From a virus (taxonomy: Duplodnaviria; Heunggongvirae; Uroviricota; Caudoviricetes): a stretch of DNA of 64,000 nt. The position numbers and the translations under genes are program-made. Numbering within the stretch: the first letter of the stretch is position 1; each line of letters opens with the position of its first letter. The stretch lies in IMG/VR virus record IMGVR_UViG_3300029828_000006, positions 1-64,000 of that record; one strand, 5' to 3'. Shown piece by piece: positions 1 through 64,000 of this stretch. Under the pieces are notes generated by a model. The model worked only from the letters and a program-made list of their open reading frames with translations. It was not told the origin of the DNA and did not search any database.

Positions 1-94
1 CCTTTCGGCGCGGAGATGCAACGATTAAGCCGGGTAATGGTATTGAGCAAGCAACTCACTGGATGCCGCTACCGGAACCGCCGCAGGAGGCGAA

Positions 95-355
95 ATGATG
101 GATGTAAAAGAGAAGGTTTTGCAGGTGATGCGTTCCCGGGCTGCCCTGCAAGATAAAGCTCTCGGCGGGGAATATCCATTCAGGATGGCAACCTGGAATT
201 TGCGGTTGGCAATGGAGAAGGAATTTCCTGATGAAGAATGGCGTTCGGCAGATTTGCGAAAAATCCTTATGGAGATTGCTAAAGACGGAACAGTATCTAA
301 AGATAACCATGCCAGCCGGATTGGTCAGGCGGTATGGAGACTGGAGGTGCGGTAA
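95..355 (+). CDS. hypothetical protein (86 aa)
   Basis: ATG with GGAGG-like RBS upstream; first of a same-strand run of small genes; no domain recognised. Confidence 0.4.
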   Translation: MMDVKEKVLQVMRSRAALQDKALGGEYPFRMATWNLRLAMEKEFPDEEWRSADLRKILMEIAKDGTVSKDNHASRIGQAVWRLEVR

Positions 356-636
356 TGGCTAACCTGCAACTTGCCGTCAAAGGTGAATACTTCGATGCCA
401 TGATTCGCGGAGATAAAACGGAAGAGTATCGCCTGTGTAATGACTACTGGAATAAGCGAATCATGTTCCGGGAATATGACCGCCTGATTATCACAAAGGG
501 ATATCCGAAGCGCGACGACTTCAGTCGCAGAATTGACGTCCCGTATAACGGATATGAAATAAAAACAATCACACATCCACACTTCGGTGATAAACCGGTA
601 AAGGTGTTCGCGATAAAAGTGAAGATTAATAGCTAA
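355..636 (+). CDS. ASCH/DUF3850-like (PUA-fold) protein, about 93 aa
   Basis: ATG at 355 with GGAGG RBS overlaps previous stop; motif KGEYFDAMIRGDKTEEYR resembles the N-terminal signature of ASCH-type phage proteins (recalled, not searched). Confidence 0.35.
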   Translation: MANLQLAVKGEYFDAMIRGDKTEEYRLCNDYWNKRIMFREYDRLIITKGYPKRDDFSRRIDVPYNGYEIKTITHPHFGDKPVKVFAIKVKINS

Positions 637-659
637 ATTTCAATTAACACGGAGTAATT

Positions 660-953
660 ATGTGGCGCGGTAATAATCATGGCGGAAGTCAGATGATACT
701 TACCGAATATACGTTCGACCACAAAACCAATAAATCACGTTCAGTATATTTGCTTCGGCACAATAGCCGCGTAAGAAATACCGTTCTGGAGCAAAATCTG
801 ACCGTTGAAATGGATAATTTGGGAAACTTCAAGCCAACAATATCGCTTGATGATTTTCCGTGTGGTTTAAGCGAAAGAGAAGCAATGCTGAAATTAGCAG
901 AATGGTTACAAAGATTGAGCATTGCTATTGAAGATAACTGGATTCAACCATAA
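660..953 (+). CDS. hypothetical protein (97 aa)
   Basis: ORF with GGAG RBS; no domain recognised. Confidence 0.4.
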   Translation: MWRGNNHGGSQMILTEYTFDHKTNKSRSVYLLRHNSRVRNTVLEQNLTVEMDNLGNFKPTISLDDFPCGLSEREAMLKLAEWLQRLSIAIEDNWIQP

Positions 954-977
954 TGAAAAACAGAAAGAAAGATTGCT

Positions 978-1187
978 ATGACAACATTTAGTAAATTCGC
1001 AGTAATTATGATTTTATTAATCCCTCTCACTGTTACAGCAGGGGAACAGCAACATTGCACAAAAGAGAATGAACACCCTTTCATCGTTATTCAATGCGAT
1101 GACGGAACGGTGACTGTGGTTAATGTAAGAAATGACCGTGTAGCTGTTTGCCGTAAAGGCGAACCATGCAAGGAAATAAAACTATGA
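978..1187 (+). CDS. small secreted protein (69 aa) with N-terminal signal peptide
   Basis: Hydrophobic N-terminus FAVIMILLIPLTVTA followed by Cys-containing mature part. Confidence 0.4.
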   Translation: MTTFSKFAVIMILLIPLTVTAGEQQHCTKENEHPFIVIQCDDGTVTVVNVRNDRVAVCRKGEPCKEIKL

Positions 1188-1324
1188 CAAGAATCACTAA
1201 AGAGCGTATTTCAGATATTATTTCCCGTATCGAAATGTATGGTCACGGTGCTGGATACACAGCAGATGAAGTATTGGAGCTTGCCAAAATAGCTTTAGCG
1301 CCTTGCAAGGAGGTAAAGCTATGA
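1184..1324 (+). CDS. small ORF (46 aa), translationally coupled
   Basis: ATGA overlap with upstream stop and CTATGA overlap with downstream start; below ORF-track size cut-off. Confidence 0.2.
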   Translation: MTRITKERISDIISRIEMYGHGAGYTADEVLELAKIALAPCKEVKL

Positions 1325-1932
1325 CACTGATTGACTTGTTAGTGAAGGAATTATCTAAGGGGCGTGGATGGCCTGATGGAAAAGATTTTTGCCATCTATC
1401 CATTACGATGCCAGGTAGTAGTCGCGCTACGGTTCTTTTTGGTACGCGCCATAAAAATTACCAATCATCAAAGAATTATTCCATTGATGGCATTATTTGT
1501 GATATCAGTGACCTTGATCGCAGTGCGTTTACATCGGTTGTCACTCGTGAACAGTATGAAGCAGCTCGCATAGCGTCTCAGAAAGTCAAGTCTGAAAGTA
1601 AGGCTTACAAGTTAGATTTTGAGCAATGGCTGGAGCAGCAACGCGGGGAAATCGATGTGGACTGCGGTTGTGTGTCTGCGGAAACATTCATGCACTGGTT
1701 GCGGGTAGCTTATGAGGCTGGGAACCATCCGGTTCTTCCGGATAGTTCCCAACAAGCGCCCAGGAAAAGCGTAAAAACCACTCTGGAAAGAGGCTATCTT
1801 GAGGCCGCATTAAAGATTAAGCCGGGCCATACGCTAGGCGTCATTGATGCCATGTTGGTTCATGAAATGGCTAAGGCTTTATTGCCGCTGGTGGCTGATA
1901 AACATGAGGCGGGCCATGCCAACGAAAGCTGA
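1321..1932 (+). CDS. hypothetical protein (about 203 aa)
   Basis: ATG at 1321 with GGAGG RBS (track start 1303 is in-frame upstream); no domain recognised. Confidence 0.45.
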   Translation: MTLIDLLVKELSKGRGWPDGKDFCHLSITMPGSSRATVLFGTRHKNYQSSKNYSIDGIICDISDLDRSAFTSVVTREQYEAARIASQKVKSESKAYKLDFEQWLEQQRGEIDVDCGCVSAETFMHWLRVAYEAGNHPVLPDSSQQAPRKSVKTTLERGYLEAALKIKPGHTLGVIDAMLVHEMAKALLPLVADKHEAGHANES

Positions 1933-2200
1933 GTTACAGGCTCGCGTAGAGATTCTTGAAAAAGAAAATGCGAGTCTAAAAGGAATGCTGGCGCGGGCGG
2001 AAAGGGAATTATCAGGCAAATTATTGCCAGAAGAGCTGCCACCAGCAGATATACCTGATCGAGTGTCCTGGTGGATGAAGTATTTCCGTGCACCGTGGGA
2101 GGCGTTTTGGTGCTACGACCATCGCAGATGGTGTGATGAGCTTGATAGCAGTTTCCCCTATTTTGCGGAAGGGAACTCTTGCCCTGAATGTAGGAGTTAA
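1916..2200 (+). CDS. small coiled-coil / Cys-rich protein (94 aa)
   Basis: ATG at 1916 with GAGG RBS; heptad-like N-terminus and C-terminal C..C...CPEC cluster. Confidence 0.35.
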   Translation: MPTKAELQARVEILEKENASLKGMLARAERELSGKLLPEELPPADIPDRVSWWMKYFRAPWEAFWCYDHRRWCDELDSSFPYFAEGNSCPECRS

Positions 2201-2430
2201 TGATGACCGGCGAGCTTTATTTTAAAATGTTTCTCGTTAGGAGTGCAGTCAAAATTTTTGGGCAATACAGGATCGAGAGGAATGCGATTAGGCATAGCCA
2301 ATTCCTTATTAACTGATTGGCAACGAGGTTACGCTGATCCGTTGGTGATGAATAGTAGCAAAGCGCACAAAATCATCTGCGGTGGTTGATGTACATAACG
2401 CGTTTGCACCAAAGGTGTCTCTTTAATGTA

Positions 2431-2450
2431 TACTGTATAAATGAACAGTA
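2431..2450. promoter_or_regulatory. LexA (SOS) box TACTGTATAAATGAACAGTA
   Basis: CTGT-N8-ACAG palindrome 20 bp upstream of the humD start. Confidence 0.55.
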
Positions 2451-2469
2451 TTATTGAGGTGAAAACGCT

Positions 2470-2859
2470 ATGGGCTTCCCTTCTCCTGCGGCGGATTATG
2501 TTGAAAGCCGAATTTCTCTTGATCAGCAGATAATTAGACATCCATCAGCAACCTACTTCATGCGGGCAGCTGATAGCCATCACCGTGAGGGAATATTGCA
2601 GGGTGCTTTGCTGGTGGTTGATTCTTCGCTTACTCCAGTTGATGGTTCGCTGCTTGTGTGCGCTATGGAGGGTGAATATCGCATAAAGAGATACAGGAAG
2701 TATCCGCGCCAGCACCTGGAGGATTTAAGCACCGGGAAGAAAGAGGCGTTACCAGTAGATGACGATGGTTACACGGGTAGTAATGCTGTTTTTGGTGTGA
2801 TCACTCATGTCATCAATGATGCCCGAAGTGGGGAATTTGATGATTGTCCGGTCATTTAA
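2470..2859 (+). CDS. humD: HumD, UmuD'-like translesion-synthesis accessory protein
   Basis: Translation aligns with UmuD core (GFPSPAADY, HPSATYF, VFGVITHVI); preceded by LexA box. Confidence 0.8.
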   Translation: MGFPSPAADYVESRISLDQQIIRHPSATYFMRAADSHHREGILQGALLVVDSSLTPVDGSLLVCAMEGEYRIKRYRKYPRQHLEDLSTGKKEALPVDDDGYTGSNAVFGVITHVINDARSGEFDDCPVI

Positions 2860-2931
2860 GCTGCAAAGTGCTGGTGCTTTATGCCTGTGAAGTTTATAAT
2901 TGTGTACACATAACGAGTACACGAGGTGTTT

Positions 2932-3153
2932 ATGCAATCCATTAACTTCCGTACCGCGCGCGGCAACCTTTCTGAAGTGCTCAACAATGTTGAAGCCGGG
3001 GAAGAGGTTGAAATCACCCGCAGAGGCCGTGAGTCAGCAGTAATTGTCAGCAAGGCTACTTTCGAAGCCTACAAAAAAGCGGCGCTGGATGCTGAATTTG
3101 CATCCCTGTTTGACACCCTGGACTCCACCAACAAGGAACTGGTTAACCGATAA
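2932..3153 (+). CDS. phd: Phd antitoxin
   Basis: 73 aa [34 protein letters not shown]... matches recalled P1 Phd; stop overlaps doc start (TAATG). Confidence 0.9.
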
Positions 3154-3533
3154 TGAGGCATATATCACCGGAAGAACTTATTGCGCTTCATGATGCGAAT
3201 ATAAACCGCTACGGCGGCCTGCCGGGAATGTCAGATCCGGGTAGGGCAGAGGCCATTATCGGGAGAGTTCAGGCCAGAGTTGCCTACGAAGAGATCACCG
3301 ACCTTTTCGAAGTCTCCGCCACCTACCTGGTGGCTACAGCGAGAGGGCATATATTCAATGATGCCAATAAGCGTACCGCGCTAAACAGTGCGCTGTTATT
3401 TCTACGCCGTAACGGGGTGCAGGTATTTGATTCACCTGAACTGGCAGACCTTACCGTAGGGGCTGCGACCGGAGAGATATCTGTATCTTCTGTCGCCGAC
3501 ACGTTACGTAGATTGTATGGTTCCGCGGAGTAG
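3153..3533 (+). CDS. doc: Doc toxin (Fic-fold kinase)
   Basis: 126 aa product matches recalled P1 Doc; coupled to phd. Confidence 0.9.
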
Positions 3534-3537
3534 ATTA

Positions 3538-3735
3538 ATGGCACGTAGATACAACAAATTGTCCCGTGAAGCGTTAAAGATGCTTCTTGATGGCGTGAGT
3601 CGCCGCGAGGTAAAGCAATACCTGATTGGTAAGCAAATTGGCGCCAGGACCGCTATTGCTGTGTTATGCCGTCAGGAAATGGTTGTGCTTAAACAGAGAA
3701 TGCTTGGTAGCAGACAAAGTGCTTCCAGTATTTGA
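3538..3735 (+). CDS. small basic protein (65 aa), possible DNA-binding
   Basis: ATG just after doc stop; followed by terminator at 3739-3769. Confidence 0.3.
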   Translation: MARRYNKLSREALKMLLDGVSRREVKQYLIGKQIGARTAIAVLCRQEMVVLKQRMLGSRQSASSI

Positions 3736-3738
3736 AAA

Positions 3739-3769
3739 GAAGCCCGCCATACCAAGCGGGCTTTTTGTT
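3739..3769. terminator. bidirectional rho-independent terminator
   Basis: AAGCCCGC-loop-GCGGGCTT stem with T-run; separates convergent doc cluster and 3768..4544. Confidence 0.6.
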
Positions 3770-4544
3770 ATTTCACCTCTTCTGCCGCTGTATCATTGGA
3801 CTGTTCTTCTTTGGCCCGTTCTGCAATCGCCGCACGGCATTTCGCCCTGGCTATAGCGATTGCTTCAGCTCGCACATCGTCTGGAATCGTTGACGTGATA
3901 TACATATCCAGTTCTTCGGCACGGAATACTGTTTGGTCCAGATATTCGCGTAGCATCCAGGTAAATTCGAAATCACACGCGATAATCTCTGCGCTACCTT
4001 CTGCACCATTTGGGAAATGAATAAATGCCTGTTTAGCCAAACCGATAACACGACATGCGGTTGCCAAAACAGCGACAACCAGGTTTACATTTTCACACGC
4101 TACGGGCTGATTAACGCCGGAGATTACTCCATTTAACTGTCGGTTATATGGAAGGTAGTTTGAGATGCGTTCTACGCGCCATGTGCCAGTCAGGCTGCCA
4201 TTTTTAAAGATAATTGGTGTAACGGATAGCCCAAGCTCGCGTATAAGTCGTTGCGCTATAGCAGGATCATTAAACAGGTCTAATGCTACACATTCGAAAG
4301 ACTGCGCAAGGGCAAACAGTTCTTCCAGAGAGTAGTCTTTGCCCCTGGCGGTGATGTAACGACGAACGCCGCTGTCCGCATCACTCCATATAGCTACGCC
4401 ATGCTCTTCATTCAGTTCTTCATTAAAGCCGAGATACGTCATGATAGTGCGTTCAATCGTGTCAAACGGCAGTGACATGTCGGCGTTAACATCCACCAGC
4501 AGACCATTACGCAAGCGGTATTGAATTGCTTTAGTATTTTCCAC
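3768..4544 (-). CDS. hypothetical protein (258 aa)
   Basis: Last gene of operon downstream of cre; no domain recognised. Confidence 0.5.
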   Translation of the reverse strand: MENTKAIQYRLRNGLLVDVNADMSLPFDTIERTIMTYLGFNEELNEEHGVAIWSDADSGVRRYITARGKDYSLEELFALAQSFECVALDLFNDPAIAQRLIRELGLSVTPIIFKNGSLTGTWRVERISNYLPYNRQLNGVISGVNQPVACENVNLVVAVLATACRVIGLAKQAFIHFPNGAEGSAEIIACDFEFTWMLREYLDQTVFRAEELDMYITSTIPDDVRAEAIAIARAKCRAAIAERAKEEQSNDTAAEEVK

Positions 4545-4550
4545 GTTAAA

Positions 4551-5213
4551 TCACTCCACTACAAACCAGTCACATGCCAGTAAGTCGCCTACAGAAGGAA
4601 CCCACGGAACAACTACACCTTGTGCATTTTTTAAGGCGAAATAAGCACCATACGGAACGAGGTCGCCGGGGAAATATCCCTTAATGGCTTCCATTCGTGC
4701 CGGGTACTGTCCTTCAGGAACCAGCCAGCAGAATTGGTTTTCACCGTTCCACCCGCGTCGAGCAACTTTCTTTCCTTCCTTCAGCCACATCAGCGCGTCA
4801 GAAAAGTCGGCTGCTTCAAGGTCGATTTCTTCTTGCTGGGTGGTGATGCCACCAGCAGAAATAGTTACGCTTCCGGAAATATTAATGTTCACGCCGTTGT
4901 CATCCGTAATGATGACCGTGGTCCCATTTTCGGAGGTGTCGTTAACCCGGCTATAGCATTTTTCAAATGCTTTCTCTGGCACATAGACCGGATAGCCATT
5001 TTCAGCAGTGACGAGATATCCTCCTATTTGCGGTCGGAATCTTTCCAAGAACACACCATCAACACGAAGCGTCATTCCTTTTGGCTCAACGACTTCGATA
5101 CTGCCCAAAATGGGCGCATCAGTTTCGCCGACAATAACAATATCTTTGATTTTCGATGCCCGAATGATGCTGTGGCTTTTGTATTTGGGGAACACCTGAA
5201 AAGTGCTAGCCAT
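4551..5213 (-). CDS. two-domain protein with C-terminal DUF2829 (Tad2-like) domain
   Basis: C-terminal FSDALMWLKEGKKVARRGWNG...VVPWVPSVGDLLACDWFVVE matches recalled DUF2829 signature. Confidence 0.5.
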   Translation of the reverse strand: MASTFQVFPKYKSHSIIRASKIKDIVIVGETDAPILGSIEVVEPKGMTLRVDGVFLERFRPQIGGYLVTAENGYPVYVPEKAFEKCYSRVNDTSENGTTVIITDDNGVNINISGSVTISAGGITTQQEEIDLEAADFSDALMWLKEGKKVARRGWNGENQFCWLVPEGQYPARMEAIKGYFPGDLVPYGAYFALKNAQGVVVPWVPSVGDLLACDWFVVE

Positions 5214-5227
5214 AATCTTTCCTCTAC

Positions 5228-5722
5228 TTAAAACTTTTCGTACTGAAGCGGTGTACGCTTGATTTCAACGCGGTCTTCCGATGTACTACCAAAGCCACCA
5301 GCACCTCGCTCTGTTTCATCGAGTTCATCAACTTCTACCAGCGATACCGGTTCAACACGCTCAAAAATGCCTTGCATGACAGCCATTCCAGGCTTGAGGC
5401 AAATGCCTTCCCCGCCGGGATCAGCAATCAGTTTTGCCATGATTTCACCGCGATAATCGGAGTCGATAATTCCTACGCAGTTAGCCAGGCGAGTATGTTT
5501 TTTGCAGCCCAATCCGGATCGTGGATAGAGTTTCAGACACCAGCCGGGCGGGATCTCCATAGCCAGTCCGGTATACACCCACCAGCTTGAGGAAATTGCA
5601 CCATTGCTATCGACGCATGGTTTTATTTCAACAGCCTCAAAATCCATCGCCGCCGATCCGGAGGTGGCATAAGCTGGAAGTTTTGCTGCCGGATGTAGGC
5701 GTTTCACTTTTACGTAAATCAT
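5228..5722 (-). CDS. dut: dUTPase (trimeric Dut family)
   Basis: Five Dut motifs visible: ATSGSAAMD, YPRSGLG, GIIDSDYRGE, MQGIFE, RGAGGFGSTS. Confidence 0.75.
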   Translation of the reverse strand: MIYVKVKRLHPAAKLPAYATSGSAAMDFEAVEIKPCVDSNGAISSSWWVYTGLAMEIPPGWCLKLYPRSGLGCKKHTRLANCVGIIDSDYRGEIMAKLIADPGGEGICLKPGMAVMQGIFERVEPVSLVEVDELDETERGAGGFGSTSEDRVEIKRTPLQYEKF

Positions 5723-6195
5723 TGTTTTTTAGCTCTCTGCGTGAAGGTGTAAACCCGACGTTTGATATGTGGAACGGTAGGAACAGGAAGACAGGAACTT
5801 TCAATAACCCCTTGCTCCTCCAGCGATCGCACCGCCCGCAAGAACTGCGACGTGTCGCCGCCAAACTGGCGGGCATAGGTGCTGCCGTTAAGAAGTATTT
5901 GAGCTATTACCCGAGCTTTTGTCTGGCTGTCACGATATGCGAATAGCCGCACGGCCTCTTCTGGCGCAATCGCTAACTGATAGCCTTTCCCGGCACGGTG
6001 TCGAATGAATCCATGCGCCAGTAGGTTTTTGAGTTCGTTACGAGTGCGAACAGATCCGTAATCCAGGAAGTGTGGATTGATAACGACTGGCTTAAACCAT
6101 TCCGTAGGTGCTTTAGATAATAGAGCTAACAGCTTCCCGGATAATTCTGGATAGGAAGACGGGTAACAATTCAGAGATGGGTAATAAGTTTTCAC
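5719..6195 (-). CDS. hypothetical protein (158 aa), possible winged-helix
   Basis: Overlaps neighbours by 4 bp (coupled); no firm domain. Confidence 0.45.
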   Translation of the reverse strand: MKTYYPSLNCYPSSYPELSGKLLALLSKAPTEWFKPVVINPHFLDYGSVRTRNELKNLLAHGFIRHRAGKGYQLAIAPEEAVRLFAYRDSQTKARVIAQILLNGSTYARQFGGDTSQFLRAVRSLEEQGVIESSCLPVPTVPHIKRRVYTFTQRAKKQ

Positions 6196-6536
6196 CGACG
6201 CCCCCTTGCAGGATATCGACCTGCATTAGTATCCGGTGCAATAAAGCCGGTAGTGGGGCGAGTGAAAGCGAGATTAATCTTCTCGACCATAGTGCGATAA
6301 TTTTCCTGATAGTGGGCCAGGAGTTTTTCGGCGGCAATGATGGTTACTTTCCGGACGTAGCTTTCTGCTTCCTCCAGATTTCGCCAGTTTTTTTCGAGGG
6401 TAAACACAGGGACGGCCTCAAGCCCGGTCATGATGCCGAACACAACGACAGCATGACTGTTCTTAACACCAGCGGCGAAGGTTACGGTGTAACCATCCAC
6501 CTTGAAGCGTCTTGATTCCGTGATTTGACTCTGCAA
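6192..6536 (-). CDS. hypothetical protein (114 aa)
   Basis: First gene downstream of cre; operator-like motif about 60 nt upstream. Confidence 0.45.
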   Translation of the reverse strand: MQSQITESRRFKVDGYTVTFAAGVKNSHAVVVFGIMTGLEAVPVFTLEKNWRNLEEAESYVRKVTIIAAEKLLAHYQENYRTMVEKINLAFTRPTTGFIAPDTNAGRYPARGRR

Positions 6537-6592
6537 AGCACCCTCCTAAATAGGCGAGGGTACTTTACAGCAAAGACGTTAATCTAAAAAGA

Positions 6593-6608
6593 TGTGTTAG
6601 AAATTTAA
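6593..6608 (+). promoter_or_regulatory. conserved 16-bp motif TGTGTTAGAAATTTAA (candidate operator)
   Basis: Family consensus T(A/G)TGTTAGAAA(A/T)(C/T)TAA; at cre 3' end upstream of 6192..6536. Confidence 0.4.
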
Positions 6609-6609
6609 T

Positions 6610-7638
6610 TTACGAATCCATCAGGCGGCTATTAGCCCCCACAGACACGCCGCCACGGCGAAGATACCGCATAAGTGTTTCCGGTTTCTTCCAGGTTCCT
6701 TCCTGCATGATCTCCACCATAGACACCTGCTTTTCAGCCATATCAATAGCGGCCCCGACGCGTGCACTATGCCCGGTCCACGTCCGGTATCTTCCTTTGT
6801 TTGGCGTAGCATCTCTTTTATTCAGCAACACCCAGGCGTCGCTGAATATTTTCTCCATTGCAGGTGCAGTAAGGGGCGTTATCGTGATCCTGGCCTTATT
6901 GCTACGGTGTATCGGCGGGAACAGCACTGCGTCAGGATGTTCGCGAAGCCCGGAAACATCCAGCCAGTCATTCAGCACAGCGGTAGTGCGACGGGAAAGC
7001 ACCTTATCAAGCCCGGCGGCGGTCGTTATTGTCTTCGTGTGTGAAATATGTAGCGTGACAGTGTCACCTGTTTGGTCCAGATCTCCTACACGAATACGCG
7101 AGATTTCCGACATACGCATCAGCGTATTGTATGCAACAAAGAGAAAAGCCCGGTTGCGCAGGTCCACCAGCCGTTCTGACCTGGACAACAGGACGTCGAG
7201 CAGTTTCAGATCGTCCCACCGCAGCGGTATAGCCTGGCCTGTTCGTTCGCCTTTTTCCGTTGCCGCTTCACGCCGGATGCGCCGCATAGCCAGAGAAACA
7301 CTTTTATCATCCGAAAGTGGCGGAAGGCCACAATGCGAAAGCAGCATGTTAAGCATGGCGTAGTGCTTATCAATGGTGGTCGAAGCCAGATCAGCATCAT
7401 GCAGCTGAAGAAAATACTCGCGGGCCATCTCTGGTGAGATCGGGAACCAGGCGAGCTGGCGAGCGTGACACCATCTCGCCCAGGAGTGAAACACTAACCG
7501 GAGATCGCGCAAAGTATTCGGCGCATAAGCCCCCTGGTCATTCATGAACCGCATAAAGTTTTCTGCGGCCTCCTGGTACTCTTTGCCAATGTTGCGCAGA
7601 AAACCACCGGAGCTGCCAGAGATAATTAATTCACTCAT
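6610..7638 (-). CDS. cre: Cre-like tyrosine site-specific recombinase
   Basis: 342 aa; aligns with Cre along its length (RRIRRE, AYNTLMRMSEISRIRVGD, TGHSARVGAAIDMA, EIMQEGTW...Y); diverged from P1 Cre. Confidence 0.85.
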   Translation of the reverse strand: MSELIISGSSGGFLRNIGKEYQEAAENFMRFMNDQGAYAPNTLRDLRLVFHSWARWCHARQLAWFPISPEMAREYFLQLHDADLASTTIDKHYAMLNMLLSHCGLPPLSDDKSVSLAMRRIRREAATEKGERTGQAIPLRWDDLKLLDVLLSRSERLVDLRNRAFLFVAYNTLMRMSEISRIRVGDLDQTGDTVTLHISHTKTITTAAGLDKVLSRRTTAVLNDWLDVSGLREHPDAVLFPPIHRSNKARITITPLTAPAMEKIFSDAWVLLNKRDATPNKGRYRTWTGHSARVGAAIDMAEKQVSMVEIMQEGTWKKPETLMRYLRRGGVSVGANSRLMDS

Positions 7639-7789
7639 GAAACTATTTCACCTCTATATACAGATGACGCTACGCGAAAAATATAAAAATGACAGGGTAG
7701 CTATAAGTTAATTTTCAAAATACAACCCTTTGATTCGATGCACGTATTTTCAGTGATGTCAACACTGTTCATCTACACATGATTATAGC

Positions 7790-7823
7790 CTAACTTTAAA
7801 TAATGCCAATTATTTAAAGTTAT
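7790..7823. other. lox-like site (13-bp inverted arms, 8-bp spacer)
   Basis: CTAACTTTAAATA-ATGCCAAT-TATTTAAAGTTAT; arms share ATAACTT with loxP; 150 bp upstream of cre start. Confidence 0.6.
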
Positions 7824-8002
7824 AAAATGCCGATTTTTTTTAATCCATCATAGATTGATGATGACCAGTAACACGTTGCCTTCATGGTCTTTAATTTGCG
7901 AAGTGTGGTTTCTACGGTTGGTTTTCTAAAATTGATGACAAAAAATCACAGTTCGATCCTTTACTCACTCTGTTATTCGACATAAATTTGTCATAGTAAT
8001 TT

Positions 8003-8018
8003 TATGTTAGAAAACTAA
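8003..8018 (+). promoter_or_regulatory. conserved motif TATGTTAGAAAACTAA
   Basis: 14 nt upstream of the c1-position ORF start. Confidence 0.45.
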
Positions 8019-8032
8019 ATCGAGTAGGAATA

Positions 8033-9070
8033 ATGAGTAAGAAGTCGATCGAGAAAGAGTACAAACGGTTCCTGCAAACCGCTGAACGGTGGAAAGAGCT
8101 GGTGGTCGCAAACTCTGTTTTCCATGATACCAGTTATGCTGGCGAGGAATTCCGCCATGTTGCATTAACGCATGACCAAAACATATTAGAAGAAGCTGAA
8201 AAATGTCTTGCTGAATGGAAAGCCTTCGTTGACATGTGCCGCGATGCCGACGGCAAAGCGTCGAACATTGTTGAGTCTGTATATTCTCCGATCCCATTCA
8301 TCATTGAGGACACCAATCAAAGCACGCATGTCGTTGTGCAAAGCGCTACAACAACACGTACATTTACACGTGAACAATTGCTAAAAAAATACGACAAAAT
8401 CATAAAGAAAAGCCTTAAAAATAGGGTTTTTTCTCAAATCGTAGGTGATCTTGAAGAAGAACAGCGCTTCTTTGAAGCTGAGCCTGAAGGCGAGATCTAC
8501 CGGGCGCGTAAAGAGGCATATACAGATGTTGTGCTGACAACAAACATCGAAGGCAGCAATGCCCTTTCTCGCTTTAGAGTTGGCGCACATGGTGCATTGG
8601 TTTTCGCAAGACTACCGAAGACAACGATCCCCGTTGTCAATAATGTTGGTGAACGCCGGAGCATTACAATTTATTCTGGCGTCGAATCGGTACCTTGCAG
8701 CCTTCTCGGCGATTTTAACTTATATCGTGTTCGTGACCTGGAAAAACACCAGCCAAGCTATGTTGCGAAGTCGTACATCTTAAGGAACATCGATATTCGC
8801 AATGAAAGCCTTAAGCAGAAATCCGCTAAGATGCTGGAGGATGCCGATCCGGCTATTCGCCATATCATTGAGCGTAAGATACGTACATCACGTGAAGCAA
8901 TGGCAAGGCTGGATAAAATGGATCTGGAATTGTTAGACGTAATGATGGCCTCTGGAGACGACCTGACCGGCATTAAACTGAATGAAGCTCGTAAAAAATA
9001 CGGCAAAGCAATCGAAGAACGTTACGGATACACATTCCCCCAAACGCAGTACGCCGCGAAGCTCTGGTAA
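8033..9070 (+). CDS. hypothetical protein (345 aa) at the c1 position; candidate immunity repressor
   Basis: Convergent with pacB between pacB and lox as c1 is in P1; operator-like motif 14 nt upstream; function positional only. Confidence 0.35.
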   Translation: MSKKSIEKEYKRFLQTAERWKELVVANSVFHDTSYAGEEFRHVALTHDQNILEEAEKCLAEWKAFVDMCRDADGKASNIVESVYSPIPFIIEDTNQSTHVVVQSATTTRTFTREQLLKKYDKIIKKSLKNRVFSQIVGDLEEEQRFFEAEPEGEIYRARKEAYTDVVLTTNIEGSNALSRFRVGAHGALVFARLPKTTIPVVNNVGERRSITIYSGVESVPCSLLGDFNLYRVRDLEKHQPSYVAKSYILRNIDIRNESLKQKSAKMLEDADPAIRHIIERKIRTSREAMARLDKMDLELLDVMMASGDDLTGIKLNEARKKYGKAIEERYGYTFPQTQYAAKLW

Positions 9071-9077
9071 TCACAAC

Positions 9078-9103
9078 CGGCCCCGCATCGCGGGGCTTTA
9101 TAT
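9078..9103. terminator. rho-independent terminator
   Basis: GCCCCGC-ATC-GCGGGGC stem plus T-run between convergent genes. Confidence 0.6.
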
Positions 9104-10606
9104 ATCCAGATCCGGCATTTCGATATCCGCCAGAACCTGATCTCGGAAAGTTGCCATTTCGGCACCAATATCTTCATTAGCAGGCACATAGTCCACCAGC
9201 ATAGTGAAGCAGTAGGTATCCCATCGGTCAGGCGATTTGATGTTTAGCTTTTGCCGCATGTGCTCTTTGCGCATCATCGCCATTTTCCCTTCTTCATTCA
9301 GTAAAAAGGGGATTTTTGACGCTTGCTCTGCCGTTTTAGGGTCACTGTCTATCCGCATACGCCCTGACTTTATGGCATCACGCGCCATAATGTTTGCGTA
9401 GGCACGCTGATTAACAAATCGCTCCCTGTCTTTGTTCGCAAACATGGGTTTTCCCCACCGAATACGTACCGGGTTCGCACCACGACGCACCAACTGCGCA
9501 CACGTATCAGAACCAAAACCATCAGCATCAACCGCGATTGTTATATTCGGGTATTTTTCCGGCGTACATTCGTTATATATGAAGTCAGCAAAGGCCAATG
9601 GGTCCATAGTGCCAGGCATCTCCATTACCTTAAAGTTAACAACGCGCCGCTTATCCCTGTGACCTGATACCTTGCAGATGTTGAGGACCGACTTATCTCG
9701 CCCATTACCAACGTCAGCCGTTGCCACCCATCCCCAGTTTTTCTCCAACAACACCTTGCGGCGAGCAGCGCGATCGCATTCATCACGACCAAGCAAATAG
9801 CCGTTAATTTCTCGTGGGAACTGACCAAGCACCTTGACCATGTACTCAATAGAATCGCGCCCGCCATATTCCAGAAGCTTCTCCTTGATGAATTGTGGTG
9901 TGACGAACGGTGATTCTTCCGAGTTAAGAACAATTGCTGTCCAGATCCCTTTCGGGTTGTCTGGGGTTTTTGCTCGAGAATGGTGCGAATCGTAGAAATA
10001 ACCACTTGGCCTTGTTGGCTGGGATAGCATCAACATCCGGTTATCTTCTTCAGTAAGAGCACCGGTCATTACGCCGATCGCCTTATCAGATATACCAGAT
10101 GCTTCATCCAGAATTAGAAGCAAATGTGCCGCGTGTTCCCCCGCCAGCGCTTCTTCGTTGCCGAGTCGATAACCTTTGCAGAGAACTTCCCAAATCCCCT
10201 TACGGGAGCGCTCATAAAACATGGTGTCAGAGAGGACAAAATAGGTCTGCAACCACCCATGACGCTTAACTGCATTCGCCCAATACTGTTTAACGTATTT
10301 GAATACGCCTGTTTTTACCTGGCCTATCTTGTTAGCAACAATGATGACACGGGCATCGGGGAACAGGATCATAAAAATCAACAGCAACATCGCGGTAAGG
10401 GACGACTTCCCCGTTCCGTGTCCGGACGTGACGGTCGTCCTACTCCCCGTTTCCTGCACTGACTGAATGATCTGCTGCTGCTGGTGGGAGGGGAACATCC
10501 CAAAAATATCGACTACAGCCTGGGTAAAGTTGTAGCGGTATTTGATTACCATATCGCGCCAGCGTGGATCGCTGGTGACGCATTTAATCTTGCGCCCGCC
10601 AGCCAT
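9098..10606 (-). CDS. pacB: PacB, terminase large subunit
   Basis: 502 aa with Walker A-like TSGHGTGKS and LILDEA; start overlaps pacA stop. Confidence 0.8.
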   Translation of the reverse strand: MAGGRKIKCVTSDPRWRDMVIKYRYNFTQAVVDIFGMFPSHQQQQIIQSVQETGSRTTVTSGHGTGKSSLTAMLLLIFMILFPDARVIIVANKIGQVKTGVFKYVKQYWANAVKRHGWLQTYFVLSDTMFYERSRKGIWEVLCKGYRLGNEEALAGEHAAHLLLILDEASGISDKAIGVMTGALTEEDNRMLMLSQPTRPSGYFYDSHHSRAKTPDNPKGIWTAIVLNSEESPFVTPQFIKEKLLEYGGRDSIEYMVKVLGQFPREINGYLLGRDECDRAARRKVLLEKNWGWVATADVGNGRDKSVLNICKVSGHRDKRRVVNFKVMEMPGTMDPLAFADFIYNECTPEKYPNITIAVDADGFGSDTCAQLVRRGANPVRIRWGKPMFANKDRERFVNQRAYANIMARDAIKSGRMRIDSDPKTAEQASKIPFLLNEEGKMAMMRKEHMRQKLNIKSPDRWDTYCFTMLVDYVPANEDIGAEMATFRDQVLADIEMPDLDI

Positions 10607-11970
10607 TAATCATCCTCCGGCGGTTCTATCGCGATATCATCATCTCCGGCGTCATACCCTGCATCAGATGCATCATAATCACCGTAAATTTCAGCCGTTG
10701 CCGAAGGGTCAATATCCAGCTCTTCGTCGTTGGCCTCGAATTCTCCAGCTTTACGCTCGCCATTGCGGTCGTAATCTCCGCACCCCAATTCTTCAACAAT
10801 GGTTGCCACATCCGCCCGGCGCTCTGCCAGCCATTGCGGATGGTTAGCCTGAAGCGTTGCAAACTCCCTTGCCTCTTTGTCCAGCTGTTCATCATCAACA
10901 TCATTGACGTCAGAAACAGGTGGTTCGAGAAGAGTGATAGCTTTCGCCGCGCGCGCCGCGAGGATAGCCGGGACGCTGACACCCTGGCGCTCGATGTATT
11001 CAGCAACACCGATATCATCCAGTTCCTCGCGCTCACGCATACGTATAGCGGCGGCGATAACTCTGGCTGCGCGTGCGTCAGCGCCAATGCGATATTCAAT
11101 CTCTTTGCCACGCTGTTCGGCCTGTAGGCGTGCTAATTCGAGTTTTTCTCTGGCCTCAGCCTCTTTGAATGCTTGCTGGCGAGCGCTCTGACGAAGCTTT
11201 TCATCCCCCTGTCGCAGCTTTTGTTCGGACTGATATATAGCTGCCAACCTACTGATAAAATCATTCATGTAGTAGGCCGCGTCACTGATTAGACCGAGAA
11301 GGCGCTGCCCAGGGTGCATTCCTTCTGGCTCTTTATCGCCCAAGGCGTCTATTTCCGCCTGTAGACGTTCGGCCTCCTGATCAACAATGCTTTGATACTG
11401 AAGTGCGCGCTCTTGCGCCATTTGAATTGCTAACCGCAGGTGTTCTTCTGCGCCGTTCTTCATCATATCGCGAGCCACATTCGTAGTTGGCAATGTGGCA
11501 CGCTGCACAGCACCGTCAGGGATCATTGCAGAAGATCCCTCAATTTTTGGGGCGTTTTTATCTTCTTCGGGGATCATTTTCGCCATTTTTTCGCGCAATG
11601 ATCTCCTGACGGATTCTTTTATCTCATTGTTATTATTTGAATTATTTTCATGATCCGAAGTTTTCTTTCTCGGCATACTTCGGAAAGAACCTGCGCCCTG
11701 CGAATTGTCAATTTCTGTAAATTTTGTTTTTTCTGCACCCTCTTCCAGCTTTTTTGTTGCTCTTCCCGCCCGTTTTTTTTCAGGTGATTTGGTGCTTTTT
11801 TTTGTTGTCTTTACCTGCGACCGCACCTCATTTTTTTTCATATTGAGATGCTTTCTGGCTGTATTGAAGCTAAGGCCATGCTCCTCACAGTATTCCTTTA
11901 CAGTGATCCCTTTTTCTTCACGCAACGCTATAAAGCGGGCGCGGTGCTCCTCCCAATTAACCAGACTCAT
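10606..11970 (-). CDS. pacA: PacA, terminase small subunit / pac recognition
   Basis: 454 aa, N-terminal HTH-like, acidic C-terminus; contains GATC cluster. Confidence 0.75.
   Translation of the reverse strand: MSLVNWEEHRARFIALREEKGITVKEYCEEHGLSFNTARKHLNMKKNEVRSQVKTTKKSTKSPEKKRAGRATKKLEEGAEKTKFTEIDNSQGAGSFRSMPRKKTSDHENNSNNNNEIKESVRRSLREKMAKMIPEEDKNAPKIEGSSAMIPDGAVQRATLPTTNVARDMMKNGAEEHLRLAIQMAQERALQYQSIVDQEAERLQAEIDALGDKEPEGMHPGQRLLGLISDAAYYMNDFISRLAAIYQSEQKLRQGDEKLRQSARQQAFKEAEAREKLELARLQAEQRGKEIEYRIGADARAARVIAAAIRMREREELDDIGVAEYIERQGVSVPAILAARAAKAITLLEPPVSDVNDVDDEQLDKEAREFATLQANHPQWLAERRADVATIVEELGCGDYDRNGERKAGEFEANDEELDIDPSATAEIYGDYDASDAGYDAGDDDIAIEPPEDD
11510..11656. other. candidate pac site (cluster of TGATCN/GATC elements)
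   Basis: Five GATC within 147 bp inside pacA 5' part, in two groups, resembling P1 pac hexamer organisation. Confidence 0.35.
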
Positions 11971-12359
11971 AAAGCAACACCACGCTTTTTAACGGCGGCA
12001 TTCCACAGCTTATTCGCCATGTCCACCAGCTCTCGTTGCTCTTTTCGCGCCTGTTCGACTGATTTCCTGCTACAGTTTTTAACCAGTAAACTGCCATATT
12101 CAGGGGTTCGCCCACGCACCTTGAACTGATATCCGTTCAGGCCATGCAACCAGTATTTTCGTGGGTAAACACGATCATCAAGCTCACAGATTGCCCTGCT
12201 TGAACGAACAAAATGACGAATGATGTTAGTTACACTTACTCGTGAAACATGGAGATGAGGGTATTTTTCTTTGGCGAGAGTGGTAATTTCAGTGACTGTC
12301 AGATAGCAGTCAGCCCTGATCATGATATCCGCAATTTCTGCGCTGCTGATTTGTTCCAT
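11967..12359 (-). CDS. Lpa-like late promoter activator (positional)
   Basis: 130 aa ORF overlapping pacA start, at the position lpa holds in P1; operator-like motif upstream. Confidence 0.35.
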   Translation of the reverse strand: MEQISSAEIADIMIRADCYLTVTEITTLAKEKYPHLHVSRVSVTNIIRHFVRSSRAICELDDRVYPRKYWLHGLNGYQFKVRGRTPEYGSLLVKNCSRKSVEQARKEQRELVDMANKLWNAAVKKRGVAL

Positions 12360-12435
12360 TAATCCCCCGGGCAGGAAATGACCGAGGGGATGATAATGAG
12401 AATGTTAAAACTGTATAGACTGGTAAAAAGATGAT

Positions 12436-12451
12436 TGTATTAGAAAATTAA
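12436..12451 (+). promoter_or_regulatory. motif variant TGTATTAGAAAATTAA
   Basis: In the lpa upstream region; weaker consensus match. Confidence 0.3.
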
Positions 12452-12467
12452 TACTAAATATCTAATG

Positions 12468-12860
12468 CTACCAGCGAGACAAACGAACAACATGTTTCAC
12501 TTTTGCGATCCACTGTCCGCGATAACTATTGATTACGGCCTGTGCCAGCTTCAAATTGGCTTCAAAATCAGCCTTACTACCATCAGACTCCACCAGCATT
12601 CCTCCATCTATTTCTGGTAAACATAGATAATCCTGCTCAACCTGCAGCGGCATTGATGGCTCTCTGAATGGGGTTACTTGCTCTGCTTTCCAGCGAAATC
12701 TAACCCTTATCCCCCTGGTGGTCATTACTAGATAGCCTGTTATAGTGCTTTTATGGCCCACATCAGTACGCGTGGCATTGCATGACACGATCTTACAGTT
12801 AGCGATAGACCACTCCATATTGGTGGCCTGTTGAGTGCTTAATTTGGTAGTCCCGTACAT
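12468..12860 (-). CDS. hypothetical protein (130 aa)
   Basis: Coupled to upstream gene; no domain recognised. Confidence 0.45.
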   Translation of the reverse strand: MYGTTKLSTQQATNMEWSIANCKIVSCNATRTDVGHKSTITGYLVMTTRGIRVRFRWKAEQVTPFREPSMPLQVEQDYLCLPEIDGGMLVESDGSKADFEANLKLAQAVINSYRGQWIAKVKHVVRLSRW

Positions 12861-13435
12861 CAGAAAGCCTCCCAGTCAGTCGCGATAATATCCACACCAG
12901 TTGCAAACCAGTCTGTCTGCGCCTGTAAATCACCATTCATCATTACCAGGCGAGGCATCACCATCACATCGCACCCTTCCACAATATCGAATGCCTCTTC
13001 CGGCAAGAATTCGAAGAGCTTTTCTTTGCTGCCAATGCTGCCACGGAACATCGATATATAGCTCCCTTTAGGCCATGATGTCCGCCGGGCATCAAGCCCT
13101 TTCATCATCCAGTAAAAAGCCGAGGAAAAAGGGATATTCTTTTTGCCAATGATTACATTATTCGCTTCTGTGTACTTCAGGAACTTAACTAACCTTACCA
13201 TTGACTCGGATAACGCAACGTATGGCTCATGATTGATTGCTGACACGCTTACACCGTGCAATCCAACGCTTACCACTGTCATATCGCCGCTCTGTGCGGT
13301 TTCGATATTGACGCCTTTGCGAACTAATGAGGCGTAAAGTTCCTCTCGCTTTTGGGTCCAGCGTTCCCGCTTCCCTATGAAGTCACTCAAAATGAGATCT
13401 TCTTCTGCATATGCGTTATCGTTCGCCATTAACAT
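12860..13435 (-). CDS. protein with C-terminal DUF2829-like domain (191 aa)
   Basis: AFYWMMKGLDARRTSW ... DIIATDWEAF matches DUF2829 pattern. Confidence 0.4.
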   Translation of the reverse strand: MLMANDNAYAEEDLILSDFIGKRERWTQKREELYASLVRKGVNIETAQSGDMTVVSVGLHGVSVSAINHEPYVALSESMVRLVKFLKYTEANNVIIGKKNIPFSSAFYWMMKGLDARRTSWPKGSYISMFRGSIGSKEKLFEFLPEEAFDIVEGCDVMVMPRLVMMNGDLQAQTDWFATGVDIIATDWEAF

Positions 13436-13657
13436 AACGTCTCCTTTTTACACGCGCGACCATCTCTCGGTTAAACCGATAGAGATGTCGAAACTTCGTA
13501 TTAATTAAGGGTTACAGCCTGAGCGGCTATATGATGAATTGAAAGGAGTTGTGGCGGTGGTGCCTCCACCTGCCAGGTCAGCCACGCCCGGCGACGACAC
13601 TTATCAGAACCTCAATGAATGAAAATGGCTTCGTCACGAGCGCATAGCCGCAATTAC

Positions 13658-13705
13658 CACAACGGAAACGGCGCTCGCGTTAATTAAACGCCTTTTCCTG
13701 TTGTG
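13658..13705. repeat. hairpin of the conserved-leader family
   Basis: CACAACGGAAA / TTTCCTGTTGTG stem preceded by GCATAGCCGCAATTACCACAACGG leader. Confidence 0.4.
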
Positions 13706-13889
13706 CGCCGTACTCTTCCGGCTGTCACACCGAATCGCCAGGATGGTGAGTCCTCGGTCCGACGATATGAACGGGGCTTGCACATTCCGGCTACCTGGTT
13801 TGTTGCCTGAGCTAGGGGAAAAGGTAACCCCTTTAACGTCACCAGACCGCTAACGACGCATGTGCCAGACGCCGTGTTACAACCAAATA

Positions 13890-13965
13890 TGGTGGCCCCT
13901 ACCGGACTTGAACCGGTGACCGTGCGATTATGAGTCGCCAGCTCTAACCACTGAGCTAAGGGGCC
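13890..13965 (-). tRNA. tRNA-Ile2 (anticodon CAU, lysidine type)
   Basis: 76 nt with CCA; near-identical to recalled E. coli ileX; anticodon loop CTCATAA. Confidence 0.9.
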
Positions 13966-13974
13966 AATTAGTTT

Positions 13975-14088
13975 TTATTTTCGACGCCTGAGATTCTTCG
14001 CTACTTGTTCTACTCCGTATACGATCACAAGCAGAAATAGCAAAGACCATCCAGGGTTCTTATCAATATACGTCCAAAAATCCATCAT
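13975..14088 (-). CDS. small membrane peptide (37 aa), TciC-position
   Basis: ATGATGG start overlaps upstream stop; one hydrophobic helix; below track cut-off. Confidence 0.3.
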   Translation of the reverse strand: MMDFWTYIDKNPGWSLLFLLVIVYGVEQVAKNLRRRK

Positions 14089-14249
14089 GAGTTCCTGAAC
14101 GCAGCTTTAATAATCGGCAATAGCAATACCACAGCTACTGAAACCAGTGCCCCATCAGCCAACACCGACATCACTTTGCTGGTGAAATCCACCAGCACGG
14201 ACAAAACGAGAAAACCAATGGCGCACGCAATACGCGCCTTGCCAATCAT
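14085..14249 (-). CDS. small membrane protein (54 aa), TciB-position
   Basis: Start overlaps tciA stop; two hydrophobic segments. Confidence 0.3.
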   Translation of the reverse strand: MIGKARIACAIGFLVLSVLVDFTSKVMSVLADGALVSVAVVLLLPIIKAAFRNS

Positions 14250-14683
14250 TACAGATAATCTTCCACACGAAGGCCCAAACGACGGCCTACTTCTTCCAGT
14301 ACTTTGTGTTCTGCTGGCTCGATTTCACCGTCCGCTTCTGCAATCGTCAGCATGTTAACGAATACTTCTTCCGCTTCTTTTGGATCATTTTTGATATCTT
14401 CAATTTCGCGAAGGATATTCATGCGACCAACACGGAAACCAGCTTCCAGTTGCTCAGTAAAACGGGTGATTGTTGCGGTAATTTCGTTGCCAAAATGACT
14501 TAAGCGAGGATTAGAGCGGACAAGCTGATCAAGTTTCGCTGTTTCTTCCTTTTCGATTTCACCATCTGCGGCAGACACCAACAAACAGCCACCGATAATG
14601 GCCTCCATCAGATCGCGATTCTCAACCCTTTTCAGCTCTACTTTTGCTGAAGCGACTTTCTTACCGAAAAATTTACCGAACAT
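14249..14683 (-). CDS. tciA: TerB-like protein (TciA-like)
   Basis: 144 aa with paired acidic helical repeats typical of the TerB fold. Confidence 0.6.
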   Translation of the reverse strand: MFGKFFGKKVASAKVELKRVENRDLMEAIIGGCLLVSAADGEIEKEETAKLDQLVRSNPRLSHFGNEITATITRFTEQLEAGFRVGRMNILREIEDIKNDPKEAEEVFVNMLTIAEADGEIEPAEHKVLEEVGRRLGLRVEDYL

Positions 14684-14950
14684 TGGTTATCCCTCAATAA
14701 ACATGACGTATTTATTAGGTTGCGGTGCCTGGTGCCTCCAGGTGACGTTAACCAGTTAACAATTAACGCCGGGATGTTTGACTTAACCACTAAGGAGGAT
14801 TGTTTTAACTGTTCCGCGTGCGCATAGCCGCATTCACCGCAATGGTAAGAGCACTTGGCTGGCTGGGCGGCGATGACGCCTGTACGCATTTGGTGATCCG
14901 GTTCTGCTTCCGGCATTCGCTTAATTAGCCAAATACTCTTAACGTTGCAC

Positions 14951-15037
14951 TGGCGGAGAGTAATGGAATCGAACCATCATCGCTTGCGCAATGGGACGGT
15001 TTTCAAGACCGTTTGAGCACCATGCTCCCTACTCTCC
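14951..15037 (-). tRNA. tRNA-Ser (anticodon UGA)
   Basis: 87 nt type II tRNA; acceptor GGAGAGT/ACTCTCC, anticodon loop CTTGAAA, long variable arm, CCA. Confidence 0.8.
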
Positions 15038-15139
15038 AGTGATTGTGATGGTCGGTGCTGAACTCCGACACAGGGTTGTAGCAAGCCCCGCAAAGCGCGC
15101 ACTACTGTAGTTGCGGCACATCAGCCTGTGCATTCACCA

Positions 15140-15229
15140 CAATGTTGAGAACACTGGTTGTCACGCTGCAACGCAACATTTATTCGTAGATTGGGATATG
15201 ACCCCGTTACGCCAGTGTTCTCAACGTTG
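15140..15229. repeat. long-stem hairpin (18-bp stem, 54-nt loop)
   Basis: CAATGTTGAGAACACTGG ... CCAGTGTTCTCAACGTTG, one wobble; preceded by conserved leader. Confidence 0.5.
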
Positions 15230-15370
15230 TAGTGCCGGTTACGGTTCCGGCCAGGCCTCTTCCTCAACGGGGTGTTCTCCATACGGACTACCGTTTATTG
15301 GTCGTTCCTGCGGTTTATGTTGTGAAGCCAGATGCTTATCTTCTGGTTGCTTCAAAGAGCTGCACTTCAT

Positions 15371-15438
15371 CACAACGGTAAGAGCACTCGATGCATTTAA
15401 GCCAAGCCCCATAAGGGAGAATGCCCTTACCTGTTGTG
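15371..15438. repeat. imperfect long-stem hairpin, same family
   Basis: CACAACGGTAAG ... CTTACCTGTTGTG; shares leader and GCTTGGC with next unit. Confidence 0.45.
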
Positions 15439-15566
15439 TTGTGATGACCGGTGCTGATCTCCGGCTTGCGGTTATTTCAGACTCTCACGGGCGTTTATTT
15501 GCCCCGCCGAACAGCTCTTTTCCGCAATAGCTGCAATGTCTTTCGCGCATCAGCCTGCGCATTCAT

Positions 15567-15653
15567 CACAACGGTAAGGGTACTTCGTAGGGATTCGAAC
15601 CCTCTGCCAAGCACGGCGATCTCCGACGTCGCAAAATACCCTTACCTGTTGTG
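15567..15653 (-). ncRNA. tRNA-like element lacking a D-arm
   Basis: Minus strand has canonical T-arm AGGG-TTCGAAT-CCCT and a 4-bp/9-nt hairpin inside a 16-bp stem; abuts tRNA-Thr. Confidence 0.4.
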
Positions 15654-15654
15654 T

Positions 15655-15730
15655 TGGTGCCGGTTAACGGACTCGAACCGCTGACATCCTGCTTACAAGG
15701 CAGGCGCTCTACCAACTGAGCTAAACCGGC
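15655..15730 (-). tRNA. tRNA-Thr (anticodon UGU)
   Basis: 76 nt; acceptor GCCGGTT/AACCGGC, anticodon loop CTTGTAA, CCA. Confidence 0.9.
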
Positions 15731-15734
15731 AATT

Positions 15735-15821
15735 TGGTGGGGAGTGATGGAGTCGAACCACCCGAGTCGCAATGACAGTAGATTTACAGTCTACCCCGCT
15801 ACCCCTACGGACTAACTCCCC
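15735..15821 (-). tRNA. tRNA-Tyr (anticodon GUA)
   Basis: 87 nt type II; anticodon arm AGACTGTAAATCT as in E. coli tRNA-Tyr; CCA. Confidence 0.85.
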
Positions 15822-15826
15822 TGAAT

Positions 15827-15903
15827 TGGCGATGGTGGGTGGATTCGAACCACCGACCGACAGCTTAGAAGGCTGCTGCTCTATCCTACTGAGCTACACC
15901 ACC
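15827..15903 (-). tRNA. tRNA-Arg (anticodon UCU)
   Basis: 77 nt; anticodon loop CTTCTAA; CCA. Confidence 0.85.
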
Positions 15904-16094
15904 ACTGTGCCGGGTACGTCTCCGGCGAGGGCTTCCACCTCCGTATGCTTTTCGGCGCACCGCGCCCTGGCTGCAATTCAGTAACAGGGGATGCATAACC
16001 CTGGCTTCCAGCGTGATTAGCGCCTTCAGCATGACGGGATATACCCGTAACCAACAAACTTTCCCATATACCATCAAGCAATGGCTGTTACGCG

Positions 16095-16190
16095 GGAGGG
16101 ACGTAACAGGTAAGGGCGCTGACCAGAAAGACCTGACCCTTCTCATTCATCTGGTTAATCACACCAGCGCCCTTGCCTGTTATGCCTCCC
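16095..16190 (+). repeat. long hairpin (17-bp stem, GGGAGG/CCTCCC extension)
   Basis: AACAGGTAAGGGCGCTG ... CAGCGCCCTTGCCTGTT; shares ACAGGTAAGGG start with minus-strand units. Confidence 0.5.
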
Positions 16191-16408
16191 CGTTCCCTAA
16201 TACACAGACGGGGACACTCTGCGGTCGATTTTTTGACGGGGGACGACTCATACCCCGTGGCGTCAGGCTTCTTAGGCCGCTACCATCATCAGATCATCGT
16301 TTGCATTTACTTTAATGGTCGGGTTCTAAACCGCCGCAAAGTCGCTAACCATGACGAAAACCCTAAAAAAGCCCACCCGAAGATGGGCAAATACGCTACA
16401 TCTCACAC

Positions 16409-16485
16409 AAGAAAGAAGCCGACTGCCTGAGCTGGATTCACTTTCAAATGCCCGCTGAAAGGGATCACAAGTCGGCTTCTTTCTT
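16409..16485. repeat. perfect 16-bp stem hairpin with 45-nt loop
   Basis: AAGAAAGAAGCCGACT ... AGTCGGCTTCTTTCTT. Confidence 0.5.
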
Positions 16486-16702
16486 GATGCGGCACTCTCT
16501 CCGCCCGTCACCGCTCTGTCTCGGTTGTCGCGTTTGCCACGCCAGCCATAACGAGGTTTAAAGTCTTTTCACGTTCCCATCACTCGACTGCCGTCTGTGG
16601 CTGTTCGTTGCAGCGGGGGTGCCTCCCCCTGGGGATATCCCCGGCCTTACCCCATTCTTTCAAGACACAATGCAAGGCCACATCCGCATAGGTGCATTAC
16701 CG

Positions 16703-16767
16703 CAACATTAAGGAGACTCAGGGCAAAAGGTAACCGCCACAAAAATCCCTATGCCTCCTTAATGTTG
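16703..16767. repeat. perfect 13-bp stem hairpin with 39-nt loop
   Basis: CAACATTAAGGAG ... CTCCTTAATGTTG with leader-like GCATTACCGCAA before it. Confidence 0.5.
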
Positions 16768-16966
16768 AAGATGTGCATTGATGATTAGATGCAGCATGTA
16801 CCGTTACTCTCTGCCGGACCATCATCAATGAACACCTTAAAAAGACCTTCCGTGGCTCAACATGTATTGTCGTTTACTCCGCAAAGTGCTCTCTCTGAAA
16901 CCACTTTCCGCACTAAACCTGTTGAACTTTGGTCTGCTCGGTGCCAAAGCGTGCTCTTGGTTTACT

Positions 16967-16982
16967 ATACTTTTCTAACACT
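16967..16982 (-). promoter_or_regulatory. motif variant (rc GTGTTAGAAAAGTATA)
   Basis: In non-coding region; partial match. Confidence 0.25.
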
Positions 16983-16994
16983 TTAATTTGTTAA

Positions 16995-17070
16995 TTGCTG
17001 GTGGGCAAACAATAACCAATAAGTGACTATCAAGCCCAGCAAGCGAAACGTGGGTACCGCCCACCAGCAA
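16995..17070. repeat. perfect 12-bp stem hairpin with 52-nt loop
   Basis: TTGCTGGTGGGC ... GCCCACCAGCAA. Confidence 0.45.
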
Positions 17071-17122
17071 GGAAAATTCTATGTTAAGTCATCTTCACAA
17101 TCAATACATTCGAATTGTGATT

Positions 17123-17138
17123 TTAGATTTCTAACACA
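17123..17138 (-). promoter_or_regulatory. conserved motif (rc TGTGTTAGAAATCTAA)
   Basis: Immediately beyond the 3' end of 17139..18362. Confidence 0.4.
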
Positions 17139-18362
17139 TTATTTCCCATAAAGATCTTCTACACCCCCATTCTTCTTATCCCATTCGTTCGCCCATACCC
17201 GGCAAGCGTCAATGATTTCCTGACGACGATCTCCTTGCATGAACGGAATGCTTTCATGGAAACAGCTTGGAATGCAGGCCACACTGAATACAGTATCAAA
17301 CTCCGTCTGCTTGATTGCCTCCAGCGTCTCCGGACGCATTTTTAATTCATCGATTGGCGCATCCTTAGAGTCCATAATCCGGCGATATAAGCGCGGAAAA
17401 TCCGTCTCCAGGTACGCCATAATTTTATCTGCGAGACATTCGTCTATGTCGGTATTCCAGTCCTTTTCGAAGCCCGGCAGGCGATAGTAAAGCGGCGTTC
17501 CCCATACCGATGGGATCACATCCATCGTTAACAGGCGATTAGTTCTGATTTGTTGATGGTAATTAGCCGTCAGCAGTGCTTCGCCACGCTGCCCAGTTTC
17601 CGCAACCAGGCCGTGCGGATACTCATGGATGTAGGCAATGGCATCCCTTCCATCATACATAAGTGGAAATGTCTCTGGTCTTTGTCCCATGCCACAAGCA
17701 CGGTTCAGATCGTGACCAAGCTGTGAGCACTCTCGCTTTAATGTTTCGATAATGCTCTGCGCTGTAGCCAACTTTTTACGCAGTGTGACGCCTTCGCCTT
17801 GATAATCAATGCATTGCTGATTGAGCTTGGTTAAACGCTCTTTTAGTTCCCGGCGCTCTCTTTTCAGCGTGCGGTTATCCTTCTCCGCAACATCCAGCCG
17901 CTTTGTCAGGCTGGGCGGATAGTCTTTTTTGTAACGGTTCAAATCGGCTTCGGCAGATTTACGCAGTGTATTTGCCTGTTCAAGACGCGCTTCCAGATTG
18001 CCGATCTCATTACGCATATTCGCGGCAAATTGATTAACTGCATCGCCCAGGCTTTCAACTGTCGCTGATACGCCTGTGACTTGTGAAAAACGGATCAAGC
18101 CATCATTAACGGCTTGTTGGTATTCCTCAAACTGATCCACCAGCTTATTGTAATCAACTGCCCCATCATCAAGCAGCTTGTTGATTTCCGCCACCAGGTT
18201 ATCTGTAGTGGCAATGACACTCTCGTGCAGTCGCTTTGACAGGTCATCTCCCGGATTCCGTTTCTGTATAAGAGCGATTTGTGTGCGCAGCGTTTCAATT
18301 GCTGTCGAGATAATTTCCAGATTAGAAGTATCAGTGTGTTGACTCATTGCTGTTCCCGTCAC
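17139..18362 (-). CDS. hypothetical coiled-coil protein (407 aa)
   Basis: ATG with GGGA RBS; N-terminal 200 aa heptad-rich, C-terminal globular domain unrecognised; motif at both ends. Confidence 0.55.
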   Translation of the reverse strand: MTGTAMSQHTDTSNLEIISTAIETLRTQIALIQKRNPGDDLSKRLHESVIATTDNLVAEINKLLDDGAVDYNKLVDQFEEYQQAVNDGLIRFSQVTGVSATVESLGDAVNQFAANMRNEIGNLEARLEQANTLRKSAEADLNRYKKDYPPSLTKRLDVAEKDNRTLKRERRELKERLTKLNQQCIDYQGEGVTLRKKLATAQSIIETLKRECSQLGHDLNRACGMGQRPETFPLMYDGRDAIAYIHEYPHGLVAETGQRGEALLTANYHQQIRTNRLLTMDVIPSVWGTPLYYRLPGFEKDWNTDIDECLADKIMAYLETDFPRLYRRIMDSKDAPIDELKMRPETLEAIKQTEFDTVFSVACIPSCFHESIPFMQGDRRQEIIDACRVWANEWDKKNGGVEDLYGK

Positions 18363-18372
18363 TTTGTTAAAT

Positions 18373-18388
18373 TAGTTTTCTAACATAT
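18373..18388 (-). promoter_or_regulatory. conserved motif (rc TATGTTAGAAAACTAA)
   Basis: 26 nt upstream of the 17139..18362 start codon. Confidence 0.45.
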
Positions 18389-18426
18389 TTTATTAGTTTG
18401 ATGACGGTATCGGAAGATGCAATAAA

Positions 18427-18456
18427 CAAAAAACCCGCTAATTGGCGGGTTTTTAT
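18427..18456. terminator. bidirectional rho-independent terminator
   Basis: AAACCCGC-loop-GCGGGTTT flanked by A-run and T-run. Confidence 0.65.
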
Positions 18457-18460
18457 GCAA

Positions 18461-18775
18461 TTACTGTGTTGCAGCCTGATAAATAAGATACGCGATAAAT
18501 ACAGGTACGATGGCCCATTGCAGCAATGAAAGTAGCCTCATTACTGTTATTGGGGTAACTCCATCCACGTATTGTTTCTCTGACATTTTCCCTAACCAAC
18601 TAACCGACAACAGTGCCGAGTTTTCCCCCAATTCCAGCTCTCTGAGAGCTTCACGGATTAACGGCGCTGTCACAGCCTTAACCGGTGTGCTCAACGTGAT
18701 ACTCCGCGTCCTCCCCGCATCGTCAGCGAACGCCAGACTCACATAATATTTTTTGCTCAATGTACAAACTCCCAA
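18461..18775 (-). CDS. small protein with C-terminal transmembrane helix (104 aa)
   Basis: Hydrophobic C-terminus LLSLLQWAIVPVFIAYLIY. Confidence 0.4.
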   Translation of the reverse strand: MGVCTLSKKYYVSLAFADDAGRTRSITLSTPVKAVTAPLIREALRELELGENSALLSVSWLGKMSEKQYVDGVTPITVMRLLSLLQWAIVPVFIAYLIYQAATQ

Positions 18776-18957
18776 TCATCAGCGCTTGCACTTTCCGGGG
18801 TTATGTGAACCTTATCGCCAGTAACAATATTGCGAGCTTCAAAACTTCCATTGATACGTTTCGAGATCTCAATACATAGAGCCTGCTGCCATGAGCGACG
18901 ACGAGCGATAGCATTAGTTCCTGCAGGGATAAGTTCTGCCACGTTAAGTAAACGCAA
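18757..18957 (-). CDS. hypothetical small protein (66 aa)
   Basis: ORF overlapping downstream gene start. Confidence 0.3.
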   Translation of the reverse strand: MRLLNVAELIPAGTNAIARRRSWQQALCIEISKRINGSFEARNIVTGDKVHITPESASADDWEFVH

Positions 18958-18971
18958 AACGATTTCTCCGT

Positions 18972-19466
18972 TTAATCAAGACAAACATACTCCGTGATAG
19001 CTTTTATGGCTTCAGCGGCACTGCGCGCCTCAAAGCAGTAGTAACCGGCTTCAGTGAGGCGGGTCATCCAGACGAGTTGTTCGGGAGTCAGGCGATTTCT
19101 CCCATGTTTCATCTCAATGCGCATTCCGTGGTATCCCCCACAAGCAAGGTCTATAGAAAGATCGGGATATCCCTTCTTTTGGCCCTCTGCCACCATTTTT
19201 ATTGCCGTCCTTATGCCTCGCAGGCCACCGTTTGGAGTGGCGTGAGTATGCTCATACACATAACGCATATTGCGATACAACCAGTCCAGGACGCGAACCT
19301 GCTCGTAATGCTCATGGTTCCTTTTGATTAGATCTGGGTTTTTCTCCAGTTCTCTAAGAGCTGCGGCATGTGGGGATGTTTCAGAATATTCACTGCGACG
19401 CCTTCTCTTTCGCGCTATTTTTCTAACACACCCATTGATGGTAAATATGCGAAATAATAACAACAA
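18972..19466 (-). CDS. VRR-NUC domain nuclease (true start probably internal)
   Basis: KGYPDLSIDLACGGYHGMRIEMK matches PD-(D/E)xK VRR-NUC core; conserved motif lies inside the first 20 codons. Confidence 0.5.
   Translation of the reverse strand: MLLLFRIFTINGCVRKIARKRRRRSEYSETSPHAAALRELEKNPDLIKRNHEHYEQVRVLDWLYRNMRYVYEHTHATPNGGLRGIRTAIKMVAEGQKKGYPDLSIDLACGGYHGMRIEMKHGRNRLTPEQLVWMTRLTEAGYYCFEARSAAEAIKAITEYVCLD
19415..19430 (-). promoter_or_regulatory. conserved motif (rc TGTGTTAGAAAAATA)
   Basis: Inside the annotated N-terminus of the VRR-NUC ORF, implying a later true start. Confidence 0.35.
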
Positions 19467-19602
19467 CGTTAGATTTGTAAAACAAGAGAGATACTACTCA
19501 AGGATGGTCTATATGCAACAGGTCGGATTTGCTTTTAGAGTAAAGAGTGACCTTAATCAACAAGGAGGGTAAATCGCATGGCATTTACCCAACCTGTTAT
19601 TT

Positions 19603-19863
19603 TTAAAGGGTTATTTTATCCTGTTCGGATAATTCTTTGATTGTCTTGTCGATTGCGATCAACCAACCTTCATAGGTTAAATCATCAACAAGTTCTACCA
19701 ACTTATCATCGGTGTGAGGAAAGTATATCCAGCTCCAGTTCGCAGGGTTTTCTGCTTTTCGCAGCGTAAAAACCTTCTTGTAACGGTGGAACTCAAGGAC
19801 ATACCCCTTCGATATGGAATATTCCTTTAGGTCTTCGACCGTAAACCTACGATTCTTTCGCAT
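19603..19863 (-). CDS. hypothetical protein (86 aa)
   Basis: No domain recognised. Confidence 0.4.
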   Translation of the reverse strand: MRKNRRFTVEDLKEYSISKGYVLEFHRYKKVFTLRKAENPANWSWIYFPHTDDKLVELVDDLTYEGWLIAIDKTIKELSEQDKITL

Positions 19864-19865
19864 GG

Positions 19866-20300
19866 CTACCCCATGATTCGATATTTCTCTATAGACTCGT
19901 CGTAACTTATGTACACGTATGGCTCGGTATCATCAGCATAAGGTGCGACTTCCAGAGCATGAACGGGATTGTATACCGCGTCATTTTCCAGGCGATCGCT
20001 CGAATACAGATGCCCAGCCAAAACCGTAAGCGCCGGGCGACTCATTTTGTAGATCTCTGCCACATCACTATCTACAACTTGTCCAAATGATATGTCGCCG
20101 CGCTCCAGCAATATCGTTTTGAGCGCGGGCCACCACGGACCATAAAGGTGATAAAGCTGTGGATTTTTCTTCAGTCTTTCTACCATGCCATCAAGATAAA
20201 CTGTCAGGTATTCTTCTTCACTCCTGCCATTGAGCGCCTGCGGCAAAATGTCCTCAAGGTAGGATTCCGTCGGTTTTACAGTGTCAATTAATGTCGTCAT
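19866..20300 (-). CDS. hypothetical protein (144 aa), immediately upstream of darB
   Basis: Occupies the ulx position relative to darB in P1. Confidence 0.45.
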   Translation of the reverse strand: MTTLIDTVKPTESYLEDILPQALNGRSEEEYLTVYLDGMVERLKKNPQLYHLYGPWWPALKTILLERGDISFGQVVDSDVAEIYKMSRPALTVLAGHLYSSDRLENDAVYNPVHALEVAPYADDTEPYVYISYDESIEKYRIMG

Positions 20301-20336
20301 TCAAATTCGGCCCCGGTTGGGGCCGCTCCTTATCTG

Positions 20337-23300
20337 TTAGGCCGCATCGGCGATTATTTTACGCAGTTCATCTACCGAGTAACGCGTAGATACCATCCAT
20401 GCAGGACGGTCAAAGTTCACATCAGCAACCGGGTTTGCTTCAAAATTCCAGAAACGCCCGCCAATCTTCTTAATCGCGTCTTTGGCGTTCCGTATTGTCG
20501 AGGAACCTGGCTGGTCGGCAATGAGATAAACCGCGCCAACGTCTTCGCTGACGCTCCACCAGCGCCCGCGAACACGCGCCTTAGCGCGAATCGGCTTATC
20601 ATTAACCACAATGATATAGTCATCATTCGCCGCTTCATCAGCTCTTGCTTCAGCCACTGCCGCCTGCTCTTCTCTTTTGCTTTCAGCCTGCTCAAGCCTT
20701 TTCGCGATCTCTGATTCAGTGGCCCCGCCGTTTTTCAGCGATACATAGTCCTGCCACGTTGCCGATTTGAGCGCATCCGGCAACTCATTCACATAGTCGC
20801 CGTCTTTCAACTCACGGGCGCGACGGGTAGCCATTTCTACCAGGCGATTAACAGAAACAGCATCAGCAAAATCGTCCTTACTAATGTGTTTTTCATCAAA
20901 TGCATTGATGACAGCCCCAACCTTAATCCACTGTGCTGCCGGTGATTCCAAGGGGTTATCAGCCTGAACAATGGCGAGTTTCGCTCCATCTACCCCATTA
21001 TTCGCCAGCTGTTCCAATGCCGCCCATCCATCTGCATCACTGAGTGATTTATATTGCTCAAACAATGCATCGCGCCAGGCCACCAGCGCAGAACGTGTTT
21101 TTTCGATCTTCGCCTTAATTTTCGCGATCTTGACCTGATTAAACATCCGTTCAATATCATCGATATTGCTAAAGGCTTTCATCCTGCCCTGGAATAAACG
21201 GTATGCCAGCACGGTCCTCCAGAATGATTCCAGACCTTCTCCGGACGGTTTACGGAACAAGCTAAGAATATCTTCAGAAGTGACTTTATTAAGCGAACGA
21301 CCTGACAGACCACGCCCAGCCATCCAGTTTTCGAACTCCTGGGCAACATCATCCATCGTTGCTTGTGCGCCCCATGCCTGCATTCCCTGGATGTAATCAT
21401 ACCCATACAATGCCTGGAGGAATCCCTCTCCGTCCACGATATTCAGCGGATTATCACTGGCTTGTATTTTTGCCACTTCACGCTTCAGCGCCTCATTGTT
21501 GATATCAGGGTAAATCCACTGCTCTGGTGCAATATCCGATGTACGCCCGATTTTCTGTCCTATCATGCCATCATAGGTCGATGACAGCGCGATCTGACCA
21601 TCATCTGTGCGATAAGCCCAGTATTTAATAGCTGACCCACCGCCCCATGCATTACCAGGTTTACCAGCAATAACATTCATTACCCCATTGCGAATAGCAT
21701 CATAGAACTGATCGCGAGTAAGTATTGTTGATAGCTGGTGGCACTGAACACCACGCGCAGCCGTTGCGCGCGATTCAGCTACCCCCTCTTCAAAAGTTAC
21801 CGCTTCAATCACAGAGTCAAACGGCAATGTAACGATTGACCCCGGTGCTCGAGCGTAACGACTTGCTCTATCCAGCCAGGCGATACGGCAGAGGTATTGT
21901 GCTTTTTCACCGTCAATTTTTTCCACCCGGACAATCGCTGTTGTTTCGCGATCATCAATGACTGCACGGTAATAACTACCTTTATGCAACAGGATATTCT
22001 TGTCAGTGCGCATATATTCCTGTGGGTTCTGAATAACATCGATACTGATATCCAGCACACCAGACTTAATAGCGCGCTCCACATCACCACGAGAGCGTTT
22101 CATTATGGTATCCGCGTCTTTTGCCCTGGTGATCGCAAACCGCAGCACCCGCGCACGTTTTCTGTAGCTACTCAACTGCTCAAGCGCGTATTTTTGCCCA
22201 TTCCTGTTCGTACCCGCTTTTATCAGGTCGTCAAGATTGCGCTGGTAATACTCTATCTGTTCCATCGCGCTTTTCAGTTCTGTCTCCATCATGCCGATAT
22301 CTTTTCCGGCGGCGTTTGCCGCTTTCAGGTAGATATCGAGAGCATTGTTGGCCTCGCGCTGTGCTTTCAGTTTCAGACGTTCTTCACGCTCTTGCGCCTG
22401 GCGAGCCATGATTGCGCGGCGTTCTTCCGGGTTTGCCGCCAGCATAATGGCGCGTTCATCAGCATCATCCGCATCACCATTGGCGATCTCTGACATGTCG
22501 GAGGTCATCACCATCTTGATCCAATCTTTCTTACGTTTCAGCGTATCCAGACGGAAGTCGTCGAATGTGCCTTTGCCACAATAGTAGTGAACATTGACCT
22601 TCTCTTGCGGTGAACCTACGCGCGCACCGCGCCCATTTCGTTGGTCGATACTGGCTGGTGTCCAGGGTAGTGTCAGGTGGTGGATATCGGTTGTCCCGAT
22701 GTGCAGGTTAATACCTACTTCAGCCTTCTTGTTACAGATTATGATACGCGTGCGACCTTCGTTATAGTCGGCGGCAATACCTTCCATGCCCTCAAGGCCA
22801 GCATCATTTTTAGCTGAGAGATAATCCTCATATTGGGCAAGTTTGCTGTAGTAGGTTTCCCATGCCCCTTCTTTGTATTCACCGTTTTTGTTTGGAGTAG
22901 GTTCGGTCGGCTTATTCACCTTCTTCAGCTTGATGCCGCCAGCCTGGCTAACTGTCGTTGCATTGATAATGCCAATCTCCTGCTCCGGCATTTGCAGTGC
23001 ACTGGCGATAATACGGCGCAGCTTCTGGTGCTGGGCTTTTTCATCAATAAAGACGATCTGCTTACCGTTCTTCAGACCTTCACGAAGATTTTCGATCAGC
23101 GCGGCATACTTCGGCGGGATGGGGTGCGATACCTGCTGCATATCAATACCGGCAGCCGCAATGGCCTTAAGTATTTCAGCTTCCAGTTCAATGCTGGCAC
23201 GTATTTCAACATGCGTCGGATGTTCACTAAAAGCGGTCTTCACTACCTTGCTGGTACGCGTACTGACCAGCCCGCCAGCGCCGTCTTCCTCGGCCTCATC

Positions 23301-26300
23301 AACATCATCTGCCACTTTACCGCCAGCTACTTTTGGCAAGGCATCAGCAATAGCTTTTACCTGGTCTGCAAGCTCAACGGGGAACTGGAATGTAATCGCA
23401 CTGGCATACAGATCCGGGTCTATAGCAACCTTGTCCATGTCACGGATGATGGAGAAGATGAAATCATCCGGTTTGTCGTTAGTGATATGCCCGTTTTCAT
23501 CGACTGTCAGCTCATCATTGCGACTTAACTCCTGAGCACGCTTACGAAGCTCTTCATAAGCAGTCTCCTGCTCCCCTGTCATCGGGATCTGCAAGGTGTT
23601 CTCAATGATGTCGGGAATTTTAACCGTTGCTCCGACATCTGCAGCAGTCTTCAGAGTGGTCCAACGATGGAAAATACCACGCAGGCCGTCAAGGTTCTGG
23701 AAGCCCACCAGCCCCTGCTTCTCTTCCACTTCCCCGGAAATTTTCTGGACCTGAACTGTGGCTGTTTTGCCAAACACACGAACGAAATCATCAGGCGTAA
23801 TGATGCCCATGCGCATCCACTCTTCCTGCGGAATGACAGTAGACAGCATGTTGAAGGCATCAATCGGACTGTTCACCAGCGGAGTTGCCGTCAGCATGAC
23901 TACACCACGCCCGTTGTTGCGTTTCATCATGTACGCAGCTTTTACAGCCATGTCGCGGGCCATCTTGGATACTGCCGGGTTAGGCAAATATGCCAGTTGT
24001 CCCGCTTCACGCCCGGCATTAAAGGAGTTGCGGTAGTTATGCCCCTCGTCGGCAATCACGCTATCGAAGTTCATATCCTCAAAGTACGGGATATTCTGCT
24101 TCTTCGTTGTACCGGTATTCGCGGCCTGATCCTTAATCTTGTTCTTCTTCTGCGCATCACGGTGTTTACCGGACGCCAGGTCAAGACGCCCCATTTCCAC
24201 AGCATTAAAGACAGCTTGCTGTGAGTTCTCCTCGATGGTTTTTTCTCGTAGCGGGATAGACGCGAATTGTTCTTTTGTCATGATGACCGTTCGCCAATTT
24301 GACGACGGGATCATGTTCATGCGCTGAACGATAACGGCGCTGGCGGACTCTTTCACAACATTTCTGGTAAGAGGCTGCCCGTTACTGTCGAGGCGTGGTT
24401 CGCCATTTTCATCAAGCACCGGCGCGGTCAGAATATTTCCGCTGTCATCACGAACTTCATCCAAACCGATAAACATCATATTGGCGAAGGCATCAGCACT
24501 GTAGAAACTCTGTGCCTCGTGATACCAGTTCTGATAAACCGCCTTCGGAACAACAATACACGTGCGTTTAGTGCGACCTGTTTCGAAGTTATACGCCTCA
24601 AGCGCAAGCGCGGTCGTGGTTTTACCCAGCCCGGTACCAAATCCCATGATGCCGCGCCCATCTTCTGACAAGCGCCGAACTTCTTCATTCTGATAAGTAA
24701 GAGGAATGCGCTTTCCACTAAGCCCTTCCAGGCCAAGCGGTGCGTCAGAATGCGTGAACGGAATGAAACCATTGAATGCGTCGTTATACTCGCGGGCTAT
24801 CTGATCAGCCTGCGGGTGAGTGCGTAACCAGTCGTTAAAACTAACTTCCAGTTGAGCAATTTTATCCAGGTACTCGTTAGCGTTCTGCCCACGCGGTTTA
24901 ACACCGTTCAGGTAGTTTTCTAACTGGTTCAGGAAGCCGTCTTTATTGTTGGCCTTCTTGAACTCATTCCCGTTTTTGCCGTTTACGGTTCGTAGCTGAT
25001 AGCCGGTAAATACCCCGTCCTTACCTTCGTAATCGTCCGGAGATACCAGAATGCCATCGACGACCTTCAGATCAGGTTCAGTGTACTTAAACTCGTCATA
25101 GCCCTGCTCTGCCAGGAACTCTTTTATCAAGCGGCGATCCAGCCAGCGGGCATTCAGATTAACGGTGACTTTATTTAGTGGCGTGAAAATACGTTTCTCT
25201 TCGATTTTCGCCAACTGACGCTCAAAGTTCGCTTTCTGCTCACCTGTTGACGCATCACGCCAGCCCATCAGCAATGCTGTTTTGGTTGCAATATCGCCGC
25301 TGGTGGCGCGGTCCATCGGCAGCAGGCAGCCATACCCATCAATAGCGATATCATCAAATTTCGCCAGGTATTCAAGGGCCGCGTCGTCGTCCTCTGGCAG
25401 TTCACCAGCAAACGCCTCACGAAAGTCTCCCAGCGTTATAGGATTAAGGGCTACATCACTGAAAAGATGTGCTATCACTTGTTCAGGACGTGTAAAGTCA
25501 ATACCGGCAGCACCATCCGTTACATCAAGTCGCCCTGCCAGAAGGTCAGAAGTGGAACCATCCTGTTTCACATTGCCAGTGAACGTCATCCAGTTTTTAG
25601 CGCCAGCTTCAGCAAGCCCATTCAGCTTAATGGCGTGCGGTGGCCCATACTTCGCAACTTCTGCTGCCGCCAGGCGGGATGCATCTGCCAGTTTGTCATC
25701 AACGTTCACACCCAGGTTACGCAAATCAAGTGCCTTGTTGATCAACTGACCTATCAGCGCACCGCGCATAACGCGCTCCCTGTCTTTTTCTCGCTGCTTG
25801 CCAGCAAAGCGAATCATTGCTGCCACTTCATCACTGACAACCGATGGATAGTCGGACGCGATCGCCGATATCTGGTCCCATGACAAAGCCAGAATCCCGT
25901 TTGTTGACTGGAACGCGATCTGCAGATCGCCAAACGTCGAAACACCATATCGACTTACATCAAGCGCGGAGGATTTGGTTGTCGTGTCCTTAACCCATTT
26001 CAGACCATCAAACTCATGCCAGATACCGCCTACAAGGCGTTTATCGCCCACTTTCGCGCCCTGCCATGCCTGAGTAGTTACGCCGAGCAAATCCCAATTG
26101 ATGCGACTATCAAAGCGACGAGATAGCGCGGTTTTCATCGACTCATTGGATACACGACCGTCTTTTTTCACCACCAGGGTATTGCGGAAGCTGGTACGTT
26201 CCATGTCGCCGTAAACAAATCGCTTCCCTTCGGTTGTAAACCATTTTCCTTTGAGGAAGGTATCCCAAAGGACGTTTGCCGATTTGAGTGTTGAATCATC

Positions 26301-27173
26301 CGTGTCGGGGATCATCTCCAGGAAGGTTTCCGGGTGTTTACGCAATACCCATACGTCCACCACGGTATCTGTACCGGATTCGCTGAACGTACCGGAAGGC
26401 ATACGATGTGCGCCCAAAAATTCCGCTTTACGGCTGACTTTATCGCGCAATTTTTTATATTTCGCACCATCGGTCATGCCATTTGGCACCACCAATACGA
26501 TAAGCCCACCAGGCTTAACCTTGTCGATCGTGCGCAGCACAAAGTAATTGCCAACGTTCTTCTCGTTTGCATATGCCGGATCAAGCCCGGCAACGCCGGA
26601 ACGCCCTTCACCAAACGGTACGTTACCAACAGCGTGGTCATACATTGCATCTTTCGCCGCCAGCGCCTCAAACGCCCCGATATTCACATCGTCTTCCGGG
26701 TGCAAAAGCTGGTTTATTCGACCAGAAATCGGAGACAGTTCGGCGCTGGTCATTATCATGCCCTGCCGTTTTGTCTCCTGGAAAATACCTGTGCCCGCTG
26801 ATGGTTCCAGTACGTGCCCGCCATCAATACCGTAGTCAGCAAACAGATCCCATATACCTTCAGCCATAAACTGTGGCGTGTAGTATTCGTATTGGCTGCC
26901 CTCACCATCTGTCAGGCCGCCTTCACCGGTATACCCAGCAAGAATCTGACGTTGTTCGTCAGTTAATTTCGCCCCATCGAAGCCGGGCGGAAGGGAATTA
27001 AGAAGATTTACTGCGGCATTGTTTGCTGCCCGGCGTGTTTTCTGAATACTGACGCCATCGGCTTTCCTGACGCCAAAGGTCGCAACAGCACGTAATTTAT
27101 GCAACCGACTAACAATTTCAATCAGTTCGCCTAAGCTGGAGGCTTCACTGATTGAATGAAGTAGTTTGTCCAA
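20337..27173 (-). CDS. darB: DarB-like antirestriction protein (N6-adenine methyltransferase + DExH helicase, 2278 aa)
   Basis: N-terminal EPSAGTG and NVPFG MTase motifs; central GFGTGLGKTT and IADEGH helicase motifs; TTG start with GAGGGGG RBS. Confidence 0.8.
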   Translation of the reverse strand: MDKLLHSISEASSLGELIEIVSRLHKLRAVATFGVRKADGVSIQKTRRAANNAAVNLLNSLPPGFDGAKLTDEQRQILAGYTGEGGLTDGEGSQYEYYTPQFMAEGIWDLFADYGIDGGHVLEPSAGTGIFQETKRQGMIMTSAELSPISGRINQLLHPEDDVNIGAFEALAAKDAMYDHAVGNVPFGEGRSGVAGLDPAYANEKNVGNYFVLRTIDKVKPGGLIVLVVPNGMTDGAKYKKLRDKVSRKAEFLGAHRMPSGTFSESGTDTVVDVWVLRKHPETFLEMIPDTDDSTLKSANVLWDTFLKGKWFTTEGKRFVYGDMERTSFRNTLVVKKDGRVSNESMKTALSRRFDSRINWDLLGVTTQAWQGAKVGDKRLVGGIWHEFDGLKWVKDTTTKSSALDVSRYGVSTFGDLQIAFQSTNGILALSWDQISAIASDYPSVVSDEVAAMIRFAGKQREKDRERVMRGALIGQLINKALDLRNLGVNVDDKLADASRLAAAEVAKYGPPHAIKLNGLAEAGAKNWMTFTGNVKQDGSTSDLLAGRLDVTDGAAGIDFTRPEQVIAHLFSDVALNPITLGDFREAFAGELPEDDDAALEYLAKFDDIAIDGYGCLLPMDRATSGDIATKTALLMGWRDASTGEQKANFERQLAKIEEKRIFTPLNKVTVNLNARWLDRRLIKEFLAEQGYDEFKYTEPDLKVVDGILVSPDDYEGKDGVFTGYQLRTVNGKNGNEFKKANNKDGFLNQLENYLNGVKPRGQNANEYLDKIAQLEVSFNDWLRTHPQADQIAREYNDAFNGFIPFTHSDAPLGLEGLSGKRIPLTYQNEEVRRLSEDGRGIMGFGTGLGKTTTALALEAYNFETGRTKRTCIVVPKAVYQNWYHEAQSFYSADAFANMMFIGLDEVRDDSGNILTAPVLDENGEPRLDSNGQPLTRNVVKESASAVIVQRMNMIPSSNWRTVIMTKEQFASIPLREKTIEENSQQAVFNAVEMGRLDLASGKHRDAQKKNKIKDQAANTGTTKKQNIPYFEDMNFDSVIADEGHNYRNSFNAGREAGQLAYLPNPAVSKMARDMAVKAAYMMKRNNGRGVVMLTATPLVNSPIDAFNMLSTVIPQEEWMRMGIITPDDFVRVFGKTATVQVQKISGEVEEKQGLVGFQNLDGLRGIFHRWTTLKTAADVGATVKIPDIIENTLQIPMTGEQETAYEELRKRAQELSRNDELTVDENGHITNDKPDDFIFSIIRDMDKVAIDPDLYASAITFQFPVELADQVKAIADALPKVAGGKVADDVDEAEEDGAGGLVSTRTSKVVKTAFSEHPTHVEIRASIELEAEILKAIAAAGIDMQQVSHPIPPKYAALIENLREGLKNGKQIVFIDEKAQHQKLRRIIASALQMPEQEIGIINATTVSQAGGIKLKKVNKPTEPTPNKNGEYKEGAWETYYSKLAQYEDYLSAKNDAGLEGMEGIAADYNEGRTRIIICNKKAEVGINLHIGTTDIHHLTLPWTPASIDQRNGRGARVGSPQEKVNVHYYCGKGTFDDFRLDTLKRKKDWIKMVMTSDMSEIANGDADDADERAIMLAANPEERRAIMARQAQEREERLKLKAQREANNALDIYLKAANAAGKDIGMMETELKSAMEQIEYYQRNLDDLIKAGTNRNGQKYALEQLSSYRKRARVLRFAITRAKDADTIMKRSRGDVERAIKSGVLDISIDVIQNPQEYMRTDKNILLHKGSYYRAVIDDRETTAIVRVEKIDGEKAQYLCRIAWLDRASRYARAPGSIVTLPFDSVIEAVTFEEGVAESRATAARGVQCHQLSTILTRDQFYDAIRNGVMNVIAGKPGNAWGGGSAIKYWAYRTDDGQIALSSTYDGMIGQKIGRTSDIAPEQWIYPDINNEALKREVAKIQASDNPLNIVDGEGFLQALYGYDYIQGMQAWGAQATMDDVAQEFENWMAGRGLSGRSLNKVTSEDILSLFRKPSGEGLESFWRTVLAYRLFQGRMKAFSNIDDIERMFNQVKIAKIKAKIEKTRSALVAWRDALFEQYKSLSDADGWAALEQLANNGVDGAKLAIVQADNPLESPAAQWIKVGAVINAFDEKHISKDDFADAVSVNRLVEMATRRARELKDGDYVNELPDALKSATWQDYVSLKNGGATESEIAKRLEQAESKREEQAAVAEARADEAANDDYIIVVNDKPIRAKARVRGRWWSVSEDVGAVYLIADQPGSSTIRNAKDAIKKIGGRFWNFEANPVADVNFDRPAWMVSTRYSVDELRKIIADAA

Positions 27174-27324
27174 AGGATTTCCCCCTCTAAACCGTAAAAA
27201 ATTCCGCTATGCGGTACGGTTGAGAGGGTATGGAGAATGTTATTTTCAGGGGGACGATACTACCGTCAAAATCACATACTCCCCATAGTTTGCCTACTTA
27301 TTAACCCATGACCGGGAGAAAAAT

Positions 27325-27810
27325 ATGGCAAACATTGAACCTCGCTGGCTAATTGAAGCCCGTAAGCACATTGGCCTGACTGAAATAAAAGGCGCTAAAC
27401 ACAACCCTGAAATCGTTCAGTTCTGGCGCGACATCAAGCGCGGCGGAATTAAAGACGATGAAACGCCGTGGTGCGCAGCATTTGTCGGTGCAATGCTGGA
27501 ACGTGTAGGCATCCGCTCAACAAGATTTGAGTCGGCAAAATCCTATCTGGATTGGGGCGAAAAATTAGATACACCGGCATACGGATGTATCGTTGTATTT
27601 ACCCGCGTAGGCGGTGGGCACGTAGGCTTCGTTGTCGGACGCCGTGCCAATGGCGATCTGCTTGTCCTGGGTGGGAACCAGGGGGATGCTGTTAATATTC
27701 GCGCATTCCCAACATCAAGAGTGTCTGGCTATCGCTGGCCTGCTGGCGAACCACGCAATACCGCTCTGTTACCAGTCGGAGACGCAGCAACCTCAACTAA
27801 TGAGGCATGA
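27325..27810 (+). CDS. peptidoglycan hydrolase of the TIGR02594 / NlpC-P60-like family
   Basis: PWCAAFV catalytic Cys context and GGGHVGFVVG His motif; 161 aa. Confidence 0.6.
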   Translation: MANIEPRWLIEARKHIGLTEIKGAKHNPEIVQFWRDIKRGGIKDDETPWCAAFVGAMLERVGIRSTRFESAKSYLDWGEKLDTPAYGCIVVFTRVGGGHVGFVVGRRANGDLLVLGGNQGDAVNIRAFPTSRVSGYRWPAGEPRNTALLPVGDAATSTNEA

Positions 27811-27836
27811 AAAAAGCCCCGGCCAGGCCGGGGCAT
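27811..27836. terminator. GC-rich hairpin terminator
   Basis: GCCCCGGCC/GGCCGGGGC stem after A-run; between convergent genes. Confidence 0.5.
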
Positions 27837-27842
27837 CACGCT

Positions 27843-28043
27843 TCAAGTCACGATCCAATCATTACCGACTATATCAGCCGTCGATAAATCAACTTCCCGG
27901 ATCTGGAGTCCATTAATACAAAACCATCCGGTAGTAGAGTAATTATCAGGCCAGGCCCATACACCAACACTCCATACTTTACGGCGGCACACTTCAGCCT
28001 GTCCTTCCCTGATTTTTTTTACCGCCTGCATGATGTCCATCAC
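27843..28043 (-). CDS. stand-alone DUF2829 (Tad2-like) protein (66 aa)
   Basis: AVKKIREGQAEVCRRKVW ... ADIVGNDWIV matches DUF2829 pattern. Confidence 0.45.
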   Translation of the reverse strand: MMDIMQAVKKIREGQAEVCRRKVWSVGVWAWPDNYSTTGWFCINGLQIREVDLSTADIVGNDWIVT

Positions 28044-28747
28044 TCACCTCCCCAACCGATCACCTGGAATTGCCCCATTTTGGGGTGATACCAGCGTTTT
28101 CCTCGGTGTTCAGCCTCCGACATCATCCGGTTAAAAGCATTCATGAAGGGAGATAAGGCCACGATTGAACGACGCGACAATACCCCCTCTGGAGTTAAAA
28201 ACTCATGCGTATCTGTGGGGATCCGGTAAGCGTTGACCAGGTTGCGGCATTTGGCTTCGGTCAGGCCGCATTTTGCCGCCAGCTGGCGGTAGCCAATGTA
28301 ACCTTCCGGCATGTTGCCCTTCTTGATTTGCTCGACGGTTTCTACCACTTGGCTAACCTTTGACTCAACAACATGAAGCCGCTTTTGCTGCTGAACTGCA
28401 TTTGCAGCCATTGCGGCGATCATCTCTATTTCGGTCAACGGCTGGCGTGCTTGTTCTTCCAGTTCGCGCCAGCGGTCCACCAGCCGGGCGGTGAATTCGG
28501 GAGAGAGCTGCGCAACGACAATAATGCTGTCTCGTTTGCCTTGCTCGCCTTCGAAGACGTAAGCCTCGACACTACGGCGTAGTCCTAAGTTATTGATTTT
28601 TTCGAAAACCTGCAATGCAGGAAGTTGAATAACTCCAGATTTAGCCAGGCGCTCTATTGATATTTTTACGTTATCTGGACGACTTCCCACCAGCTCCGCG
28701 ATCTCAATGCTGGTCATTGATGGCTTTTCAAGAATGCAGATATCCAT
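28040..28747 (-). CDS. Rha-family phage regulatory protein / antirepressor-like
   Basis: N-terminal MTSIEIAELVGSRPDNVKISIERL typical of Rha/antirepressor DNA-binding domain. Confidence 0.55.
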   Translation of the reverse strand: MDICILEKPSMTSIEIAELVGSRPDNVKISIERLAKSGVIQLPALQVFEKINNLGLRRSVEAYVFEGEQGKRDSIIVVAQLSPEFTARLVDRWRELEEQARQPLTEIEMIAAMAANAVQQQKRLHVVESKVSQVVETVEQIKKGNMPEGYIGYRQLAAKCGLTEAKCRNLVNAYRIPTDTHEFLTPEGVLSRRSIVALSPFMNAFNRMMSEAEHRGKRWYHPKMGQFQVIGWGGE

Positions 28748-28971
28748 CAGTGTGCCTCCGCAATTCCGGGATTGGTAATATTGCGATACCAGGGATTAGT
28801 GTTTGGTTGTGGGGAAGTAGAGAAACGACCAGTAAGAACACCATGCTGATCAGGGATCAGAGAACGGGCTTCTTTTTCGGTTGCGGCAATTGCGAAGTGA
28901 TCGCAGTGTTTTTGCAGGGAGTGGAAACGCCAGATGAATTCTGGACGTGAGCAAGGATTGGCATTAACCAT
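28747..28971 (-). CDS. small protein (74 aa), Icd-position
   Basis: Overlaps start of Rha-like gene as icd overlaps ant in P1; no similarity asserted. Confidence 0.3.
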   Translation of the reverse strand: MVNANPCSRPEFIWRFHSLQKHCDHFAIAATEKEARSLIPDQHGVLTGRFSTSPQPNTNPWYRNITNPGIAEAH

Positions 28972-28974
28972 AGT

Positions 28975-29316
28975 TACGGCCTCACTAACAGGTTTAACAA
29001 CCTGCTACCCGCTGTCAAACAGGTGGCAGGACGTGACAGGGTTGACAGACTGGCGTTAGTGAAACCAGCAGGCCGAAGCCTCCCCATCACGCCCCACCAT
29101 AATTCGGGCGTAACGCGGTTTACGGACACAAAAATACCGCAATATCGGAAATCTGCGGTTGTCCGCACTAACATTCAGGCTGTCAAACCTGGTCGCAGAA
29201 TTTGCTACGACGGCATGAATATAAGCCTGAAAACATGGAAGATCAACTAAAAATTTCAGCAATGGATGACTTCAGTCGATGATGCAGATCATACATTCCG
29301 ATTTAGAAACAGCAAA
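28975..29316 (-). promoter_or_regulatory. structured leader with complementary 8-10 nt elements (candidate antisense-RNA control region)
   Basis: GCTGTCAAAC at 29011 and 29179 and its complement GTTGACAG at 29041, downstream of operator-like motif. Confidence 0.25.
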
Positions 29317-29332
29317 TTAATTTTCTAACACA
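29317..29332 (-). promoter_or_regulatory. conserved motif (rc TGTGTTAGAAAATTAA)
   Basis: Head of the leader preceding the small-ORF/Rha-like operon. Confidence 0.45.
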
Positions 29333-29384
29333 GATTATCGAGCGAGCATTTTCCGATCATTGGGATGTTTTGTAGACACACAGG

Positions 29385-30347
29385 TCATCCCCTAAAGCCC
29401 GCCGGGATTGACCAATCCTCACGGTCAAATTCAGACCGATAGCCACGCTGTTTCATCAGGTCAAAGGCTTCACCAATGGTTGCACACCCCAGGGAGCCAG
29501 AATAATCCATTGAGAAATCCAGGGCACTGGATTGTTTAGGCTTATTCACTGCGGTAGCGGCACTACGTATCCATGCAAATTTTTTTGCCAGCTTTTCAGC
29601 GGTACGATACAGAGCCTGCCGTTTTGCGTGCCCCTCGTCTGAACGACGCTTTGCAGCTCTCGCTTTTGCCGCCGCCAGGCAGTGGTTGGTATGTTCTTCC
29701 CTGATTACTGGTTTTTTATCCAGCACCCCATTATCCGCTTGAGAACTATCTGCTGGTGAAGCCTTTGGCTGAACCGCGCATGATCTTTCTCTTCTTTTTG
29801 CTATAGAGTGACTCTTATTTTCTATTGGCTGTTCATTTTGAACATGGGGGGACTTGTTCAATTTGAACAGGGGGTTCCCAGTTTCAAAAAAATAACGAAC
29901 CTTTGAAATCAACTGCTTAACCAGTTTTGTGGCGTTGGCAAATTTGATGCCCTGCTTACCCCCTATCTCCATTGCTACATGAATGAAGTGGAGAAATTGT
30001 GTCGTAAACCGATATACGTTACACACCTGGGCATTGTTATTCGCTACCTGATGTTGCTTAACAAGCATTCCGCACTTCGTCGCTTCAGCAAATGCCCGGC
30101 GCACAGTAGAAATACTGCGTCCTGTAATCTCGGACATATCAGCATATGAGCGACGGATCATGTATTCATCGGTAGACCCTGCCAGGTTGGCGAACTCGGC
30201 AATAATGGCGCTATGTGAAGGGGAAAGAAGACCGCTATGACGAGCAAAAAAACTCAACTGATGACCTTTGATTTTTTTGTGGTATTCAGTGTTGTTTTTA
30301 TACTCAGAAGTGTTGAAAGTTACTGAAACTGAATTTAAAATACTCAC
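29385..30347 (-). CDS. RepL-like HTH replication protein (tentative)
   Basis: HTH-like MSEITGRSISTVRRAFAEATKCGML; internal tandem palindromes; own operator-like motif. Confidence 0.35.
   Translation of the reverse strand: MSILNSVSVTFNTSEYKNNTEYHKKIKGHQLSFFARHSGLLSPSHSAIIAEFANLAGSTDEYMIRRSYADMSEITGRSISTVRRAFAEATKCGMLVKQHQVANNNAQVCNVYRFTTQFLHFIHVAMEIGGKQGIKFANATKLVKQLISKVRYFFETGNPLFKLNKSPHVQNEQPIENKSHSIAKRRERSCAVQPKASPADSSQADNGVLDKKPVIREEHTNHCLAAAKARAAKRRSDEGHAKRQALYRTAEKLAKKFAWIRSAATAVNKPKQSSALDFSMDYSGSLGCATIGEAFDLMKQRGYRSEFDREDWSIPAGFRG
29830..29874. repeat. tandem palindromes TGTTCAWTTTGAACA-GGGGG (candidate internal origin)
   Basis: Two 25-bp units at 29830 and 29855 inside the RepL-like ORF, plus nearby TTTCAAA/TTTGAAA inverted repeat. 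Confidence 0.4.
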
Positions 30348-30410
30348 CAGATAGTTCCGTGAAAAAATCTATCTACCGTATAAATCTATGGCAGTGGATT
30401 TATACACCCA

Positions 30411-30441
30411 AAAAGCCGCTTCTCAGCGGCTTTTGCTTTTT
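30411..30441. terminator. bidirectional rho-independent terminator
   Basis: AAAGCCGCT-TCTC-AGCGGCTTT with T-run. Confidence 0.6.
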
Positions 30442-30518
30442 TGGCAGTCGCTACCGGAGCAGTGACCGCGATCCTACTCGATCCCATCCACCAGGATCAA
30501 CAGTGTATATAAATACAC

Positions 30519-30534
30519 TATGTTAGAAATTTAA
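30519..30534 (+). promoter_or_regulatory. conserved motif TATGTTAGAAATTTAA next to AGTGTAT-N4-ATACACT palindrome
   Basis: About 170 bp upstream of RepL-like gene start. Confidence 0.45.
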
Positions 30535-30547
30535 CTTAACAAGGCAA

Positions 30548-31546
30548 TCACCCCCTTCTAGAAACGAAGAGTAACGGGGTGGTGTTTTTGTTCTCCTTCG
30601 GTGATAACTCTGGTTCTTTCTTGCCTGATACCGGTAAGCCATAAGTAGCATTTGCCCCAAGAGATTCAAGCATCGCAGCCACTATGCGGGCATCATCTTC
30701 AGACTGCATACGGCAGAGCGCCCGGCGCTGTTCTGCGCTGATAAAAACAGGCATTTCCTGGATAGCGTCACGCAAAATCCGGCGGCATTGCTTTGCATTT
30801 TCCCCTTGGCTTTCCATCATCGCTGTTTGAGCGCGCAGCTTATCTCGAAGCTGTATGTTTTCCACTTCAAGGAGCATCAATTCTGATTCCAGGGCTTCAC
30901 GATGTGCAGATTCGAGCATGGCTTGCTGATTTTTCATTGCTGAAAAGTGGTGAACCAGATCCGTAGCTGCGTTATCGGTAAAACCTTGTTCGATAAGTGC
31001 TGCATGAATAGCCGCATCGCGCTCTTCTACTGATTCAAGCATCAGGCTTTTCTTGTCGAGGCTGATATAGTTAGGCACAGTTACGTAATCAAAGCCGTGG
31101 AAAGACTTTACCAGGGATACCGATGAATCTGGACCAGATGTAGCCCACGACCAACCACCAGCACCAGAATTAATCATGCCCTGAACAATACGCCCGGTGT
31201 CTGTATCCAGTATTTCCTGCGTATGAGTAACAATGCCGTTGTCGTCAATCGAAATGTCGATAGTCCTGTTTGACGGCACGTTCTCCAATACAACAGGCTT
31301 CCCATCTACCATCACAACAGAGACTTCCGGCAAGTTCAGGCTTTTCGTTTTGTTATAGTGCATCGCCCGGCGACCATGACCGTAATAACCATACATCTCA
31401 CCCAGCGCGATACGCTCTTTTGTTTCTGGCGAGTTGAATGTGTCTCGTACCGACTGAATGACGTAATTTCGGTTGTTCTGCGGTGTGTGTTTGCGGATTT
31501 TCTCTACCAGGGAGAAGCGATCCGTAACAGTATTCAGTGATTGCAT
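30548..31546 (-). CDS. head morphogenesis protein, Pro-like (positional)
   Basis: 332 aa directly downstream of portal candidate; coiled-coil C-terminal half. Confidence 0.3.
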   Translation of the reverse strand: MQSLNTVTDRFSLVEKIRKHTPQNNRNYVIQSVRDTFNSPETKERIALGEMYGYYGHGRRAMHYNKTKSLNLPEVSVVMVDGKPVVLENVPSNRTIDISIDDNGIVTHTQEILDTDTGRIVQGMINSGAGGWSWATSGPDSSVSLVKSFHGFDYVTVPNYISLDKKSLMLESVEERDAAIHAALIEQGFTDNAATDLVHHFSAMKNQQAMLESAHREALESELMLLEVENIQLRDKLRAQTAMMESQGENAKQCRRILRDAIQEMPVFISAEQRRALCRMQSEDDARIVAAMLESLGANATYGLPVSGKKEPELSPKENKNTTPLLFVSRRG

Positions 31547-31559
31547 TATTTCCCTCCGG

Positions 31560-33242
31560 TTAATTGCTCATCACAAATTTTGCAAAGTTTATTAACTGTT
31601 CTGGCGTCCAGTTTTCCGGATCGTCACCGGACGACAACGGCGCGGATTCGTACATACCATGCTCGCTGTTTTGCTCTGATTCATTCGCCTTAAACTCTTT
31701 GATCATGGTGTTGAGAGTGTCATCGTCGATGTGCAACTGCTCGGTGAACAGATAACGCATAAACGCGTCACTACCAGCCAGTTTCGGGTTGTTCTGGATC
31801 TGGTCCATAATTTGGGAGATGACAGCAACAAAGTTGGCGCGTGCATCCAGTTCTCGGTTTTCCTCTTCCTGGATAGCAGTGTTCATTGAGTTGAATTGCA
31901 CGTCATAAGGGCGGTTTGTTTCGGTGTAAACCTTGCCGTATTTATAAGCGAGGTGAATGTCCAGAAGCCGATAAATAGTTCGCTGGGCGGCCTGTCTGAT
32001 CCAGTTCGCACGCAATGCAGCCTGGATAGCAGTTTGCTGCCAGCCGCCTTCTCCAAGCCCTCCGCTCATCTGATCAGCCCAGCCAAGCATTGTTGCGTCA
32101 ATGCCGAGGCTTGCAGCAAGCTGCCGGAGGTGAAACATAACGTCTTCGATACCACTGATATCTGCGGGTATGGATTGCGTATCAATGGTGATGCCGTTCT
32201 TCCCGTCTCCCATAACAGGTATCAGATGGTTAAGCACAGTCGGAATAGCGTTAGCATTAATCGACCTTTGCGCCACCAGGTCACTATGACGCTTCAATGC
32301 CTGGCTGACGCCACGCGTATAGTTCGCCGCATTAACCGGGTCCAGTGTGTTCGTCGTAAGAGCAATCAGGCGGTCAATTTTGGCTGCATTATTTCGCGTT
32401 GATTTCAGCGCGGCGAGCGAAGCACATAAATTAAGGTAAGGTTCATAGCTGTATTCCAGGAATGAAGTTCCGTAATTCTGCGTCTCCATTAACGGCTTAT
32501 CAGCCTGATCACTTAACAGTGAGTACCCTTTTGTGCCGTAGCTAACCGGAATAACTTTATGCTGTGGCGTCCAATAGGGATTTTTCATGGAAACCAGATT
32601 CCACGGTTCGGTTATTACTCTGCGCAAACTATGCGTATCCAGGATGTAATCACCACTGAATCCAACCAGCTGGCTACCGCGATAAAATTCCTGGACGAAA
32701 TGTGGCAGAGTGTAATAACTGGACTCAATGCCTGTTATCCCCCTGCCCTGTTCAGCATAAGGTCGGACATAAGACACCCCAAAGATCGCCATGATCATGG
32801 CCCATGAAGGAAGTCCGTCATTAATCATCGCCCCCAAATCAGCGGTTAACTCTTCACATCTACTTACTGCCTCGGCATCGGAACCATCCTTTGGCGAAAG
32901 GATGAATGCCTGTCCGGTTTTTTTTGAAGGCGCAAGCGCATGTGCAATGTGAATGTTTAAAGCCGTCGAGATAGTCGGGCTTTTAGCCATCGTTTCCAGG
33001 ATGTTGTACTTTTGCAGGCGCTCGCCGGGCAGTTCAGCGGATAAAGAAATTGAATCTGCCTCACTCGTCATGCCATCGCTATTGCTCCCCAGGATGCCTG
33101 GACGTAAAGCAGACAGGCCGGAACGAGCAACGACACTATGTCCGCTCGTAAAAACGACCGGATCGGCGGGCGTAACATCACCACCGTTGAAGGCTTTCTT
33201 CAATGCTGACAGAAAGCCTTTATTTTTGTCTTTCGTTGCCAT
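31560..33242 (-). CDS. putative portal protein (Prt-like)
   Basis: 560 aa, position and size consistent with portal; no motif verified. Confidence 0.3.
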   Translation of the reverse strand: MATKDKNKGFLSALKKAFNGGDVTPADPVVFTSGHSVVARSGLSALRPGILGSNSDGMTSEADSISLSAELPGERLQKYNILETMAKSPTISTALNIHIAHALAPSKKTGQAFILSPKDGSDAEAVSRCEELTADLGAMINDGLPSWAMIMAIFGVSYVRPYAEQGRGITGIESSYYTLPHFVQEFYRGSQLVGFSGDYILDTHSLRRVITEPWNLVSMKNPYWTPQHKVIPVSYGTKGYSLLSDQADKPLMETQNYGTSFLEYSYEPYLNLCASLAALKSTRNNAAKIDRLIALTTNTLDPVNAANYTRGVSQALKRHSDLVAQRSINANAIPTVLNHLIPVMGDGKNGITIDTQSIPADISGIEDVMFHLRQLAASLGIDATMLGWADQMSGGLGEGGWQQTAIQAALRANWIRQAAQRTIYRLLDIHLAYKYGKVYTETNRPYDVQFNSMNTAIQEEENRELDARANFVAVISQIMDQIQNNPKLAGSDAFMRYLFTEQLHIDDDTLNTMIKEFKANESEQNSEHGMYESAPLSSGDDPENWTPEQLINFAKFVMSN

Positions 33243-33306
33243 GAATCACCGCAAATTGTTTCCAGTTTTGCGGCAGCATAATCAGTATGTGATTTCAGCG
33301 GTTGGT

Positions 33307-34704
33307 TTAGTTTTCCGTACGGCAATTATTTAGATCTGTAGAATTTTCAAACATAGCAAAGTTCAGACCTTTCCCTTCGCCAAATTCACCCTCAATTTCA
33401 TCAGATACAGCAGACAAAATACGACGCAGATCAACATCGCCACCGCCGAACATATCGCCCAATGCCTGTTGTTTATGAGTCAGCTCGTCGTTGATTTTTT
33501 GCGCCATTTTTTTGAATGCTGTCCCCATACGCTTCGCACTGCGATTATTTGCTACGATGAATAGCGCCAATGCCTCAGCTTCTGGTGTACTGTCGCCGAA
33601 TAACCCCCTTTGGGCGATCACTTCTTCAACGGCCTGACCGTTGTCTTTGGCTTCACGTACAAGATTAATTGCTTCCTGGAGTGCTGCTATCGCCTGTGTA
33701 TCCAGGCCATTAACCTGCTCTATACCGTCCACTAAGCCTGTTACTGCGTCATGGTGAGCGTCGCCAGACAGCGACTGCATTTGCGCAAAATCGCTGGCTG
33801 CCGTATTTAATGCGGTCAGGATATTACGCATTTCCGGATCTGGCTCTTCCGACACCAGCCGAACAAGCCTTTCATCCTTGTACGCTTTGGCAAAAATTGC
33901 ATTCTGGATGCGATCGATAAGCTGTTTCGTGGGACGCCCATCGGCAGTAAGCAAGCCTGCCGTCGCTGTATCGCCAATTTCGCGCAAAAACGCACGAATA
34001 AACGCATCATTGGACCGCGCCAGCAGATTTCCATCATCTGAAGGATTAAATAGCGCCATGACGCTCTCAGTGAGAAATTGCGCATCCGCATACGCTTTTT
34101 CACTTGCTGCCATCTCTTGCAGATCGCTAATGTTTGAATCGCGGGCAAATTGAGCGCGGTCTACATCTGTGAGTCTTTCTCGCACCAGTACGGGCATAGA
34201 CATTTGCGAAATTTCGTCAGGATTCAGACCAAACTCTTTCGCATGGTCGATCAGGTACTGGCGATACTCATCCGCCTGTCCTTGCTCATAGGCACGCCAG
34301 ATACCCATACTCCTTCCGTTGCCGGATTCAACAACGTTGTCCGGACCAACTATCGGCGCTCCGTGGCTGCTCATACCGGAATCCGTTAATTGTGCCGGGC
34401 GTAAATTGGAGGCAATACGGTTAACCTGGAGTTTGCTGGATAGCCGGGTACGATCTCGTGGTTGGAGTTCTTCCGGGAAGGCCGGGTTAATCGTACCGTC
34501 AAGGTTGTTCGAAATGATCAGACTGCTGGCATCAACGACCTTAAAAGCCGTCTTTACCTCTGCACCTTTGCTGGTGACTACGTAGCTACTTCGCCCCAGG
34601 CGTGTTTCTTTCCTCTCTAATGAAGAAACCAGAGCAATGACGCTGTTAATATCTGCGGCCCCGGAAAGCGCAGAAGTAACTGATTTGTTCAAAATACACT
34701 CCAA
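33307..34704 (-). CDS. hypothetical protein (465 aa)
   Basis: In darA-operon neighbourhood; no domain recognised. Confidence 0.45.
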   Translation of the reverse strand: MECILNKSVTSALSGAADINSVIALVSSLERKETRLGRSSYVVTSKGAEVKTAFKVVDASSLIISNNLDGTINPAFPEELQPRDRTRLSSKLQVNRIASNLRPAQLTDSGMSSHGAPIVGPDNVVESGNGRSMGIWRAYEQGQADEYRQYLIDHAKEFGLNPDEISQMSMPVLVRERLTDVDRAQFARDSNISDLQEMAASEKAYADAQFLTESVMALFNPSDDGNLLARSNDAFIRAFLREIGDTATAGLLTADGRPTKQLIDRIQNAIFAKAYKDERLVRLVSEEPDPEMRNILTALNTAASDFAQMQSLSGDAHHDAVTGLVDGIEQVNGLDTQAIAALQEAINLVREAKDNGQAVEEVIAQRGLFGDSTPEAEALALFIVANNRSAKRMGTAFKKMAQKINDELTHKQQALGDMFGGGDVDLRRILSAVSDEIEGEFGEGKGLNFAMFENSTDLNNCRTEN

Positions 34705-34759
34705 CTATAGAGAAAGCTGTGAGTGTAAAAAGTGTGTGATTTATGTGAGAACAGATAAG

Positions 34760-34785
34760 TGAAAGGGGCATTTCAGCCCCTTTTG
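34760..34785. terminator. hairpin terminator
   Basis: GGGGC-loop-GCCCC with T-run. Confidence 0.45.
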
Positions 34786-34786
34786 A

Positions 34787-35155
34787 TTACCCGGCATAAC
34801 CGTTAGCTTTCACCCAGCTTATGGTCTGCTCTTTAGCCTGCTCCAACGTAAGGAACTCGCCAACATAGTTTGAGATCCCACGCAGCGCATCAATAAATTC
34901 CATTTGTGTGGACTTTGTGAAGACACCGCCCAGGAAGTCAGTCACTATCTTAGGGACTTCATCTACAACAGGATCAGTCTGTTGTTGCGGTTCCGCTGCC
35001 GGTTGCGCGGCAGTCCCCAGGCCCAATTTCAGCATCACATCAACAATCTGCTTACCAATGGTGACGCGTTGCAATACTGGCGCAGTTTTCTGCGCCTGCA
35101 TTAGATCTGATAGCTCTTTACCTAATTTCAGGCGGTCTAAAACAGAGATGGTCAT
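34787..35155 (-). CDS. hypothetical protein (122 aa), DdrA-position
   Basis: Coupled to upstream DarA-like gene. Confidence 0.35.
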   Translation of the reverse strand: MTISVLDRLKLGKELSDLMQAQKTAPVLQRVTIGKQIVDVMLKLGLGTAAQPAAEPQQQTDPVVDEVPKIVTDFLGGVFTKSTQMEFIDALRGISNYVGEFLTLEQAKEQTISWVKANGYAG

Positions 35156-37125
35156 TAAGCACCTCCCTGCTGAATTTCAGCCAGAATGTTGATCAGGTAG
35201 TCAACTGCTGCACCAACAGTGGCTTCGTTCTCGTCGTATCGACCTGCACTGATTAGAGCGTTTGCTGCTTCCTGCACATGATCAAGTTCAGCACTAATGA
35301 CCGTCAGATCGCGGGATGTAAACTGCTCCGGCACGGATTTCAGGTACTCCAGTGCTTTATCTGCCTCCTGATCAGCTTCATTTGCTGATTCACCCGTTTC
35401 TTCTGGCTCCTGTTCTGGTGCTGGTTGTGGTTGTGGTTGTGGTTGTGATTCTGGCTCAACCATATGCTCTGTTTTTACTTCGCTTGAATGATTTTGAAGG
35501 GCGTTATACACGTCCATAATGAAAAGGTTCTCCCCATCACTAAGTGGATACGCCACGTTTGGAAACGCTTTGCGGAAAAGAATTTTCACTTGCGCCTTGA
35601 ATGTTTTCAGGTCACTGCCAAACAGGTCCACATAGCCATCAATATGTTTCGACATGCTGGACGCAACCAATTGGTCTGCAAAATCTTTCAGCTCATCTTC
35701 ATCAGGAAGATAGAGCAACTCGTACTGGCTGACTTCTTCATCTGTCAGTTTACGGTCATACGTAATGATACCGTGACGAGCATATTCGTAATACTGATCA
35801 GCCTGGTCAGGACGATCAAGCACGGCTTTATTTCCATCCGGAACAGCACCAACACCAGCCGGGCGAGATTGAAGTGCATAGTGGTATTTACCTACATCTT
35901 GGCTCTCTGGTTGTAATACTGGGTTCGTTTCGGGGTCTGTCTGTGGTGGTTCGGAGTCTTCCAGCTGGCCTGGTAACACATCAACTTTATATTTATCTGC
36001 GTTATGCTCTCGGTAGGCTTTAAGTAATTTGGTTGCAGCATCTGCCAAACTGCCTCCTTTGACAGCACTGGCATCAATACTGAATTTACCTTCAGGTGCT
36101 ACTATCGTAACGAAATTATCACTGCCGGACGTGACATAATTAACTTCAGCTCCATTATCCAGCACTGTTTTTCCGTCAATGGCAAGATTATGTTTTACAT
36201 GTCGCAGCTGGTCACTAAACGCTCGTTCTTTCGTTTTTTCACCTTTAGCAGACAACAATTTATCGCGTTTTGCTTGTAATTCCTCGTTGATGGCTTTCTG
36301 GGCATCAAGTTTTTTTTGCATCTCCGTAAGAGCAGCACGCTTTTCAGTCAGCCCACGTTGCGCAACTTCCACCTGATCAATCATTATTGACCGTTCTTCT
36401 GCCAGTTTATCTGCTTCATTGAGATAACTCTCAATATCTGCCTTCATTTTGTCCTGGCGCTCTTTTGCTTTCTTAAATTTTTCGCTGTTACGCTCAATCA
36501 AATTAGATAGCGCCTGGCATACCTGGCTTAAAGAAACATCTCTCCCACCAATCGGGGCGACAACGTGAGTTACGTTACGTTTATTAAGTAAAAACTGAAA
36601 TGCAACAAGCTCGTCGTTACTCTTTATTTTTGCCCCGTCAGCTGTTGGAGAGTGGAAAATTATGCTTGTACTCTGCCCGTCAGTAAGCGGTATCTGCGCG
36701 GTCAAAACAGGGATATTAGCTACCCGACGTACACGACCGATAATCGCACCACCAATACAATTACGTCCATTTTCATCGGTCCCAGCTTCATCAGTCCCTG
36801 CCATAATATTCGTACCATTCAGGCCACGATTCAGCGCACGGACGAAAGCTCGCATTGTTTGAGCTAACCGAATTCTGGTTGTAGTTATGGACTCAAACAT
36901 AGCTTCGTCAGACACAACCAGAATTTCATTGCCCATATAGGCAAGCTCAATATCTTCTAAGGTCGCCGCCTCAAAAATCAGGTCATCTTCGCTTAATTCT
37001 TCTGAAGACCAGCGACTTGGCATATAGCCGGGGATCGTATCAGCAAAAGTAGACTGAATATTAATTCGTAAAGGATTGTTAATCATGCTCATCCTCCAGG
37101 CGCGCGATTTCTTCTTTAAGAGCAC
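35155..37125 (-). CDS. DarA-like head-internal protein (656 aa)
   Basis: Follows lydA/lydB as darA does in P1; central coiled coil; QPQPQPQP tract. Confidence 0.4.
   Translation of the reverse strand: MLLKKKSRAWRMSMINNPLRINIQSTFADTIPGYMPSRWSSEELSEDDLIFEAATLEDIELAYMGNEILVVSDEAMFESITTTRIRLAQTMRAFVRALNRGLNGTNIMAGTDEAGTDENGRNCIGGAIIGRVRRVANIPVLTAQIPLTDGQSTSIIFHSPTADGAKIKSNDELVAFQFLLNKRNVTHVVAPIGGRDVSLSQVCQALSNLIERNSEKFKKAKERQDKMKADIESYLNEADKLAEERSIMIDQVEVAQRGLTEKRAALTEMQKKLDAQKAINEELQAKRDKLLSAKGEKTKERAFSDQLRHVKHNLAIDGKTVLDNGAEVNYVTSGSDNFVTIVAPEGKFSIDASAVKGGSLADAATKLLKAYREHNADKYKVDVLPGQLEDSEPPQTDPETNPVLQPESQDVGKYHYALQSRPAGVGAVPDGNKAVLDRPDQADQYYEYARHGIITYDRKLTDEEVSQYELLYLPDEDELKDFADQLVASSMSKHIDGYVDLFGSDLKTFKAQVKILFRKAFPNVAYPLSDGENLFIMDVYNALQNHSSEVKTEHMVEPESQPQPQPQPAPEQEPEETGESANEADQEADKALEYLKSVPEQFTSRDLTVISAELDHVQEAANALISAGRYDENEATVGAAVDYLINILAEIQQGGA
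35422..35445. repeat. hexanucleotide tandem repeat (TGGTTG)x4 encoding QPQPQPQP
   Basis: Four perfect tandem copies inside DarA-like ORF. Confidence 0.8.
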
Positions 37126-37714
37126 GTGTCTTAGCTACTTCCTGAGACAAGGCAGCTTTAACATTACCCGTATCTTGCATTACTTTGTCTGACTTGCTCT
37201 GGAGTTTAGACAGTTTGTCGTTAGCATTAGCGATATCTTCACGGAGTGCATCACGTGATTCTTTCGCTTCAGCTAATTTCTGAGCGTTAGATTTAACTCC
37301 CTGCCGCTTCTTATTTCCGTCATCAATATTTTTTGCTGCACGAGCAAGTTTTCGAGCTAATGACTTCTGGAAAGAAGTTGCTCCACGATTAAATAAAGCC
37401 GCAAGAGATTGCCCCAAAGCCGACATTGTTTTTACTGGCTTGAACGGTACTGTTTTACCATTCAGTTTGATCCCAGATATATCACCGGTATCGTTAACCT
37501 GAACTTCCATTGTCTGTTCATCAATACCAATAAGGGTAAACGTGCGCGTCATGATCCCATCTTTCTTCCTGCCATTACTTGCAGGGATCACCCTCGCTAT
37601 CTTGTAACCACCTTTGCTGATTTCTTTGACGAGTTTTGCCAGCCCCTTTTCGTTTAACTCATCATAATTAAGAAGAACATAATTATTCTTATTTGACATC
37701 CCAGTCTCCTTCAC
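37079..37714 (-). CDS. hypothetical protein (211 aa)
   Basis: Basic coiled-coil C-terminus; between lydB and darA-like. Confidence 0.4.
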   Translation of the reverse strand: MKETGMSNKNNYVLLNYDELNEKGLAKLVKEISKGGYKIARVIPASNGRKKDGIMTRTFTLIGIDEQTMEVQVNDTGDISGIKLNGKTVPFKPVKTMSALGQSLAALFNRGATSFQKSLARKLARAAKNIDDGNKKRQGVKSNAQKLAEAKESRDALREDIANANDKLSKLQSKSDKVMQDTGNVKAALSQEVAKTRALKEEIARLEDEHD

Positions 37715-38135
37715 GCTTTTCGATCGTAAACTGGCGCTCTATGCAGTCATTGATAGGGAAAATGCGATAAAGCGGATTCAGTCGGCAGTTACCGTTAGTC
37801 AATGTGACTTTCAGATCCCACTTCGTTGGCTCAAGATATTTCGTATCGATGAGCAAATACTCTTCTCTCTCACCGCGTTTTGAGGCGTCAACTGGTCGCG
37901 TTTTCCCTGAAATAACCACAGATGGATTTTTCAGGTCTTGCAACCAATATTCGATTTGAGCATTGCTGACCCAGCTTCGCTTAACACGTAGCGAAACAGG
38001 AAATGCTATAGCTGATTCTTTCACTACAGCGTCACCAATACTCAAAATCTCAACACTCTTGCGACGAAAAATGAAACGGTCAATGATGGCAACAAATGCC
38101 ATGATAAAAATGAAATAATTTCCAAAGTTACCCAT
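37689..38135 (-). CDS. lydB: LydB-like antiholin (148 aa)
   Basis: N-terminal membrane anchor; follows holin; size matches P1 LydB. Confidence 0.5.
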   Translation of the reverse strand: MGNFGNYFIFIMAFVAIIDRFIFRRKSVEILSIGDAVVKESAIAFPVSLRVKRSWVSNAQIEYWLQDLKNPSVVISGKTRPVDASKRGEREEYLLIDTKYLEPTKWDLKVTLTNGNCRLNPLYRIFPINDCIERQFTIEKREGDWDVK

Positions 38136-38461
38136 TATTTCTCTCCACCTTTTCCCCCATTCGCTATTACGCTTAAGAGATTCAAGACGTTACTAGCTCT
38201 GGACTTCAAGCCCTGTAAAATTTCACTACCGTTGTTACTGGCAATCAGAACAACGCAGAAAATGATGCCTTCAGGCCATTCTTGGCTAACCGCCACCCCA
38301 TACCCCGCAAGCCCGGCTGTTACCGCAGTAAACAATTCACTCGCAAGATTGAGCAGGGACGCAGAAATGCGCCCGTCTCTAACTCCGAGAAGGAATACGC
38401 CGGTTCCACTTAGTAGGGATGTTATGACTACTACAGCCAGATTTTCATAATCTGCAAACAT
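38135..38461 (-). CDS. lydA: LydA-like holin (108 aa)
   Basis: Three hydrophobic segments and charged C-terminus. Confidence 0.55.
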   Translation of the reverse strand: MFADYENLAVVVITSLLSGTGVFLLGVRDGRISASLLNLASELFTAVTAGLAGYGVAVSQEWPEGIIFCVVLIASNNGSEILQGLKSRASNVLNLLSVIANGGKGGEK

Positions 38462-38566
38462 ACCCCTCCAGAAATAACATCTAATGCGCCACTAACTTAG
38501 TCAGTTTGTTATTTCCTTACAGGACATCTTCTAAAATCTCCCCCCTTAACATACTAGGGGGGACAT

Positions 38567-39127
38567 ATGCTTATTGGATACATTCGCGTATCAACTAATG
38601 ACCAAAACACCGCTTTACAACGAAACGCCCTTGAAAGCGCAGGATGTGAGCTAATTTTTGAGGATAAGGCGAGCGGCAAAAAGGCTGAACGCCCAGGGTT
38701 AAAAAAGGTTCTGCGTATTATTTCCAGAGGTGACACCCTGGTCGTATGGAAGTTAGATCGTCTTGGGCGCAGCATGCGTCACTTGGTTGTGCTGGTGGAA
38801 GAGCTGCGTGACAGAGGCATTAACTTCCGAAGTCTCACTGACTCCATCGACACCAGTACACCAATGGGGCGCTTTTTCTTTCACGTAATGGGGGCGCTGG
38901 CAGAAATGGAACGTGAGCTTATCGTTGAACGTACACGCGCTGGACTTGATGCAGCTCGCGCAGAAGGTCGTATAGGTGGGCGTCGGCCTAAATACAAAGA
39001 AGAAACATGGCAGCAAATGCGGCGATTGCTGGAGAAGGGCATCCCCCGTAAGCAGGTTGCAATCATCTATGATGTGGCTGTTTCCACGCTTTATAAGAAG
39101 TTTCCGGCGTCATCATTTCAATCCTAA
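38567..39127 (+). CDS. cin: Cin serine DNA invertase
   Basis: MLIGYIRVSTNDQNT...VVWKLDRLGRSM...GRFFFHVMGALAEMEREL matches Cin/Gin/Hin; 3' end runs into cix. Confidence 0.9.
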   Translation: MLIGYIRVSTNDQNTALQRNALESAGCELIFEDKASGKKAERPGLKKVLRIISRGDTLVVWKLDRLGRSMRHLVVLVEELRDRGINFRSLTDSIDTSTPMGRFFFHVMGALAEMERELIVERTRAGLDAARAEGRIGGRRPKYKEETWQQMRRLLEKGIPRKQVAIIYDVAVSTLYKKFPASSFQS

Positions 39128-39144
39128 ACCTTGGTTTAAGAGAA
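39119..39144. other. cix crossover site (cin-proximal)
   Basis: CAATCCTAAACC-TT-GGTTTAAGAGAA; right half identical to second site in inverted orientation. Confidence 0.7.
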
Positions 39145-39174
39145 CTCGGTACCAGCGGTGAAAAGATCCCCCTG

Positions 39175-40776
39175 TTGAGTACGGCTAACACATGGAGTGC
39201 GCGCCAGACTTTCAACGGCGGGATCACCGGGGCGCTGACAGGGAACGCCGACACCGCGACGAAATTAAAAACAGCCATAAACATTAATGGCGTCAGATTC
39301 GATGGTTCGGCTGACATTAATATCAATACTCTGGTATCGCGTGGTCGCGTAACGGCTCTGGGGGCGAATGCACAGGGGACATCCGGGATTCAGCTGTATG
39401 AGGCATACAACAATGGCTACCCTTCCCCCTATGGCAATGTGCTTCACCTTAAAGGTGCCACCGCTGCTGGCGAAGGTGAGTTATTCATTGGCTGGAGTGG
39501 CACGAGTGGTGACCATGCGCCCGTACATATCCGTTCGCGGCGGGATACTGATTCTGCTAACTGGTCTGAATGGGCGCAGGTCTATACGTCAAAAGATTCC
39601 GTTCCCGGCGTTAATGCCAAAGGGAATCAGGACACCTCTGGTAATGCGGCTACAGCGACCAAGTTGCAGACAGCATGTACTATCAACGGTGTCTCGTTTG
39701 ATGGTTCTAAAAATATTGAGCTAACGGCGGAAGATTTAAATCTACAGGAAACGGTAAACAAGGCTGATAACGCGGTTCAAAAGACAGGCGATACCTTGTC
39801 CGGTGGACTTACTTTTGAAAACGACTCAATCCTTGCCTGGATTCGGAATACTGACTGGGCGAAGATTGGTTTTAAAAATGATGCCGACAGCGATACTGAT
39901 TCATACATGTGGTTTGAAACAGGCGACAACGGCAATGAATATTTCAAATGGAGAAGTCGCCAGAGCACCACAACAAAAGACCTGATGAATCTTAAATGGG
40001 ATGCTTTGTCTGTCCTTGTTAAAGCCCTTTTCAGCAGTGAAGTAAAAATATCGACAGTCAATGCACTAAGGATATTTAATTCATCTTTTGGTGCTATTTT
40101 TCGTCGTTCTGAAGAATGCCTGCATATCATCCCTACACGAGAGAATGAGGGGGAAAATGGTGATATAGGGCCACTACGTCCCTTTACACTTAATCTCAGA
40201 ACTGGCCGTATAACTATGGGGCATGGTCTGGATGTTACAGGAGATATAACAACTAACGCCTGGGTGTATGCAAACAGGTTTGCTATTAACAGCAGTAATG
40301 GTATGTGGATTCAGATGCGCGATAACAACGCTATCTTTGGGAAAAATATAGTTAACACTGATAGCGCCCAGGCATTGCTACGTCAGGACCATGCTGATCG
40401 CAAATTTATGATTGGTGGTCTGGGGAATAAGCAATTTGGCATCTACATGATTAATAATTCAAGGACAGCCAATGGTACCGATGGTCAGGCGTACATGGAT
40501 AATAACGGGAACTGGCTTTGCGGCTCGCAAGTTATTCCCGGCAACTATGGCAATTTTGACTCCAGATATGTGAAAGATGTTCGACTTGGTTCACAGCAAT
40601 ATTATGGAGTGAACAACTGGCAAACATGGAATTTCCAGTGCCCTTCAGGTCATGTATTGTCTGGTATTAATGTTCAGGATACAGGTTCCAACTCTGCCGA
40701 TAATATAGCGGGCGTTTATTACAGGCCCGTTCAAAAGTTTATAAATGGCACCTGGTATAATGTAGCGAGCGTTTAA
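39175..40776 (+). CDS. silent alternative tail-fibre variable segment Sv'
   Basis: No ATG (track start is TTG); N-terminus identical to S residues after cix; expressed only after inversion. Confidence 0.6.
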
Positions 40777-40777
40777 C

Positions 40778-41305
40778 ATGATGCACTTAAAGAACATAAA
40801 AGCGGGTAACGCTAAAACACTGGAACAGTATGAGTTAACAAAGAAACACGGAGTTATCTGGCTTTACTCTGAGGACGGAAAAAACTGGTATGAGGAAGTG
40901 AAAAACTTTCAGCCAGACACAATAAAGATTGTTTACGATGCAAATAATATTATTGTCGCCATCACTAAAGATGCCTCCACGCTTAACCCTGAAGGTTTTA
41001 GCGTCGTTGAGGTTCCTGATATTACAGCTAATCGTCGTGCTGATGATTCCGGTAAGTGGATGTTTAGGGACGGAGCTGTGGTTAAACGGATTTATACGGC
41101 AGACGAGCAACAACAACAGGCCGAATCACAAAAGGCCGCGTTACTTTCCGAAGCAGAAAACGTTATTCAGCCACTGGAACGCGCTGTCAGGCTGAATATG
41201 GCGACGGATGAGGAACGCGCACGACTGGAGTCATGGGAACGCTATAGTGTTCTGGTCAGCCGTGTGGATACGGCAAATCCTGAATGGCCACAAAAACCAG
41301 AGTAA
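40778..41305 (+). CDS. tail fibre assembly protein U'
   Basis: 175 aa paralogue of U. Confidence 0.65.
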
Positions 41306-41333
41306 AAATTAAGGCCCGATATCGGGCCTTCTC

Positions 41334-41867
41334 TCATTCTGGTTGTTCGGGAAACGTTACTGGCAGGCTGGAGGTGTCTGTAGATTCGACTTTCTGCGCA
41401 AAGAGCATCCACTCTGTTAATTTTTGTTTATTCTCGTCGGAAATGATGCCCAGCCGTAGCTGTGAGTCCCATAGCTGGGTTTTATCCCTGACGAGCTGTA
41501 GCAGGCTTTGCTTTTCATTTTCCGCCTGCTGCCTCTGCTCTTCCTCGGTATAAGTTCGCTTTACCACTACGCCATCTTTGAACATCCATTTACCCGAAAT
41601 GTCAGCACGGCGATTTGCTGTAATATCAGGAACCTCAACGACGCTTGCGCCTTCTGGATTAATTGCTGAAACATCCTTTTCAATACAAATAATAACGCCG
41701 TTGTGGTCATAGACCATTTTCAACGTATCAGTCTGGAAATTCTTTTGTTCCTCATACCAGTTTTTTCCATCCTCTGTATAAAGCCATTTGATGTTAAATT
41801 GTTTCGTTAGCTGGTATTGCTCTTTTGTTTTAGGGTTGCCAGCAGTAATATTTTTTAAGTGCATCAT
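41334..41867 (-). CDS. U: tail fibre assembly protein U
   Basis: 177 aa directly downstream of S. Confidence 0.7.
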   Translation of the reverse strand: MMHLKNITAGNPKTKEQYQLTKQFNIKWLYTEDGKNWYEEQKNFQTDTLKMVYDHNGVIICIEKDVSAINPEGASVVEVPDITANRRADISGKWMFKDGVVVKRTYTEEEQRQQAENEKQSLLQLVRDKTQLWDSQLRLGIISDENKQKLTEWMLFAQKVESTDTSSLPVTFPEQPE

Positions 41868-41869
41868 AA

Positions 41870-44800
41870 TTAAATACTCCCCGCGTTATACCACGTTCCA
41901 TTAATGCAATACTGAATTGGCCTTGCCTGAGTTGTATCAATTAATTCATCACGGTTTCCGTTAACTGAACCAGTAACGACATAACCTGACCTGTCAGACC
42001 AGCCGGGACCATTCCATGTCTGAACAGATGACAGACCGCCAAGGCGAATACCTGTAATAAACCTTGAGTTACATTCTGCCTGCGTATATGCACCAACATC
42101 TCTCGCAGAGGGTTTGCGGGTTGTGGTGTAAAACTCTGACCAGTCAGCTTCAAAGCCATAACCATCACGCGCTGAACGATAAAAGATTCCGCCATTTCTG
42201 TAATTCACGCGGAACTGTACAGCAGGGCAGCTCCCCGTATTCATATTGAAGTGGAGGATTAATGTCGATGCGCCACCAATATTTGCGTTATAGACCCCGC
42301 TATTCCAGTTCCAGCCAACAGCTTTATCATTTCCGACAGTGCTTCCTGTTTGCCCTAAAGCAAATGCAGGCTGCTGGTTTTTCGTGTTGTAGTCTCGTCG
42401 CCAGCCAGGAGCATAAGCATCACCATGATTAATATAGGTGAATTGAGCGTTAGTAATTCCGCCGCCGCTGGACGTACTCGGCGTAGTAACGCGTATGGTC
42501 ATTGCGCCGCGAGTGCCAATAACTTCCACCACAGCACCTGCAAGACAAATATTTCCGCAACCTGTATCTGTAATGACCTTATTATTTGCATAAGCCCATG
42601 AGCCTTTGCACATCCAGTAAGGATGGTTAAATGCTCCCTGACTCTCCAGCCACGAAATAAATTGCGCGGTTGTCCAGACCTGACTATCGCCACCAATATT
42701 CAGCCATGAGCTATATGCGCGGCAGGCACCAATATTTTTGGTGAAGGTATCTTTTCCTGGAATATCTGCGCCGTTCTGGTTTTTCTGCAATGATCCAGCG
42801 GCTAATTCTACGGTTTGCTCAAGATTTAAATCTTCCGCCGTTAACTCAATATTTTTAGAACCATCAAACGAGACACCGTTAATAGTACATGCTGTCTGCA
42901 ATTTAGTCGCTGTAGCCGCATTACCAGAGGTATCCTGATCCCCTTTAGCATTGACGCCGGGAACGGAATCTTTTGACGTATAGATCTGCGCCCATTCGGA
43001 CCATGCCGCAGCAGTGCTATCTCTTTTGGATCGAATGAAAGCAGGTGCATGAGCGCCATTTGTGCCACTCCAGCCAATGAGCAACTCGCCTTCACCAGTG
43101 GATGCTGCTCCCTTCAGGTGAAGTACATTCCCGTAAGTCGTTGGATAACCATTGTTGTATGCCTCATACATCTGCAATCCAGTAGCAGCACCTTGCGTTG
43201 TACCGGTAAGCGCAGTAACGCGTCCTCTAGACGTAATTGTTGGTATCGAAATGTTCGTAGAACCATCGAACCTGACGCCATTAATGTTTATGGCTGTTTT
43301 TAATTTCGTAGCGGTGTCGGCGTTCCCTGTCAGCGCCCCGGTGATCCCGCCGTTGAAAGTCTGGCGCGCACTCCATGTGTTAGCCGTACTCAACAGGGGG
43401 ATCTTTTCACCGCTGGTACCGAGTTCTCTTAAACCAAGGTATTGGATAACGGCTAGTGTGCTTGTTTTAGCCAGAATATCGCGACCGACTGACGTTAAAT
43501 CAGTCTGCGCTACCGTATCCTTACCGGTGAAATAAGGCAGTTTGTTTGCACCAGTCGCAAGGGCAGCAAGAGCGGTTAAAGTTGCATCAAGTGGCTGTTT
43601 CCCTGCCAGCGCATTTGTCATGGTTGTCGCAAAGTTCGGGTCATTGCCCAATGCTGCTGCAAGCTCATTCAGGGTATCAAGAGCTTCAGGTGATGAGCCG
43701 ACCAATGCAGAGATAGCAGCCCGTACGTAAGCAGTCGTAGCGATCTGCGTATTGTTTGTGCCCTGTGCGGCGGTCGGCGCAGTAGGGACACCCGTTAATG
43801 CAGGGCTTGCCAAAGGCGCTTTGAGAGCCAGGGCATTGTTGATAGTTGTGCTGAAATTCGGGTCGTTATTGATCGCAGCCGCTATTTCTTTCAACGTATC
43901 CAATGTGCTAGGCGCACCGTTGATAAGTGTCGTTATAGCTGCCTTAACAAAGGCTGTATTTGCAATCTGCGTGCTATTTGTGCCTTGTGAGGCCGTAGGC
44001 GCTGTCGGTGTACCTGTAAACGCCGGGCTTGCCAAAGGAGCTTTAAGAGCCAGTGCGTTATTGATAGTTTCGCTGAACTTTGGGTCGTTATTGATGGCTG
44101 CTGCAATTTCTTTCAGCGTGTCCATCGTTCCCGGAGCACCATTGATAAGCGCATTTATAGCAGCATAGACAAAGGCCGCATTTGCGATCTGTGTGTTGTT
44201 TGTACCGGGTTCAGGTGTTGGCGAAGTCGGCGTACCTGACAGATGCGGACTATCGAGCGGAGCTTTTGTATCAACCAAATCATGGAGAGTTTTGACAGCC
44301 AGAGGTGTAGCCGCTTTTCTTTCTTCTGTACTGCTTATTTCATTAGAGAATTCGACACCAACAGCACGGTTAACCCGGTATTTAAGCACAATCATTTCTT
44401 TAGTCACAGCCGTTGCGCCGCTAGGCACGATAACTCGACATAATTCAATTTGATTCTGCCCAATAGTATTGTCCGTACGCGCGTAAATTCTTGCAGCACT
44501 GACAGAAGATGCGCTATCTACCTGTGTCGTTTTTACACCATGTTCAAAATTGGCTTCCAGCACAATAATGTTTGTAGCCCCAGCCTTTACCGAGACAGTC
44601 ACATCTTCTATTTGCTGAACGGATATCTGAACATTATTTACATCTACTGAAGCAGCCCCTTTACCTTCTGAGTTTTCAGAAGTTACACGGACGCTCAACC
44701 CTGTGCCGGGAACTGGTTCAAATCCACAGTAAAAGCCAGGCAAAACAATATTTTTAAGTTTTCTGTTAAGAGCCGAACTACTATAGAGTTCGAAATATTG

Positions 44801-44872
44801 AACATCAGCAAGCAACGGCTGTGAAACACCAGAGGATAGTGTCATTATGTTGTTCGTTTTATCAGCCCCCAT
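41870..44872 (-). CDS. S: tail fibre protein S (constant part + Sv)
   Basis: About 1000 aa; ATG at 44872 with GAGGG RBS (track start is upstream TTG); collar repeats; cix inside. Confidence 0.8.
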   Translation of the reverse strand: MGADKTNNIMTLSSGVSQPLLADVQYFELYSSSALNRKLKNIVLPGFYCGFEPVPGTGLSVRVTSENSEGKGAASVDVNNVQISVQQIEDVTVSVKAGATNIIVLEANFEHGVKTTQVDSASSVSAARIYARTDNTIGQNQIELCRVIVPSGATAVTKEMIVLKYRVNRAVGVEFSNEISSTEERKAATPLAVKTLHDLVDTKAPLDSPHLSGTPTSPTPEPGTNNTQIANAAFVYAAINALINGAPGTMDTLKEIAAAINNDPKFSETINNALALKAPLASPAFTGTPTAPTASQGTNSTQIANTAFVKAAITTLINGAPSTLDTLKEIAAAINNDPNFSTTINNALALKAPLASPALTGVPTAPTAAQGTNNTQIATTAYVRAAISALVGSSPEALDTLNELAAALGNDPNFATTMTNALAGKQPLDATLTALAALATGANKLPYFTGKDTVAQTDLTSVGRDILAKTSTLAVIQYLGLRELGTSGEKIPLLSTANTWSARQTFNGGITGALTGNADTATKLKTAININGVRFDGSTNISIPTITSRGRVTALTGTTQGAATGLQMYEAYNNGYPTTYGNVLHLKGAASTGEGELLIGWSGTNGAHAPAFIRSKRDSTAAAWSEWAQIYTSKDSVPGVNAKGDQDTSGNAATATKLQTACTINGVSFDGSKNIELTAEDLNLEQTVELAAGSLQKNQNGADIPGKDTFTKNIGACRAYSSWLNIGGDSQVWTTAQFISWLESQGAFNHPYWMCKGSWAYANNKVITDTGCGNICLAGAVVEVIGTRGAMTIRVTTPSTSSGGGITNAQFTYINHGDAYAPGWRRDYNTKNQQPAFALGQTGSTVGNDKAVGWNWNSGVYNANIGGASTLILHFNMNTGSCPAVQFRVNYRNGGIFYRSARDGYGFEADWSEFYTTTRKPSARDVGAYTQAECNSRFITGIRLGGLSSVQTWNGPGWSDRSGYVVTGSVNGNRDELIDTTQARPIQYCINGTWYNAGSI
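43424..43449. other. cix crossover site within S
   Basis: TTCTCTTAAACC-AA-GGTATTGGATAA, inverted relative to 39119-39144. Confidence 0.7.
43560..44240. repeat. three tandem 225-bp repeats encoding 75-aa collar repeats
   Basis: Recurring INNALALKAPLASPAFTGTPTAPT blocks in S constant region. Confidence 0.7.
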
Positions 44873-44874
44873 AA

Positions 44875-45321
44875 TCAACCCTCAACTTGCTCGATTGTCA
44901 TGAGAATACTGTAACGTTTACCTTTATAGAGGGTATCTTGCTGGGTGCAAAGCACACCAAAAGCCTGTTCCTCAGCATCAACAAGCACAAGCGTGTTAAA
45001 GTCGTAAGGCGTGTTATCCGGCATTCTTTCTTGAGGGAAGGCTGCATTGATAGTGATAATCCCATCCACACTGGACAATATCAGATCGGACACTGCAAAC
45101 TGTTGAGCATCACTCAATTTAAAATCGAGTGGAATGTCAGCTATATTCCAGCCTCCTGCACCATTAGCAGTTACCAGACTAGATTTGCACCAATACGCCT
45201 TAGAGATAACAAAACGCGCACCTTTGCCGATCGCCGACTCAGCGCGGCGTGAATAATAGTAGGAAAGCAATTGCGCCTTATACAGGCGGTTACCATCTCT
45301 TGCCTTTAAATTTTCAGCCAT
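44875..45321 (-). CDS. tail fibre-associated protein R-like (148 aa)
   Basis: Immediately upstream of and coupled to S. Confidence 0.45.
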   Translation of the reverse strand: MAENLKARDGNRLYKAQLLSYYYSRRAESAIGKGARFVISKAYWCKSSLVTANGAGGWNIADIPLDFKLSDAQQFAVSDLILSSVDGIITINAAFPQERMPDNTPYDFNTLVLVDAEEQAFGVLCTQQDTLYKGKRYSILMTIEQVEG

Positions 45322-45386
45322 ACGAACATAGCCCCTTCATAAGCAATGAACCAAAGGAGAGTATGCTCAGTTTGTGATTTCCGTTG

Positions 45387-45416
45387 TTCTTCCCCCAAAT
45401 GCGGGGGAAGAATTAT
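45387..45416. terminator. hairpin TTCTTCCCCC-loop-GGGGGAAGAA
   Basis: 10-bp stem between baseplate gene and R. Confidence 0.45.
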
Positions 45417-46261
45417 TAAACAGGTTGAAGGTGGTAATCCAAAGGCCACGCATCGAGTGGGGTTACATCAAGATGTAATTGCTTTTCTGCCGTTCGGTTC
45501 GGTATGGCGTTAAGAGAAATATTGTCTACCTGGCAGGAGATATCACTACGGGATAGCATATCAGCCATACTCTCAGTAACATAAACACCTTCAATTACCG
45601 AAACATCCGTAGACAAGCAATTTAGTATTTCTGCCACTTCAGGGAATACAGCACTAAGCCGAAACGAGACGCCATCAAAAACAATATGCAATGGCAACAA
45701 AGGGGCTATTACTGTTTCGAAGTCAGATAACAATTTCTGCACAGCGGCTTCTTTATCCTGCTCTCCATATGAGCGATATAGCTTGTTCTGATCAACAACG
45801 ACCAGCCCCCTTGATGTCAGGAAGAACTCACCGAATTGAGCCTGTGCCGTAGGTATTTCTATTTCGGTCGCAAAATATGAACCATAGGGGTGTTTTTCTA
45901 TATTTACAGGTGCATACAGCGGTTCCCAGCTAACAGGAATACAACCGAATTCACGCCAGAATGTCTGCTCAATAGGCAAGATAGTGCCTTTAAAGTGCAC
46001 TTCATCTAAACGTTGTGCCAGTAGCATTGGCCTACGGGCCTTATCTTTTTCAGTGATGACGAAAAAACGCCCGTATTCAGCAATGCGGGCATCCATATCC
46101 TCACTGTCCATAGTGAAGAAGGATTTTCTGTTACTTATTCTTGTTAATATTGGTTCTACTGCCTCATTCCAGACATCCTGTAAAGCGTCGATAAAGGCAC
46201 TCCAGAGATGTGAATCCTGTTTTACTTTAGTTAATCGTTCCTTAAGCCAATTATCTTTCAT
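45416..46261 (-). CDS. baseplate structural protein (281 aa, tentative)
   Basis: Position in tail-fibre/baseplate operon. Confidence 0.3.
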   Translation of the reverse strand: MKDNWLKERLTKVKQDSHLWSAFIDALQDVWNEAVEPILTRISNRKSFFTMDSEDMDARIAEYGRFFVITEKDKARRPMLLAQRLDEVHFKGTILPIEQTFWREFGCIPVSWEPLYAPVNIEKHPYGSYFATEIEIPTAQAQFGEFFLTSRGLVVVDQNKLYRSYGEQDKEAAVQKLLSDFETVIAPLLPLHIVFDGVSFRLSAVFPEVAEILNCLSTDVSVIEGVYVTESMADMLSRSDISCQVDNISLNAIPNRTAEKQLHLDVTPLDAWPLDYHLQPV

Positions 46262-46271
46262 GCCAACCTCA

Positions 46272-47702
46272 TTACGGGTAAGAAATGCTGAACGTTGAAG
46301 ATTTCACGTCAAGATAAATGAAGTCATTAAAGTAAACAGCATCTTTCATATTTTGTATTGTTATGTCGTAAGACAGAAACATATCCAGAGACTCTATTAC
46401 TCGCCAAATATCTTTAACTTTTACCTGTGCATAACATTGCTGGGAATCATCATCACTCTGTAGTAATAAACTGAATGATGAAGAATCACGGCCAAAATTA
46501 TCTTCCAACGCTGCTTTAATAGTATTTTGAGCATCGTCTATCAGAACATTTTTACGTGCAATACCTATAAAATTTATAGTAAATGGCTGTTCATTTGTAT
46601 CTACATACTCGAACCGCTTGTTCAACTCATTTGGAACATTCTCTAGAGCTTTCAGTATTTCTGATTTTAGCTGAGCCTGGCTTACACCCGGTTTATGTCC
46701 GCAAAAGAAAATTTTGTTGATGTTTCGAACGTCAAACCCAGTTATTTTCTCTTGTAACGCTTCGCCCCAAACGTTCAACCATGAAGTTCCATGAACAACA
46801 TTCTGAATGAATTGGCGATAATCACCGCCCCATACCACTTGTTCATCGTATGCAACATAATACTGAGCACGATTTCGAGTTTCTTCTGTAGTTTCCATAC
46901 CACTACCACCGGTAATGATCGAATCAGTTTTAAACTCTAGTGACTCCACATATTGAGCGATATTTCCAGCCGGTTCTAACTTTTGTCCTTCAGCCAAAGT
47001 ATAGTCGCCAAGGCTAGCCATAACATCGATTCGAACCTGACAGCCTGCTGGAGGCATCATACCCATAGAACCATCACCAAACTTGACTCCAAGTTGTTCT
47101 GTAGGTTTATATGCCAATGAATAGTGTTTACTCTTGTCTCTGGACATTCTAAATAATGGGTTATATGTCCATTTTTCTTCTACGCCATCTGTAATAACAT
47201 AAACATCCAGGCTAGAGACTTCTTTTGTTAACTCTCTGGAAAGCAACAATGTCAGAAATAAAGTTTCCTTCTCAATATCAAATGTAACGCTAACGGCTTC
47301 ATGCTGTTTAGTTTCTACGCCAGAAACAGTTCCTCCAGCAGGAATTACAACACTGTTAATAATTGCCAAAGGTGTTTGGTCATTGGCAAGCAATTCAGCC
47401 CCGGCTGGTAACGTAATATCCCGATCAGTTTTATTGGTTATAGACGTTGTTCCGTATGAAGCACTAACAAATCGCCCTACGTAGCTACGGTCTTCAGCAA
47501 CCGCTAAAATACTTGAGCGGCGCGTAGCCGTTGAAATAAGTCCCTCAGTGAGGCCGCGGCTTGCAAATGTACGGGCAATATAAATAAGCTGTGATCCGAA
47601 TATAGCGTGCATCTGCACAAACTGACTATTTACAAATCGTGACCACCATGTGTTTTCATTTAACTTAGCGTTAAATTTGTCCAGTAATTCTGTAATCGTC
47701 AC
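46272..47702 (-). CDS. baseplate protein (476 aa, tentative)
   Basis: Coupled to gp25-like gene upstream. Confidence 0.3.
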   Translation of the reverse strand: MTITELLDKFNAKLNENTWWSRFVNSQFVQMHAIFGSQLIYIARTFASRGLTEGLISTATRRSSILAVAEDRSYVGRFVSASYGTTSITNKTDRDITLPAGAELLANDQTPLAIINSVVIPAGGTVSGVETKQHEAVSVTFDIEKETLFLTLLLSRELTKEVSSLDVYVITDGVEEKWTYNPLFRMSRDKSKHYSLAYKPTEQLGVKFGDGSMGMMPPAGCQVRIDVMASLGDYTLAEGQKLEPAGNIAQYVESLEFKTDSIITGGSGMETTEETRNRAQYYVAYDEQVVWGGDYRQFIQNVVHGTSWLNVWGEALQEKITGFDVRNINKIFFCGHKPGVSQAQLKSEILKALENVPNELNKRFEYVDTNEQPFTINFIGIARKNVLIDDAQNTIKAALEDNFGRDSSSFSLLLQSDDDSQQCYAQVKVKDIWRVIESLDMFLSYDITIQNMKDAVYFNDFIYLDVKSSTFSISYP

Positions 47703-48073
47703 GCGCCCACCCCACTTGATTTCTGCATAACAATATCCATGCTCCCACCTTTCGCATAAAAACTAATTAATAAAGAATCTTCAGAAATTGATGTGCAACG
47801 AATCCCCTGCACATCCAAACCTGGCAAATCTTGTCGTAGTTTTTTCATCATTCTCCCTTCAATAGCCACTTCAACTATGTGCGAAGTTTCAGAGCCGAAT
47901 GGTTCATGCTTAAATTCTTCCATTGGATTCCCCCATGAGGGTAAACCATAAACACTCCCTTCAGGGGTTCGTAACCACTCGTCAAGTCGGGCCATCCATG
48001 CTGCGGTACTTCCTTCTGCAATAATGACACCGCTCTCATTCGTTTGAAGTCTTGCGTCTATTTCATAAAGCAT
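47699..48073 (-). CDS. gp25/GPW-like baseplate wedge protein (124 aa, tentative)
   Basis: Size and position typical; follows tape-measure-like gene. Confidence 0.3.
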   Translation of the reverse strand: MLYEIDARLQTNESGVIIAEGSTAAWMARLDEWLRTPEGSVYGLPSWGNPMEEFKHEPFGSETSHIVEVAIEGRMMKKLRQDLPGLDVQGIRCTSISEDSLLISFYAKGGSMDIVMQKSSGVGA

Positions 48074-48078
48074 CTGTA

Positions 48079-51000
48079 TTAATCCTCAAGCAGAGCATCC
48101 AGCGACGGGTCATTAATAGTTGTGCTAGCACGTGGTCGCGGTTGCGGCTGCGATGTTTTGACAACCTTATCCGGATCGCCTTTTGTATTGTTCTTGTTCA
48201 CATTCAGAAGATCGTTCAGGATAGAGCAGATGTTATCCAGCGCCTTCAACATAGCAGGATCGTTATTTATAGTGTCAGTAGTTAATGGTTGTCTTATTCC
48301 GCTTCGTGCGAGGTCTGTTACAGTAGGAAGCTGTGGTGGCAAAGCAAGAAAAGGTTCTTGCACGGCTGACGCAGAGCCAAATATGGCATTATTGGCTTCG
48401 TTTGATATACCTCTAATGCTATCTGCGGTTTGTTGAATACCATTATTCAGCCAACTACCGGCGCTCCTGGTAAGCGGGCTAATAGCCCTGGCAATTGTTG
48501 AGTTCTGCCCAGTAGCCTGATAAACCAAATCATTAACAATGCCAGTGCCATCTACCCCACCAATAAGTTGTGAAACGTTATCGCCAATTGCAGGTAACAC
48601 AGCAGAGCTAATACGTTTCAGACCTGTTAATGACGAGTCAAACAAAGAGCCAAGCACCCCCTTATCTTCACCATCAATTACCTTGTATCCATTGTCATAA
48701 ACTGGAATCCCCCTTGAGTTTACAGAGATTTTTTCACTCTCTCTTGCCGAAGAAACACCGGAGAGAAGATCCACTGAAGGCATATCGCGTTCAGCTTTTG
48801 GTCTTTTTTGTAAAGCGTCTCTTATATCAGTTACCTGGCTTGCTTTTTGAAATCCAAAAGATTTACCGGTTAAGCTGGATATCTTTTCAGTAAGAGCCTG
48901 ATCCATTCCTTTCGCTTTTTCGGAAAGCGAAGATATAGAACCAAACGAAGTCGCCGACGCAAAATCCTTAATCAGGCCAAGGCTTGTACCAGCAATGCTG
49001 GTAGCCGCACCTCCAAATAAATTACCTACCCCGCTGTCATTTATAGCGATTAATCTCTCAAGCAGACTTGATGGCGAGCCAGTATTAACATCAACATTCT
49101 CTGGATTAATCGGTTGCGATTGATTGCCTGTTTTTTGTGGCTTTTTGACTGTCTGAGCATGTTGTGCAACCTCAATTGGCTGTTGTGTTGCTGTCGGAAC
49201 GGCATTCAAAACTGGTTGAGCTGGAGATTTTCCATTAGCATATTTTACCTTGCGACCAACACTATATTGCGAATCGCGGGCAATTAGCTGACCACCATTT
49301 TCTTTCTGAATTTTATTAATCCGCGCCAATGTTTCGTCAGAGAATTGTCCCTCCCATCGACCAGTATTTGTGTTAAATGCCCCAAGAGCATTCTTTATGA
49401 ACTCATTGTTAACCGCCGGGTTTCCACCTTCTTTCGTCGCTATTGCACGAACTAATTGCGTCATAACCTCTGGGTTGCTGACGTCTATTTTTTCATTAGG
49501 CGAGACGCCAAGATATTTGCTGACGTTATCAATATATTGATTAGTATTGTTCTCCTTTGGGGGTGCCCATTTGGAAATAATACTGGATACCGTCTGTAGC
49601 TTCTGATACCCAGCAGCGGCGCTGGTGCCGTTGTAATAGCTTGACACCTGGTTTGCCAGCGCCCTGATCCCTTCTTCAGGCGTGTTAAATCGCGCAAAAC
49701 GTTGTTCACCTTTTGCATTTGGTGCTTCCAGCGTCGCCCCTTCCTGATTAGCGAAAACAAGGTTGCCGAGATTATTATTCCGGTAATTGCGGTTTTTAGC
49801 GTTGCTGCCACCAATATTCAGATCCGCTGCAATGGTGTTGCTGGTAGGGGCATTAAATTCAGCCGGGGAAGTATACCCGTGCTCACCAACACCATCTTCA
49901 CCATCACGCCCGCCTTGTAGCTGCTCACCTAAAGAATGAATCGCATCGACAGTTTTTTTGGTGCCGTCTTCAACAGCTTTTTTTACTTGTTTTGTGTTTT
50001 CGTCAGTGGATAAAAATGTATCCTTAAGGCTACCAAAAACAGATTTGGTGATATCTACCGCGCCGTTAACACCACGAGCAATATCTCCGGTATCAAAATT
50101 CTGAAGTTTTTCACCTGCTCTTTCAAATCCTAGCGCAGAAATTCCTTTCCCTATCAAGTTTGTTGCGCCCGACACCAAGCCCCCCATATCGAGCACATTA
50201 GCTGTTGCGTAAGCCGTTTTTTGCTGTTCGGATACAGCATCATCGTCACTTAAACCAAAGGCTGCCTTTTGCGCCTCTGTATCTGTGTAACCATCTATGG
50301 CGTCATATCCAGCCATTGCCAGCGAACCGATGATAGGGACCGCTCTCGCCGCTGTGGATGCTGCTGATTTAACTCCTATTTTTGCAGCACTTTTGAGGGC
50401 TACAGATTCAGTTTTTTTCTTTGCAATGGCTTCGCCGGTTTTAATGGTGGCATCTTCAGCCACAACACCAGCTGACTTCACGGCCTTAGCAGTATTTTTT
50501 GTTTCCTTTGCAATCCCCTTTGATGTATCGCTGATAGTGCTTACATCTTTGGGTTTACTGATCTTATTTTTAACTACTTTTGCTGCTCCGACACCAGTGC
50601 CAGCTGCAGCACTACCGGCAGCAACTTTTTCGCCAACGGAGAGTGCTTTTTTCCCAAGATTGCGACCTTTCCTTTTCGATTTATTCCGTTTATTTTTTCC
50701 CGTTTGATCACCAATATTGATTTTATTTCTTCTGCTTGCTCGATTTTTCCAGAGATCACTTAAGCCGAACTTATTTCCAGAAGACACTGATTTCCGAAGC
50801 TTAACTATCTCGTCAGAAACATTTTCCAGACCATCAATTATTTTGTTGTCATTGGTCTGAAGGATTTTGGTTTGCTCTTCTACTGCTTGTGCGGATTTTG
50901 TCTCAACAGCGTTATTAAACGCTTTTGCAGATGTTGCTTTTTGAGAATTCACCGCCGCCGGATAAGTAATTACTGGTGATATTGCTTTCGAGGTTGATGT

Positions 51001-51861
51001 TTCTTTTTTCCCCTTTTCTACCCATTCTTTAAGAGATTCTGCTTTACCTGTGATCTCTTTAGTTATGTCGTACATGCCACGAGCCGCCATCCATAACGGC
51101 CCACCAGCACCGACACCAGCTGCATTTGTTAAAGACTCTTCACTGGAAGACTGATTGCCATCTACCCCCATAATGGAACCTAGCTTTCTGAGAAAGCCAG
51201 CTTGTAATTTTGCGTCGGCTTTACGTGCGTTCTGCAATTCTTTTTTTCTGGCTACATCCTCATTGCTTTTTTGGGATACAAAACGTCCATTACTATCCCG
51301 CAGCGGGCCTTTTAGACTTTGGGGGGATTGTGGTTCAAGAGGGGCTGAATTAGCAGCTACCGGTATAAAACCGTCCGATTTTCGGATGGTCTGACGTGAT
51401 TGCACGGAGCGAACACTTTCTGGTGTGTTCGTTGCAACGATAGAGCGGTCCACGGTTTGGTTTATCGGTGCCCTTTCCTTTTTAGCAGGGAGACGTTTTT
51501 TATATGGGTTAGTTTGGACATCTCTAACGCTATCAGATGTACTTTGCTCGTAGTCTTTACGCCTGCGTGATAGTCTGTTGCTAACTCTGCCTTGCCTTTC
51601 GTCCTGTTGAGTTATGGTGCTTGCCCCAGAAAGAATGGCGTCTTTTACCTCAGCAAGAGCTTTAAGTTCGTTTGTGCTCGCCTCCTGAATAGCGTCAATT
51701 ATTGCGATACGGTCTTTATTCTCTTTCAAAATAACCTCTCTTTTACCAGCGCGATCAACGTTTCCCAGCTTGAGCTTTGTATTTTTCTTCCAGGGCTTTT
51801 GACATATGGAGTGCTCGCCATTGCGGTAATTGTTCAACGTCGCTAACGGGCTGATATCCAT
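48079..51861 (-). CDS. sit: Sit-like tape-measure / injection protein (1260 aa)
   Basis: Very long low-complexity Ala/Gly/Ser/Lys-rich repetitive protein upstream of baseplate genes. Confidence 0.5.
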   Translation of the reverse strand: MDISPLATLNNYRNGEHSICQKPWKKNTKLKLGNVDRAGKREVILKENKDRIAIIDAIQEASTNELKALAEVKDAILSGASTITQQDERQGRVSNRLSRRRKDYEQSTSDSVRDVQTNPYKKRLPAKKERAPINQTVDRSIVATNTPESVRSVQSRQTIRKSDGFIPVAANSAPLEPQSPQSLKGPLRDSNGRFVSQKSNEDVARKKELQNARKADAKLQAGFLRKLGSIMGVDGNQSSSEESLTNAAGVGAGGPLWMAARGMYDITKEITGKAESLKEWVEKGKKETSTSKAISPVITYPAAVNSQKATSAKAFNNAVETKSAQAVEEQTKILQTNDNKIIDGLENVSDEIVKLRKSVSSGNKFGLSDLWKNRASRRNKINIGDQTGKNKRNKSKRKGRNLGKKALSVGEKVAAGSAAAGTGVGAAKVVKNKISKPKDVSTISDTSKGIAKETKNTAKAVKSAGVVAEDATIKTGEAIAKKKTESVALKSAAKIGVKSAASTAARAVPIIGSLAMAGYDAIDGYTDTEAQKAAFGLSDDDAVSEQQKTAYATANVLDMGGLVSGATNLIGKGISALGFERAGEKLQNFDTGDIARGVNGAVDITKSVFGSLKDTFLSTDENTKQVKKAVEDGTKKTVDAIHSLGEQLQGGRDGEDGVGEHGYTSPAEFNAPTSNTIAADLNIGGSNAKNRNYRNNNLGNLVFANQEGATLEAPNAKGEQRFARFNTPEEGIRALANQVSSYYNGTSAAAGYQKLQTVSSIISKWAPPKENNTNQYIDNVSKYLGVSPNEKIDVSNPEVMTQLVRAIATKEGGNPAVNNEFIKNALGAFNTNTGRWEGQFSDETLARINKIQKENGGQLIARDSQYSVGRKVKYANGKSPAQPVLNAVPTATQQPIEVAQHAQTVKKPQKTGNQSQPINPENVDVNTGSPSSLLERLIAINDSGVGNLFGGAATSIAGTSLGLIKDFASATSFGSISSLSEKAKGMDQALTEKISSLTGKSFGFQKASQVTDIRDALQKRPKAERDMPSVDLLSGVSSARESEKISVNSRGIPVYDNGYKVIDGEDKGVLGSLFDSSLTGLKRISSAVLPAIGDNVSQLIGGVDGTGIVNDLVYQATGQNSTIARAISPLTRSAGSWLNNGIQQTADSIRGISNEANNAIFGSASAVQEPFLALPPQLPTVTDLARSGIRQPLTTDTINNDPAMLKALDNICSILNDLLNVNKNNTKGDPDKVVKTSQPQPRPRASTTINDPSLDALLED

Positions 51862-51875
51862 ATAGAGTCAGGTTG

Positions 51876-52697
51876 TTAATAATGGTTAGCCATCCATTCA
51901 GATCTAATTGATGGGATAAACTCTCTATTGAGAAAGGGGACGTACAGTGTGGTTGTCACATCTGCACCCTCCTTAGCGTTTTTGCAATGTTGCGGAGGCA
52001 GGATCAGTCGGCTTGTGCCTCTCTCAATAGACATTTTCAGGCCGTGGCGTAGGTCTTTTTGCATAAGCTGTATGCGAGCCACAAGCGGTGTAAACTCGGT
52101 TTCAAGCGCCATGCTTTCAATAATGTCAAAGCGTCGGTTAGCGGCCTGCGTGAAGTCCTCCGGATCGTCTTCAAGCGCCGTGCATAAAGCGAGTTCAGCA
52201 ATCCGCATCCGTGCCACGCCAGCACTGTATTCGGGGCTTTTCATATCAGGAAGTGACGCTCGCATTCGTTCAAGGAGTTCCGCGCCTTTCCCGGTTAATG
52301 GTTTAAGTATCCAGTCAGTTGGTACTCCATTTACTGGTACGTTGGTTTTCACGTAAGGAGGTACAGTGAGTATTTCTACTGTTTGGGCCAGGTCGCTCAG
52401 GTTAATATCTGCATGATGCGTATTACCGCAGTGACTGCACTCATAGGAGTAGGTCATTACTGCATCGGGGCGCGAATTAATAAATATCCACCAAAGAGCA
52501 GTTCTGCGATCCTGAACTGTCCAGTTAGCACTGTCGTTAATTTCACCATCCTGCATAGAGTTAAGGTACTCTGTAGTAGTTGCCTCATCTTCTGCCGGGT
52601 TCAGGTCAGAATATTTCAGCGCATCCTTCACGGTAGGGGCGTGGAACTGAATTTCTGTCTCAGGACGGGAAGGCAATGGGAATTTTGGAATGTTCAA
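51876..52697 (-). CDS. hypothetical structural protein (273 aa)
   Basis: Immediately upstream of sit; contains CxxC...HCxNxH cluster. Confidence 0.35.
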   Translation of the reverse strand: MNIPKFPLPSRPETEIQFHAPTVKDALKYSDLNPAEDEATTTEYLNSMQDGEINDSANWTVQDRRTALWWIFINSRPDAVMTYSYECSHCGNTHHADINLSDLAQTVEILTVPPYVKTNVPVNGVPTDWILKPLTGKGAELLERMRASLPDMKSPEYSAGVARMRIAELALCTALEDDPEDFTQAANRRFDIIESMALETEFTPLVARIQLMQKDLRHGLKMSIERGTSRLILPPQHCKNAKEGADVTTTLYVPFLNREFIPSIRSEWMANHY

Positions 52698-52839
52698 TTA
52701 TTCCTCCGAAAAGCAGGTATCTGTTCATTTTCCAGAGGATAGGGAGTGTGTGATTTGCGATGGGGATTGAATGAAGATCTTTGCTGGTCGAGAAGCGATT
52801 ATTGAGGGTGATTTTTACACCTTAAGTGACGCTACTCAC

Positions 52840-52848
52840 ATATCCACA
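52840..52848. promoter_or_regulatory. DnaA box-like ATATCCACA
   Basis: 8/9 match to TTATCCACA, next to iterons and GATC sites. Confidence 0.35.
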
Positions 52849-52943
52849 GAGTATTTTTATAAACCTTTTTCCATTTTTAATCCTTTTTAGATCCTTTTTA
52901 GGCGTCGCTGGAGCCAGTAGTGGCGCGGGCTGTAGAGGAGGCT

Positions 52944-53061
52944 GGTGTAAGATTTGCCCTCAATTAAATACGATCGGTGTAAGATTTGCCCTCAAAAGGT
53001 GTAAGATTTGCCCTCAAAAGGTGTAGTAATTGCCCTCAAAGTGATGTAAAAATTGCCCTCA
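52944..53061 (+). repeat. five direct iterons GGTGTAAGATTTGCCCTCAA (incC-like)
   Basis: Copies at 52944, 52976, 52998, 53020, 53040 with 21-22 bp phasing; inverted copy at 52801. Confidence 0.8.
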
Positions 53062-53085
53062 CCATTTGAAGGATCACACAGGGTT

Positions 53086-53841
53086 ATGAACAGAGCGGAA
53101 TTAACAGCAAAAGCCGTCAGCCTGATTGAGTCAGCGACACCTATTAGTCGTAGTTTGGCACAAGCCAATGAGATCACGGAGGCTGCTTATCACCTGACTC
53201 GCGACCAAAAGCGACTGTTGTTTATTGTGGTGGGAAGACTTCGCTATGCTTCTAAGGATGGCGTTCTTGGTTCAGGTGCCTGTGAGTTGACGGTCAACGA
53301 ATATGCAGAGATGTATAATTTGCCCTCTGCTGAAGCCAGCAAGGATATTCGTAAGGCCATTTCAGGGCTTAGCGAGAAGAAAGTTACGATATATAACCCT
53401 GATGAATCGACCGAATCAGAAGACAGTTATGAGTCTTATCCTTGGATGATTAAGGATGCCTATTCACCACGGCGCGGGACTTACATTATTCATCTTAATC
53501 CATATCTCATGCCGTTTTTTACTCTGCTTGATAAGAGATTCACAAGGCTGAATTTTACCGAAGTATCTCGCCTTACAAATCCTTATTCTATGCGGCTTTA
53601 TGAGTCCTTATGCCAGTACAGGAAGGATGATGGAAGCGGCTTTGCCATACTTGGCGTCGAATGGATGCGGGAGCGTTATGGGTTACCAAAAAGCTATCAG
53701 CGGTATGCCGAATTTAAGAGAAGTTTTTTAACGAAGGCTGTAGCAGAGATTGAAAAAAATACAAAAATGAAAATAGTCTTCTCAGAGGTGACGGAAGGCG
53801 GCAAAGTTACCAGGATAAAATTTACCTATCAGCAGTCTTAA
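53086..53841 (+). CDS. repA: RepA-like iteron-binding replication initiator
   Basis: 251 aa from first ATG with AAGGA RBS; flanked by iterons on both sides. Confidence 0.65.
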   Translation: MNRAELTAKAVSLIESATPISRSLAQANEITEAAYHLTRDQKRLLFIVVGRLRYASKDGVLGSGACELTVNEYAEMYNLPSAEASKDIRKAISGLSEKKVTIYNPDESTESEDSYESYPWMIKDAYSPRRGTYIIHLNPYLMPFFTLLDKRFTRLNFTEVSRLTNPYSMRLYESLCQYRKDDGSGFAILGVEWMRERYGLPKSYQRYAEFKRSFLTKAVAEIEKNTKMKIVFSEVTEGGKVTRIKFTYQQS

Positions 53842-54170
53842 GGGCAATTTTTACACCCCTCTCAAGGTGTAGAATTTGCCCTTAACGATCGGCAATTGAG
53901 GGCAATTTTTACATCTTAATTGCATGTATCTTGTTATTAGCAAGTTGTGTTTTTATATAACGTATTGATATGTAAGGACTATGTAAAAATCGCCCTCAAC
54001 CAATATCGTGCGTATCGTGCATTCTTATTGCGCTTTTTTATTATCATTCACTGTGTTAACTGATTGATATTATTGAAATGTGTAAAGAATGCCTTCATTA
54101 CAGATGAATTGATGATGTAAAAAATGCCCTCAAAATTGCGCTACCTTCCCTACCCGCTATCGTTGAGGGC
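53841..54170. repeat. downstream iteron cluster (incA-like, both orientations)
   Basis: At least six copies of (G)ATGTAAAAATNGCCCTCAA or its complement. Confidence 0.7.
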
Positions 54171-54222
54171 GTGGGTGCTGACGGGAAATGAGCAACCCTC
54201 CAGCACACATAATTAAAGCTAT

Positions 54223-54930
54223 TCAGAATTTGATCACTCCACTCACAGCCCCCTTTAACGCACTTGTAGCCATGCCAGCGGCACCGTTGACCAAAGCAGA
54301 AACACCTGAGCCTGCGGATGTGTATTTCTGGAAAGTGATTGGGTATGACAAGAACTCTGACACCTGATCACGTGAGCGTGTGATTTCCCCAAGTTGCGTA
54401 GGAAATACGCGCATTTCTTCTTCCAGTTCTTTTCCGCCGTCCTGAGTCACCCGGTAGACACGGATTTTCATCAGATATTCAGGAGGAAGGTTTATTGTTC
54501 CATCAGGATTTGTTACACGAGAACGACGCTCTTTGAACCAGTCCATGATCTTGCCATCTTCGGTATCCCTCACGGTCATAGTGACCGGTCCGGCGCTAAC
54601 ATAGGTTGGCTTGCTGAATTCTACGCTGCCGATCACCTTGCTTTCTGTCTCAATGTTTCCACTGCTGTAGGTGATATCCTTCACGAACATATCGAAGCCG
54701 TTCAGGCCATCCACTTCAACGGTCCACTGCCACCCCTGGGCGTAACGGATACGCATAGCGGCAGCAACAATATTTTTCCCGTAGGCAATATCGCTACTGT
54801 AATTCCCGCTTACCCCGCCGCCTGATATGGCTTTATCAAGAATGTCGCTAATGAGGTTGCTGGTGAATGATTTCGTGTTAAATGACAATGCGGTGGTCAA
54901 CATTCTACCAACGCTGCTGAAAATACTCAC
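54223..54930 (-). CDS. hypothetical tail-module protein (235 aa)
   Basis: Last gene of the sheath operon. Confidence 0.35.
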   Translation of the reverse strand: MSIFSSVGRMLTTALSFNTKSFTSNLISDILDKAISGGGVSGNYSSDIAYGKNIVAAAMRIRYAQGWQWTVEVDGLNGFDMFVKDITYSSGNIETESKVIGSVEFSKPTYVSAGPVTMTVRDTEDGKIMDWFKERRSRVTNPDGTINLPPEYLMKIRVYRVTQDGGKELEEEMRVFPTQLGEITRSRDQVSEFLSYPITFQKYTSAGSGVSALVNGAAGMATSALKGAVSGVIKF

Positions 54931-54945
54931 TCTGCGCCTCCAGCG

Positions 54946-55497
54946 TTAAAAAATGGTAGCCCCCGGAATAATGGCCCGGTTTGAGGACATTTTTTCCTCA
55001 ATCTCCTGCACGCGGGCATATAGCGTGGCTTCATCGGGCAGATCGGAGTAGTCAAATTTCCCGTCGATGGACGCTCTACGCTGCCGGGCGACATTTCTTA
55101 CATTGATAAGCGCCTCCAGATATTCCTCCAGCATTCCAATGATTGCAGGAGGCACTTGCCATTCATCCAGCTCTCTGTCGCGTAGATTAACCAGATACAG
55201 CATTCGAAAAGGCCAGCGTTCTGAACCTGTTAGTTCTAATTCAATAAATCCGGATAATTCATCCGAATAGACCAACAAGCCGTTGTTGTCGGTAACATGA
55301 ACCAGAGAGAGATAATCTTCTGGCAACGGGATTGCAGTACCACCAGCTTTTTCAAGTTTTAACGTTTTCACTACCCCTGCCCTGTCCTGATACGTGGTCA
55401 GAGCTTTGATCAGGAATGCTTTCAACGTTTCTTCTTCACGCACAAGCAGCGGATTAAATCGCTCTTTAACGCTTTCTAATAATTCAATTGGTGTCAT
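54946..55497 (-). CDS. hypothetical tail-module protein (183 aa)
   Basis: Position only. Confidence 0.35.
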   Translation of the reverse strand: MTPIELLESVKERFNPLLVREEETLKAFLIKALTTYQDRAGVVKTLKLEKAGGTAIPLPEDYLSLVHVTDNNGLLVYSDELSGFIELELTGSERWPFRMLYLVNLRDRELDEWQVPPAIIGMLEEYLEALINVRNVARQRRASIDGKFDYSDLPDEATLYARVQEIEEKMSSNRAIIPGATIF

Positions 55498-55551
55498 TGT
55501 TGCCTACAACTCAATAACAAGGATGTTCCCGCCACAAGGGCGGGATAGGGA

Positions 55552-56043
55552 TTATTCCGCCCAGTTGTAAACAATGCGCAGGGAAGGTTTAACGACCGCC
55601 GTTACGTCTTCGGATGAGAAGTCCACGGCGTCGGAATACACTTTGCAATGAGAATATGTGCGGATCAGACCTTTATGGTTACCGCTATTCGATTCAGCCG
55701 CCGCCTGTAAGGTAATTTCCAGATATTCTTTTCCGTATACCATCTGTTTTACAGCGGCGAGAACTGCGCCTTCGATAGTTTCCGCGCATGTGACCTGAAA
55801 TTCACCAGAGTTGCGTAATGGTCCGTGCTGGTTGAATTTCATGCCACCAGGGGCGTAATCCTCCACATCTTCACGTGTCATTTCTGGTAACTGAGCTGTA
55901 CGAACTAGTACAGACAGATGTTCGTAACCCTTAATGGTCATCCAATATTCAGAACCAATAAGTTTTTCGCCTGCAGCCAGGTTTTTATTAAACCGGGATT
56001 TTAGAAAGGCCATATCGGCTTTTGTATTTGCAAAACCGGACAT
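55552..56043 (-). CDS. putative tail tube or tail structural protein (163 aa)
   Basis: Size and position downstream of sheath. Confidence 0.3.
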   Translation of the reverse strand: MSGFANTKADMAFLKSRFNKNLAAGEKLIGSEYWMTIKGYEHLSVLVRTAQLPEMTREDVEDYAPGGMKFNQHGPLRNSGEFQVTCAETIEGAVLAAVKQMVYGKEYLEITLQAAAESNSGNHKGLIRTYSHCKVYSDAVDFSSEDVTAVVKPSLRIVYNWAE

Positions 56044-56051
56044 AAATACTC

Positions 56052-56642
56052 CTACACAAAAACAGATGAGATATTGCTACGGTTGATCGATGTGTTACCG
56101 CTGCATTGCAGGGTTACCGTGTTATGAGTGAAATAGCCTTCCGGTGTGCGCGGGGCGTCCAGTTGGTAACTCACGCTTTTGATAACAACGTCGGTAAGGG
56201 CTATGTTCCTACCTATGTTTAACGTTACTGTCTCCGGGCGACGACCGAATGGCGCTACATTGTTCAGTTCCGGCGATTCCATCTTCAGCAATGCTGTAAT
56301 GGCTGCGTTCACTTCAAGTTGCGCGTTCGTTGTCGCCATGAAATCAATTACCAGATTAAATTCAGGCGGTTGCTGACCTTCCCAAACAAGCATTGAGTTG
56401 AAGAGGGTTTTTGTTGTTACGCCGGTTGCGGTCTGAAGCGTATCTGCAAGAGAGCCAGCCGCAGCGCTAATACCGCCAAGCAAACCTCCTACTGACTGGT
56501 TTTCAAATGGTGATTGCCACATTGATGACAGTTCTGCGGTAGATCCTTCACCGATATAACCGACGACCATATCCTCTGAAGAGAGGATATAAACCTTCAT
56601 TAACGGACTTATTCCGTCAGGCATTATCGCGCCGCAAATCAA
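56052..56642 (-). CDS. putative tail structural protein (196 aa)
   Basis: Position only. Confidence 0.3.
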   Translation of the reverse strand: MICGAIMPDGISPLMKVYILSSEDMVVGYIGEGSTAELSSMWQSPFENQSVGGLLGGISAAAGSLADTLQTATGVTTKTLFNSMLVWEGQQPPEFNLVIDFMATTNAQLEVNAAITALLKMESPELNNVAPFGRRPETVTLNIGRNIALTDVVIKSVSYQLDAPRTPEGYFTHNTVTLQCSGNTSINRSNISSVFV

Positions 56643-56691
56643 ACGCTATTTCTCCCAGGTAGAGGCCACCTTTGCAGGCGGCCTATGTCAC

Positions 56692-57432
56692 TTACAAACC
56701 GCGTTTTTTGCGAATGCGCATTGATTTTTTGCGGTTGATATTCGCTACGGATGTATGTGCTTTGCGGCGTGCTTTTTTCAGCGCCTGTTTTTGCAATGAC
56801 GTCATGCGGCGAGGACGCGGGCGTTTACGGATGATGGTAACCTTGCCATCACGAACCACTTTTTTACGTACCGCTTCCAGCATTGCGCTATCACCACCAG
56901 CAACGGTGTAAATGGCAATAGCTGTTTCCATCATGTCGGTGTCGCTTTCGGAAAGAGCGTCATAAACACGTTCGGCAGCTGAGTCATCTTCATCGTCGAT
57001 CATTTCGGTTACATCGTCCTGATCAGCGCCAAGCGCAACAGCTGCATCAGCAAGAGCTGCGAGAGCATCGTTATAAGCATCGATTTGCTCATCGGTGAAA
57101 TCGGTGTCTTCATCGATATCAGCCAGGCCAGCCATAGTGATTGCTAATGCATCAAATGAGTCAGCCTCCGGATCACCATCTTCAACCCAACCAGCAAGCA
57201 TGGAAGCTGCCAGGCTGCGCATATCACCTTGTGCACGGGATTCAACCGCTTCCATCATCGCGGTTTCAATGTCGTCTTTGGGCTTTGGTTGAGTGTCCTT
57301 TCCTTTCTGTCCTGCGCTTTCCAGCATGGCGTTATCATTATTGTCCTGCGTGGATTTATCACCGCTTTCAAAGCAGCCAGAACCGAAAATCGCACGCATA
57401 AAAGGATCAGCAGTATAATTTTTCATATTCAA
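56692..57432 (-). CDS. acidic protein with strongly basic C-terminal tail (246 aa)
   Basis: Asp/Glu-rich body and RKRPRPRR...RKKRGL end. Confidence 0.4.
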   Translation of the reverse strand: MNMKNYTADPFMRAIFGSGCFESGDKSTQDNNDNAMLESAGQKGKDTQPKPKDDIETAMMEAVESRAQGDMRSLAASMLAGWVEDGDPEADSFDALAITMAGLADIDEDTDFTDEQIDAYNDALAALADAAVALGADQDDVTEMIDDEDDSAAERVYDALSESDTDMMETAIAIYTVAGGDSAMLEAVRKKVVRDGKVTIIRKRPRPRRMTSLQKQALKKARRKAHTSVANINRKKSMRIRKKRGL

Positions 57433-57469
57433 ACCTCTCTCCCCCGCATCATTTAGCGGGGGTTATAAA

Positions 57470-59128
57470 TCAGCGCATCAGAATTGGCTTACCGACGATT
57501 CGGCGAGCTGTACCGGTCGGACAAACAGACCAGGACACTTCCCACAGATCGATGTCCTTTTGGACAACCTGAACAACATATGGATCTTCACCCTGGGACT
57601 TGTCACGTGGAGTAACCAGCGCACCGGCTGCAACGTAACGGTCAAGCAATTCAGTCATTGCTTTCATTAGCGTTTCTTTGGTAATGCCATCCGGTTCGTG
57701 CTTAATCGCCTGAGCTACTTCATAGAAATCTCTGGCGATGGCGTTCATCAAGGAAGACACATGCTGGAATCGCAGATAGTTGTTTTTGCTGTAAGTTGTT
57801 AAAGAGTCGTCAATGTAAACGGACCCGTCAGCAGCAACTGAAACTGGATTAATGCGCGCAAGAACGAACGCTTCACGATCAACTGCACCGATATTTGGAA
57901 TTCGGGCAATGTTCTGTCGATCAATAATCGCGCGTGATATACCTGCCGGTGCGTAATGCCAACCACCAACATCCGGTACCAGCGCCACTCCTTTTGCTTT
58001 CGCTACGAATGCGTCGCAGCTAATGCCATAGACGACATTCATTCCAGTGAAAGTATCTCGGCAGGAGAGCGGGAAGTAGTAACGGCTTGGTTGATGTGAG
58101 CCGCCAAAACTATGGCTTTTCGCTTCTGAAATAGCGTTTTCAGGTGTCTGGTTGCCCTTCAGGTCATAGAACATGTCTACGCGAACATCTTCAGCCAGCT
58201 TTTTGATTGCGGCTAAGGCGGATGCGTCATAACAACCCAGTGACAGCAATGCGGTGTAATTAACCTCTGAAGCTTCGAGAACCTTTAATGCTTCCAGATA
58301 GTCTTCAGTGTCAATTTCGGACAGATCTCCATCAGTACCACCTTCAAAAGCCACATCCTCAAAAATGAGTTGAGCAGCGGATGCTTCTGCATTATCTGCC
58401 AGTACGGCACCAATGCGAGTGGACTGGCTTTCAAGCAGTGTCGGAATCCATGCTGGTTGGCCCATGTCGTTAGTGCCTTCTGGATTGAAAGACACTTGGT
58501 GGCTTTCCAGCACCTCAATGGACCCATCGGTTTGTTTTTCTTTCAGCGTCAGCGTAAAGAGTTCGCTTTCTTCATCATCGCGAGTTAGTGATAACGTGCG
58601 ATTTTGAGATGCATCACCATCTTTGATGAAGAATAATGCCTTCTCTTCACCTTTAATCTGGGGCGTCTCTTTGGGTGTGAAGGACACTGATTGAGTCGTT
58701 GCAGTTGAAGCAACACCAACGCTTAATGTGTCACCTGGATTTACTGTGGTTTCAGTAGGTTCAACGGAAAGTTCTTTGCTCGCCTTTGCCGCTTTTGCTT
58801 TGCCCACAACGGAAACAGAAATACCCGGCACCTTCATGTCTTTAGCGCAAACTCGAACGACATATCCAGAGCCGCCTTTTACTGCACGCTCCACGTGGCG
58901 ATATGGTTCAAATGCCGCGCCCTGGCGAGGGTGAATCGGTGAACCTAATACGCTTTGATAAGTCGTATCGTCAACTTTCAGTACCTTACCCGGTGCGCCA
59001 CGACGCGATATTACAAGCCCAGCAAAGACGGATGCGCCACCGCTGGTATTGGTGAGGGTAGCGTCAGCATTTACTGACATTACAGCAACGCCAGCTGCCT
59101 GCCCTACCGAAAAACTAATCTTATTCAT
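57470..59128 (-). CDS. tail sheath protein
   Basis: 552 aa; C-terminal GGWHYAPAGISRAIID...RINPV matches the contractile-sheath signature as in T4 gp18. Confidence 0.7.
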   Translation of the reverse strand: MNKISFSVGQAAGVAVMSVNADATLTNTSGGASVFAGLVISRRGAPGKVLKVDDTTYQSVLGSPIHPRQGAAFEPYRHVERAVKGGSGYVVRVCAKDMKVPGISVSVVGKAKAAKASKELSVEPTETTVNPGDTLSVGVASTATTQSVSFTPKETPQIKGEEKALFFIKDGDASQNRTLSLTRDDEESELFTLTLKEKQTDGSIEVLESHQVSFNPEGTNDMGQPAWIPTLLESQSTRIGAVLADNAEASAAQLIFEDVAFEGGTDGDLSEIDTEDYLEALKVLEASEVNYTALLSLGCYDASALAAIKKLAEDVRVDMFYDLKGNQTPENAISEAKSHSFGGSHQPSRYYFPLSCRDTFTGMNVVYGISCDAFVAKAKGVALVPDVGGWHYAPAGISRAIIDRQNIARIPNIGAVDREAFVLARINPVSVAADGSVYIDDSLTTYSKNNYLRFQHVSSLMNAIARDFYEVAQAIKHEPDGITKETLMKAMTELLDRYVAAGALVTPRDKSQGEDPYVVQVVQKDIDLWEVSWSVCPTGTARRIVGKPILMR

Positions 59129-59195
59129 GCTGGTTCTTATCCTCTAAAGCGAGAGAACGAGGCAAGGCTACCCACGGTTAATGGGCAGCCTCTGA

Positions 59196-59474
59196 TCAGG
59201 ATTCGCTTACCGTGAAGTTGTCGCCTACGGTTACTTCTTTCGTAGTTGGTTCAACACTGACGGCGCTTACGCTTTTAGGTGCCTCCCTAACAGTGACTGT
59301 GCACTGTGCGGTTTTATTGCCGTCATTTGTTTTGATTGTCAGCACTGCCTGCCCGGCCTTAAGAGCGGTACATGTAGTGCCATCAACCTGGACAATTTCA
59401 GGGTGATCTGACTCAACAGTGAAAGATTTGTCTGTTGCGTCAGATGGCGTGATAGTTACTTGAATGTTTGCCAT
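59196..59474 (-). CDS. Ig-like (Big_2) domain protein (92 aa)
   Basis: Beta-rich TVTV...LTIKT...CTVTV pattern; AGGAGA RBS. Confidence 0.45.
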   Translation of the reverse strand: MANIQVTITPSDATDKSFTVESDHPEIVQVDGTTCTALKAGQAVLTIKTNDGNKTAQCTVTVREAPKSVSAVSVEPTTKEVTVGDNFTVSES

Positions 59475-59621
59475 TCTTTTCTCCTGAACGCCCCTTATTC
59501 AGGGGCGTGTTTTTGCCTTACTTCTGCTTTGTTTTTTTCTGTGCCTTTGAAGTGTTCGCGGCGATAGTTTCACCTTCATCTACGTCAAGTGACGTTGGTG
59601 ATACCGACACGTTCGCCACCA

Positions 59622-61319
59622 TCACTTTTTTTCGTTAACCTTGCCTGTCAGCATGTCGATAGCACCTTCTTTGGCACGAGTCAGACGCAGGCGGGTGAAG
59701 TAGTTTTCACCGTTGCGAGGATGTACTTCGTTGATGGCACTGCCCCAGAGAGTGGTACGGTTAACGAGAGACGGATTGGTTTCGTGCACGTAAGGGATTG
59801 CTGGGACTGCATCACCAGCAATCAGACCGGCTTTACCGATGCCTTCGCCACGCCCATAGAAGAAGATGTCATCCAGCCCGAAGTCATATCCCTGTGCCTG
59901 GAATTGCTCACAGACAGGTTGCGGCACTTCGTAAATACGAATCGTGCCAAACAGGGTGCCGATGTACTGTACATACGGCGACTGAACGTAACCTGGTGCG
60001 ATCTGGAAGTGCTGTGGAGGCAGAGAGCGCAGGAAGTTCGCGGCGTCACCACCAGCAAAGCCGCCACGAATACCCGTTGTCAGGGTACGATTTGCCATTT
60101 CTTGAGACAGAGCGTTTACTACGTGACGCAGGAGGCCGACCCAGGACTCATAGTTTTGAGCTTCCGGCAGAGCCACATCAAATTCACGACCATAAACGGT
60201 ATGGAATACTAGGGTGCGCAGACGCATGATGTCAGTCTCATGGGAGATCCAGTTACGCATCGCGGAGAACTGAAGTGCCGCTAATTCAAGGCCGTGCTCA
60301 CGGCTTAAATCGGATGCGGACATTACCGTGTGTTCGGATGCAATTACGTACTGGGACGGACGAACTTCGTACTTACGCATAGCCTGGTTGATCACCGGAA
60401 TCAGGCTTGGATTGCGCTCGATGTTAATTTCGACCTGAACAGCAATTTCAGTACCTTCTGGCGGAGCCTGGGTAAATGTAATGTCAATGACACCAGTGTC
60501 ATAGGCAACTTTGGCAGTCGCTGAGAAAGCATTACCTTTGCTGTCTTTAGCATTGAAATAAAGGTTGCCATCGCCGTCGTCAACTTTGGACGGTTTGCGG
60601 TTGATCAGCAGTTTGTTATAACCAGCGCGAAGCGGGCAGGATTGTCCCTCAAAATTTTGGATGTCGAACTGGAAGGTTTTGGTGCTGCCATCCCCTTTAG
60701 TGGAAAGGGTATACAGGCGCTTCATTTGAGAATAAACACCAGCTGACTGCATATTCAGTTCGTCACCTTGTTTGAAGGTGCCGAATTTTGTGCCTGCTAC
60801 GTTGACCAGTTCATAAATATTTGACTCGTCACGATCACAAGGAACAAAAGTACAGGCATCACTGGTAGCAGCGCCCAGAGAGGCAGGCAGAATTAGAGCA
60901 GCATATTGAGCAACTTTCATTACGCCGTCAGAGCTACGCATTGATTGCGCGACAGACTCAAACATCGCCTTACCCGTGCCTTCATGGGTATCACTGGCAC
61001 ATTCAGTCATCAGGCGTTCAAGAGCCATGTGTGCGTTCGCCAGGATGTCACTTGCCGGGTAATGACCATGTTGACGTTTATACTCATGCAGAGACATAGC
61101 CCACCCACCAGTGATCTGACGAGCGACCTCTGGATTTACGCCTTCAAACATAGGCACTTTCTGGATTGCTTTATCCAGGTTTTCCATCATTACTGCCTGG
61201 TCAGCAATCATGTTGCCTGCTGCATCGGTGGTCGGATCGACGGTCATAGCCATGACGCTTGCCGCCCGATTCATAATCTCGCGCTCGCGATCACGAGCTG
61301 GCTGAATGTTTTTATTCAC
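59622..61319 (-). CDS. putative major head protein (565 aa)
   Basis: GTG start; size matches P1 major head precursor; upstream of sheath. Confidence 0.35.
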   Translation of the reverse strand: MNKNIQPARDREREIMNRAASVMAMTVDPTTDAAGNMIADQAVMMENLDKAIQKVPMFEGVNPEVARQITGGWAMSLHEYKRQHGHYPASDILANAHMALERLMTECASDTHEGTGKAMFESVAQSMRSSDGVMKVAQYAALILPASLGAATSDACTFVPCDRDESNIYELVNVAGTKFGTFKQGDELNMQSAGVYSQMKRLYTLSTKGDGSTKTFQFDIQNFEGQSCPLRAGYNKLLINRKPSKVDDGDGNLYFNAKDSKGNAFSATAKVAYDTGVIDITFTQAPPEGTEIAVQVEINIERNPSLIPVINQAMRKYEVRPSQYVIASEHTVMSASDLSREHGLELAALQFSAMRNWISHETDIMRLRTLVFHTVYGREFDVALPEAQNYESWVGLLRHVVNALSQEMANRTLTTGIRGGFAGGDAANFLRSLPPQHFQIAPGYVQSPYVQYIGTLFGTIRIYEVPQPVCEQFQAQGYDFGLDDIFFYGRGEGIGKAGLIAGDAVPAIPYVHETNPSLVNRTTLWGSAINEVHPRNGENYFTRLRLTRAKEGAIDMLTGKVNEKK

Positions 61320-61448
61320 GGTTAAGCCCTAAATTCGGGCGCGGCGTGAAGGTTCTTTTGACGGGCTAACAATACCTACTTTGTGATTTAGTCAATAGGT
61401 TTAGTAAAATAAAATATATTAACACGCATGTTGTTATGTGATTTAATT

Positions 61449-61464
61449 TTAGTTTTCTAACACA
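61449..61464 (-). promoter_or_regulatory. conserved motif (rc TGTGTTAGAAAACTAA)
   Basis: Between divergent major-head candidate (start 61319) and 61478 gene. Confidence 0.45.
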
Positions 61465-61477
61465 AATTATTAGAGTT

Positions 61478-61870
61478 ATGGCGTATCGAATCTTTGTTTC
61501 GTATAAAAATGGCGCTAAGAGCCACTCTCTGAACACAACAAGTCGCTTTCTTGTTGAGGCGCAGTTGGCATCAATTCTTGCTGAAAGTGAGATACTCTCG
61601 CTCGCTGAACGGATCGTTATCCAGTTTTCTGGTAGAGATATACTCAATGTCCCCGCCCTCACCCCGGCATCCGAAGTTATGGAATCAATTAAATGGCCTG
61701 TATGCGGATGTCCTGCCAGGGTTGAAGAGCCGGTAACTGCAACGCTCTACATGCCGAAAGCTGTAAGAGATTGGCTTGCTATGGTTGGCAATGGGAAAGT
61801 CAGTGCTGGACTTCGCAAGTTAATTGAAATGGCAGATATTCCTGAGTTAAAAAATGCATGGCGACAATGA
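61478..61870 (+). CDS. hypothetical protein (130 aa)
   Basis: ATG immediately after conserved motif. Confidence 0.45.
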   Translation: MAYRIFVSYKNGAKSHSLNTTSRFLVEAQLASILAESEILSLAERIVIQFSGRDILNVPALTPASEVMESIKWPVCGCPARVEEPVTATLYMPKAVRDWLAMVGNGKVSAGLRKLIEMADIPELKNAWRQ

Positions 61871-61886
61871 GTAAACAAGGGACAAA

Positions 61887-62345
61887 ATGAGTCACGTTAA
61901 CCCATCAAAAACACAATATCGCTTAATGCTGGCGATCGCGTCAGCTATACCAACCAGCCTGAATCCCCCGACAGGCTATCCCGCTGTTGTTGATGATTGT
62001 TTTCAGTATTACGGAGAAGACATCCTGAGCCAGTCAAAAGCGCTCAAGCAGTTATGTAAGGCAGGTATTCTTCACTGTATCGGAGATCCGGACGATTTTG
62101 TTGTTATGCTGGCGGATCGTGACTCTTTTCTACTGTCCTGGAAAGCTGGTGCGCGCGAAGCACGTTTGGGGAATGGTATTGGTTACATAGACTATAGCGA
62201 TTGTCCGCTGGCATTTGCTGGTGGATATATGCATTGGCATGAGCGAAATAGGGGCCGTCAGCGTCAGTATCGTTTGAGTGACTTTAACGTCTGTCACGGT
62301 TTCGAAGAAGCTGACAGCCAGGACATCTGGCTTCAGGAGCCTTGA
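61887..62345 (+). CDS. hypothetical protein (152 aa)
   Basis: No domain recognised. Confidence 0.4.
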   Translation: MSHVNPSKTQYRLMLAIASAIPTSLNPPTGYPAVVDDCFQYYGEDILSQSKALKQLCKAGILHCIGDPDDFVVMLADRDSFLLSWKAGAREARLGNGIGYIDYSDCPLAFAGGYMHWHERNRGRQRQYRLSDFNVCHGFEEADSQDIWLQEP

Positions 62346-62665
62346 TCCCCCTTCCCTTCCCAAATCTCCCTGTTTCTTTGGTTATTCAGTGCGTTTCGTT
62401 GGTTGCATTCGTCGATCGTGCTGAATAACTGTTCAGCGTATGTCGGATACTTGTTTAACAGCACTGGCGTGTCTTCTGGCACTAAACAAGGGGAGTAATC
62501 AATCAGATTTGCCTGCGGCCTGCTGGTGGCTTCTACGGTAATTTTCACTGGCACGCTGGTTGATGGCTTTTGCCCGTTCCCGCTGCATCCTGATAACGTC
62601 ATCAGGCACACGCACATCGTTAATCCCAGCACGGCGTAACGCATTTTCAAGGCGAGTGATTTCAT
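62333..62665 (-). CDS. o-spanin lipoprotein (Rz1-like), embedded
   Basis: Lipobox LMTLSGC; +1-frame ORF overlapping the 3' half of the i-spanin gene. Confidence 0.55.
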   Translation of the reverse strand: MKSLALKMRYAVLGLTMCVCLMTLSGCSGNGQKPSTSVPVKITVEATSRPQANLIDYSPCLVPEDTPVLLNKYPTYAEQLFSTIDECNQRNALNNQRNREIWEGKGDQGS

Positions 62666-62972
62666 TCTGGCTTTCCTCCCGTTGTTTGATTAGGTTGGCA
62701 TTCAGTTCTGCTGTTTTGCGCTGGTACTCCTTTTCCAGTGCTTTAATTCTTTCGTTTTCGGACAGCATGGCTGAGCGAGCGTTCTCACTTAACTGTAATG
62801 CGGTAGAAAGCGTGTTGTTCGTGCTTTCCAGTTGTGATTTTGAGTCTTCAAGCGATCGGACATACCTGATGTGTTCGATAACTGCCGTCGTTGTTCGGTA
62901 AATTCCAGAAATGGCTAAAAGCGCAATTACAATCAAAATTATCTTTTTCAAAACCATCCTCTTTAGGTTCAT
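62499..62972 (-). CDS. i-spanin (Rz-like)
   Basis: N-terminal TM helix then coiled coil; overlaps o-spanin. Confidence 0.55.
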   Translation of the reverse strand: MNLKRMVLKKIILIVIALLAISGIYRTTTAVIEHIRYVRSLEDSKSQLESTNNTLSTALQLSENARSAMLSENERIKALEKEYQRKTAELNANLIKQREESQNEITRLENALRRAGINDVRVPDDVIRMQRERAKAINQRASENYRRSHQQAAGKSD

Positions 62973-63027
62973 CTTTGGTGTTAAACATGTACCAATTCAC
63001 ATCCTTTTGTGTTCCTAAGTGGTGTTG

Positions 63028-63834
63028 CTATTGTTCCTTTTTGGTGTTCTTTTGGAGCGCATCGATAACGCCTTGTGGCATGATTAAACTGATTGCCGGA
63101 CTCATTACTGCATCATCCAGTAGAGAACCAGTTAACGTGATGGCGACAGCGTTCTCTAAACCTTTGGTTGCCTGAGTGGTTGACGTTTTAATGCGACCTG
63201 TAAGGGTTACGACACTCTCACTTGCTGAGTTAATTTCGGAGAGTAAAACTTCGGCGGCTGCCACTGCTTCCCGTAAAGCATCAATTTCATCCTGAGTAAT
63301 GACTGGAGCCTGAGCGCCCCCAGCACCACCCTGTCCACCATTGCTATCACCACCACCAGCACTTCCGGCAGCTTCTATTTTTGCGTTAATGGCGTTCATG
63401 GCGGTTTTCAGAGCATCAAGTTTTAGCGCCGCCAATGCGTCCGTTAATGAATGCGGTATGGAAACATTACCCATCCCCTCCACGAGAGCGAATGCTGGCG
63501 TGGGTGCCAGTTCATTACCTTTTGCGTGGCATTCCCAGCCAATCTTCATCTGTAACAGCTCTGATGGCTTGGTGTATGGGGAAAGAGAATCAGCCAGTAA
63601 TGAAGACGCTTTGCTGGCCTCATTGAGCTGTTCAGAAAAGCCAAGCAATTGAGTAGTCCAGGCCGAAACAGAATCAGGATAGGCTTTATCGGCGTGAACT
63701 ATTCCCTGTATGGCGCTGGCGAGCGATGAGGCTTTTACAGAAGCTGCCCGGCTTATGGTTATAGATTCTGGTGTAGAGATACCGGCATCTGACAGAATTT
63801 TGAAGGCTTTAACTTCACCTATTGAATCAAGCAT
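63028..63834 (-). CDS. hypothetical protein (about 268 aa from internal ATG)
   Basis: Track ORF extends to 63933 with a Cys/Arg-rich unlikely N-terminus; Gly-rich linker. Confidence 0.35.
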   Translation of the reverse strand: MLDSIGEVKAFKILSDAGISTPESITISRAASVKASSLASAIQGIVHADKAYPDSVSAWTTQLLGFSEQLNEASKASSLLADSLSPYTKPSELLQMKIGWECHAKGNELAPTPAFALVEGMGNVSIPHSLTDALAALKLDALKTAMNAINAKIEAAGSAGGGDSNGGQGGAGGAQAPVITQDEIDALREAVAAAEVLLSEINSASESVVTLTGRIKTSTTQATKGLENAVAITLTGSLLDDAVMSPAISLIMPQGVIDALQKNTKKEQ

Positions 63835-64000
63835 TATGCAACCTGAAAAATATCCTCGCCGTTGGCGATAACAGAACCACAAGAAAGCGGATCGCCTACA
63901 CAGACAACTCCCTTTCCACCTATCGAAAACCATACTCGCGTCGATACAGCTGCCCCTGGATGTGCACTGTTACCGTCAGTGTGACTGGGAAACATGGCAC

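What the first reader, a model, noticed from the sequence alone, without database searches (positions are those of the whole stretch)
20337..27173. Giant DarB-like methyltransferase-helicase with TTG start
A 2278-aa protein combines N6-adenine methyltransferase motifs with a DExH helicase core, as in P1 DarB. No ATG is available; a TTG follows a GAGGGGG ribosome-binding site.
Basis: partly seen in the sequence, partly recalled or inferred. Interest (0 to 1): 0.45.

Follow-up and report, generated by a model that had tools for sequence, protein, structure and literature searches.

The report
DarB anti-restriction gene of D6-like prophage
This is the already-annotated darB gene of a D6-like (P1-family) plasmid prophage of E. 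coli, encoding a giant virion-delivered methyltransferase/SNF2-ATPase that shields injected phage DNA from host restriction; its TTG start is real, and the finding is ordinary.

Summary
On the minus strand, 20337-27173 is an intact 2278-codon ORF. It starts at a TTG 7 nt after GAGGGGG. An in-frame TAG lies 12 codons upstream with no other start codon between, and the first in-frame ATG is codon 103.

The interpretation also holds. The protein aligns with P1 DarB from residue 1 to the end at about 40% identity, in the same domain order: N-terminal helical region, N6-adenine methyltransferase, SNF2-type DEGH ATPase, and a long C-terminal region.

The window is 100% identical to E. coli plasmid CP088384.1 and 98.8% identical to phage D6. 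The D6 authors annotated this exact CDS, TTG included, as "similar to P1 gene darB". RefSeq and PGAP call the same CDS. ulx follows it, and hdf, darA, ddrA and ddrB lie 6-10 kb away.

Catalytic motifs of both enzymes are invariant or nearly so across 43 homologues. The C-terminal third is poorly conserved, restricted to this family, and has no informative fold match.

The biochemical mechanism of DarB is still undefined in the literature. I favour ATP-driven translocation coupled to adenine methylation of the co-injected DNA.

Verdict: already known, low interest.

The parts
20337..27173 (-). darB-type CDS, 2278 aa plus TAA stop
   Evidence: ORF list and translation. 40% identical and colinear with P1 DarB. 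Same CDS annotated in D6, RefSeq and PGAP records. PHROG 1685 matched end to end.
27171..27173 (-). TTG initiation codon
   Evidence: Aligned with the ATG of P1 darB. TTG retained in an 88%-identical homologue, GTG in Pantoea eucalypti.
27181..27187 (-). Shine-Dalgarno-like GAGGGGG, 7 nt before the TTG
   Evidence: A purine-rich tract (GAAGGGG) is kept at the same spacing in the diverged homologue L009.
27207..27209 (-). nearest upstream in-frame stop (TAG), which bounds the N-terminus
27084..27173 (-). residues 1-30, positional equivalent of the P1 DarB capsid-targeting sequence
   Evidence: P1 residues 1-30 suffice to target a reporter protein to the capsid (PMC9024508). This stretch aligns to them without gaps at about 27% identity. 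Function here is inferred.
26889..27083 (-). rest of the N-terminal helical region (LPD36-like) with GEGG (GxGU) motif at residues 83-86
   Evidence: Helices in the AF2 model. GxGU motif and LPD36 described by Iyer et al. (PMC5512222). G83/G85/G86 invariant in 43 homologues.
26184..26888 (-). gamma-class N6-adenine DNA methyltransferase core (residues ~96-330): TP 99-100, motif I 123-131, motif IV NVPF 184-187
   Evidence: Pfam N6_Mtase. Foldseek matches to HsdM, M.TaqI, CamA and M.BseCI at E 1e-8 to 1e-5. Motif residues invariant.
24714..26183 (-). middle region (residues ~331-820) with no assigned domain
   Evidence: No Pfam hit. Moderately conserved, 0.45-0.67. Confidently folded in AF2.
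22554..24713 (-). SWI2/SNF2-type ATPase, two lobes with a variable insert (residues ~821-1540): GLGKT 848-852, DEGH 1042-1045, TATP 1095-1098, QRNGRGAR 1511-1518
   Evidence: Pfam SNF2-rel_dom, ResIII and Helicase_C. PDB sequence hit to INO80. Motifs at least 90% conserved.
20340..22553 (-). C-terminal third (residues 1541-2278): coiled-coil helices, small beta-barrels and a helical bundle; family-specific and fast-evolving
   Evidence: About 20% identity to P1. Only 51 hits among 1.84 billion representatives, of which every hit longer than about 1,600 aa (26) is DarB-sized and matches in its C-terminal part; the other 25 are shorter sequences or fragments whose type was not established. AF2 pLDDT 85. 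No significant fold match.
20308..20325 (-). GC-rich hairpin between an AAGGAG motif (20326-20331) and the ulx ATG
   Evidence: -16.2 kcal/mol, z -3.7. Equivalent hairpins with different stem sequences occur in P1 and two Pantoea plasmids.
19866..20300 (-). ulx homologue (144 aa), the DarB packaging helper in P1
   Evidence: tblastn to P1 Ulx 48% identity, 9e-40. PHROG 'Ulx-like anti-restriction' 7.5e-59.
33307..37714 (-). hdf-darA-ddrA-ddrB homologues. Longest-ORF bounds: ddrB 33307-34704, ddrA 34787-35155, darA 35155-37125, hdf 37079-37714.
   Evidence: tblastn with P1 proteins: DdrB 64% (N-terminal 442 aa only), DdrA 33%, DarA 38%, Hdf 40%. ORFs. D6 annotation.

Best explanation
The ORF is the darB orthologue of a D6-like, P1-family plasmid prophage.

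Shown here:
- It is an intact gene that starts at TTG.
- It is colinear with P1 DarB.
- It carries a gamma-class N6-adenine DNA methyltransferase and a SWI2/SNF2 ATPase. The catalytic motifs of both are conserved across the family.
- It sits next to ulx, in a genome that also encodes hdf, darA, ddrA and ddrB.

Taken from published P1 work and inferred here by orthology:
- The protein is made late and recruited into the procapsid through its N-terminal ~30 residues. Recruitment needs Hdf/DarA, then DdrB and Ulx. About 40 copies are packaged per virion.
- It is ejected with the DNA and protects that DNA, in cis only, against EcoK/EcoB-type type I restriction.

My inference on mechanism: on entry, DarB loads on the incoming duplex. 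It uses the SNF2 motor to track along the DNA without unwinding it, and it methylates adenines as it goes. Type I enzymes then meet modified or hemimethylated targets, or an occupied track, and do not start the translocation-collision cleavage reaction.

The TTG start probably just sets a modest translation rate. The divergent C-terminal third probably mediates partner contacts (capsid, Dar proteins or a target).
For: - Identity: (98.8% to D6 orf15 'similar to P1 darB'; 100% to CP088384.1; 40% colinear with P1 DarB; PHROG 1685 matched end to end).
- Start codon.
- Enzyme domains.
- Purifying selection on both active sites: TP99-100, E123, P124, G129, F131, N184, P186 and F187 are invariant. 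The Walker A, DEGH, TATP and motif VI residues are at least 90% conserved in 43 homologues that go down to 36% identity.
- System context: ulx, ddrB, ddrA, darA and hdf homologues are in the window.
- P1 biology: packaging order, N-terminal targeting signal, ~40 copies per virion, EcoK/EcoB specificity and cis action (PMC9024508; PMC12810830; PMC12707154).
- The methylase-plus-SNF2 tracking model was proposed by Iyer et al. (PMC5512222).
Against: - No experiment exists for the D6-type protein. Everything functional is transferred from a 40%-identical orthologue.
- The literature read here states that the DarB mechanism is undefined (PMC11109961; PMC12707154; PMC9009780).
- No methylation by DarB is reported in the papers read here.
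- No target-recognition domain was identified here. It is therefore unclear how one methylase would cover the unrelated EcoK and EcoB sites.
- P1 residues 6-10, the most critical part of the capsid signal, are not conserved here.
- DdrB, needed in P1 for DarB packaging, is only half-length here.
- No convincing promoter was found upstream.
Confidence: 0.9

Rival explanations
1. Same gene and same delivery route, but protection does not depend on methylation. DarB would act as a DNA-bound SNF2 motor or roadblock that displaces or stalls type I (and BREX-like) complexes. The methyltransferase fold would serve as a DNA- or SAM-binding module, or as a decoy for the host enzymes.
For: - Dar works only in cis, which led reviewers to suggest physical occlusion (PMC12707154).
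- It counters enzymes with unrelated recognition sequences, and interference with the restricting assembly has been suggested (PMC9009780).
- No target-recognition domain was detected beyond the methylase core.
Against: The SAM-binding and catalytic NVPF residues are invariant in 43 homologues down to 36% identity. That is hard to explain if catalysis were dispensable. No direct data exist either way.
Confidence: 0.25
2. The annotated start is wrong: translation begins at the first ATG (codon 103), or the long frame is a decaying pseudogene.
For: TTG is a rare start codon. One related plasmid record shows the gene split into fragments (L012).
Against: - Residues 1-102 align with P1 DarB and include invariant positions such as G34, K37, R47, N51, L70, Y81 and G83.
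- They cover the region that in P1 carries the capsid-targeting signal.
- Codon-position bias of substitutions starts at the TTG.
- The frame is intact in D6 and in more than 100 plasmids.
- Relatives use TTG, GTG or ATG at the aligned site.
Confidence: 0.02
3. It is a host-protecting defence gene (a fused methylase/SNF2 module like those of DISARM, Dpd or type I/III R-M systems) carried by the plasmid, not an anti-defence protein.
For: Weak NCBIfam similarity of the helicase C-lobe to DISARM DrmD and DpdE. Methylase-helicase pairings are common in R-M systems.
Against: - The scores are far below the family cut-offs (44.5 vs 610 bits; 31.7 vs 500) and are confined to the generic helicase lobe.
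- No nuclease or other defence partner lies next to it. The neighbours are ulx and phage morphogenesis genes.
- Full-length orthology is to DarB.
Confidence: 0.03

Closest known systems
Escherichia phage D6 orf15 protein (ASR76325.1 / YP_009914692.1), 'defense against restriction, similar to P1 gene darB'
   Same: Same length (2278 aa), same TTG start, and identical upstream sequence over the 128 nt compared. 98.8% nucleotide identity over the 7,064-nt query, with 85 nt and 20 aa differences in the CDS. Same neighbours: a divergent TIGR02594 lysozyme-like gene upstream, and ulx and orf13 downstream.
   Different: Only 20 substitutions, clustered around residues 1866-1944 in the variable C-terminal third. 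E. coli plasmid CP088384.1 is 100% identical over gene and flank.
Phage P1 DarB (YP_006479.1, 2255 aa)
   Same: Colinear over the full length. Same order of N-terminal helical region, gamma N6A methylase, SNF2 ATPase and C-terminal extension. Equivalent catalytic motifs. Followed by ulx after a Shine-Dalgarno-plus-hairpin junction. Accompanied by hdf, darA, ddrA and ddrB.
   Different: 40% identity overall, falling to about 20% after residue 1600. ATG versus TTG start. Different upstream neighbour: prt/pro with an annotated PdarB in P1, a lysozyme-like gene here. Critical capsid-signal residues 6-10 are not conserved. The partner DdrB is half-length here.
Methylase-SNF2 'dyad' of polyvalent proteins (Iyer, Burroughs, Anand, de Souza & Aravind 2017, PMC5512222)
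   Same: LPD36-type N-terminal region with a GxGU motif, an EcoKI/TaqI-like methylase with TP cap and N-x-P-F motif, and a SWI2/SNF2 ATPase fused C-terminally.
   Different: That class is broad, and many members carry extra effector domains (for example the 3,764-aa podophage homologue). This protein has only the dyad plus family-specific regions with no recognisable domains.
Type I R-M HsdM methyltransferase subunits / M.TaqI
   Same: Fold and motifs of the methylase core (Foldseek E about 1e-8 to 1e-6; PDB sequence hit 7eew).
   Different: No HsdS partner or recognisable target-recognition domain. Fused to a motor. Serves the phage rather than the host.

Membership tests
DarB (P1-family virion anti-restriction protein) | Full-length, colinear sequence homology to P1 DarB | tested here: met
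   BLASTP 1518 bits, 40% identity, one alignment from residue 1 to the C-termini. MAFFT profile.
DarB (P1-family virion anti-restriction protein) | Architecture: N-terminal helical (LPD36) region, then gamma N6-adenine methylase, then SWI2/SNF2 ATPase, with intact catalytic motifs | tested here: met
   Pfam, motif mapping, invariance in 43 homologues, Foldseek to HsdM/M.TaqI.
DarB (P1-family virion anti-restriction protein) | Encoded in a P1-like myovirus or phage-plasmid genome, immediately upstream of ulx | tested here: met
   The window is a D6-like plasmid prophage. The ulx homologue starts 36 nt after the darB stop.
DarB (P1-family virion anti-restriction protein) | Co-occurrence of the other Dar components (hdf, darA, ddrA, ddrB) needed for packaging | tested here: met
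   All four were found by tblastn at 33-64% identity. DdrB covers only P1 residues 2-442 of 995.
DarB (P1-family virion anti-restriction protein) | N-terminal capsid-targeting sequence (P1 residues 1-30, critical 6-10) | tested here: inconclusive
   The N-terminus aligns without gaps, and both regions are predicted or likely helical. Only about 8 of 30 residues are identical and none of residues 6-10 is. The signal may have co-evolved with D6 capsid partners.
DarB (P1-family virion anti-restriction protein) | Physical presence in virions and ejection with the DNA | not testable with these tools
   Needs virion proteomics of an induced lysogen. Shown only for P1 (PMC9024508).
DarB (P1-family virion anti-restriction protein) | Cis-acting protection against EcoK/EcoB-type type I restriction | not testable with these tools
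   Needs plating-efficiency assays of a deletion mutant. Shown only for P1.
SWI2/SNF2 ATPases (SF2) | SNF2-related N-lobe, Helicase_C lobe, and motifs I, II (DEGH), III and VI | tested here: met
   PF00176 46.8 bits (cut-off 24.9), PF00271 24.3 bits (cut-off 23.5). Motifs. Best PDB sequence hit is INO80.
DISARM DrmD / DpdE defence helicases | Score above the NCBIfam equivalog cut-off | tested here: not met
   44.5 bits vs 610; 31.7 bits vs 500. Matches are limited to the helicase C-lobe.

The most novel reading that the evidence does not exclude
The fast-evolving, family-restricted C-terminal third (residues ~1600-2278) is about 20% identical to P1, well folded in the AF2 model, and has no informative structural match. 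It could be a specificity module. If so, D6-type DarB would neutralise a different set of restriction or BREX-like systems, or dock to different capsid partners, than P1 DarB. That would help explain why D6-like and P1-like phage-plasmids coexist in Enterobacterales.
Probability: 0.2. Interest if true: 0.35.

Novelty: already known. Interest (0 to 1): 0.08.

Why it matters
D6-like plasmid prophages are common in clinical and animal E. coli and Salmonella. Of the 5,426 complete E. coli genomes searched, 93 carry at least 80% of this gene, almost always on a ~90-kb plasmid. In the plasmid collection, 113 records carry at least 80% of it. DarB is presumably one reason these elements, and the DNA they transduce, cross type I restriction barriers.

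Nothing about this copy changes current understanding. The gene, its TTG start and its kinship to P1 darB are already in public annotation. The open question is how DarB works biochemically, and this sequence does not make that question more tractable than P1 itself does.

Tried and rejected
1. Promoter upstream of darB.
- The sigma-70 scan gave one weak site (TTGACG-16-GAAAAT, 27269-27242). The number of sites in the region was no more than in shuffles.
- The P1 late-promoter pattern, derived from LPlyz, LPpro and LPdar (AAGTNAYTW-N4-TANNNT), has no match near darB and is not enriched in the window.
- A box similar to the LPlyz -22 box (ATGTGATTT, starting at about 27277) has the wrong spacing and recurs only once elsewhere in the window.
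- The promoter is left unresolved.

2. Domain assignment of the unannotated 60% of the protein.
- Pfam run on four separate segments at E<=1 gave nothing credible.
- NCBIfam gave only sub-threshold helicase-lobe hits.

3. C-terminal third.
- The word-indexed homologue search returned only near-identical fragments.
- The exhaustive HMMER scan found 51 hits; the long ones are DarB-type proteins matching in their C-terminal part, the rest short sequences or fragments.
- Foldseek against the PDB had no hit at E<=0.001. It gave only ~60-residue Tudor/SH3-like barrel resemblances at E>0.1.
- No function could be assigned.

4. Alternative start codons (TTG at codon 24, ATG at codon 103) were rejected on conservation and the absence of a Shine-Dalgarno tract.

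5. The defence-system reading (DISARM/Dpd-like) was rejected.

6. Scarcity of EcoKI/EcoBI sites inside darB (0 and 0) is not meaningful, because only about 0.8 of each is expected in 6.8 kb (expectation is my arithmetic).

7. The primary papers Piya et al. 2017 (PMC6011833) and Gilcrease & Casjens 2018 (PMC5800970) are not held. Their content is cited only through papers that quote them and through the GenBank record.

8. RNAalifold on the darB-ulx junction was uninformative because MAFFT misaligned the short sequences. Single-sequence folds were used instead.

Full report
**1. Observation**

The feature is real and sits at the stated coordinates, but on the minus strand.
- The ORF listing reports 20337..27173 (-), 2278 aa, TTG start.
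- Read on the minus strand, the start region is TAG-cgg-aat-ttt-tta-cgg-ttt-aGAGGGGGaaatcct-TTG-gac-aaa.
- GAGGGGG occupies 27181-27187, 7 nt before the TTG at 27171-27173.
- The nearest in-frame stop is 12 codons upstream (27207-27209), with no ATG, GTG or TTG between it and the TTG.
- The next in-frame candidates are a TTG at codon 24, which has no purine tract, and the first ATG at codon 103.
- The stated motifs exist. Methylase: TP 99-100, EPSAGTGIF 123-131, NVPF 184-187. ATPase: GLGKT 848-852, DEGH 1042-1045, TATP 1095-1098, QRNGRGAR 1511-1518.
- Pfam passes its own thresholds for SNF2-rel_dom, ResIII, Helicase_C and N6_Mtase.

**2. What the window is**

- The 7,064-nt query (gene plus 227 nt of upstream flank) is 100% identical to E. 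coli plasmid pF16EC0589-1 (CP088384.1, 91.9 kb, human blood). It is 98.8% identical to Escherichia phage D6.
- Most of the 64-kb window aligns with D6 at 88-99%.
- D6 is a P1-like temperate myovirus that is maintained as a plasmid.
- 113 records in the plasmid collection, and 93 of 5,426 complete E. coli genomes, carry at least 80% of the gene. Nearly all copies are on non-mobilisable plasmids of about 90 kb.

**3. Prior annotation**

- The D6 authors' GenBank record annotates a CDS of the same length and the same TTG start as "defense against restriction; similar to P1 gene darB; orf15".
- RefSeq and PGAP call the same 6837-nt CDS, under the names "DEAD/DEAH box helicase family protein" and "SNF2-related protein".
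- PHROG 1685 is a 2278-position profile that the protein matches from end to end.
- The gene, its start codon and its interpretation are therefore already public.

**4. Comparison with P1 DarB**

- BLASTP gives 1518 bits, 40% identity and 57% positives in one colinear alignment. It starts at Met1 of P1 (an ATG) opposite the TTG codon here.
- Identity by 100-residue bins is 50-55% in the N-terminal and methylase part, 29-46% in residues 300-800, up to 69% in the ATPase lobes, and 18-26% after residue 1600.
- Every catalytic motif has its counterpart.

**5. The TTG start**

Beyond the reading-frame logic, comparison with relatives supports it.
- An E. coli plasmid homologue 88.6% identical at the DNA level (pHX138.33gt_1) has TTG at the same position behind GAAGGGG, with a different upstream stop.
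- Pantoea eucalypti pEuc3 uses GTG. P1 and Pantoea sp. CCBC3-3-1 use ATG.
- Two further database homologues are recorded with an N-terminal L, which indicates a non-ATG start.
- Differences between the window and the 88% homologue fall 13/6/40 on codon positions 1/2/3 from the TTG on. The 75 nt upstream are only 61% identical.
- In a 43-sequence alignment, Met1 is aligned in at least 90% of sequences. Many positions within residues 34-100 are invariant.
- In P1 the first 30 residues are sufficient to direct a reporter into the capsid (PMC9024508). Truncating the protein to codon 103 would therefore remove a functional region.

**6. System context**

- The ulx homologue (19866-20300, 48% identical to P1 Ulx) starts 36 nt after the darB stop.
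- Homologues of ddrB, ddrA, darA and hdf lie at 33.3-37.7 kb on the same strand, downstream of lydA/lydB, as in P1.
- All six known Dar components are therefore present.
- DdrB is about 460 aa and matches only residues 2-442 of the 995-aa P1 protein.

**7. Family and structure**

- The full-length search found 1269 proteins at E<=1e-10. The best 120 are 2200-2320 aa proteins, mostly on 80-100 kb contigs of Enterobacterales and Aeromonas. They include the P1 cluster (P0102, 16,340 members) and the D6-type cluster (P0013, 4,384 members).
- In 43 representatives that go down to 36% identity, the methylase motif residues are invariant and the SNF2 motifs are at least 90% conserved.
- Column conservation is 0.7 in the methylase, 0.75-0.85 in the ATPase lobes, 0.45-0.67 in residues 350-800, and 0.28-0.46 in residues 1600-2279.
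- The AF2 model of residues 1-830 (pLDDT 82) matches HsdM subunits, M.TaqI, CamA and M.BseCI by Foldseek at E 1e-8 to 1e-5. This agrees with the EcoKI/TaqI-like assignment by Iyer et al. (PMC5512222).
- An exhaustive HMMER scan of 1.84 billion representatives with this segment found 51 proteins. Every hit longer than about 1,600 aa (26) is DarB-sized and matches in its C-terminal part; the other 25 are shorter sequences or fragments whose type was not established.

**8. How it most likely works**

Shown for P1, not for this protein:
- Dar proteins are packaged stepwise: Hdf and DarA first, then DdrA and DdrB, then DarB and Ulx.
- DarB is present at about 40-45 copies per head.
- The proteins leave the head with the DNA.
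- Loss of DarB, Ulx or DdrB sensitises the phage to EcoB and EcoK.
- Protection acts only on the DNA that was in the same virion (PMC9024508; PMC12810830; PMC12707154).

The biochemical step is explicitly described as undefined (PMC11109961; PMC9009780).

Both active sites are under strict purifying selection, and SNF2 motors track duplex DNA without unwinding it (established knowledge, summarised). I therefore favour the Iyer et al. model. In that model DarB loads on the entering DNA, translocates using ATP, and methylates adenines, so that type I enzymes no longer see an unmodified substrate. This is inference.

The main rival is a methylation-independent roadblock or displacement mechanism. 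It fits the cis-only action and the breadth of targets, but it fits the invariant catalytic residues less well.

**9. Comparison with known families, and novelty**

- All sequence, architecture and context criteria for DarB membership are met.
- The capsid-signal criterion is inconclusive, because residues 6-10 are not conserved.
- The two functional criteria cannot be tested in silico.
- The protein is not a DISARM/Dpd-type defence helicase, because its scores are far below those cut-offs.
- An essentially identical gene is already annotated as a darB homologue, TTG start included. The finding is already known and of low interest.
- The most novel reading still open is that the fast-evolving C-terminal third sets a different anti-restriction or docking specificity from P1.

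**10. Side observations**

These are listed separately in the report. They are a conserved Shine-Dalgarno-plus-hairpin junction between darB and ulx, a variant tRNA cluster, strong Chi enrichment, the half-length DdrB, and a rearranged tail-fibre segment.

Noticed in passing
window 20301-20336 (-); L003 12309-12341; L013 71-100; L014 72-115: The darB-ulx intergenic junction has the same layout in four diverged lineages: stop codon, then AGGA(G), then a stable GC-rich hairpin, then 7-13 nt, then the ulx ATG. The hairpins fold at -14 to -17 kcal/mol (z -2.9 to -4.1), and the stem sequences differ between lineages (GGCCCC/GGGGCC here, CGCCCGG/CCGGGCG in P1). The Shine-Dalgarno motif is 25 nt from the ATG unless the hairpin folds. 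This suggests structure-dependent translation of ulx, or a 3' stabiliser for darB mRNA.
   Followed up: partly
window 13890-15903 (-): ARAGORN finds five tRNA genes: Met(CAU), Ser(UGA), Thr(UGU), Tyr(GUA) and Arg(UCU). Phage D6 has Asn(GUU), Thr, Ser and Met, and in the stretch of plasmid NZ_CP173462 examined (which stops before where Met would lie) the set is Asn(GUU), Thr and Ser. In this window Arg(UCU)+Tyr replace Asn, and the Arg gene shares its acceptor and T-arm ends with the D6 Asn gene. The same variant region is 99.5-100% identical in at least nine other E. coli plasmids.
   Followed up: partly
whole window; darB 20337-27173: Chi (GCTGGTGG) occurs 33 times in 64 kb, 10 on the + strand and 23 on the - strand. 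About 0.7 per strand is expected from base composition. Five lie in darB, against 11 in P1 darB, which matches PMC11109961. That paper shows Chi plus EcoKI sites on cloned darB DNA can by themselves alleviate EcoKI restriction, a caveat for any plasmid-based DarB assay.
   Followed up: partly
window 33307-34704 (-): The ddrB homologue is about 460 aa and aligns only to residues 2-442 of the 995-aa P1 DdrB, at 64% identity. The C-terminal half of P1 DdrB is absent, as in D6 orf25 (454 aa). In P1, DdrB aids DarB packaging.
   Followed up: no
window 27325-27810 (+) and 27816-27834: A 161-aa TIGR02594-family, lysozyme-like protein (PHROG 'baseplate hub subunit and tail lysozyme') is transcribed divergently from darB. 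In P1 the prt/pro genes occupy that position. It ends at a perfect 8-bp GC hairpin with T-runs on both strands, which is a likely bidirectional terminator.
   Followed up: no
window 39100-44000: The Cin-invertible tail-fibre (C-segment) region is in the opposite orientation to the D6 record and only 88-91% identical to it. The flanks are 97-99% identical. This is consistent with inversion plus host-range divergence.
   Followed up: no
L009 (NZ_CP091837.1) 1-1573; L012 (NZ_CP031917.1) 2125-3738: In plasmid pHX138.33gt_1 an IS200/IS605-type element sits about 200 bp upstream of the TTG. It replaces the sequence beyond window position ~27246, including the only sigma-70-like candidate site, while the gene stays intact. 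In NZ_CP031917.1 the gene is annotated as several small fragments, which indicates frameshifts or assembly errors.
   Followed up: no
homologues P0013-P0132: Precomputed Pfam annotations on nearly all homologues include PF28555 (and PF28554 on the Aeromonas-type ones). The local Pfam copy did not report these families for the window protein. Presumably they are new Pfam families that cover a DarB-specific region. I could not find out what they describe.
   Followed up: no

What the first reader, a model, noticed from the sequence alone, without database searches (positions are those of the whole stretch)
27843..29332. immI-like module: motif, structured leader, small ORF, Rha-like antirepressor, DUF2829
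The layout recalls P1 c4-icd-ant. The 340-nt leader carries two copies of GCTGTCAAAC and one of its complement, which could form alternative pairings like the c4 antisense elements. The 74-aa ORF overlaps the start of the Rha-like gene.
Basis: inference. Interest (0 to 1): 0.5.

Follow-up and report, generated by a model that had tools for sequence, protein, structure and literature searches.

The report
P1-type c4 antisense immunity module
This is the well-known phage P1 "immI" switch: a small antisense RNA (c4) blocks translation of a cell-division inhibitor and an antirepressor.

Summary
All parts lie on the minus strand.

- **RNA elements.** Rfam finds a C4 antisense RNA (29104..29019, 68.8 bits) and its upstream a1/b1 target element (29224..29172, 54.4 bits).
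- **Identity to P1.** The 77-nt c4 gene is 77/77 identical to phage P1 c4.
The repeated GCTGTCAAAC is the DNA complement of target sites a1 and a2. Its partial complement is the a' bulge of c4.
- **Second site pair.** Site b2 overlaps the Shine-Dalgarno sequence of the 74-aa ORF, which is an Icd homologue (61% identical to P1 Icd).
- **Covariation.** In 16 distinct relatives, a1/a'/a2 and b1/b'/b2 change together. Pairing is kept in 91-100% of cases, against 32-53% in shifted controls.
- **Downstream genes.** P1 ant1/ant2 are replaced by a Rha/Roi-type protein and a 65-66-aa ORF. Both are joined to the upstream gene by TGATG stop/start overlaps.
- **The small ORF.** In relatives it is fused to the Roi-like protein. 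Its DUF2829/Tad2 label is unproven.
- **Origin.** The window is 100% identical to E. coli plasmid CP088384.1 and 95% identical to phage D6. A published paper already reports a c4-icd-antirepressor region related to immI in a D6-like Salmonella plasmid prophage.

Antirepressor activity of the Roi-like protein is inferred, not shown. Novelty is low.

The parts
29314..29331 (+). Candidate operator of the D6-type C1-like repressor (AAATTAATTTTCTAACAC). It occupies the position of P1 Op51, upstream of the c4 operon.
   Evidence: The core TTTCTAACAC occurs 6 times exactly and 4 more times with one mismatch in the window. Nine of the 10 sites are intergenic. Sites lie upstream of the c1-like, lpa-like, repL-like and c4 genes. 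The motif is present in 16 of 17 Roi-type loci, whereas 59 of 59 P1 ant-type loci carry the P1 operator instead. Its function is inferred.
29288..29315 (-). Candidate upstream promoter, analogous to P1 P51a/P2c4 (TTGCTG-16-TATGAT), abutting the operator.
   Evidence: Read directly from the sequence. The -35 hexamer is weak and the consensus scan did not pick it up. Inferred only.
29218..29246 (-). Promoter homologous to P1 P51b/P1c4 (TTGATC-17-TATATT).
   Evidence: Found by the consensus scan. It aligns with P1's annotated P1c4 hexamers.
29172..29224 (-). c4-a1b1 element. Target site a1 (UUGACAG) is at 29186..29180. Site b1 (GUUAGUGC) is at 29172..29165.
   Evidence: Rfam RF03163, 54.4 bits against a gathering score of 46.7. 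The positions map onto the P1 annotation. Covariation with a'/b' is shown.
29022..29098 (-). C4 antisense RNA, 77 nt. The b' loop UCACUAAC and the a' bulge CUGUCAA carry the recognition sequences. The 3' end is ...GCCACC.
   Evidence: Rfam RF01695, 68.8 bits against 45, at 29104..29019. The gene is 77/77 identical to P1 c4. It folds at -42 kcal/mol, z = -4.55. The stems covary.
29012..29018 (-). Target site a2 (UUGACAG).
   Evidence: Maps to P1's annotated a2. The a':a2 helix is 100% paired in 16 distinct leaders, with 3 of 7 pairs compensatory.
28980..28989 (-). Target site b2 (GUUAGUGA, 28989..28982) overlapping the icd Shine-Dalgarno sequence GUGAGG (28985..28980).
   Evidence: Maps to P1's annotated b2. 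The sequence was read. The b':b2 helix is 92% paired, with 6 of 8 pairs compensatory.
28747..28971 (-). icd homologue, 74 aa: cell-division inhibitor and leader cistron.
   Evidence: 61% identical to P1 Icd, E = 5e-27. NCBIfam phage_ICD_like scores 40.3 bits against a cut-off of 25. PHROG 1426.
28040..28747 (-). Rha/Roi-type putative antirepressor, 235 aa, replacing P1 ant1/ant2.
   Evidence: PHROG 63 'anti-repressor Ant', 2.7e-47. Pfam HTH_24 passes; Phage_pRha is below threshold. No similarity to P1 Ant1 or KilA. The N-terminal part is about 91% identical in DNA to roi of lambdoid phages. The D6 record annotates it 'anti-repressor, similar to HK97 Roi'. A TGATG overlap joins it to icd.
27843..28040 (-). 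Small ORF: 65 aa from the ATG, or 66 aa from the GTG at 28043. It is D6 orf17, the split-off C-terminal module of the Roi-like protein. A Tad2/DUF2829-like fold is possible but not established.
   Evidence: PHROG 7385, 1.5e-48. It is fused to the Roi-like protein in L009 and P0005. A TGATG overlap and a GGAGG Shine-Dalgarno sequence precede it. Tad2-like evidence is sub-threshold throughout; the fold search was uninformative.
27816..27834 (-). Intrinsic terminator that ends the operon. It is a shared hairpin with the convergent CHAP-domain gene.
   Evidence: The scan finds an 8-bp all-GC stem followed by TTTTTT.

Best explanation
The region is a P1-type immI operon on the minus strand of a D6-like phage-plasmid.

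**Proposed sequence of events**
1. A promoter homologous to P1 P51b (29246..29218) transcribes the whole unit. The order is the a1/b1 hairpins, c4, a2, b2 with the Shine-Dalgarno sequence, icd, the Roi-like gene, the 65-aa ORF and the terminator.
2. The 77-nt C4 RNA is cut out of this transcript. In P1 the cut is made by RNase P.
3. Its b' loop (UCACUAAC) and a' bulge (CUGUCAA) pair with b2 and a2.
4. This pairing covers the icd ribosome-binding site.
5. Without icd translation, the translationally coupled downstream genes stay silent. In P1 this is reinforced by premature, Rho-dependent termination.
6. When target transcripts outrun C4, Icd blocks cell division and the Roi-like protein inactivates the C1-like repressor (8033..9070). 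This would happen on infection, or when an upstream repressor-controlled promoter fires. The small ORF probably acts together with the Roi-like protein.

**What is shown here**
- The RNA elements, their pairings and their covariation.
- Icd homology.
- The gene overlaps.
- Linkage between operator type and cargo type.

**What is inferred from P1**
- Processing of C4.
- Rho termination.
- Antirepressor activity.
- The upstream operator and promoter.
For: **RNA elements**
- Rfam finds C4 and c4-a1b1 above their gathering scores.
- The region is 93% identical in DNA to P1 c4/icd, and c4 is 77/77 identical to P1.
- P1's annotated a1, b1, a2, b2 sites and P1c4 promoter map base for base.
- The two-part target occurs only at these two places in the window.

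**Covariation**
- In 115 loci there are 20 distinct combinations of site sequences, and complementarity is kept in each.
- The formal count gives a1:a' 100% paired and b1:b' 90.9%.
- It gives a':a2 100% and b':b2 92.1%.
- Between 3 and 6 pairs per helix are compensatory. No shuffle out of 500 reaches the observed score, and shifted controls pair at 32-53%.

**Genes**
- Icd homology.
- TGATG overlaps with GGAGG Shine-Dalgarno sequences at both junctions.
- A terminator follows the small ORF.
- The Roi-like gene belongs to antirepressor PHROGs.

**Operator**
- The operator type upstream of c4 switches together with the antirepressor type: 59 of 59 against 16 of 17, and never both.
- The operator motif also lies upstream of the c1-like, lpa-like and repL-like genes.

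**Literature**
- The P1 mechanism is summarised in PMC8198154.
- A region related to ImmI, with c4, icd and antirepressor homologues, is reported for a D6-like plasmid prophage in PMC6799933.
Against: - No expression data: C4 processing, translational repression and Rho termination are carried over from P1.
- The Roi-like protein has no detectable similarity to P1 Ant1/Ant2 or KilA. It hits no antirepressor chain in the PDB.
- Its namesakes, HK022 Roi and Rha, are known as DNA-binding or lytic-growth proteins, not as proven antirepressors.
- The C1-like repressor matches the P1 C1 model only weakly: E = 6e-6, 25.9 bits against a cut-off of 500.
- The upstream promoter is weak by consensus and was not found by the scan.
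Confidence: 0.85

Rival explanations
1. The c4-icd riboregulator is genuine, but the Roi/Rha-like protein is not an antirepressor. It would be a DNA-binding early regulator or a host-directed protein, like HK022 Roi, P22 Rha or KilA. The c4 switch would then gate a lytic-growth or host-shutoff function rather than inactivation of C1.
For: - There is an N-terminal winged-helix domain: HTH_24 passes and Phage_pRha is weak.
- The DNA is about 91% identical to roi of lambdoid phages.
- HK022 Roi is described only as implicated in lytic growth.
- There is no similarity to P1 Ant1/2.
Against: - It occupies exactly the ant slot behind icd, with the same stop/start coupling.
- Its best family matches are antirepressor PHROGs.
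- Its presence tracks the operator type of the resident repressor, as expected for a cognate antirepressor-repressor pair.
- L057 carries it in tandem with an ant1 homologue.
Confidence: 0.2
2. The 65-aa ORF is an independent anti-defence gene, a minimal Tad2/DUF2829-type sponge for Thoeris signalling molecules. It would be placed under c4 control so that it is made only at infection or induction.
For: - The Pfam Tad2-like model aligns end to end, but weakly (E = 0.053).
- The remote relative P0007 scores 23.9 bits against a cut-off of 25.
- A profile comparison with the window's genuine Tad2-like domain is collinear and shares the motifs EG..RR..W...DW.V (E = 0.015).
Against: - Every score is below threshold, and hhalign gives a probability of 3%.
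- The domain lacks the central insert of canonical Tad2.
- The AlphaFold model has pLDDT 67.8, and no PDB match has E < 1.
- In L009 and P0005 the domain is the C-terminus of the Roi-like protein, which points to a role inside the antirepressor.
- The plasmid already has a canonical Tad2-like protein at 4551..5213.
Confidence: 0.07
3. The leader is an ordinary 5' UTR and the repeated 10-mer is a protein-binding site or a chance repeat.
For: With one mismatch allowed, the 10-mer is not strongly enriched over the whole window: 11 matches against 4.5 expected.
Against: - Two Rfam families score above their gathering thresholds.
- The c4 gene is identical to P1 c4.
- Three-way compensatory changes occur in relatives.
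Confidence: 0.01

Closest known systems
Phage P1 / P7 immI operon (c4 - icd - ant1/ant2), Rfam C4 (RF01695) and c4-a1b1 (RF03163)
   Same: - The c4 RNA is identical (77/77).
- The a1, b1, a2 and b2 sites sit at the same positions, and b2 overlaps the icd Shine-Dalgarno sequence.
- The P51b-type promoter is homologous.
- There is an Icd homologue (61% identical).
- The icd stop overlaps the start of the next gene.
- A repressor operator lies upstream of the operon.
   Different: - The cargo behind icd is a Rha/Roi-type protein plus a 65-aa ORF, not Ant1/Ant2 (no detectable similarity).
- There is no kilA-repL downstream; a repL-like gene lies upstream on the same strand.
- The upstream operator is a different sequence (AAATTAATTTTCTAACAC, not ATTGCTCTAATAAATTT).
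- The P51a region is not homologous.
Phage D6 (NC_050154) orf17-orf19 region and D6-like plasmid prophages (for example pYU39_89, PMC6799933)
   Same: - Gene order and sequence are the same: 95% DNA identity over 1751 bp, and 100% to plasmid CP088384.1.
- The D6 record annotates the genes as Icd-like and as 'anti-repressor similar to HK97 Roi'.
- A region related to ImmI, with c4, icd and antirepressor homologues, is described for the D6-like plasmid pYU39_89.
   Different: - Phage D6 itself has a different b specificity: b' CGUAAGU, with matching b1 and b2.
- This window carries the P1 a and b specificities.
- The c4 RNA is not annotated as a feature in the D6 or plasmid records.
IsrK / C4-family riboregulators of other enterobacterial prophages (Rfam clan CL00128; RF01394 isrK)
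   Same: The same family of processed antisense RNA with a two-part loop-and-bulge address, in front of an icd-like gene. A second such module sits on the same plasmid outside the window (CP088384.1 7266..7746).
   Different: The second module has a different address (a' GUUCCAA, b' CCUUUGAC), an isrK-type upstream element and different downstream genes.

Membership tests
P1-type immI operon | A C4 antisense RNA gene with the conserved fold: a long stem, two hairpins and an internal bulge. | tested here: met
   Rfam RF01695, 68.8 bits against 45. 77/77 identical to P1 c4. MFE -42 kcal/mol, z = -4.55. The stems covary.
P1-type immI operon | Upstream a1/b1 target sites complementary to the a'/b' sequences of C4. 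| tested here: met
   Rfam RF03163, 54.4 bits against 46.7. The a1:a' helix is 7/7 paired and b1:b' 7/8. Across 16 distinct leaders pairing is 100% and 90.9%, with 3 and 6 compensatory pairs.
P1-type immI operon | Downstream a2/b2 target sites, with b2 overlapping the ribosome-binding site of icd. | tested here: met
   Site a2 is at 29018..29012. Site b2 is at 28989..28982 and overlaps GUGAGG, 8 nt before the ATG. Pairing is 100% and 92.1%, with 3 and 6 compensatory pairs.
P1-type immI operon | An icd homologue as the first cistron. | tested here: met
   61% identical to P1 Icd, E = 5e-27. NCBIfam phage_ICD_like is above its cut-off.
P1-type immI operon | The antirepressor gene is translationally coupled to icd. 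| tested here: met
   The stop and start codons overlap as TGATG, with GGAGG 8 nt upstream. Coupling itself is inferred from this arrangement.
P1-type immI operon | The antirepressor is an Ant1/Ant2 homologue. | tested here: not met
   BLASTP against P1 Ant1 gives E = 0.37, and against KilA E = 1.3. The gene is of the Rha/Roi type. The operon control region is therefore a member, but its cargo is a replacement.
P1-type immI operon | A constitutive promoter (P51b) plus a C1-operator-controlled upstream promoter (P51a/Op51). | tested here: inconclusive
   The P51b homologue is present. The P1 operator is absent from the window. A different repeated motif sits in the equivalent place, next to a weak candidate promoter. 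Binding was not tested.
P1-type immI operon | C4 is processed from the operon transcript by RNase P, and ant is repressed through Rho-dependent termination. | not testable with these tools
   Known for P1 from the literature. Here only the sequence identity of c4 and its flanks with P1 supports it.
P1-type immI operon | The product of the second gene inactivates the prophage repressor. | not testable with these tools
   Only indirect support: the position of the gene, the PHROG label and the linkage with operator type.
Tad2-like / DUF2829 (PF11195), considered for the 65-aa ORF | A match to the family profile above the gathering score. | tested here: not met
   14.5 bits against 25, E = 0.053. 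The relative P0007 scores 23.9 bits. hhalign against a genuine domain gives E = 0.015 and probability 3%.
Tad2-like / DUF2829 (PF11195), considered for the 65-aa ORF | The Tad2 fold. | tested here: inconclusive
   The AlphaFold model has pLDDT 67.8. Foldseek against the PDB finds nothing with E < 1, and the profile search of PDB sequences finds no Tad2.
Rha family (PF09669), considered for the 235-aa protein | A match to Phage_pRha above the gathering score. | tested here: inconclusive
   The window protein scores 21.9 bits against 29.9. The homologue P0005, with the same architecture, scores 36.9 bits.

The most novel reading that the evidence does not exclude
The c4 switch may be a portable riboregulator whose address can be changed. 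In 115 viral loci at least 4 a-types and about 9 b-types are combined freely, independently of the cargo and of the repressor operator.

This D6-like plasmid carries the exact P1 address and a c4 identical to P1's, although its repressor, operator and antirepressor are of the D6 type. P1 and this plasmid should therefore silence each other's antirepressor operons. That would be shared immI immunity between two different phage-plasmid lineages. The second, orthogonal C4/isrK module on the same plasmid would work in parallel.

In addition, the antirepressor here would be a two-piece Rha/Roi protein, with its small, possibly Tad2-like C-terminal module made as a separate, translationally coupled polypeptide.
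Probability: 0.45. Interest if true: 0.35.

Novelty: already known. Interest (0 to 1): 0.2.

Why it matters
The result confirms that a reader without tools can recognise a classical antisense-RNA immunity switch from sequence alone.

Biologically it adds little. The P1/P7 c4 mechanism has been known since 1990, Rfam models detect the element, and D6-like plasmids are already reported to carry c4-icd-antirepressor.

Three by-products may be useful to people working on phage-plasmid incompatibility and immunity:
- a table of reassorted a/b address types;
- a candidate operator for the D6-type repressor;
- the split or fused 65-aa module of the Roi-type antirepressor.

D6-like and P1-like plasmids are common carriers in clinical E. 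coli and Salmonella.

Tried and rejected
- **P1 C1 operator.** A search for ATTGCTCTAATAAATTT with up to 3 mismatches found none in the window, so control by a P1-type C1 is rejected.
- **Second icd/c4 copy in the window.** None was found by tblastn or blastn. The second module reported for D6-like plasmids lies outside the window.
- **Roi-like protein against P1 Ant1 and KilA.** No similarity. The PDB sequence search gave only spurious repeat-protein hits.
- **The 65-aa ORF.**
  - The word-index homologue search found 3 close relatives.
  - Full HMMER found 6 hits, one of them a spurious match to a PKD repeat protein.
  - PDB sequence and profile searches found no Tad2.
  - The AlphaFold model was of only moderate confidence, and Foldseek against the PDB was uninformative.
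- **NCBIfam.** It gave no name for the Roi-like, repL-like or 65-aa proteins.
- **Literature.** The D6 genome paper (PMC5800970) is not held, so I could not check what it says about c4 or operators.
- **Leader fold.** The minimum-energy fold of the 256-nt leader predicts a long-range helix around c4. I did not test it and do not rely on it.
Full report
**What is in the sequence**

All features of the finding lie on the minus strand. In the direction of transcription they are:

| Feature | Coordinates |
|---|---|
| Non-coding stretch | 29384..28972 |
| 74-aa ORF | 28971..28747 |
| 235-aa ORF | 28747..28040 |
| 66-aa ORF (65 aa from the ATG at 28040) | 28043..27843 |
| GC-rich hairpin with a T run | 27834..27816 |

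Both gene junctions read TGATG, so the stop and start codons share one base. Each has GGAGG 7-8 nt upstream.

GCTGTCAAAC occurs exactly twice in the window, at 29011 and 29179.

**What the leader is**

- A scan of the whole window against Rfam gave a C4 antisense RNA (RF01695) at 29104..29019 (-), 68.8 bits against a gathering score of 45.
- It also gave the 'a1, b1 targets of C4' element (RF03163) at 29224..29172 (-), 54.4 bits against 46.7.
- Window 28860..29231 is 93% identical to the c4/icd region of phage P1.
- The 77-nt c4 gene (29098..29022) is identical to P1 c4 at all 77 positions.
- Between the promoter and the icd ATG, all 14 differences from P1 lie at or upstream of 29188.

Transferring the curated P1 annotation through the alignment gives these positions:

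| Element | Coordinates | Sequence |
|---|---|---|
| a1 | 29186..29180 | UUGACAG |
| b1 | 29172..29165 | GUUAGUGC |
| a2 | 29018..29012 | UUGACAG |
| b2 | 28989..28982 | GUUAGUGA |
| Promoter (P1 P1c4/P51b) | 29246..29218 | TTGATC-17-TATATT |

Site b2 overlaps the icd Shine-Dalgarno sequence GUGAGG. The consensus scan also found this promoter.

Folded alone, c4 gives the expected shape: a long stem, a UUCG hairpin, a second hairpin whose 9-nt loop carries b' (UCACUAAC), and a 7-nt bulge that is a' (CUGUCAA). The energy is -42 kcal/mol, z = -4.55.

The two-part target TTGACAG-N(3-33)-GTTAGTG occurs nowhere else in the window.

**Covariation**

With the loci already held, 115 leaders were long enough to analyse. 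They contain 20 distinct combinations of site sequences.

- There are at least four a-types: GACAG, AGCAG, GGAAG and AGTCG.
- There are about nine b-types.
- In each combination, a1, a' and a2 change together, and so do b1, b' and b2.
- P7 differs from P1 in both a and b, and phage D6 differs from P1 only in b.

A formal count was made on 16 distinct leaders:

| Helix | Paired | Compensatory pairs |
|---|---|---|
| a1:a' | 100% | 3 of 7 |
| b1:b' | 90.9% | 6 of 7 |
| a':a2 | 100% | 3 of 7 |
| b':b2 | 92.1% | 6 of 8 |

No shuffle out of 500 reached the observed covariation score, and partners shifted by 1-3 columns paired in only 32-53% of cases. It establishes the antisense pairings without any experiment.

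**The proteins**

*74-aa ORF.* It is an Icd homologue, 61% identical to P1 Icd (E = 5e-27). NCBIfam phage_ICD_like scores above its cut-off.

*235-aa protein.*
- It has no detectable similarity to P1 Ant1 or KilA.
- It has an N-terminal winged helix. Phage_pRha is below threshold in this protein and above it in the homologue P0005.
- It matches antirepressor PHROGs strongly (PHROG 63, 2.7e-47).
- Part of its DNA is about 91% identical to roi of lambdoid Stx phages.
- The D6 record calls it 'anti-repressor, similar to HK97 Roi'.

*65-aa ORF.*
- It belongs to a very small family.
- In locus L009, directly behind c4-icd, the same domain is the C-terminus of a 313-aa Roi-like protein. The same is true of protein P0005.
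- The small ORF is therefore best read as a split-off module of the antirepressor-type protein.
- The DUF2829/Tad2 label is not established:
  - Pfam gives E = 0.053.
  - A remote relative scores 23.9 bits against a cut-off of 25.
  - hhalign against the window's own genuine Tad2-like domain gives E = 0.015 and probability 3%.
  - The model has pLDDT 67.8 and no structural match.

**Context and control**

The window is 100% identical to E. coli plasmid CP088384.1 and 95% identical to phage D6. It matches the P1 C1 model only weakly.

The P1 C1 operator is absent from the window. Instead an asymmetric motif, about AAATTAATTTTCTAACAC, is present.
- Its core occurs 6 times exactly and 4 times with one mismatch.
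- Nine of the 10 sites are intergenic.
- Sites lie upstream of four genes or operons:
  - the c1-like gene (8004);
  - an Lpa-like activator gene (12437);
  - the repL-like gene (30520);
  - the c4 operon (29322).

  P1 has annotated C1 operators upstream of c4 and of kilA-repL. From my own knowledge of P1, it also has them upstream of c1 and lpa.

Across the IMG/VR loci, the operator type upstream of c4 goes with the cargo.
- All 59 loci with P1-type ant carry the P1 operator.
- Of the 17 Roi-type loci, 16 carry the new motif.
- None carries both.

This is what is expected if the Roi-like protein is the cognate antagonist of the D6-type repressor. It remains an inference. A weak candidate promoter (TTGCTG-16-TATGAT, 29315..29288) abuts the motif, much as P51a abuts Op51 in P1.

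**Mechanism**

By homology with P1 (summarised in PMC8198154), the conserved promoter makes one transcript that contains both the antisense RNA and its targets.

Processed C4 pairs through a' and b' with a2 and b2 and hides the icd ribosome-binding site. The coupled downstream cistrons then stay off. When transcripts exceed C4, Icd halts division and the Roi-like protein, with its small partner, removes the repressor.

The elements and pairings are shown here. Processing of C4, Rho termination and antirepressor activity are carried over from P1.

**Comparison and novelty**

The control region is a full member of the P1 immI family. The cargo fails the 'Ant1/2 homologue' criterion and is a replacement.

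This arrangement is already in the D6 GenBank record. PMC6799933 reports for the D6-like plasmid pYU39_89 a region related to ImmI with homologues of c4, icd and an antirepressor, plus a second c4/icd region.

I located that second module on the same plasmid, outside the window. It has an isrK-type upstream element and a different address.

The finding is therefore correct but already known. The modest extras are the reassorting a/b address types, the fact that this D6-like plasmid carries P1's exact c4, the candidate D6-type operator, and the split or fused 65-aa module.

Noticed in passing
window 6594, 8004, 12437, 16972, 17128, 18377, 19420, 29322, 30520, 61454 (10-mer starts): An asymmetric motif of about AAATTAATTTTCTAACAC recurs in the window. 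Its core occurs 6 times exactly and 4 times with one mismatch, and 9 of the 10 sites are intergenic. Sites lie upstream of the c1-like, lpa-like, repL-like and c4 genes. It is probably the operator of the D6-type C1-like repressor. The P1 operator is absent from the window.
   Followed up: partly
L006 (CP088384.1) 7266..7746, minus strand, outside the window: The same plasmid carries a second C4-family RNA (77.1 bits) preceded by an isrK-type element (61.3 bits) and followed by an icd-like gene. Its address (a' GUUCCAA, b' CCUUUGAC) differs from the one in the window, so the two switches should be orthogonal.
   Followed up: partly
window 4551..5213 (-): A 220-aa protein has a genuine Tad2-like/DUF2829 domain at its C-terminus (Pfam 1.3e-22). 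It lies next to a gene that the phage D6 record annotates as dUTP diphosphatase (5228..5722, -). It is a candidate anti-Thoeris gene on the phage-plasmid.
   Followed up: no
L009 (IMGVR_UViG_3300013958_000038), ORF starting about 340 nt downstream of the c4 core; protein P0005: The Roi/Rha-like protein and the 65-aa domain are fused into one 313-aa polypeptide, directly behind c4-icd in L009.
   Followed up: yes
L057 (IMGVR_UViG_2579778564_000018): Here c4-icd is followed by a Roi-like gene (55% identical) and then an ant1-like gene (62% identical) in tandem. The one Roi-type locus that carries a P1-type operator upstream is probably this one, though I did not confirm which locus it is. It looks like a hybrid of the two cargo types.
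   Followed up: no
L031 (IMGVR_UViG_2529292985_000014): The Roi-like gene is deleted. Only icd and the last 23 codons of the small ORF remain behind c4.
   Followed up: no
IMG/VR loci L008-L126: The a-type and b-type addresses of c4 are combined freely: at least 4 a-types and about 9 b-types in 20 combinations. They are independent of whether the cargo is P1 ant1/2-kilA-repL or Roi-like plus the small ORF.
   Followed up: yes
window 13893..15903 (-): A cluster of four tRNA genes (Rfam 41.9-74.9 bits).
   Followed up: no
window 28960..29215 (-): The minimum-energy fold of the 256-nt leader (z = -5.55) pairs the a1 hairpin region with the hairpin between a2 and b2, enclosing c4. I did not test this long-range helix by covariation.
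   Followed up: no

What the first reader, a model, noticed from the sequence alone, without database searches (positions are those of the whole stretch)
29385..30534. RepL-like gene with internal tandem palindromes, candidate second origin
Inside the ORF are two 25-bp units TGTTCAWTTTGAACA-GGGGG and a nearby TTTCAAA/TTTGAAA inverted repeat; upstream are a 7-bp-arm palindrome and a motif copy. P1 oriL lies within repL under C1 control, which fits, but the RepL assignment is weak.
Basis: partly seen in the sequence, partly recalled or inferred. Interest (0 to 1): 0.5.

Follow-up and report, generated by a model that had tools for sequence, protein, structure and literature searches.

The report
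Lytic replication origin inside repL gene
The two small palindromes inside this phage-plasmid's repL gene, with the A-rich stretch next to them, are very probably the core of its lytic replication origin; the same layout recurs in every RepL lineage examined, including phage P1, whose origin has never been pinned down exactly.

Summary
The repeats are real and not chance. The window is about 97% identical to Escherichia phage D6, a P1-like plasmid prophage.

**The gene.** ORF 29385-30347 (-) is a true homologue of P1 RepL (27% identity over 92% of its length, E about 1e-16; Pfam Phage_P1_RepL on its cluster).

**The origin-like core.** The two 15-bp dyads TGTTCA-N3-TGAACA each follow a C-run. 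They sit just before a 47-nt A-rich tract ending in GATC.

- This aligns base for base with P1's "CCCCC-TGTCA-N3-TGA" pair and its AT2 element. AT2 is the only sequence shown by experiment to be needed for RepL-driven replication.
- P1's minimal active 87-bp fragment contains the second dyad plus AT2.
- Fourteen sequences from about eleven RepL lineages keep the same layout.
- Half-site flanks co-vary symmetrically, spacers drift, and third codon positions are frozen.
- In the D6 type, the first dyad lies in a different reading frame. Selection therefore acts on DNA, not on the peptide.
- The core encodes a predicted disordered linker, as in lambda O/ori-lambda, without sequence homology to lambda O.

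**Upstream.** There is a C1-operator-like site, a family-conserved promoter-like element, a hairpin, and a candidate antisense promoter.

**Limit.** RepL binding and origin firing are inferred, not shown.

The parts
29385..30347 (-). repL, the lytic replication initiator (320 aa). It has an N-terminal winged-helix domain (aa ~28-157), a disordered linker (aa 161-214), a long helix (217-266) and a conserved C-terminal IPxGFRG.
   Evidence: ORF list. 97.8% identical to D6 orf20 'lytic replication protein'. P1 RepL: 27% identity, 92% coverage, E 1e-15 to 5e-16. PF26868 Phage_P1_RepL on cluster relatives. AlphaFold model.
29855..29874 (-). Origin unit 1, the one farther from the A-rich tract. Gene strand: CCCCC + dyad TGTTCA-AAT-TGAACA.
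   Evidence: Aligns with dyad 1 of P1 and of all other lineages. It lies in a different codon frame from dyad 2.
29830..29851 (-). Origin unit 2, next to the A-rich tract. Gene strand: CCCCCC-A + dyad TGTTCA-AAA-TGAACA.
   Evidence: Aligns with P1 dyad 2, which lies within P1's minimal active T5 fragment. It is the better-conserved dyad in all lineages.
29781..29827 (-). A-rich tract, a candidate DNA-unwinding element. Gene strand: CAATAGAAAATAAGAGTCAC...AAAAAGAAGAGAAAGATCA, ending in a GATC.
   Evidence: Aligns with the P1 AT2 region, whose synonymous recoding abolishes RepL-driven amplification. A = 0.45 and AT = 0.62 over the 60 nt that start 3 nt before the end of dyad 2.
29882..29908 (-). 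T-rich tract 5' of the dyads, with the inverted repeat TTTCAAA/TTTGAAA. It corresponds in position to P1 AT1.
   Evidence: The T-rich tract is conserved but the inverted repeat is only partly kept in the 64% relative and is absent in P1 and the Enterobacter type. P1 AT1 is dispensable in plasmid assays.
29907..29919 (+). Single match to the IHF consensus WATCAANNNNTTR (AATCAACTGCTTA).
   Evidence: About 0.04 expected in the region scanned (my arithmetic). P1 has a predicted IHF site at the equivalent place, overlapping AT1. Weak evidence.
29760..29770 (.). Weak GC-rich palindrome AGCC-TTT-GGCT just 3' of the A-rich tract.
   Evidence: Stronger equivalents at the same place: P1 TTCCGGC-GGT-GCCGGAA, L091 GATCCGGA-GC-TCCGGATC, Enterobacter type with 9-11 bp arms. 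Read by eye, not tested statistically.
30471..30500 (-). Promoter-like element TTGATC-N18-TAGGAT, with GATC in both hexamers and one in the spacer. Candidate repL promoter.
   Evidence: Both hexamers are invariant while the spacer varies across lineages. Present in 33/33 non-P1 loci and 0/57 P1-type loci, and in L091, L092, L093 and L096. It scores 8/12 against the sigma-70 consensus, below the scan threshold.
30502..30519 (.). 7-bp-arm palindrome AGTGTAT-ATAA-ATACACT, abutting the -35-like hexamer.
   Evidence: Kept (8-bp arms) in the 64% relative. In more distant lineages only the promoter-proximal arm is conserved.
30521..30534 (+). Operator-like site TGTTAGAAATTTAA, a probable D6-type C1 operator.
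   Evidence: 10 sites with up to 2 mismatches in the window against 2.2 expected, 0/100 shuffles. D6 copies lie just upstream of c1, lpa, c4 and repL. TTTCTAA is conserved at this position in 6 of 7 lineages.
30411..30434 (.). GC-rich hairpin with A-run and T-run flanks, between pro and repL. Candidate bidirectional terminator.
   Evidence: Compensatory changes at three stem pairs across 7 lineages.
30313..30341 (+). Candidate antisense promoter TTGAAA-17-TAAAAT inside the first codons of repL, pointing at the hairpin. The predicted countertranscript is ~95 nt, ~30348 to ~30444.
   Evidence: 10/12 match. The identical element is at the same place in L003, and TGCACA-16-TATAAT is over the repL start in L091. 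None was found in L005.
29317..29330 (-). Second exact operator-like site, TGTTAGAAAATTAA, between the repL stop and the c4 promoter region.
   Evidence: Its position corresponds to P1 Op51, the operator upstream of c4.

Best explanation
The region is the lytic replicon of a D6-type P1-like phage-plasmid, and the repeats are the core of its lytic origin (oriL), embedded in the linker-coding part of repL.

**Proposed mechanism.**
1. RepL is made after prophage derepression.
2. Its N-terminal winged-helix domain binds, probably as a dimer, to the two dyad-symmetric 15-bp sites. The core TCA-N3-TGA is near-invariant (strict in 23 of the 28 dyads). Here the sites are TGTTCA-N3-TGAACA, 25 bp apart, each preceded by a C-run.
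3. Binding opens the adjoining 47-nt A-rich tract.
4. The host replisome is loaded there.

Transcription from the upstream operator/promoter region would both supply RepL and pass through the origin.

**Status of each step.**
- Shown here: homology to P1 RepL; base-level positional homology to the P1 AT2 region; family-wide conservation under DNA-level selection; the linker location.
- Shown by others, for P1 only: AT2 is required, and an 87-bp fragment with dyad 2 + AT2 suffices in trans.
- Inferred: RepL binding to the dyads, melting of the A-rich tract, and origin firing in this phage.
For: 1. **RepL homology.**
2. **Same architecture as P1.** The gene strand here reads CCCCC-TGTTCAaatTGAACA-agt-CCCCCCA-TGTTCAaaaTGAACA-gc-CAATAGAAAATAAGAGTCAC...AGAAAGATCA. 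P1 reads CCCCCA-TGTCAaaaTGAtA-CCCCCTCCCCC-TGTCAggaTGACg-tgg-CAATAAAGAATAAGAAGTCAC...AAAAAGATCA.
3. **P1 experiments.** In P1 the A-rich part is AT2. Its synonymous recoding cuts RepL-driven amplification about 7-11 fold. The minimal trans-active fragment T5 starts at ccccTCCCCC-TGTCAGGATGACG and ends just after AT2, so it is dyad 2 + AT2.
4. **Family-wide layout.** Fourteen sequences from about eleven RepL lineages (18-64% aa identity to this one) all have a C-rich run, then xxTCA-N3-TGAxx twice at 23-25 bp, then an A/AT-rich 60 nt.
5. **Selection is on DNA.**
   - Third codon positions vary in 13/32 core sites against 247/268 outside in the Enterobacter group (p = 3e-11). The figures are 1/30 against 64/252 in the P1 group (p = 0.003) and 4/32 against 76/268 in the D6 group (p = 0.04).
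   - Core nucleotide identity exceeds the rest of the gene in 27 of 28 lineage pairs.
   - Dyad 1 sits in three different codon frames among lineages. In D6 it encodes PLFKLNK, whereas dyad 2 encodes HVQNEQ.
6. **Dyad symmetry is maintained through change.** 85.7% of cells are complementary against 76.6% in shuffles (0/500). The covariation score is 0.219 against 0.080 (0/500). Slid controls give 15-44%. Half-site position 3 and its mirror position are A:T in 14 dyads, T:A in 4 and G:C in 2. The 3-nt spacers vary freely.
7. **Linker location.** The core encodes aa ~157-189, inside the predicted disordered linker 161-214 (pLDDT 30-38), between a winged-helix domain and a C-terminal helix.
8. 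**Phage-encoded specificity.** Half-site flanks differ between RepL lineages that share the same hosts. This fits a phage-encoded reader rather than a host factor.
Against: - No experiment on this phage exists, and no RepL-DNA binding has been shown for any family member. Huan et al. state they could not determine this.
- The dyads themselves have never been mutated in P1. There dyad 1 is dispensable and only the A-rich part is proven essential.
- GC skew shows no switch at repL in this window.
- There is no DnaA box in the window's repL.
- Dyad symmetry is equally compatible with hairpin or cruciform extrusion.
- The sequences compared are phylogenetically related, and the two dyads per lineage are not independent. 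The shuffle statistics therefore overstate significance.
- The older P1 papers (Cohen 1996, Lobocka 2004, Gilcrease & Casjens 2018) could not be read here.
Confidence: 0.75

Rival explanations
1. The dyads act as extruded hairpins, a cruciform, or an RNA structure. Examples would be a single-strand initiation signal after melting, or an mRNA element controlling repL translation. They would not be duplex binding sites for a RepL dimer.
For: Arms are conserved while loops vary, and symmetric changes keep pairing. The window's 53-nt segment folds as ssDNA at -10.9 kcal/mol, z = -5.0.
Against: - The strong fold in the window pairs dyad 1 with dyad 2, because they are near-identical.
- The equivalent P1 segment folds no better than shuffles (z = -1.1). 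An Enterobacter-type segment that covers dyad 1 and only the first bases of dyad 2 gives z = -0.85.
- Single 5-6 bp stems with 3-nt loops are marginal.
- G-T/G-U cells are not clearly enriched among non-Watson-Crick cells (8 of 32).
- Several dyad-1 copies are degenerate without loss of the layout.
Confidence: 0.12
2. The repeat reflects a functional peptide repeat in RepL (P-P-x-Q-N-D twice in most lineages), and the DNA similarity is a by-product of protein conservation.
For: Distant family members conserve PPxQ[NS][DE] twice in the linker. P148 and Q158 are invariant in the alignment of eight distant members.
Against: - In the D6 and fergusonii types the first unit is out of frame (25-bp spacing) and encodes PLFKLNK, yet the DNA dyad is perfect. 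In L094/L095 the spacing is 23.
- Third codon positions are frozen.
- The segment is predicted to be disordered.
- The peptide motif is exactly what CCCCC-nGTCA-AAA-TGAy encodes in frame.
Confidence: 0.05
3. The dyads are operator sites for another regulator, either a host protein or a phage repressor. They would act in autoregulation or as a transcription roadblock within repL, and would not be origin elements. The functional origin would then be only the A-rich tract, or would lie elsewhere.
For: Only AT2 has been proven essential in P1. Many lineages have GATC inside the half-sites (TGATCA), so Dam or SeqA could act there.
Against: - Half-site flanks change with RepL lineage although the hosts are the same Enterobacterales. 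The D6 and P1 types have no GATC in the dyads.
- Distance and order relative to the A-rich tract are fixed in all lineages.
- The P1 minimal fragment that works in trans keeps dyad 2.
Confidence: 0.08

Closest known systems
Phage P1 lytic replicon (repL with internal oriL; AT2 element of Huan et al. 2023)
   Same: - Homologous initiator.
- Origin-like core at the homologous place inside the gene: C-run + dyad twice, an A-rich tract ending in GATC, a T-rich tract and an IHF-like site 5' of the dyads.
- A C1-type operator lies near the promoter region.
- Possible antisense RNA control.
   Different: - Half-site is TGTTCA/TGAACA (6+3+6, perfect) rather than TGTCA/TGAYR (5+3+5, imperfect).
- Spacing is 25 bp rather than 24, so unit 1 is read in another frame.
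- There is no DnaA box next to dyad 1.
- There is no kilA. repL follows prt-pro and precedes c4-icd-ant, instead of following them.
- A different, family-conserved promoter-like element, TTGATC-N18-TAGGATC, is absent from all 57 P1-type loci.
- The operator sequence differs.
Phage lambda O protein and ori-lambda
   Same: The origin lies inside the initiator's own gene, in the segment between the N-terminal DNA-binding part and the C-terminal part. Dyad-symmetric repeats about 20-24 bp apart are followed directly by an A-rich tract on the coding strand, then a palindrome. A weak PHROG 'replication initiation O-like' hit exists (E 1.8e-7).
   Different: There is no detectable sequence homology in a profile comparison (hhalign probability 1.3%). 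There are two repeats rather than four, and the repeat sequence is unrelated. This is an analogue in mechanism, not a family member.
Winged-helix Rep initiators of iteron plasmids (Rep3/RepA type) and MarR-like winged-helix dimers
   Same: The N-terminal domain is a winged helix. Foldseek finds MarR-family dimers bound to palindromic operators and a plasmid Rep-DNA complex (5kbj) among the weak matches.
   Different: All matches are weak (E >= 3e-3, TM 0.2). There is no Pfam Rep3 or MarR hit. The sites are inverted repeats in tandem, not long direct iterons.

Membership tests
P1-type lytic replicon (RepL, Pfam PF26868 Phage_P1_RepL, with internal oriL) | Initiator protein homologous to P1 RepL over most of its length. 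| tested here: met
   tblastn gives 27% identity, 92% coverage, E 1e-15 to 5e-16 to P1 RepL. PF26868 is recorded for the 98%-identical cluster and for all relatives. The local Pfam copy lacks this model, so hmmscan gave only a weak HTH_36 hit.
P1-type lytic replicon (RepL, Pfam PF26868 Phage_P1_RepL, with internal oriL) | A cis-acting A/T-rich element inside repL, at the position of P1 AT2. | tested here: met
   A protein-guided codon alignment and a DNA alignment both place window 29781-29827 on P1 AT2, with the dyads directly 5' of it.
P1-type lytic replicon (RepL, Pfam PF26868 Phage_P1_RepL, with internal oriL) | RepL-dependent replication of a DNA fragment carrying the internal element. 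| not testable with these tools
   Shown only for P1 (PMC9948254). A wet experiment is needed for the D6 type.
P1-type lytic replicon (RepL, Pfam PF26868 Phage_P1_RepL, with internal oriL) | Operon P53-kilA-repL under C1 operator Op53. | tested here: not met
   There is no kilA. repL follows pro after a hairpin. The P1 operator consensus has no match with up to 3 mismatches. A different operator-like motif is present upstream. Repressor control is therefore plausible, but the operon structure differs.
P1-type lytic replicon (RepL, Pfam PF26868 Phage_P1_RepL, with internal oriL) | Antisense RNA opposing the replicon transcript (P53as in P1). | tested here: inconclusive
   A 10/12 antisense promoter-like site lies at 30313-30341 facing a bidirectional hairpin. 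It is conserved in L003 and analogous in L091, but not found in L005. There are no expression data.
Lambda O / ori-lambda type | Initiator homologous to lambda O. | tested here: not met
   hhalign of the RepL profile against lambda O gives probability 1.3%. There is only a weak PHROG 391 hit.
Lambda O / ori-lambda type | Dyad-symmetric repeats plus an A/T-rich tract inside the initiator gene. | tested here: met
   The layouts were compared directly. The repeat number differs: 2 here against 4 in lambda.
Firmicute plasmid RepL (Pfam PF05732) and iteron-plasmid Rep3 (PF01051) | A match to the family profile. | tested here: not met
   Neither family was reported by hmmscan at E <= 1. The shared name 'RepL' does not reflect homology (my knowledge for PF05732).

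The most novel reading that the evidence does not exclude
The paired C-run + TCA-N3-TGA dyads are the long-sought RepL recognition sites that, with the adjoining A-rich tract, define oriL throughout the RepL family, P1 included. Their lineage-specific flanks set initiator/origin specificity. In most lineages the replicon is additionally governed by a conserved GATC-bearing promoter and a countertranscript against the repL leader.
Probability: 0.5. Interest if true: 0.6.

Novelty: new member of a known kind. Interest (0 to 1): 0.5.

Why it matters
**An open question in P1 biology.** P1 RepL/oriL is widely used in PAC vectors, copy-number amplifiers and biosensor amplifiers. [quoted passage not shown]

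**What the comparison adds.** It gives a concrete, testable model. The origin would be a roughly 100-bp core made of two dyads and an unwinding tract. Dyad 2 is the key candidate RepL site, and half-site position 3 is a likely specificity determinant.

**Practical consequences.**
- It predicts orthogonal initiator/origin pairs (D6 type, P1 type, Enterobacter type) usable as independent inducible amplifiers.
- It helps annotate the lytic origin in the many D6-like and P1-like phage-plasmids that carry resistance genes.

For this window alone the result is the expected one: a D6-like element has a P1-like lytic replicon.

Tried and rejected
- **GC-skew switch at repL**, as reported for P1: none. 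The skew follows gene orientation.
- **DnaA boxes**: no exact TTATNCACA box in the scanned 29300-30560; of the four 1-mismatch hits, two lie inside repL and two upstream of it.
- **Upstream 'motif copy' of the dyad**: not found.
- **The 14/14 inverted repeat** at 29462-29475 / 29754-29767: not conserved beyond the narrow D6 group, so probably incidental.
- **Homology to lambda O**: rejected.
- **Fold search**: only generic winged-helix matches.
- **NCBIfam**: no hit.
- **Local Pfam**: only a sub-threshold HTH_36 hit.
- **Two genome-contig scans and one metagenome scan**: essentially nothing new. The family is small, with 34 clusters at E <= 1e-3 among 1.84 billion representatives.
- **P1 C1 operator consensus**: absent from the window.
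- **Rfam**: no family for the repL leader or antisense region.
- **Papers not held in the library**: Gilcrease & Casjens 2018, Lobocka 2004 and Cohen 1996. I cannot exclude that the P1 dyads were noted there.
Full report
**Identity of the locus.** Window 29200-30600 is 97.0% identical to Escherichia phage D6, a P1-like plasmid prophage. The ORF at 29385-30347 on the minus strand (320 aa) corresponds to D6 orf20, annotated 'lytic replication protein, similar to P1 repL'.

The gene order on the minus strand is ddrA, ddrB, two small ORFs, prt, pro, repL, icd, then a Roi/Ant-like gene. A CHAP lysin lies on the other strand, followed by darB.

**Observation.**
- The two 20-nt units lie at 29830-29849 and 29855-29874, 25 bp apart. 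Each contains a perfect TGTTCA-N3-TGAACA palindrome followed by a G-run.
- The pattern has 3 hits with up to 1 mismatch in 64 kb, against 0.23 expected. The only exact hits are these two.
- The TTTCAAA/TTTGAAA inverted repeat (29882-29888 / 29902-29908) and the upstream 7-bp-arm palindrome (30502-30519) are also there.
- A further copy of the dyad motif upstream does not exist.

**Is it RepL?** Yes.
- tblastn finds P1, P7, SJ46, RCS47 and other P1-type RepL proteins at 27-31% identity over 83-92% of the protein for the full-length matches, with E from 1e-16 to 2e-13.
- The big protein database records Pfam PF26868, 'Phage_P1_RepL', for the 98%-identical cluster and all relatives.
- My local Pfam copy lacks that model, which is why hmmscan showed only a weak HTH_36 hit at aa 41-93.
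- The family is small: 34 clusters at E <= 1e-3 among 1.84 billion representatives. In the plasmid collection it is almost confined to Escherichia, Salmonella, Shigella, Klebsiella, Enterobacter and a few other Enterobacterales, plus one Vibrio record.

**The key comparison.** On the gene strand the window reads:

...GTTCGTTATTTTTTTGAAACTGGGAA-CCCCC-TGTTCAaatTGAACA-agt-CCCCCCA-TGTTCAaaaTGAACA-gc-CAATAGAAAATAAGAGTCACTCTATAGCAAAAAGAAGAGAAAGATCA.

At the aligned place, P1 repL reads:

...GCTTTATTTAATTTTTTATCCACA-CCCCCA-TGTCAaaaTGAtA-CCCCCTCCCCC-TGTCAggaTGACg-tgg-CAATAAAGAATAAGAAGTCACAAGTTAAAAAAACAAAAAGATCA.

- The P1 A-rich stretch is exactly the 43-bp 'AT2' of Huan et al. 2023 (PMC9948254). Synonymous recoding of AT2 reduced RepL-driven amplification about 7-11 fold and abolished the copy-number rise. 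Mutating AT1, the IHF site or the two DnaA boxes did not.
- Their minimal fragment still fully active in trans, T5, was built from two oligonucleotides. These show that it starts at ccccTCCCCC-TGTCAGGATGACG and ends at ...GATCAGTTTCCGGCGGTGCCGG. It therefore contains dyad 2, AT2 and most of a GC-rich palindrome, but not dyad 1.
- The paper never mentions palindromes or iterons. It says that the role of the 'cytosine/guanine rich' stretch before AT2, and whether RepL binds there, were not determined.

**Family-wide conservation.** I collected the gene from 96 loci.
- D6 group: 23 sequences.
- A 64%-identical E. fergusonii type: 2.
- Enterobacter/Klebsiella/Raoultella type and relatives: 9 (one, L090, is the same contig range as L030).
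- P1 group: 57.
- Six more distant lineages (L091-L096), including Plesiomonas and Pantoea.

Fourteen representative sequences were then inspected. Every one has a C-rich run followed by xxTCA-N3-TGAxx, twice, 23-25 bp apart. A 60-nt stretch with 58-70% A+T and 33-55% A on the coding strand follows immediately.

Examples of the half-sites:
- TGATCA-N3-TGATCA/G in the Enterobacter type;
- TGCTCA-N3-TGAACA in L088;
- GATCA-AAA-TGATC in L093, L095 and L096;
- AGTCA-AAA-TGACC in L091.

The dyad nearer the A-rich tract (dyad 2) is always the better palindrome. In L094 and L095 the farther dyad (dyad 1) is degenerate. This matches the dispensability of dyad 1 in P1.

**Selection acts on the DNA.**
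- *Third codon positions.* Within groups they are far less variable in the core than elsewhere.
  - Enterobacter group: 13/32 against 247/268, p = 3e-11.
  - P1 group: 1/30 against 64/252, p = 0.003.
  - D6 group: 4/32 against 76/268, p = 0.04.
- *Location of the minimum.* The diversity minimum of the whole gene falls on the dyads and the start of the A-rich tract in the P1 and Enterobacter groups. In the D6 group it spans the T-rich tract and the dyads (gene-strand windows 361-480 of the trimmed alignment). In every group this lies next to a hypervariable protein segment.
- *Between lineages.* Core nucleotide identity exceeds that of the rest of the gene in 27 of 28 pairs. For the window against P1 it is 56% against 42%, at 29% amino-acid identity.
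- *Spacers.* Variation inside the dyads falls on the 3-nt spacers.
- *Reading frame.* Dyad 2 is always in the same codon frame. Dyad 1 is in that frame only when the spacing is 24. In the D6 and fergusonii types (spacing 25) it is shifted and encodes PLFKLNK instead of the P-x-Q-N-D-like peptide. In L094/L095 (spacing 23) it is in the third frame. The conserved 'PPxQND' peptide seen twice in distant members is therefore best read as the translation of the DNA motif, not the cause of it.
- *Symmetry.* On 28 aligned dyads, 85.7% of arm cells are complementary against 76.6% in column shuffles (0/500). The covariation score is 0.219 against 0.080 (0/500). Slid registers give 15-44%. The mirrored third half-site position is A:T in 14 dyads, T:A in 4 and G:C in 2.

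These statistics are inflated by relatedness and by using two dyads per lineage. The direction of the evidence is nonetheless consistent.

**Protein context.** An AlphaFold model from a 15-sequence alignment (mean pLDDT 65) gives:
- a confident winged-helix domain at aa ~28-157, with the recognition helix at 79-91 and a beta wing at 95-114;
- a disordered linker at aa 161-214 (pLDDT 30-38);
- a long helix at 217-266;
- a small C-terminal helix.

The origin core (gene nt ~470-567, aa ~157-189) lies in the linker. Foldseek against the PDB gives only weak, generic winged-helix matches: MarR-family dimers on palindromic operators, TFE, RPC62 and a plasmid Rep-DNA complex. The nearly invariant S-x-x-T-V-R-R-A of the recognition helix fits the near-invariant TCA/TGA core, which is strict in 23 of the 28 dyads. 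That link is inference.

**Analogy with lambda.** Ori-lambda also lies inside the O gene. It has four dyad-symmetric iterons, directly followed by an A-rich tract on the coding strand and a palindrome. A profile comparison finds no homology between RepL and lambda O (probability 1.3%). There is only a weak PHROG 'O-like' hit. The element therefore works like ori-lambda but is not a member of that family.

**Regulatory surroundings.**

*Downstream of repL.* Rfam finds the C4 antisense RNA (29019-29104, 68.8 bits against a gathering score of 45) and its a1/b1 target element (29172-29224, 54.4 bits against 46.7). The immI module c4-icd-ant therefore follows repL here, whereas in P1 it precedes kilA-repL.

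*Operator-like motif.* TGTTAGAAANTTAA occurs 10 times in the window with up to 2 mismatches, against 2.2 expected. In D6 its copies sit just upstream of c1, lpa, c4 and repL. These are the classical targets of P1 C1. The P1 operator consensus itself is absent. One copy lies at 30521-30534, between pro and repL. Another lies at 29317-29330, before c4.

*Promoter-like element.* Next to the upstream copy are the 7-bp-arm palindrome and then TTGATC-N18-TAGGAT(CG) at 30500-30471 on the minus strand. Its two hexamers are invariant across lineages while the spacer is not.
- It is present in 33/33 non-P1 loci and in none of the 57 P1-type loci.
- It is also present in L091, L092, L093 and L096.
- It carries GATC in both hexamers.

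*Hairpin and antisense promoter.* A hairpin at 30411-30434 follows, with compensatory changes across lineages. It scores as a terminator mainly in the antisense direction. A 10/12 promoter-like site at 30313-30341 on the plus strand, inside the first codons of repL, points at it. The same site is present in L003, and an analogous one in L091. This suggests a countertranscript of about 95 nt against the repL leader, reminiscent of P1's P53as. None of this is supported by expression data.

**Alternatives.**
- A peptide-level repeat is contradicted by the frame shifts and the frozen third positions.
- Hairpin or cruciform function cannot be excluded. However, the strong ssDNA fold in the window (z = -5) comes from pairing the two near-identical dyads with each other, and it is not seen in P1 (z = -1.1). 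The Enterobacter-type segment folded (z = -0.85) covers dyad 1 but only the first bases of dyad 2, so it does not test that pairing.
- A host-factor site is unlikely, because half-site flanks track the RepL lineage within the same host range, and GATC is not universal in the dyads.
- GC skew and DnaA boxes give no support for an origin here. Neither was functionally required in P1 either.

**Verdict.** This is the lytic replicon of a D6-type phage-plasmid, and its origin-like core sits inside repL. As a kind of system it is known: P1 oriL is internal to repL.

What appears to be new, within the literature I could read, is that paired dyads next to the unwinding tract are a family-wide feature under DNA-level selection. 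This gives a precise, testable candidate for the RepL recognition site, which is still undefined in P1. I could not read the 1996, 2004 and 2018 primary papers, so priority is uncertain.

Noticed in passing
window 29019-29104 (-) and 29172-29224 (-): The C4 antisense RNA (Rfam RF01695, 68.8 bits) and its a1/b1 target element (RF03163, 54.4 bits) lie in the gap between repL and icd. The immI immunity module therefore sits directly downstream of repL, the reverse of the P1 order. A sub-threshold isrK match overlaps at 29130-29211.
   Followed up: yes
window 6595, 8005, 12438, 16967, 17123, 18372, 19415, 29317, 30521, 61449: A dispersed asymmetric motif, TGTTAGAAANTTAA, has 10 sites against 2.2 expected. 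In phage D6 the copies lie just upstream of c1, lpa, c4 and repL. It is probably the D6-type C1 operator, and it differs from the P1 consensus ATTGCTCTAATAAATTT, which has no match here.
   Followed up: partly
window 30471-30500 (-); also L003-L006, L007-L030, L087-L093, L096: The promoter-like element TTGATC-N18-TAGGATC(G) lies upstream of repL, with invariant hexamers, a variable spacer, and GATC in both hexamers. It is conserved in nearly all non-P1 RepL lineages and absent from all 57 P1-type loci. It may be Dam-sensitive.
   Followed up: partly
window 30313-30341 (+) and 30411-30444: A strong antisense promoter-like site (TTGAAA-17-TAAAAT, 10/12) inside the first codons of repL faces a conserved bidirectional hairpin. 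It would give a countertranscript of about 95 nt covering the repL leader and ribosome-binding region. The same site is present in L003 and a similar one in L091, but none was found in L005.
   Followed up: partly
window 29760-29770; L002 ~3484-3500; L091; L004, L005, L087, L089: A GC-rich inverted repeat lies immediately 3' of the A-rich tract in most lineages: P1 TTCCGGC-GGT-GCCGGAA, L091 GATCCGGA-GC-TCCGGATC, and 9-11 bp arms in the Enterobacter type. It is only weak in this window. Most of it is included in P1's minimal active fragment.
   Followed up: partly
window 29462-29475 and 29754-29767: A perfect 14-nt inverted repeat lies within repL (CAAAGGCTTCACCA / TGGTGAAGCCTTTG, 278 nt apart). 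It shrinks to 9 nt in the 92% relative and is absent in other lineages, so it is probably incidental.
   Followed up: yes
L003-L005, L087-L089, L091-L094, L096 (gene tables): The order prt - pro - repL, usually followed by a small gene on the opposite strand (a CHAP lysin in the closer lineages), is the common arrangement across the RepL family. The P1 arrangement (immI - kilA - repL) is the exception. In a Pantoea contig (L095) a C1-type repressor gene lies upstream of repL.
   Followed up: partly
L004, L005, L087, L089, L092-L096 (dyads): In many lineages the origin dyads are TGATCA or GATCA half-sites, giving up to four GATC sites in 40 bp. From memory, this resembles the TGATCA/G hexamers of the P1 pac site. 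It hints at Dam/SeqA control of the origin in those lineages but not in D6 or P1.
   Followed up: no
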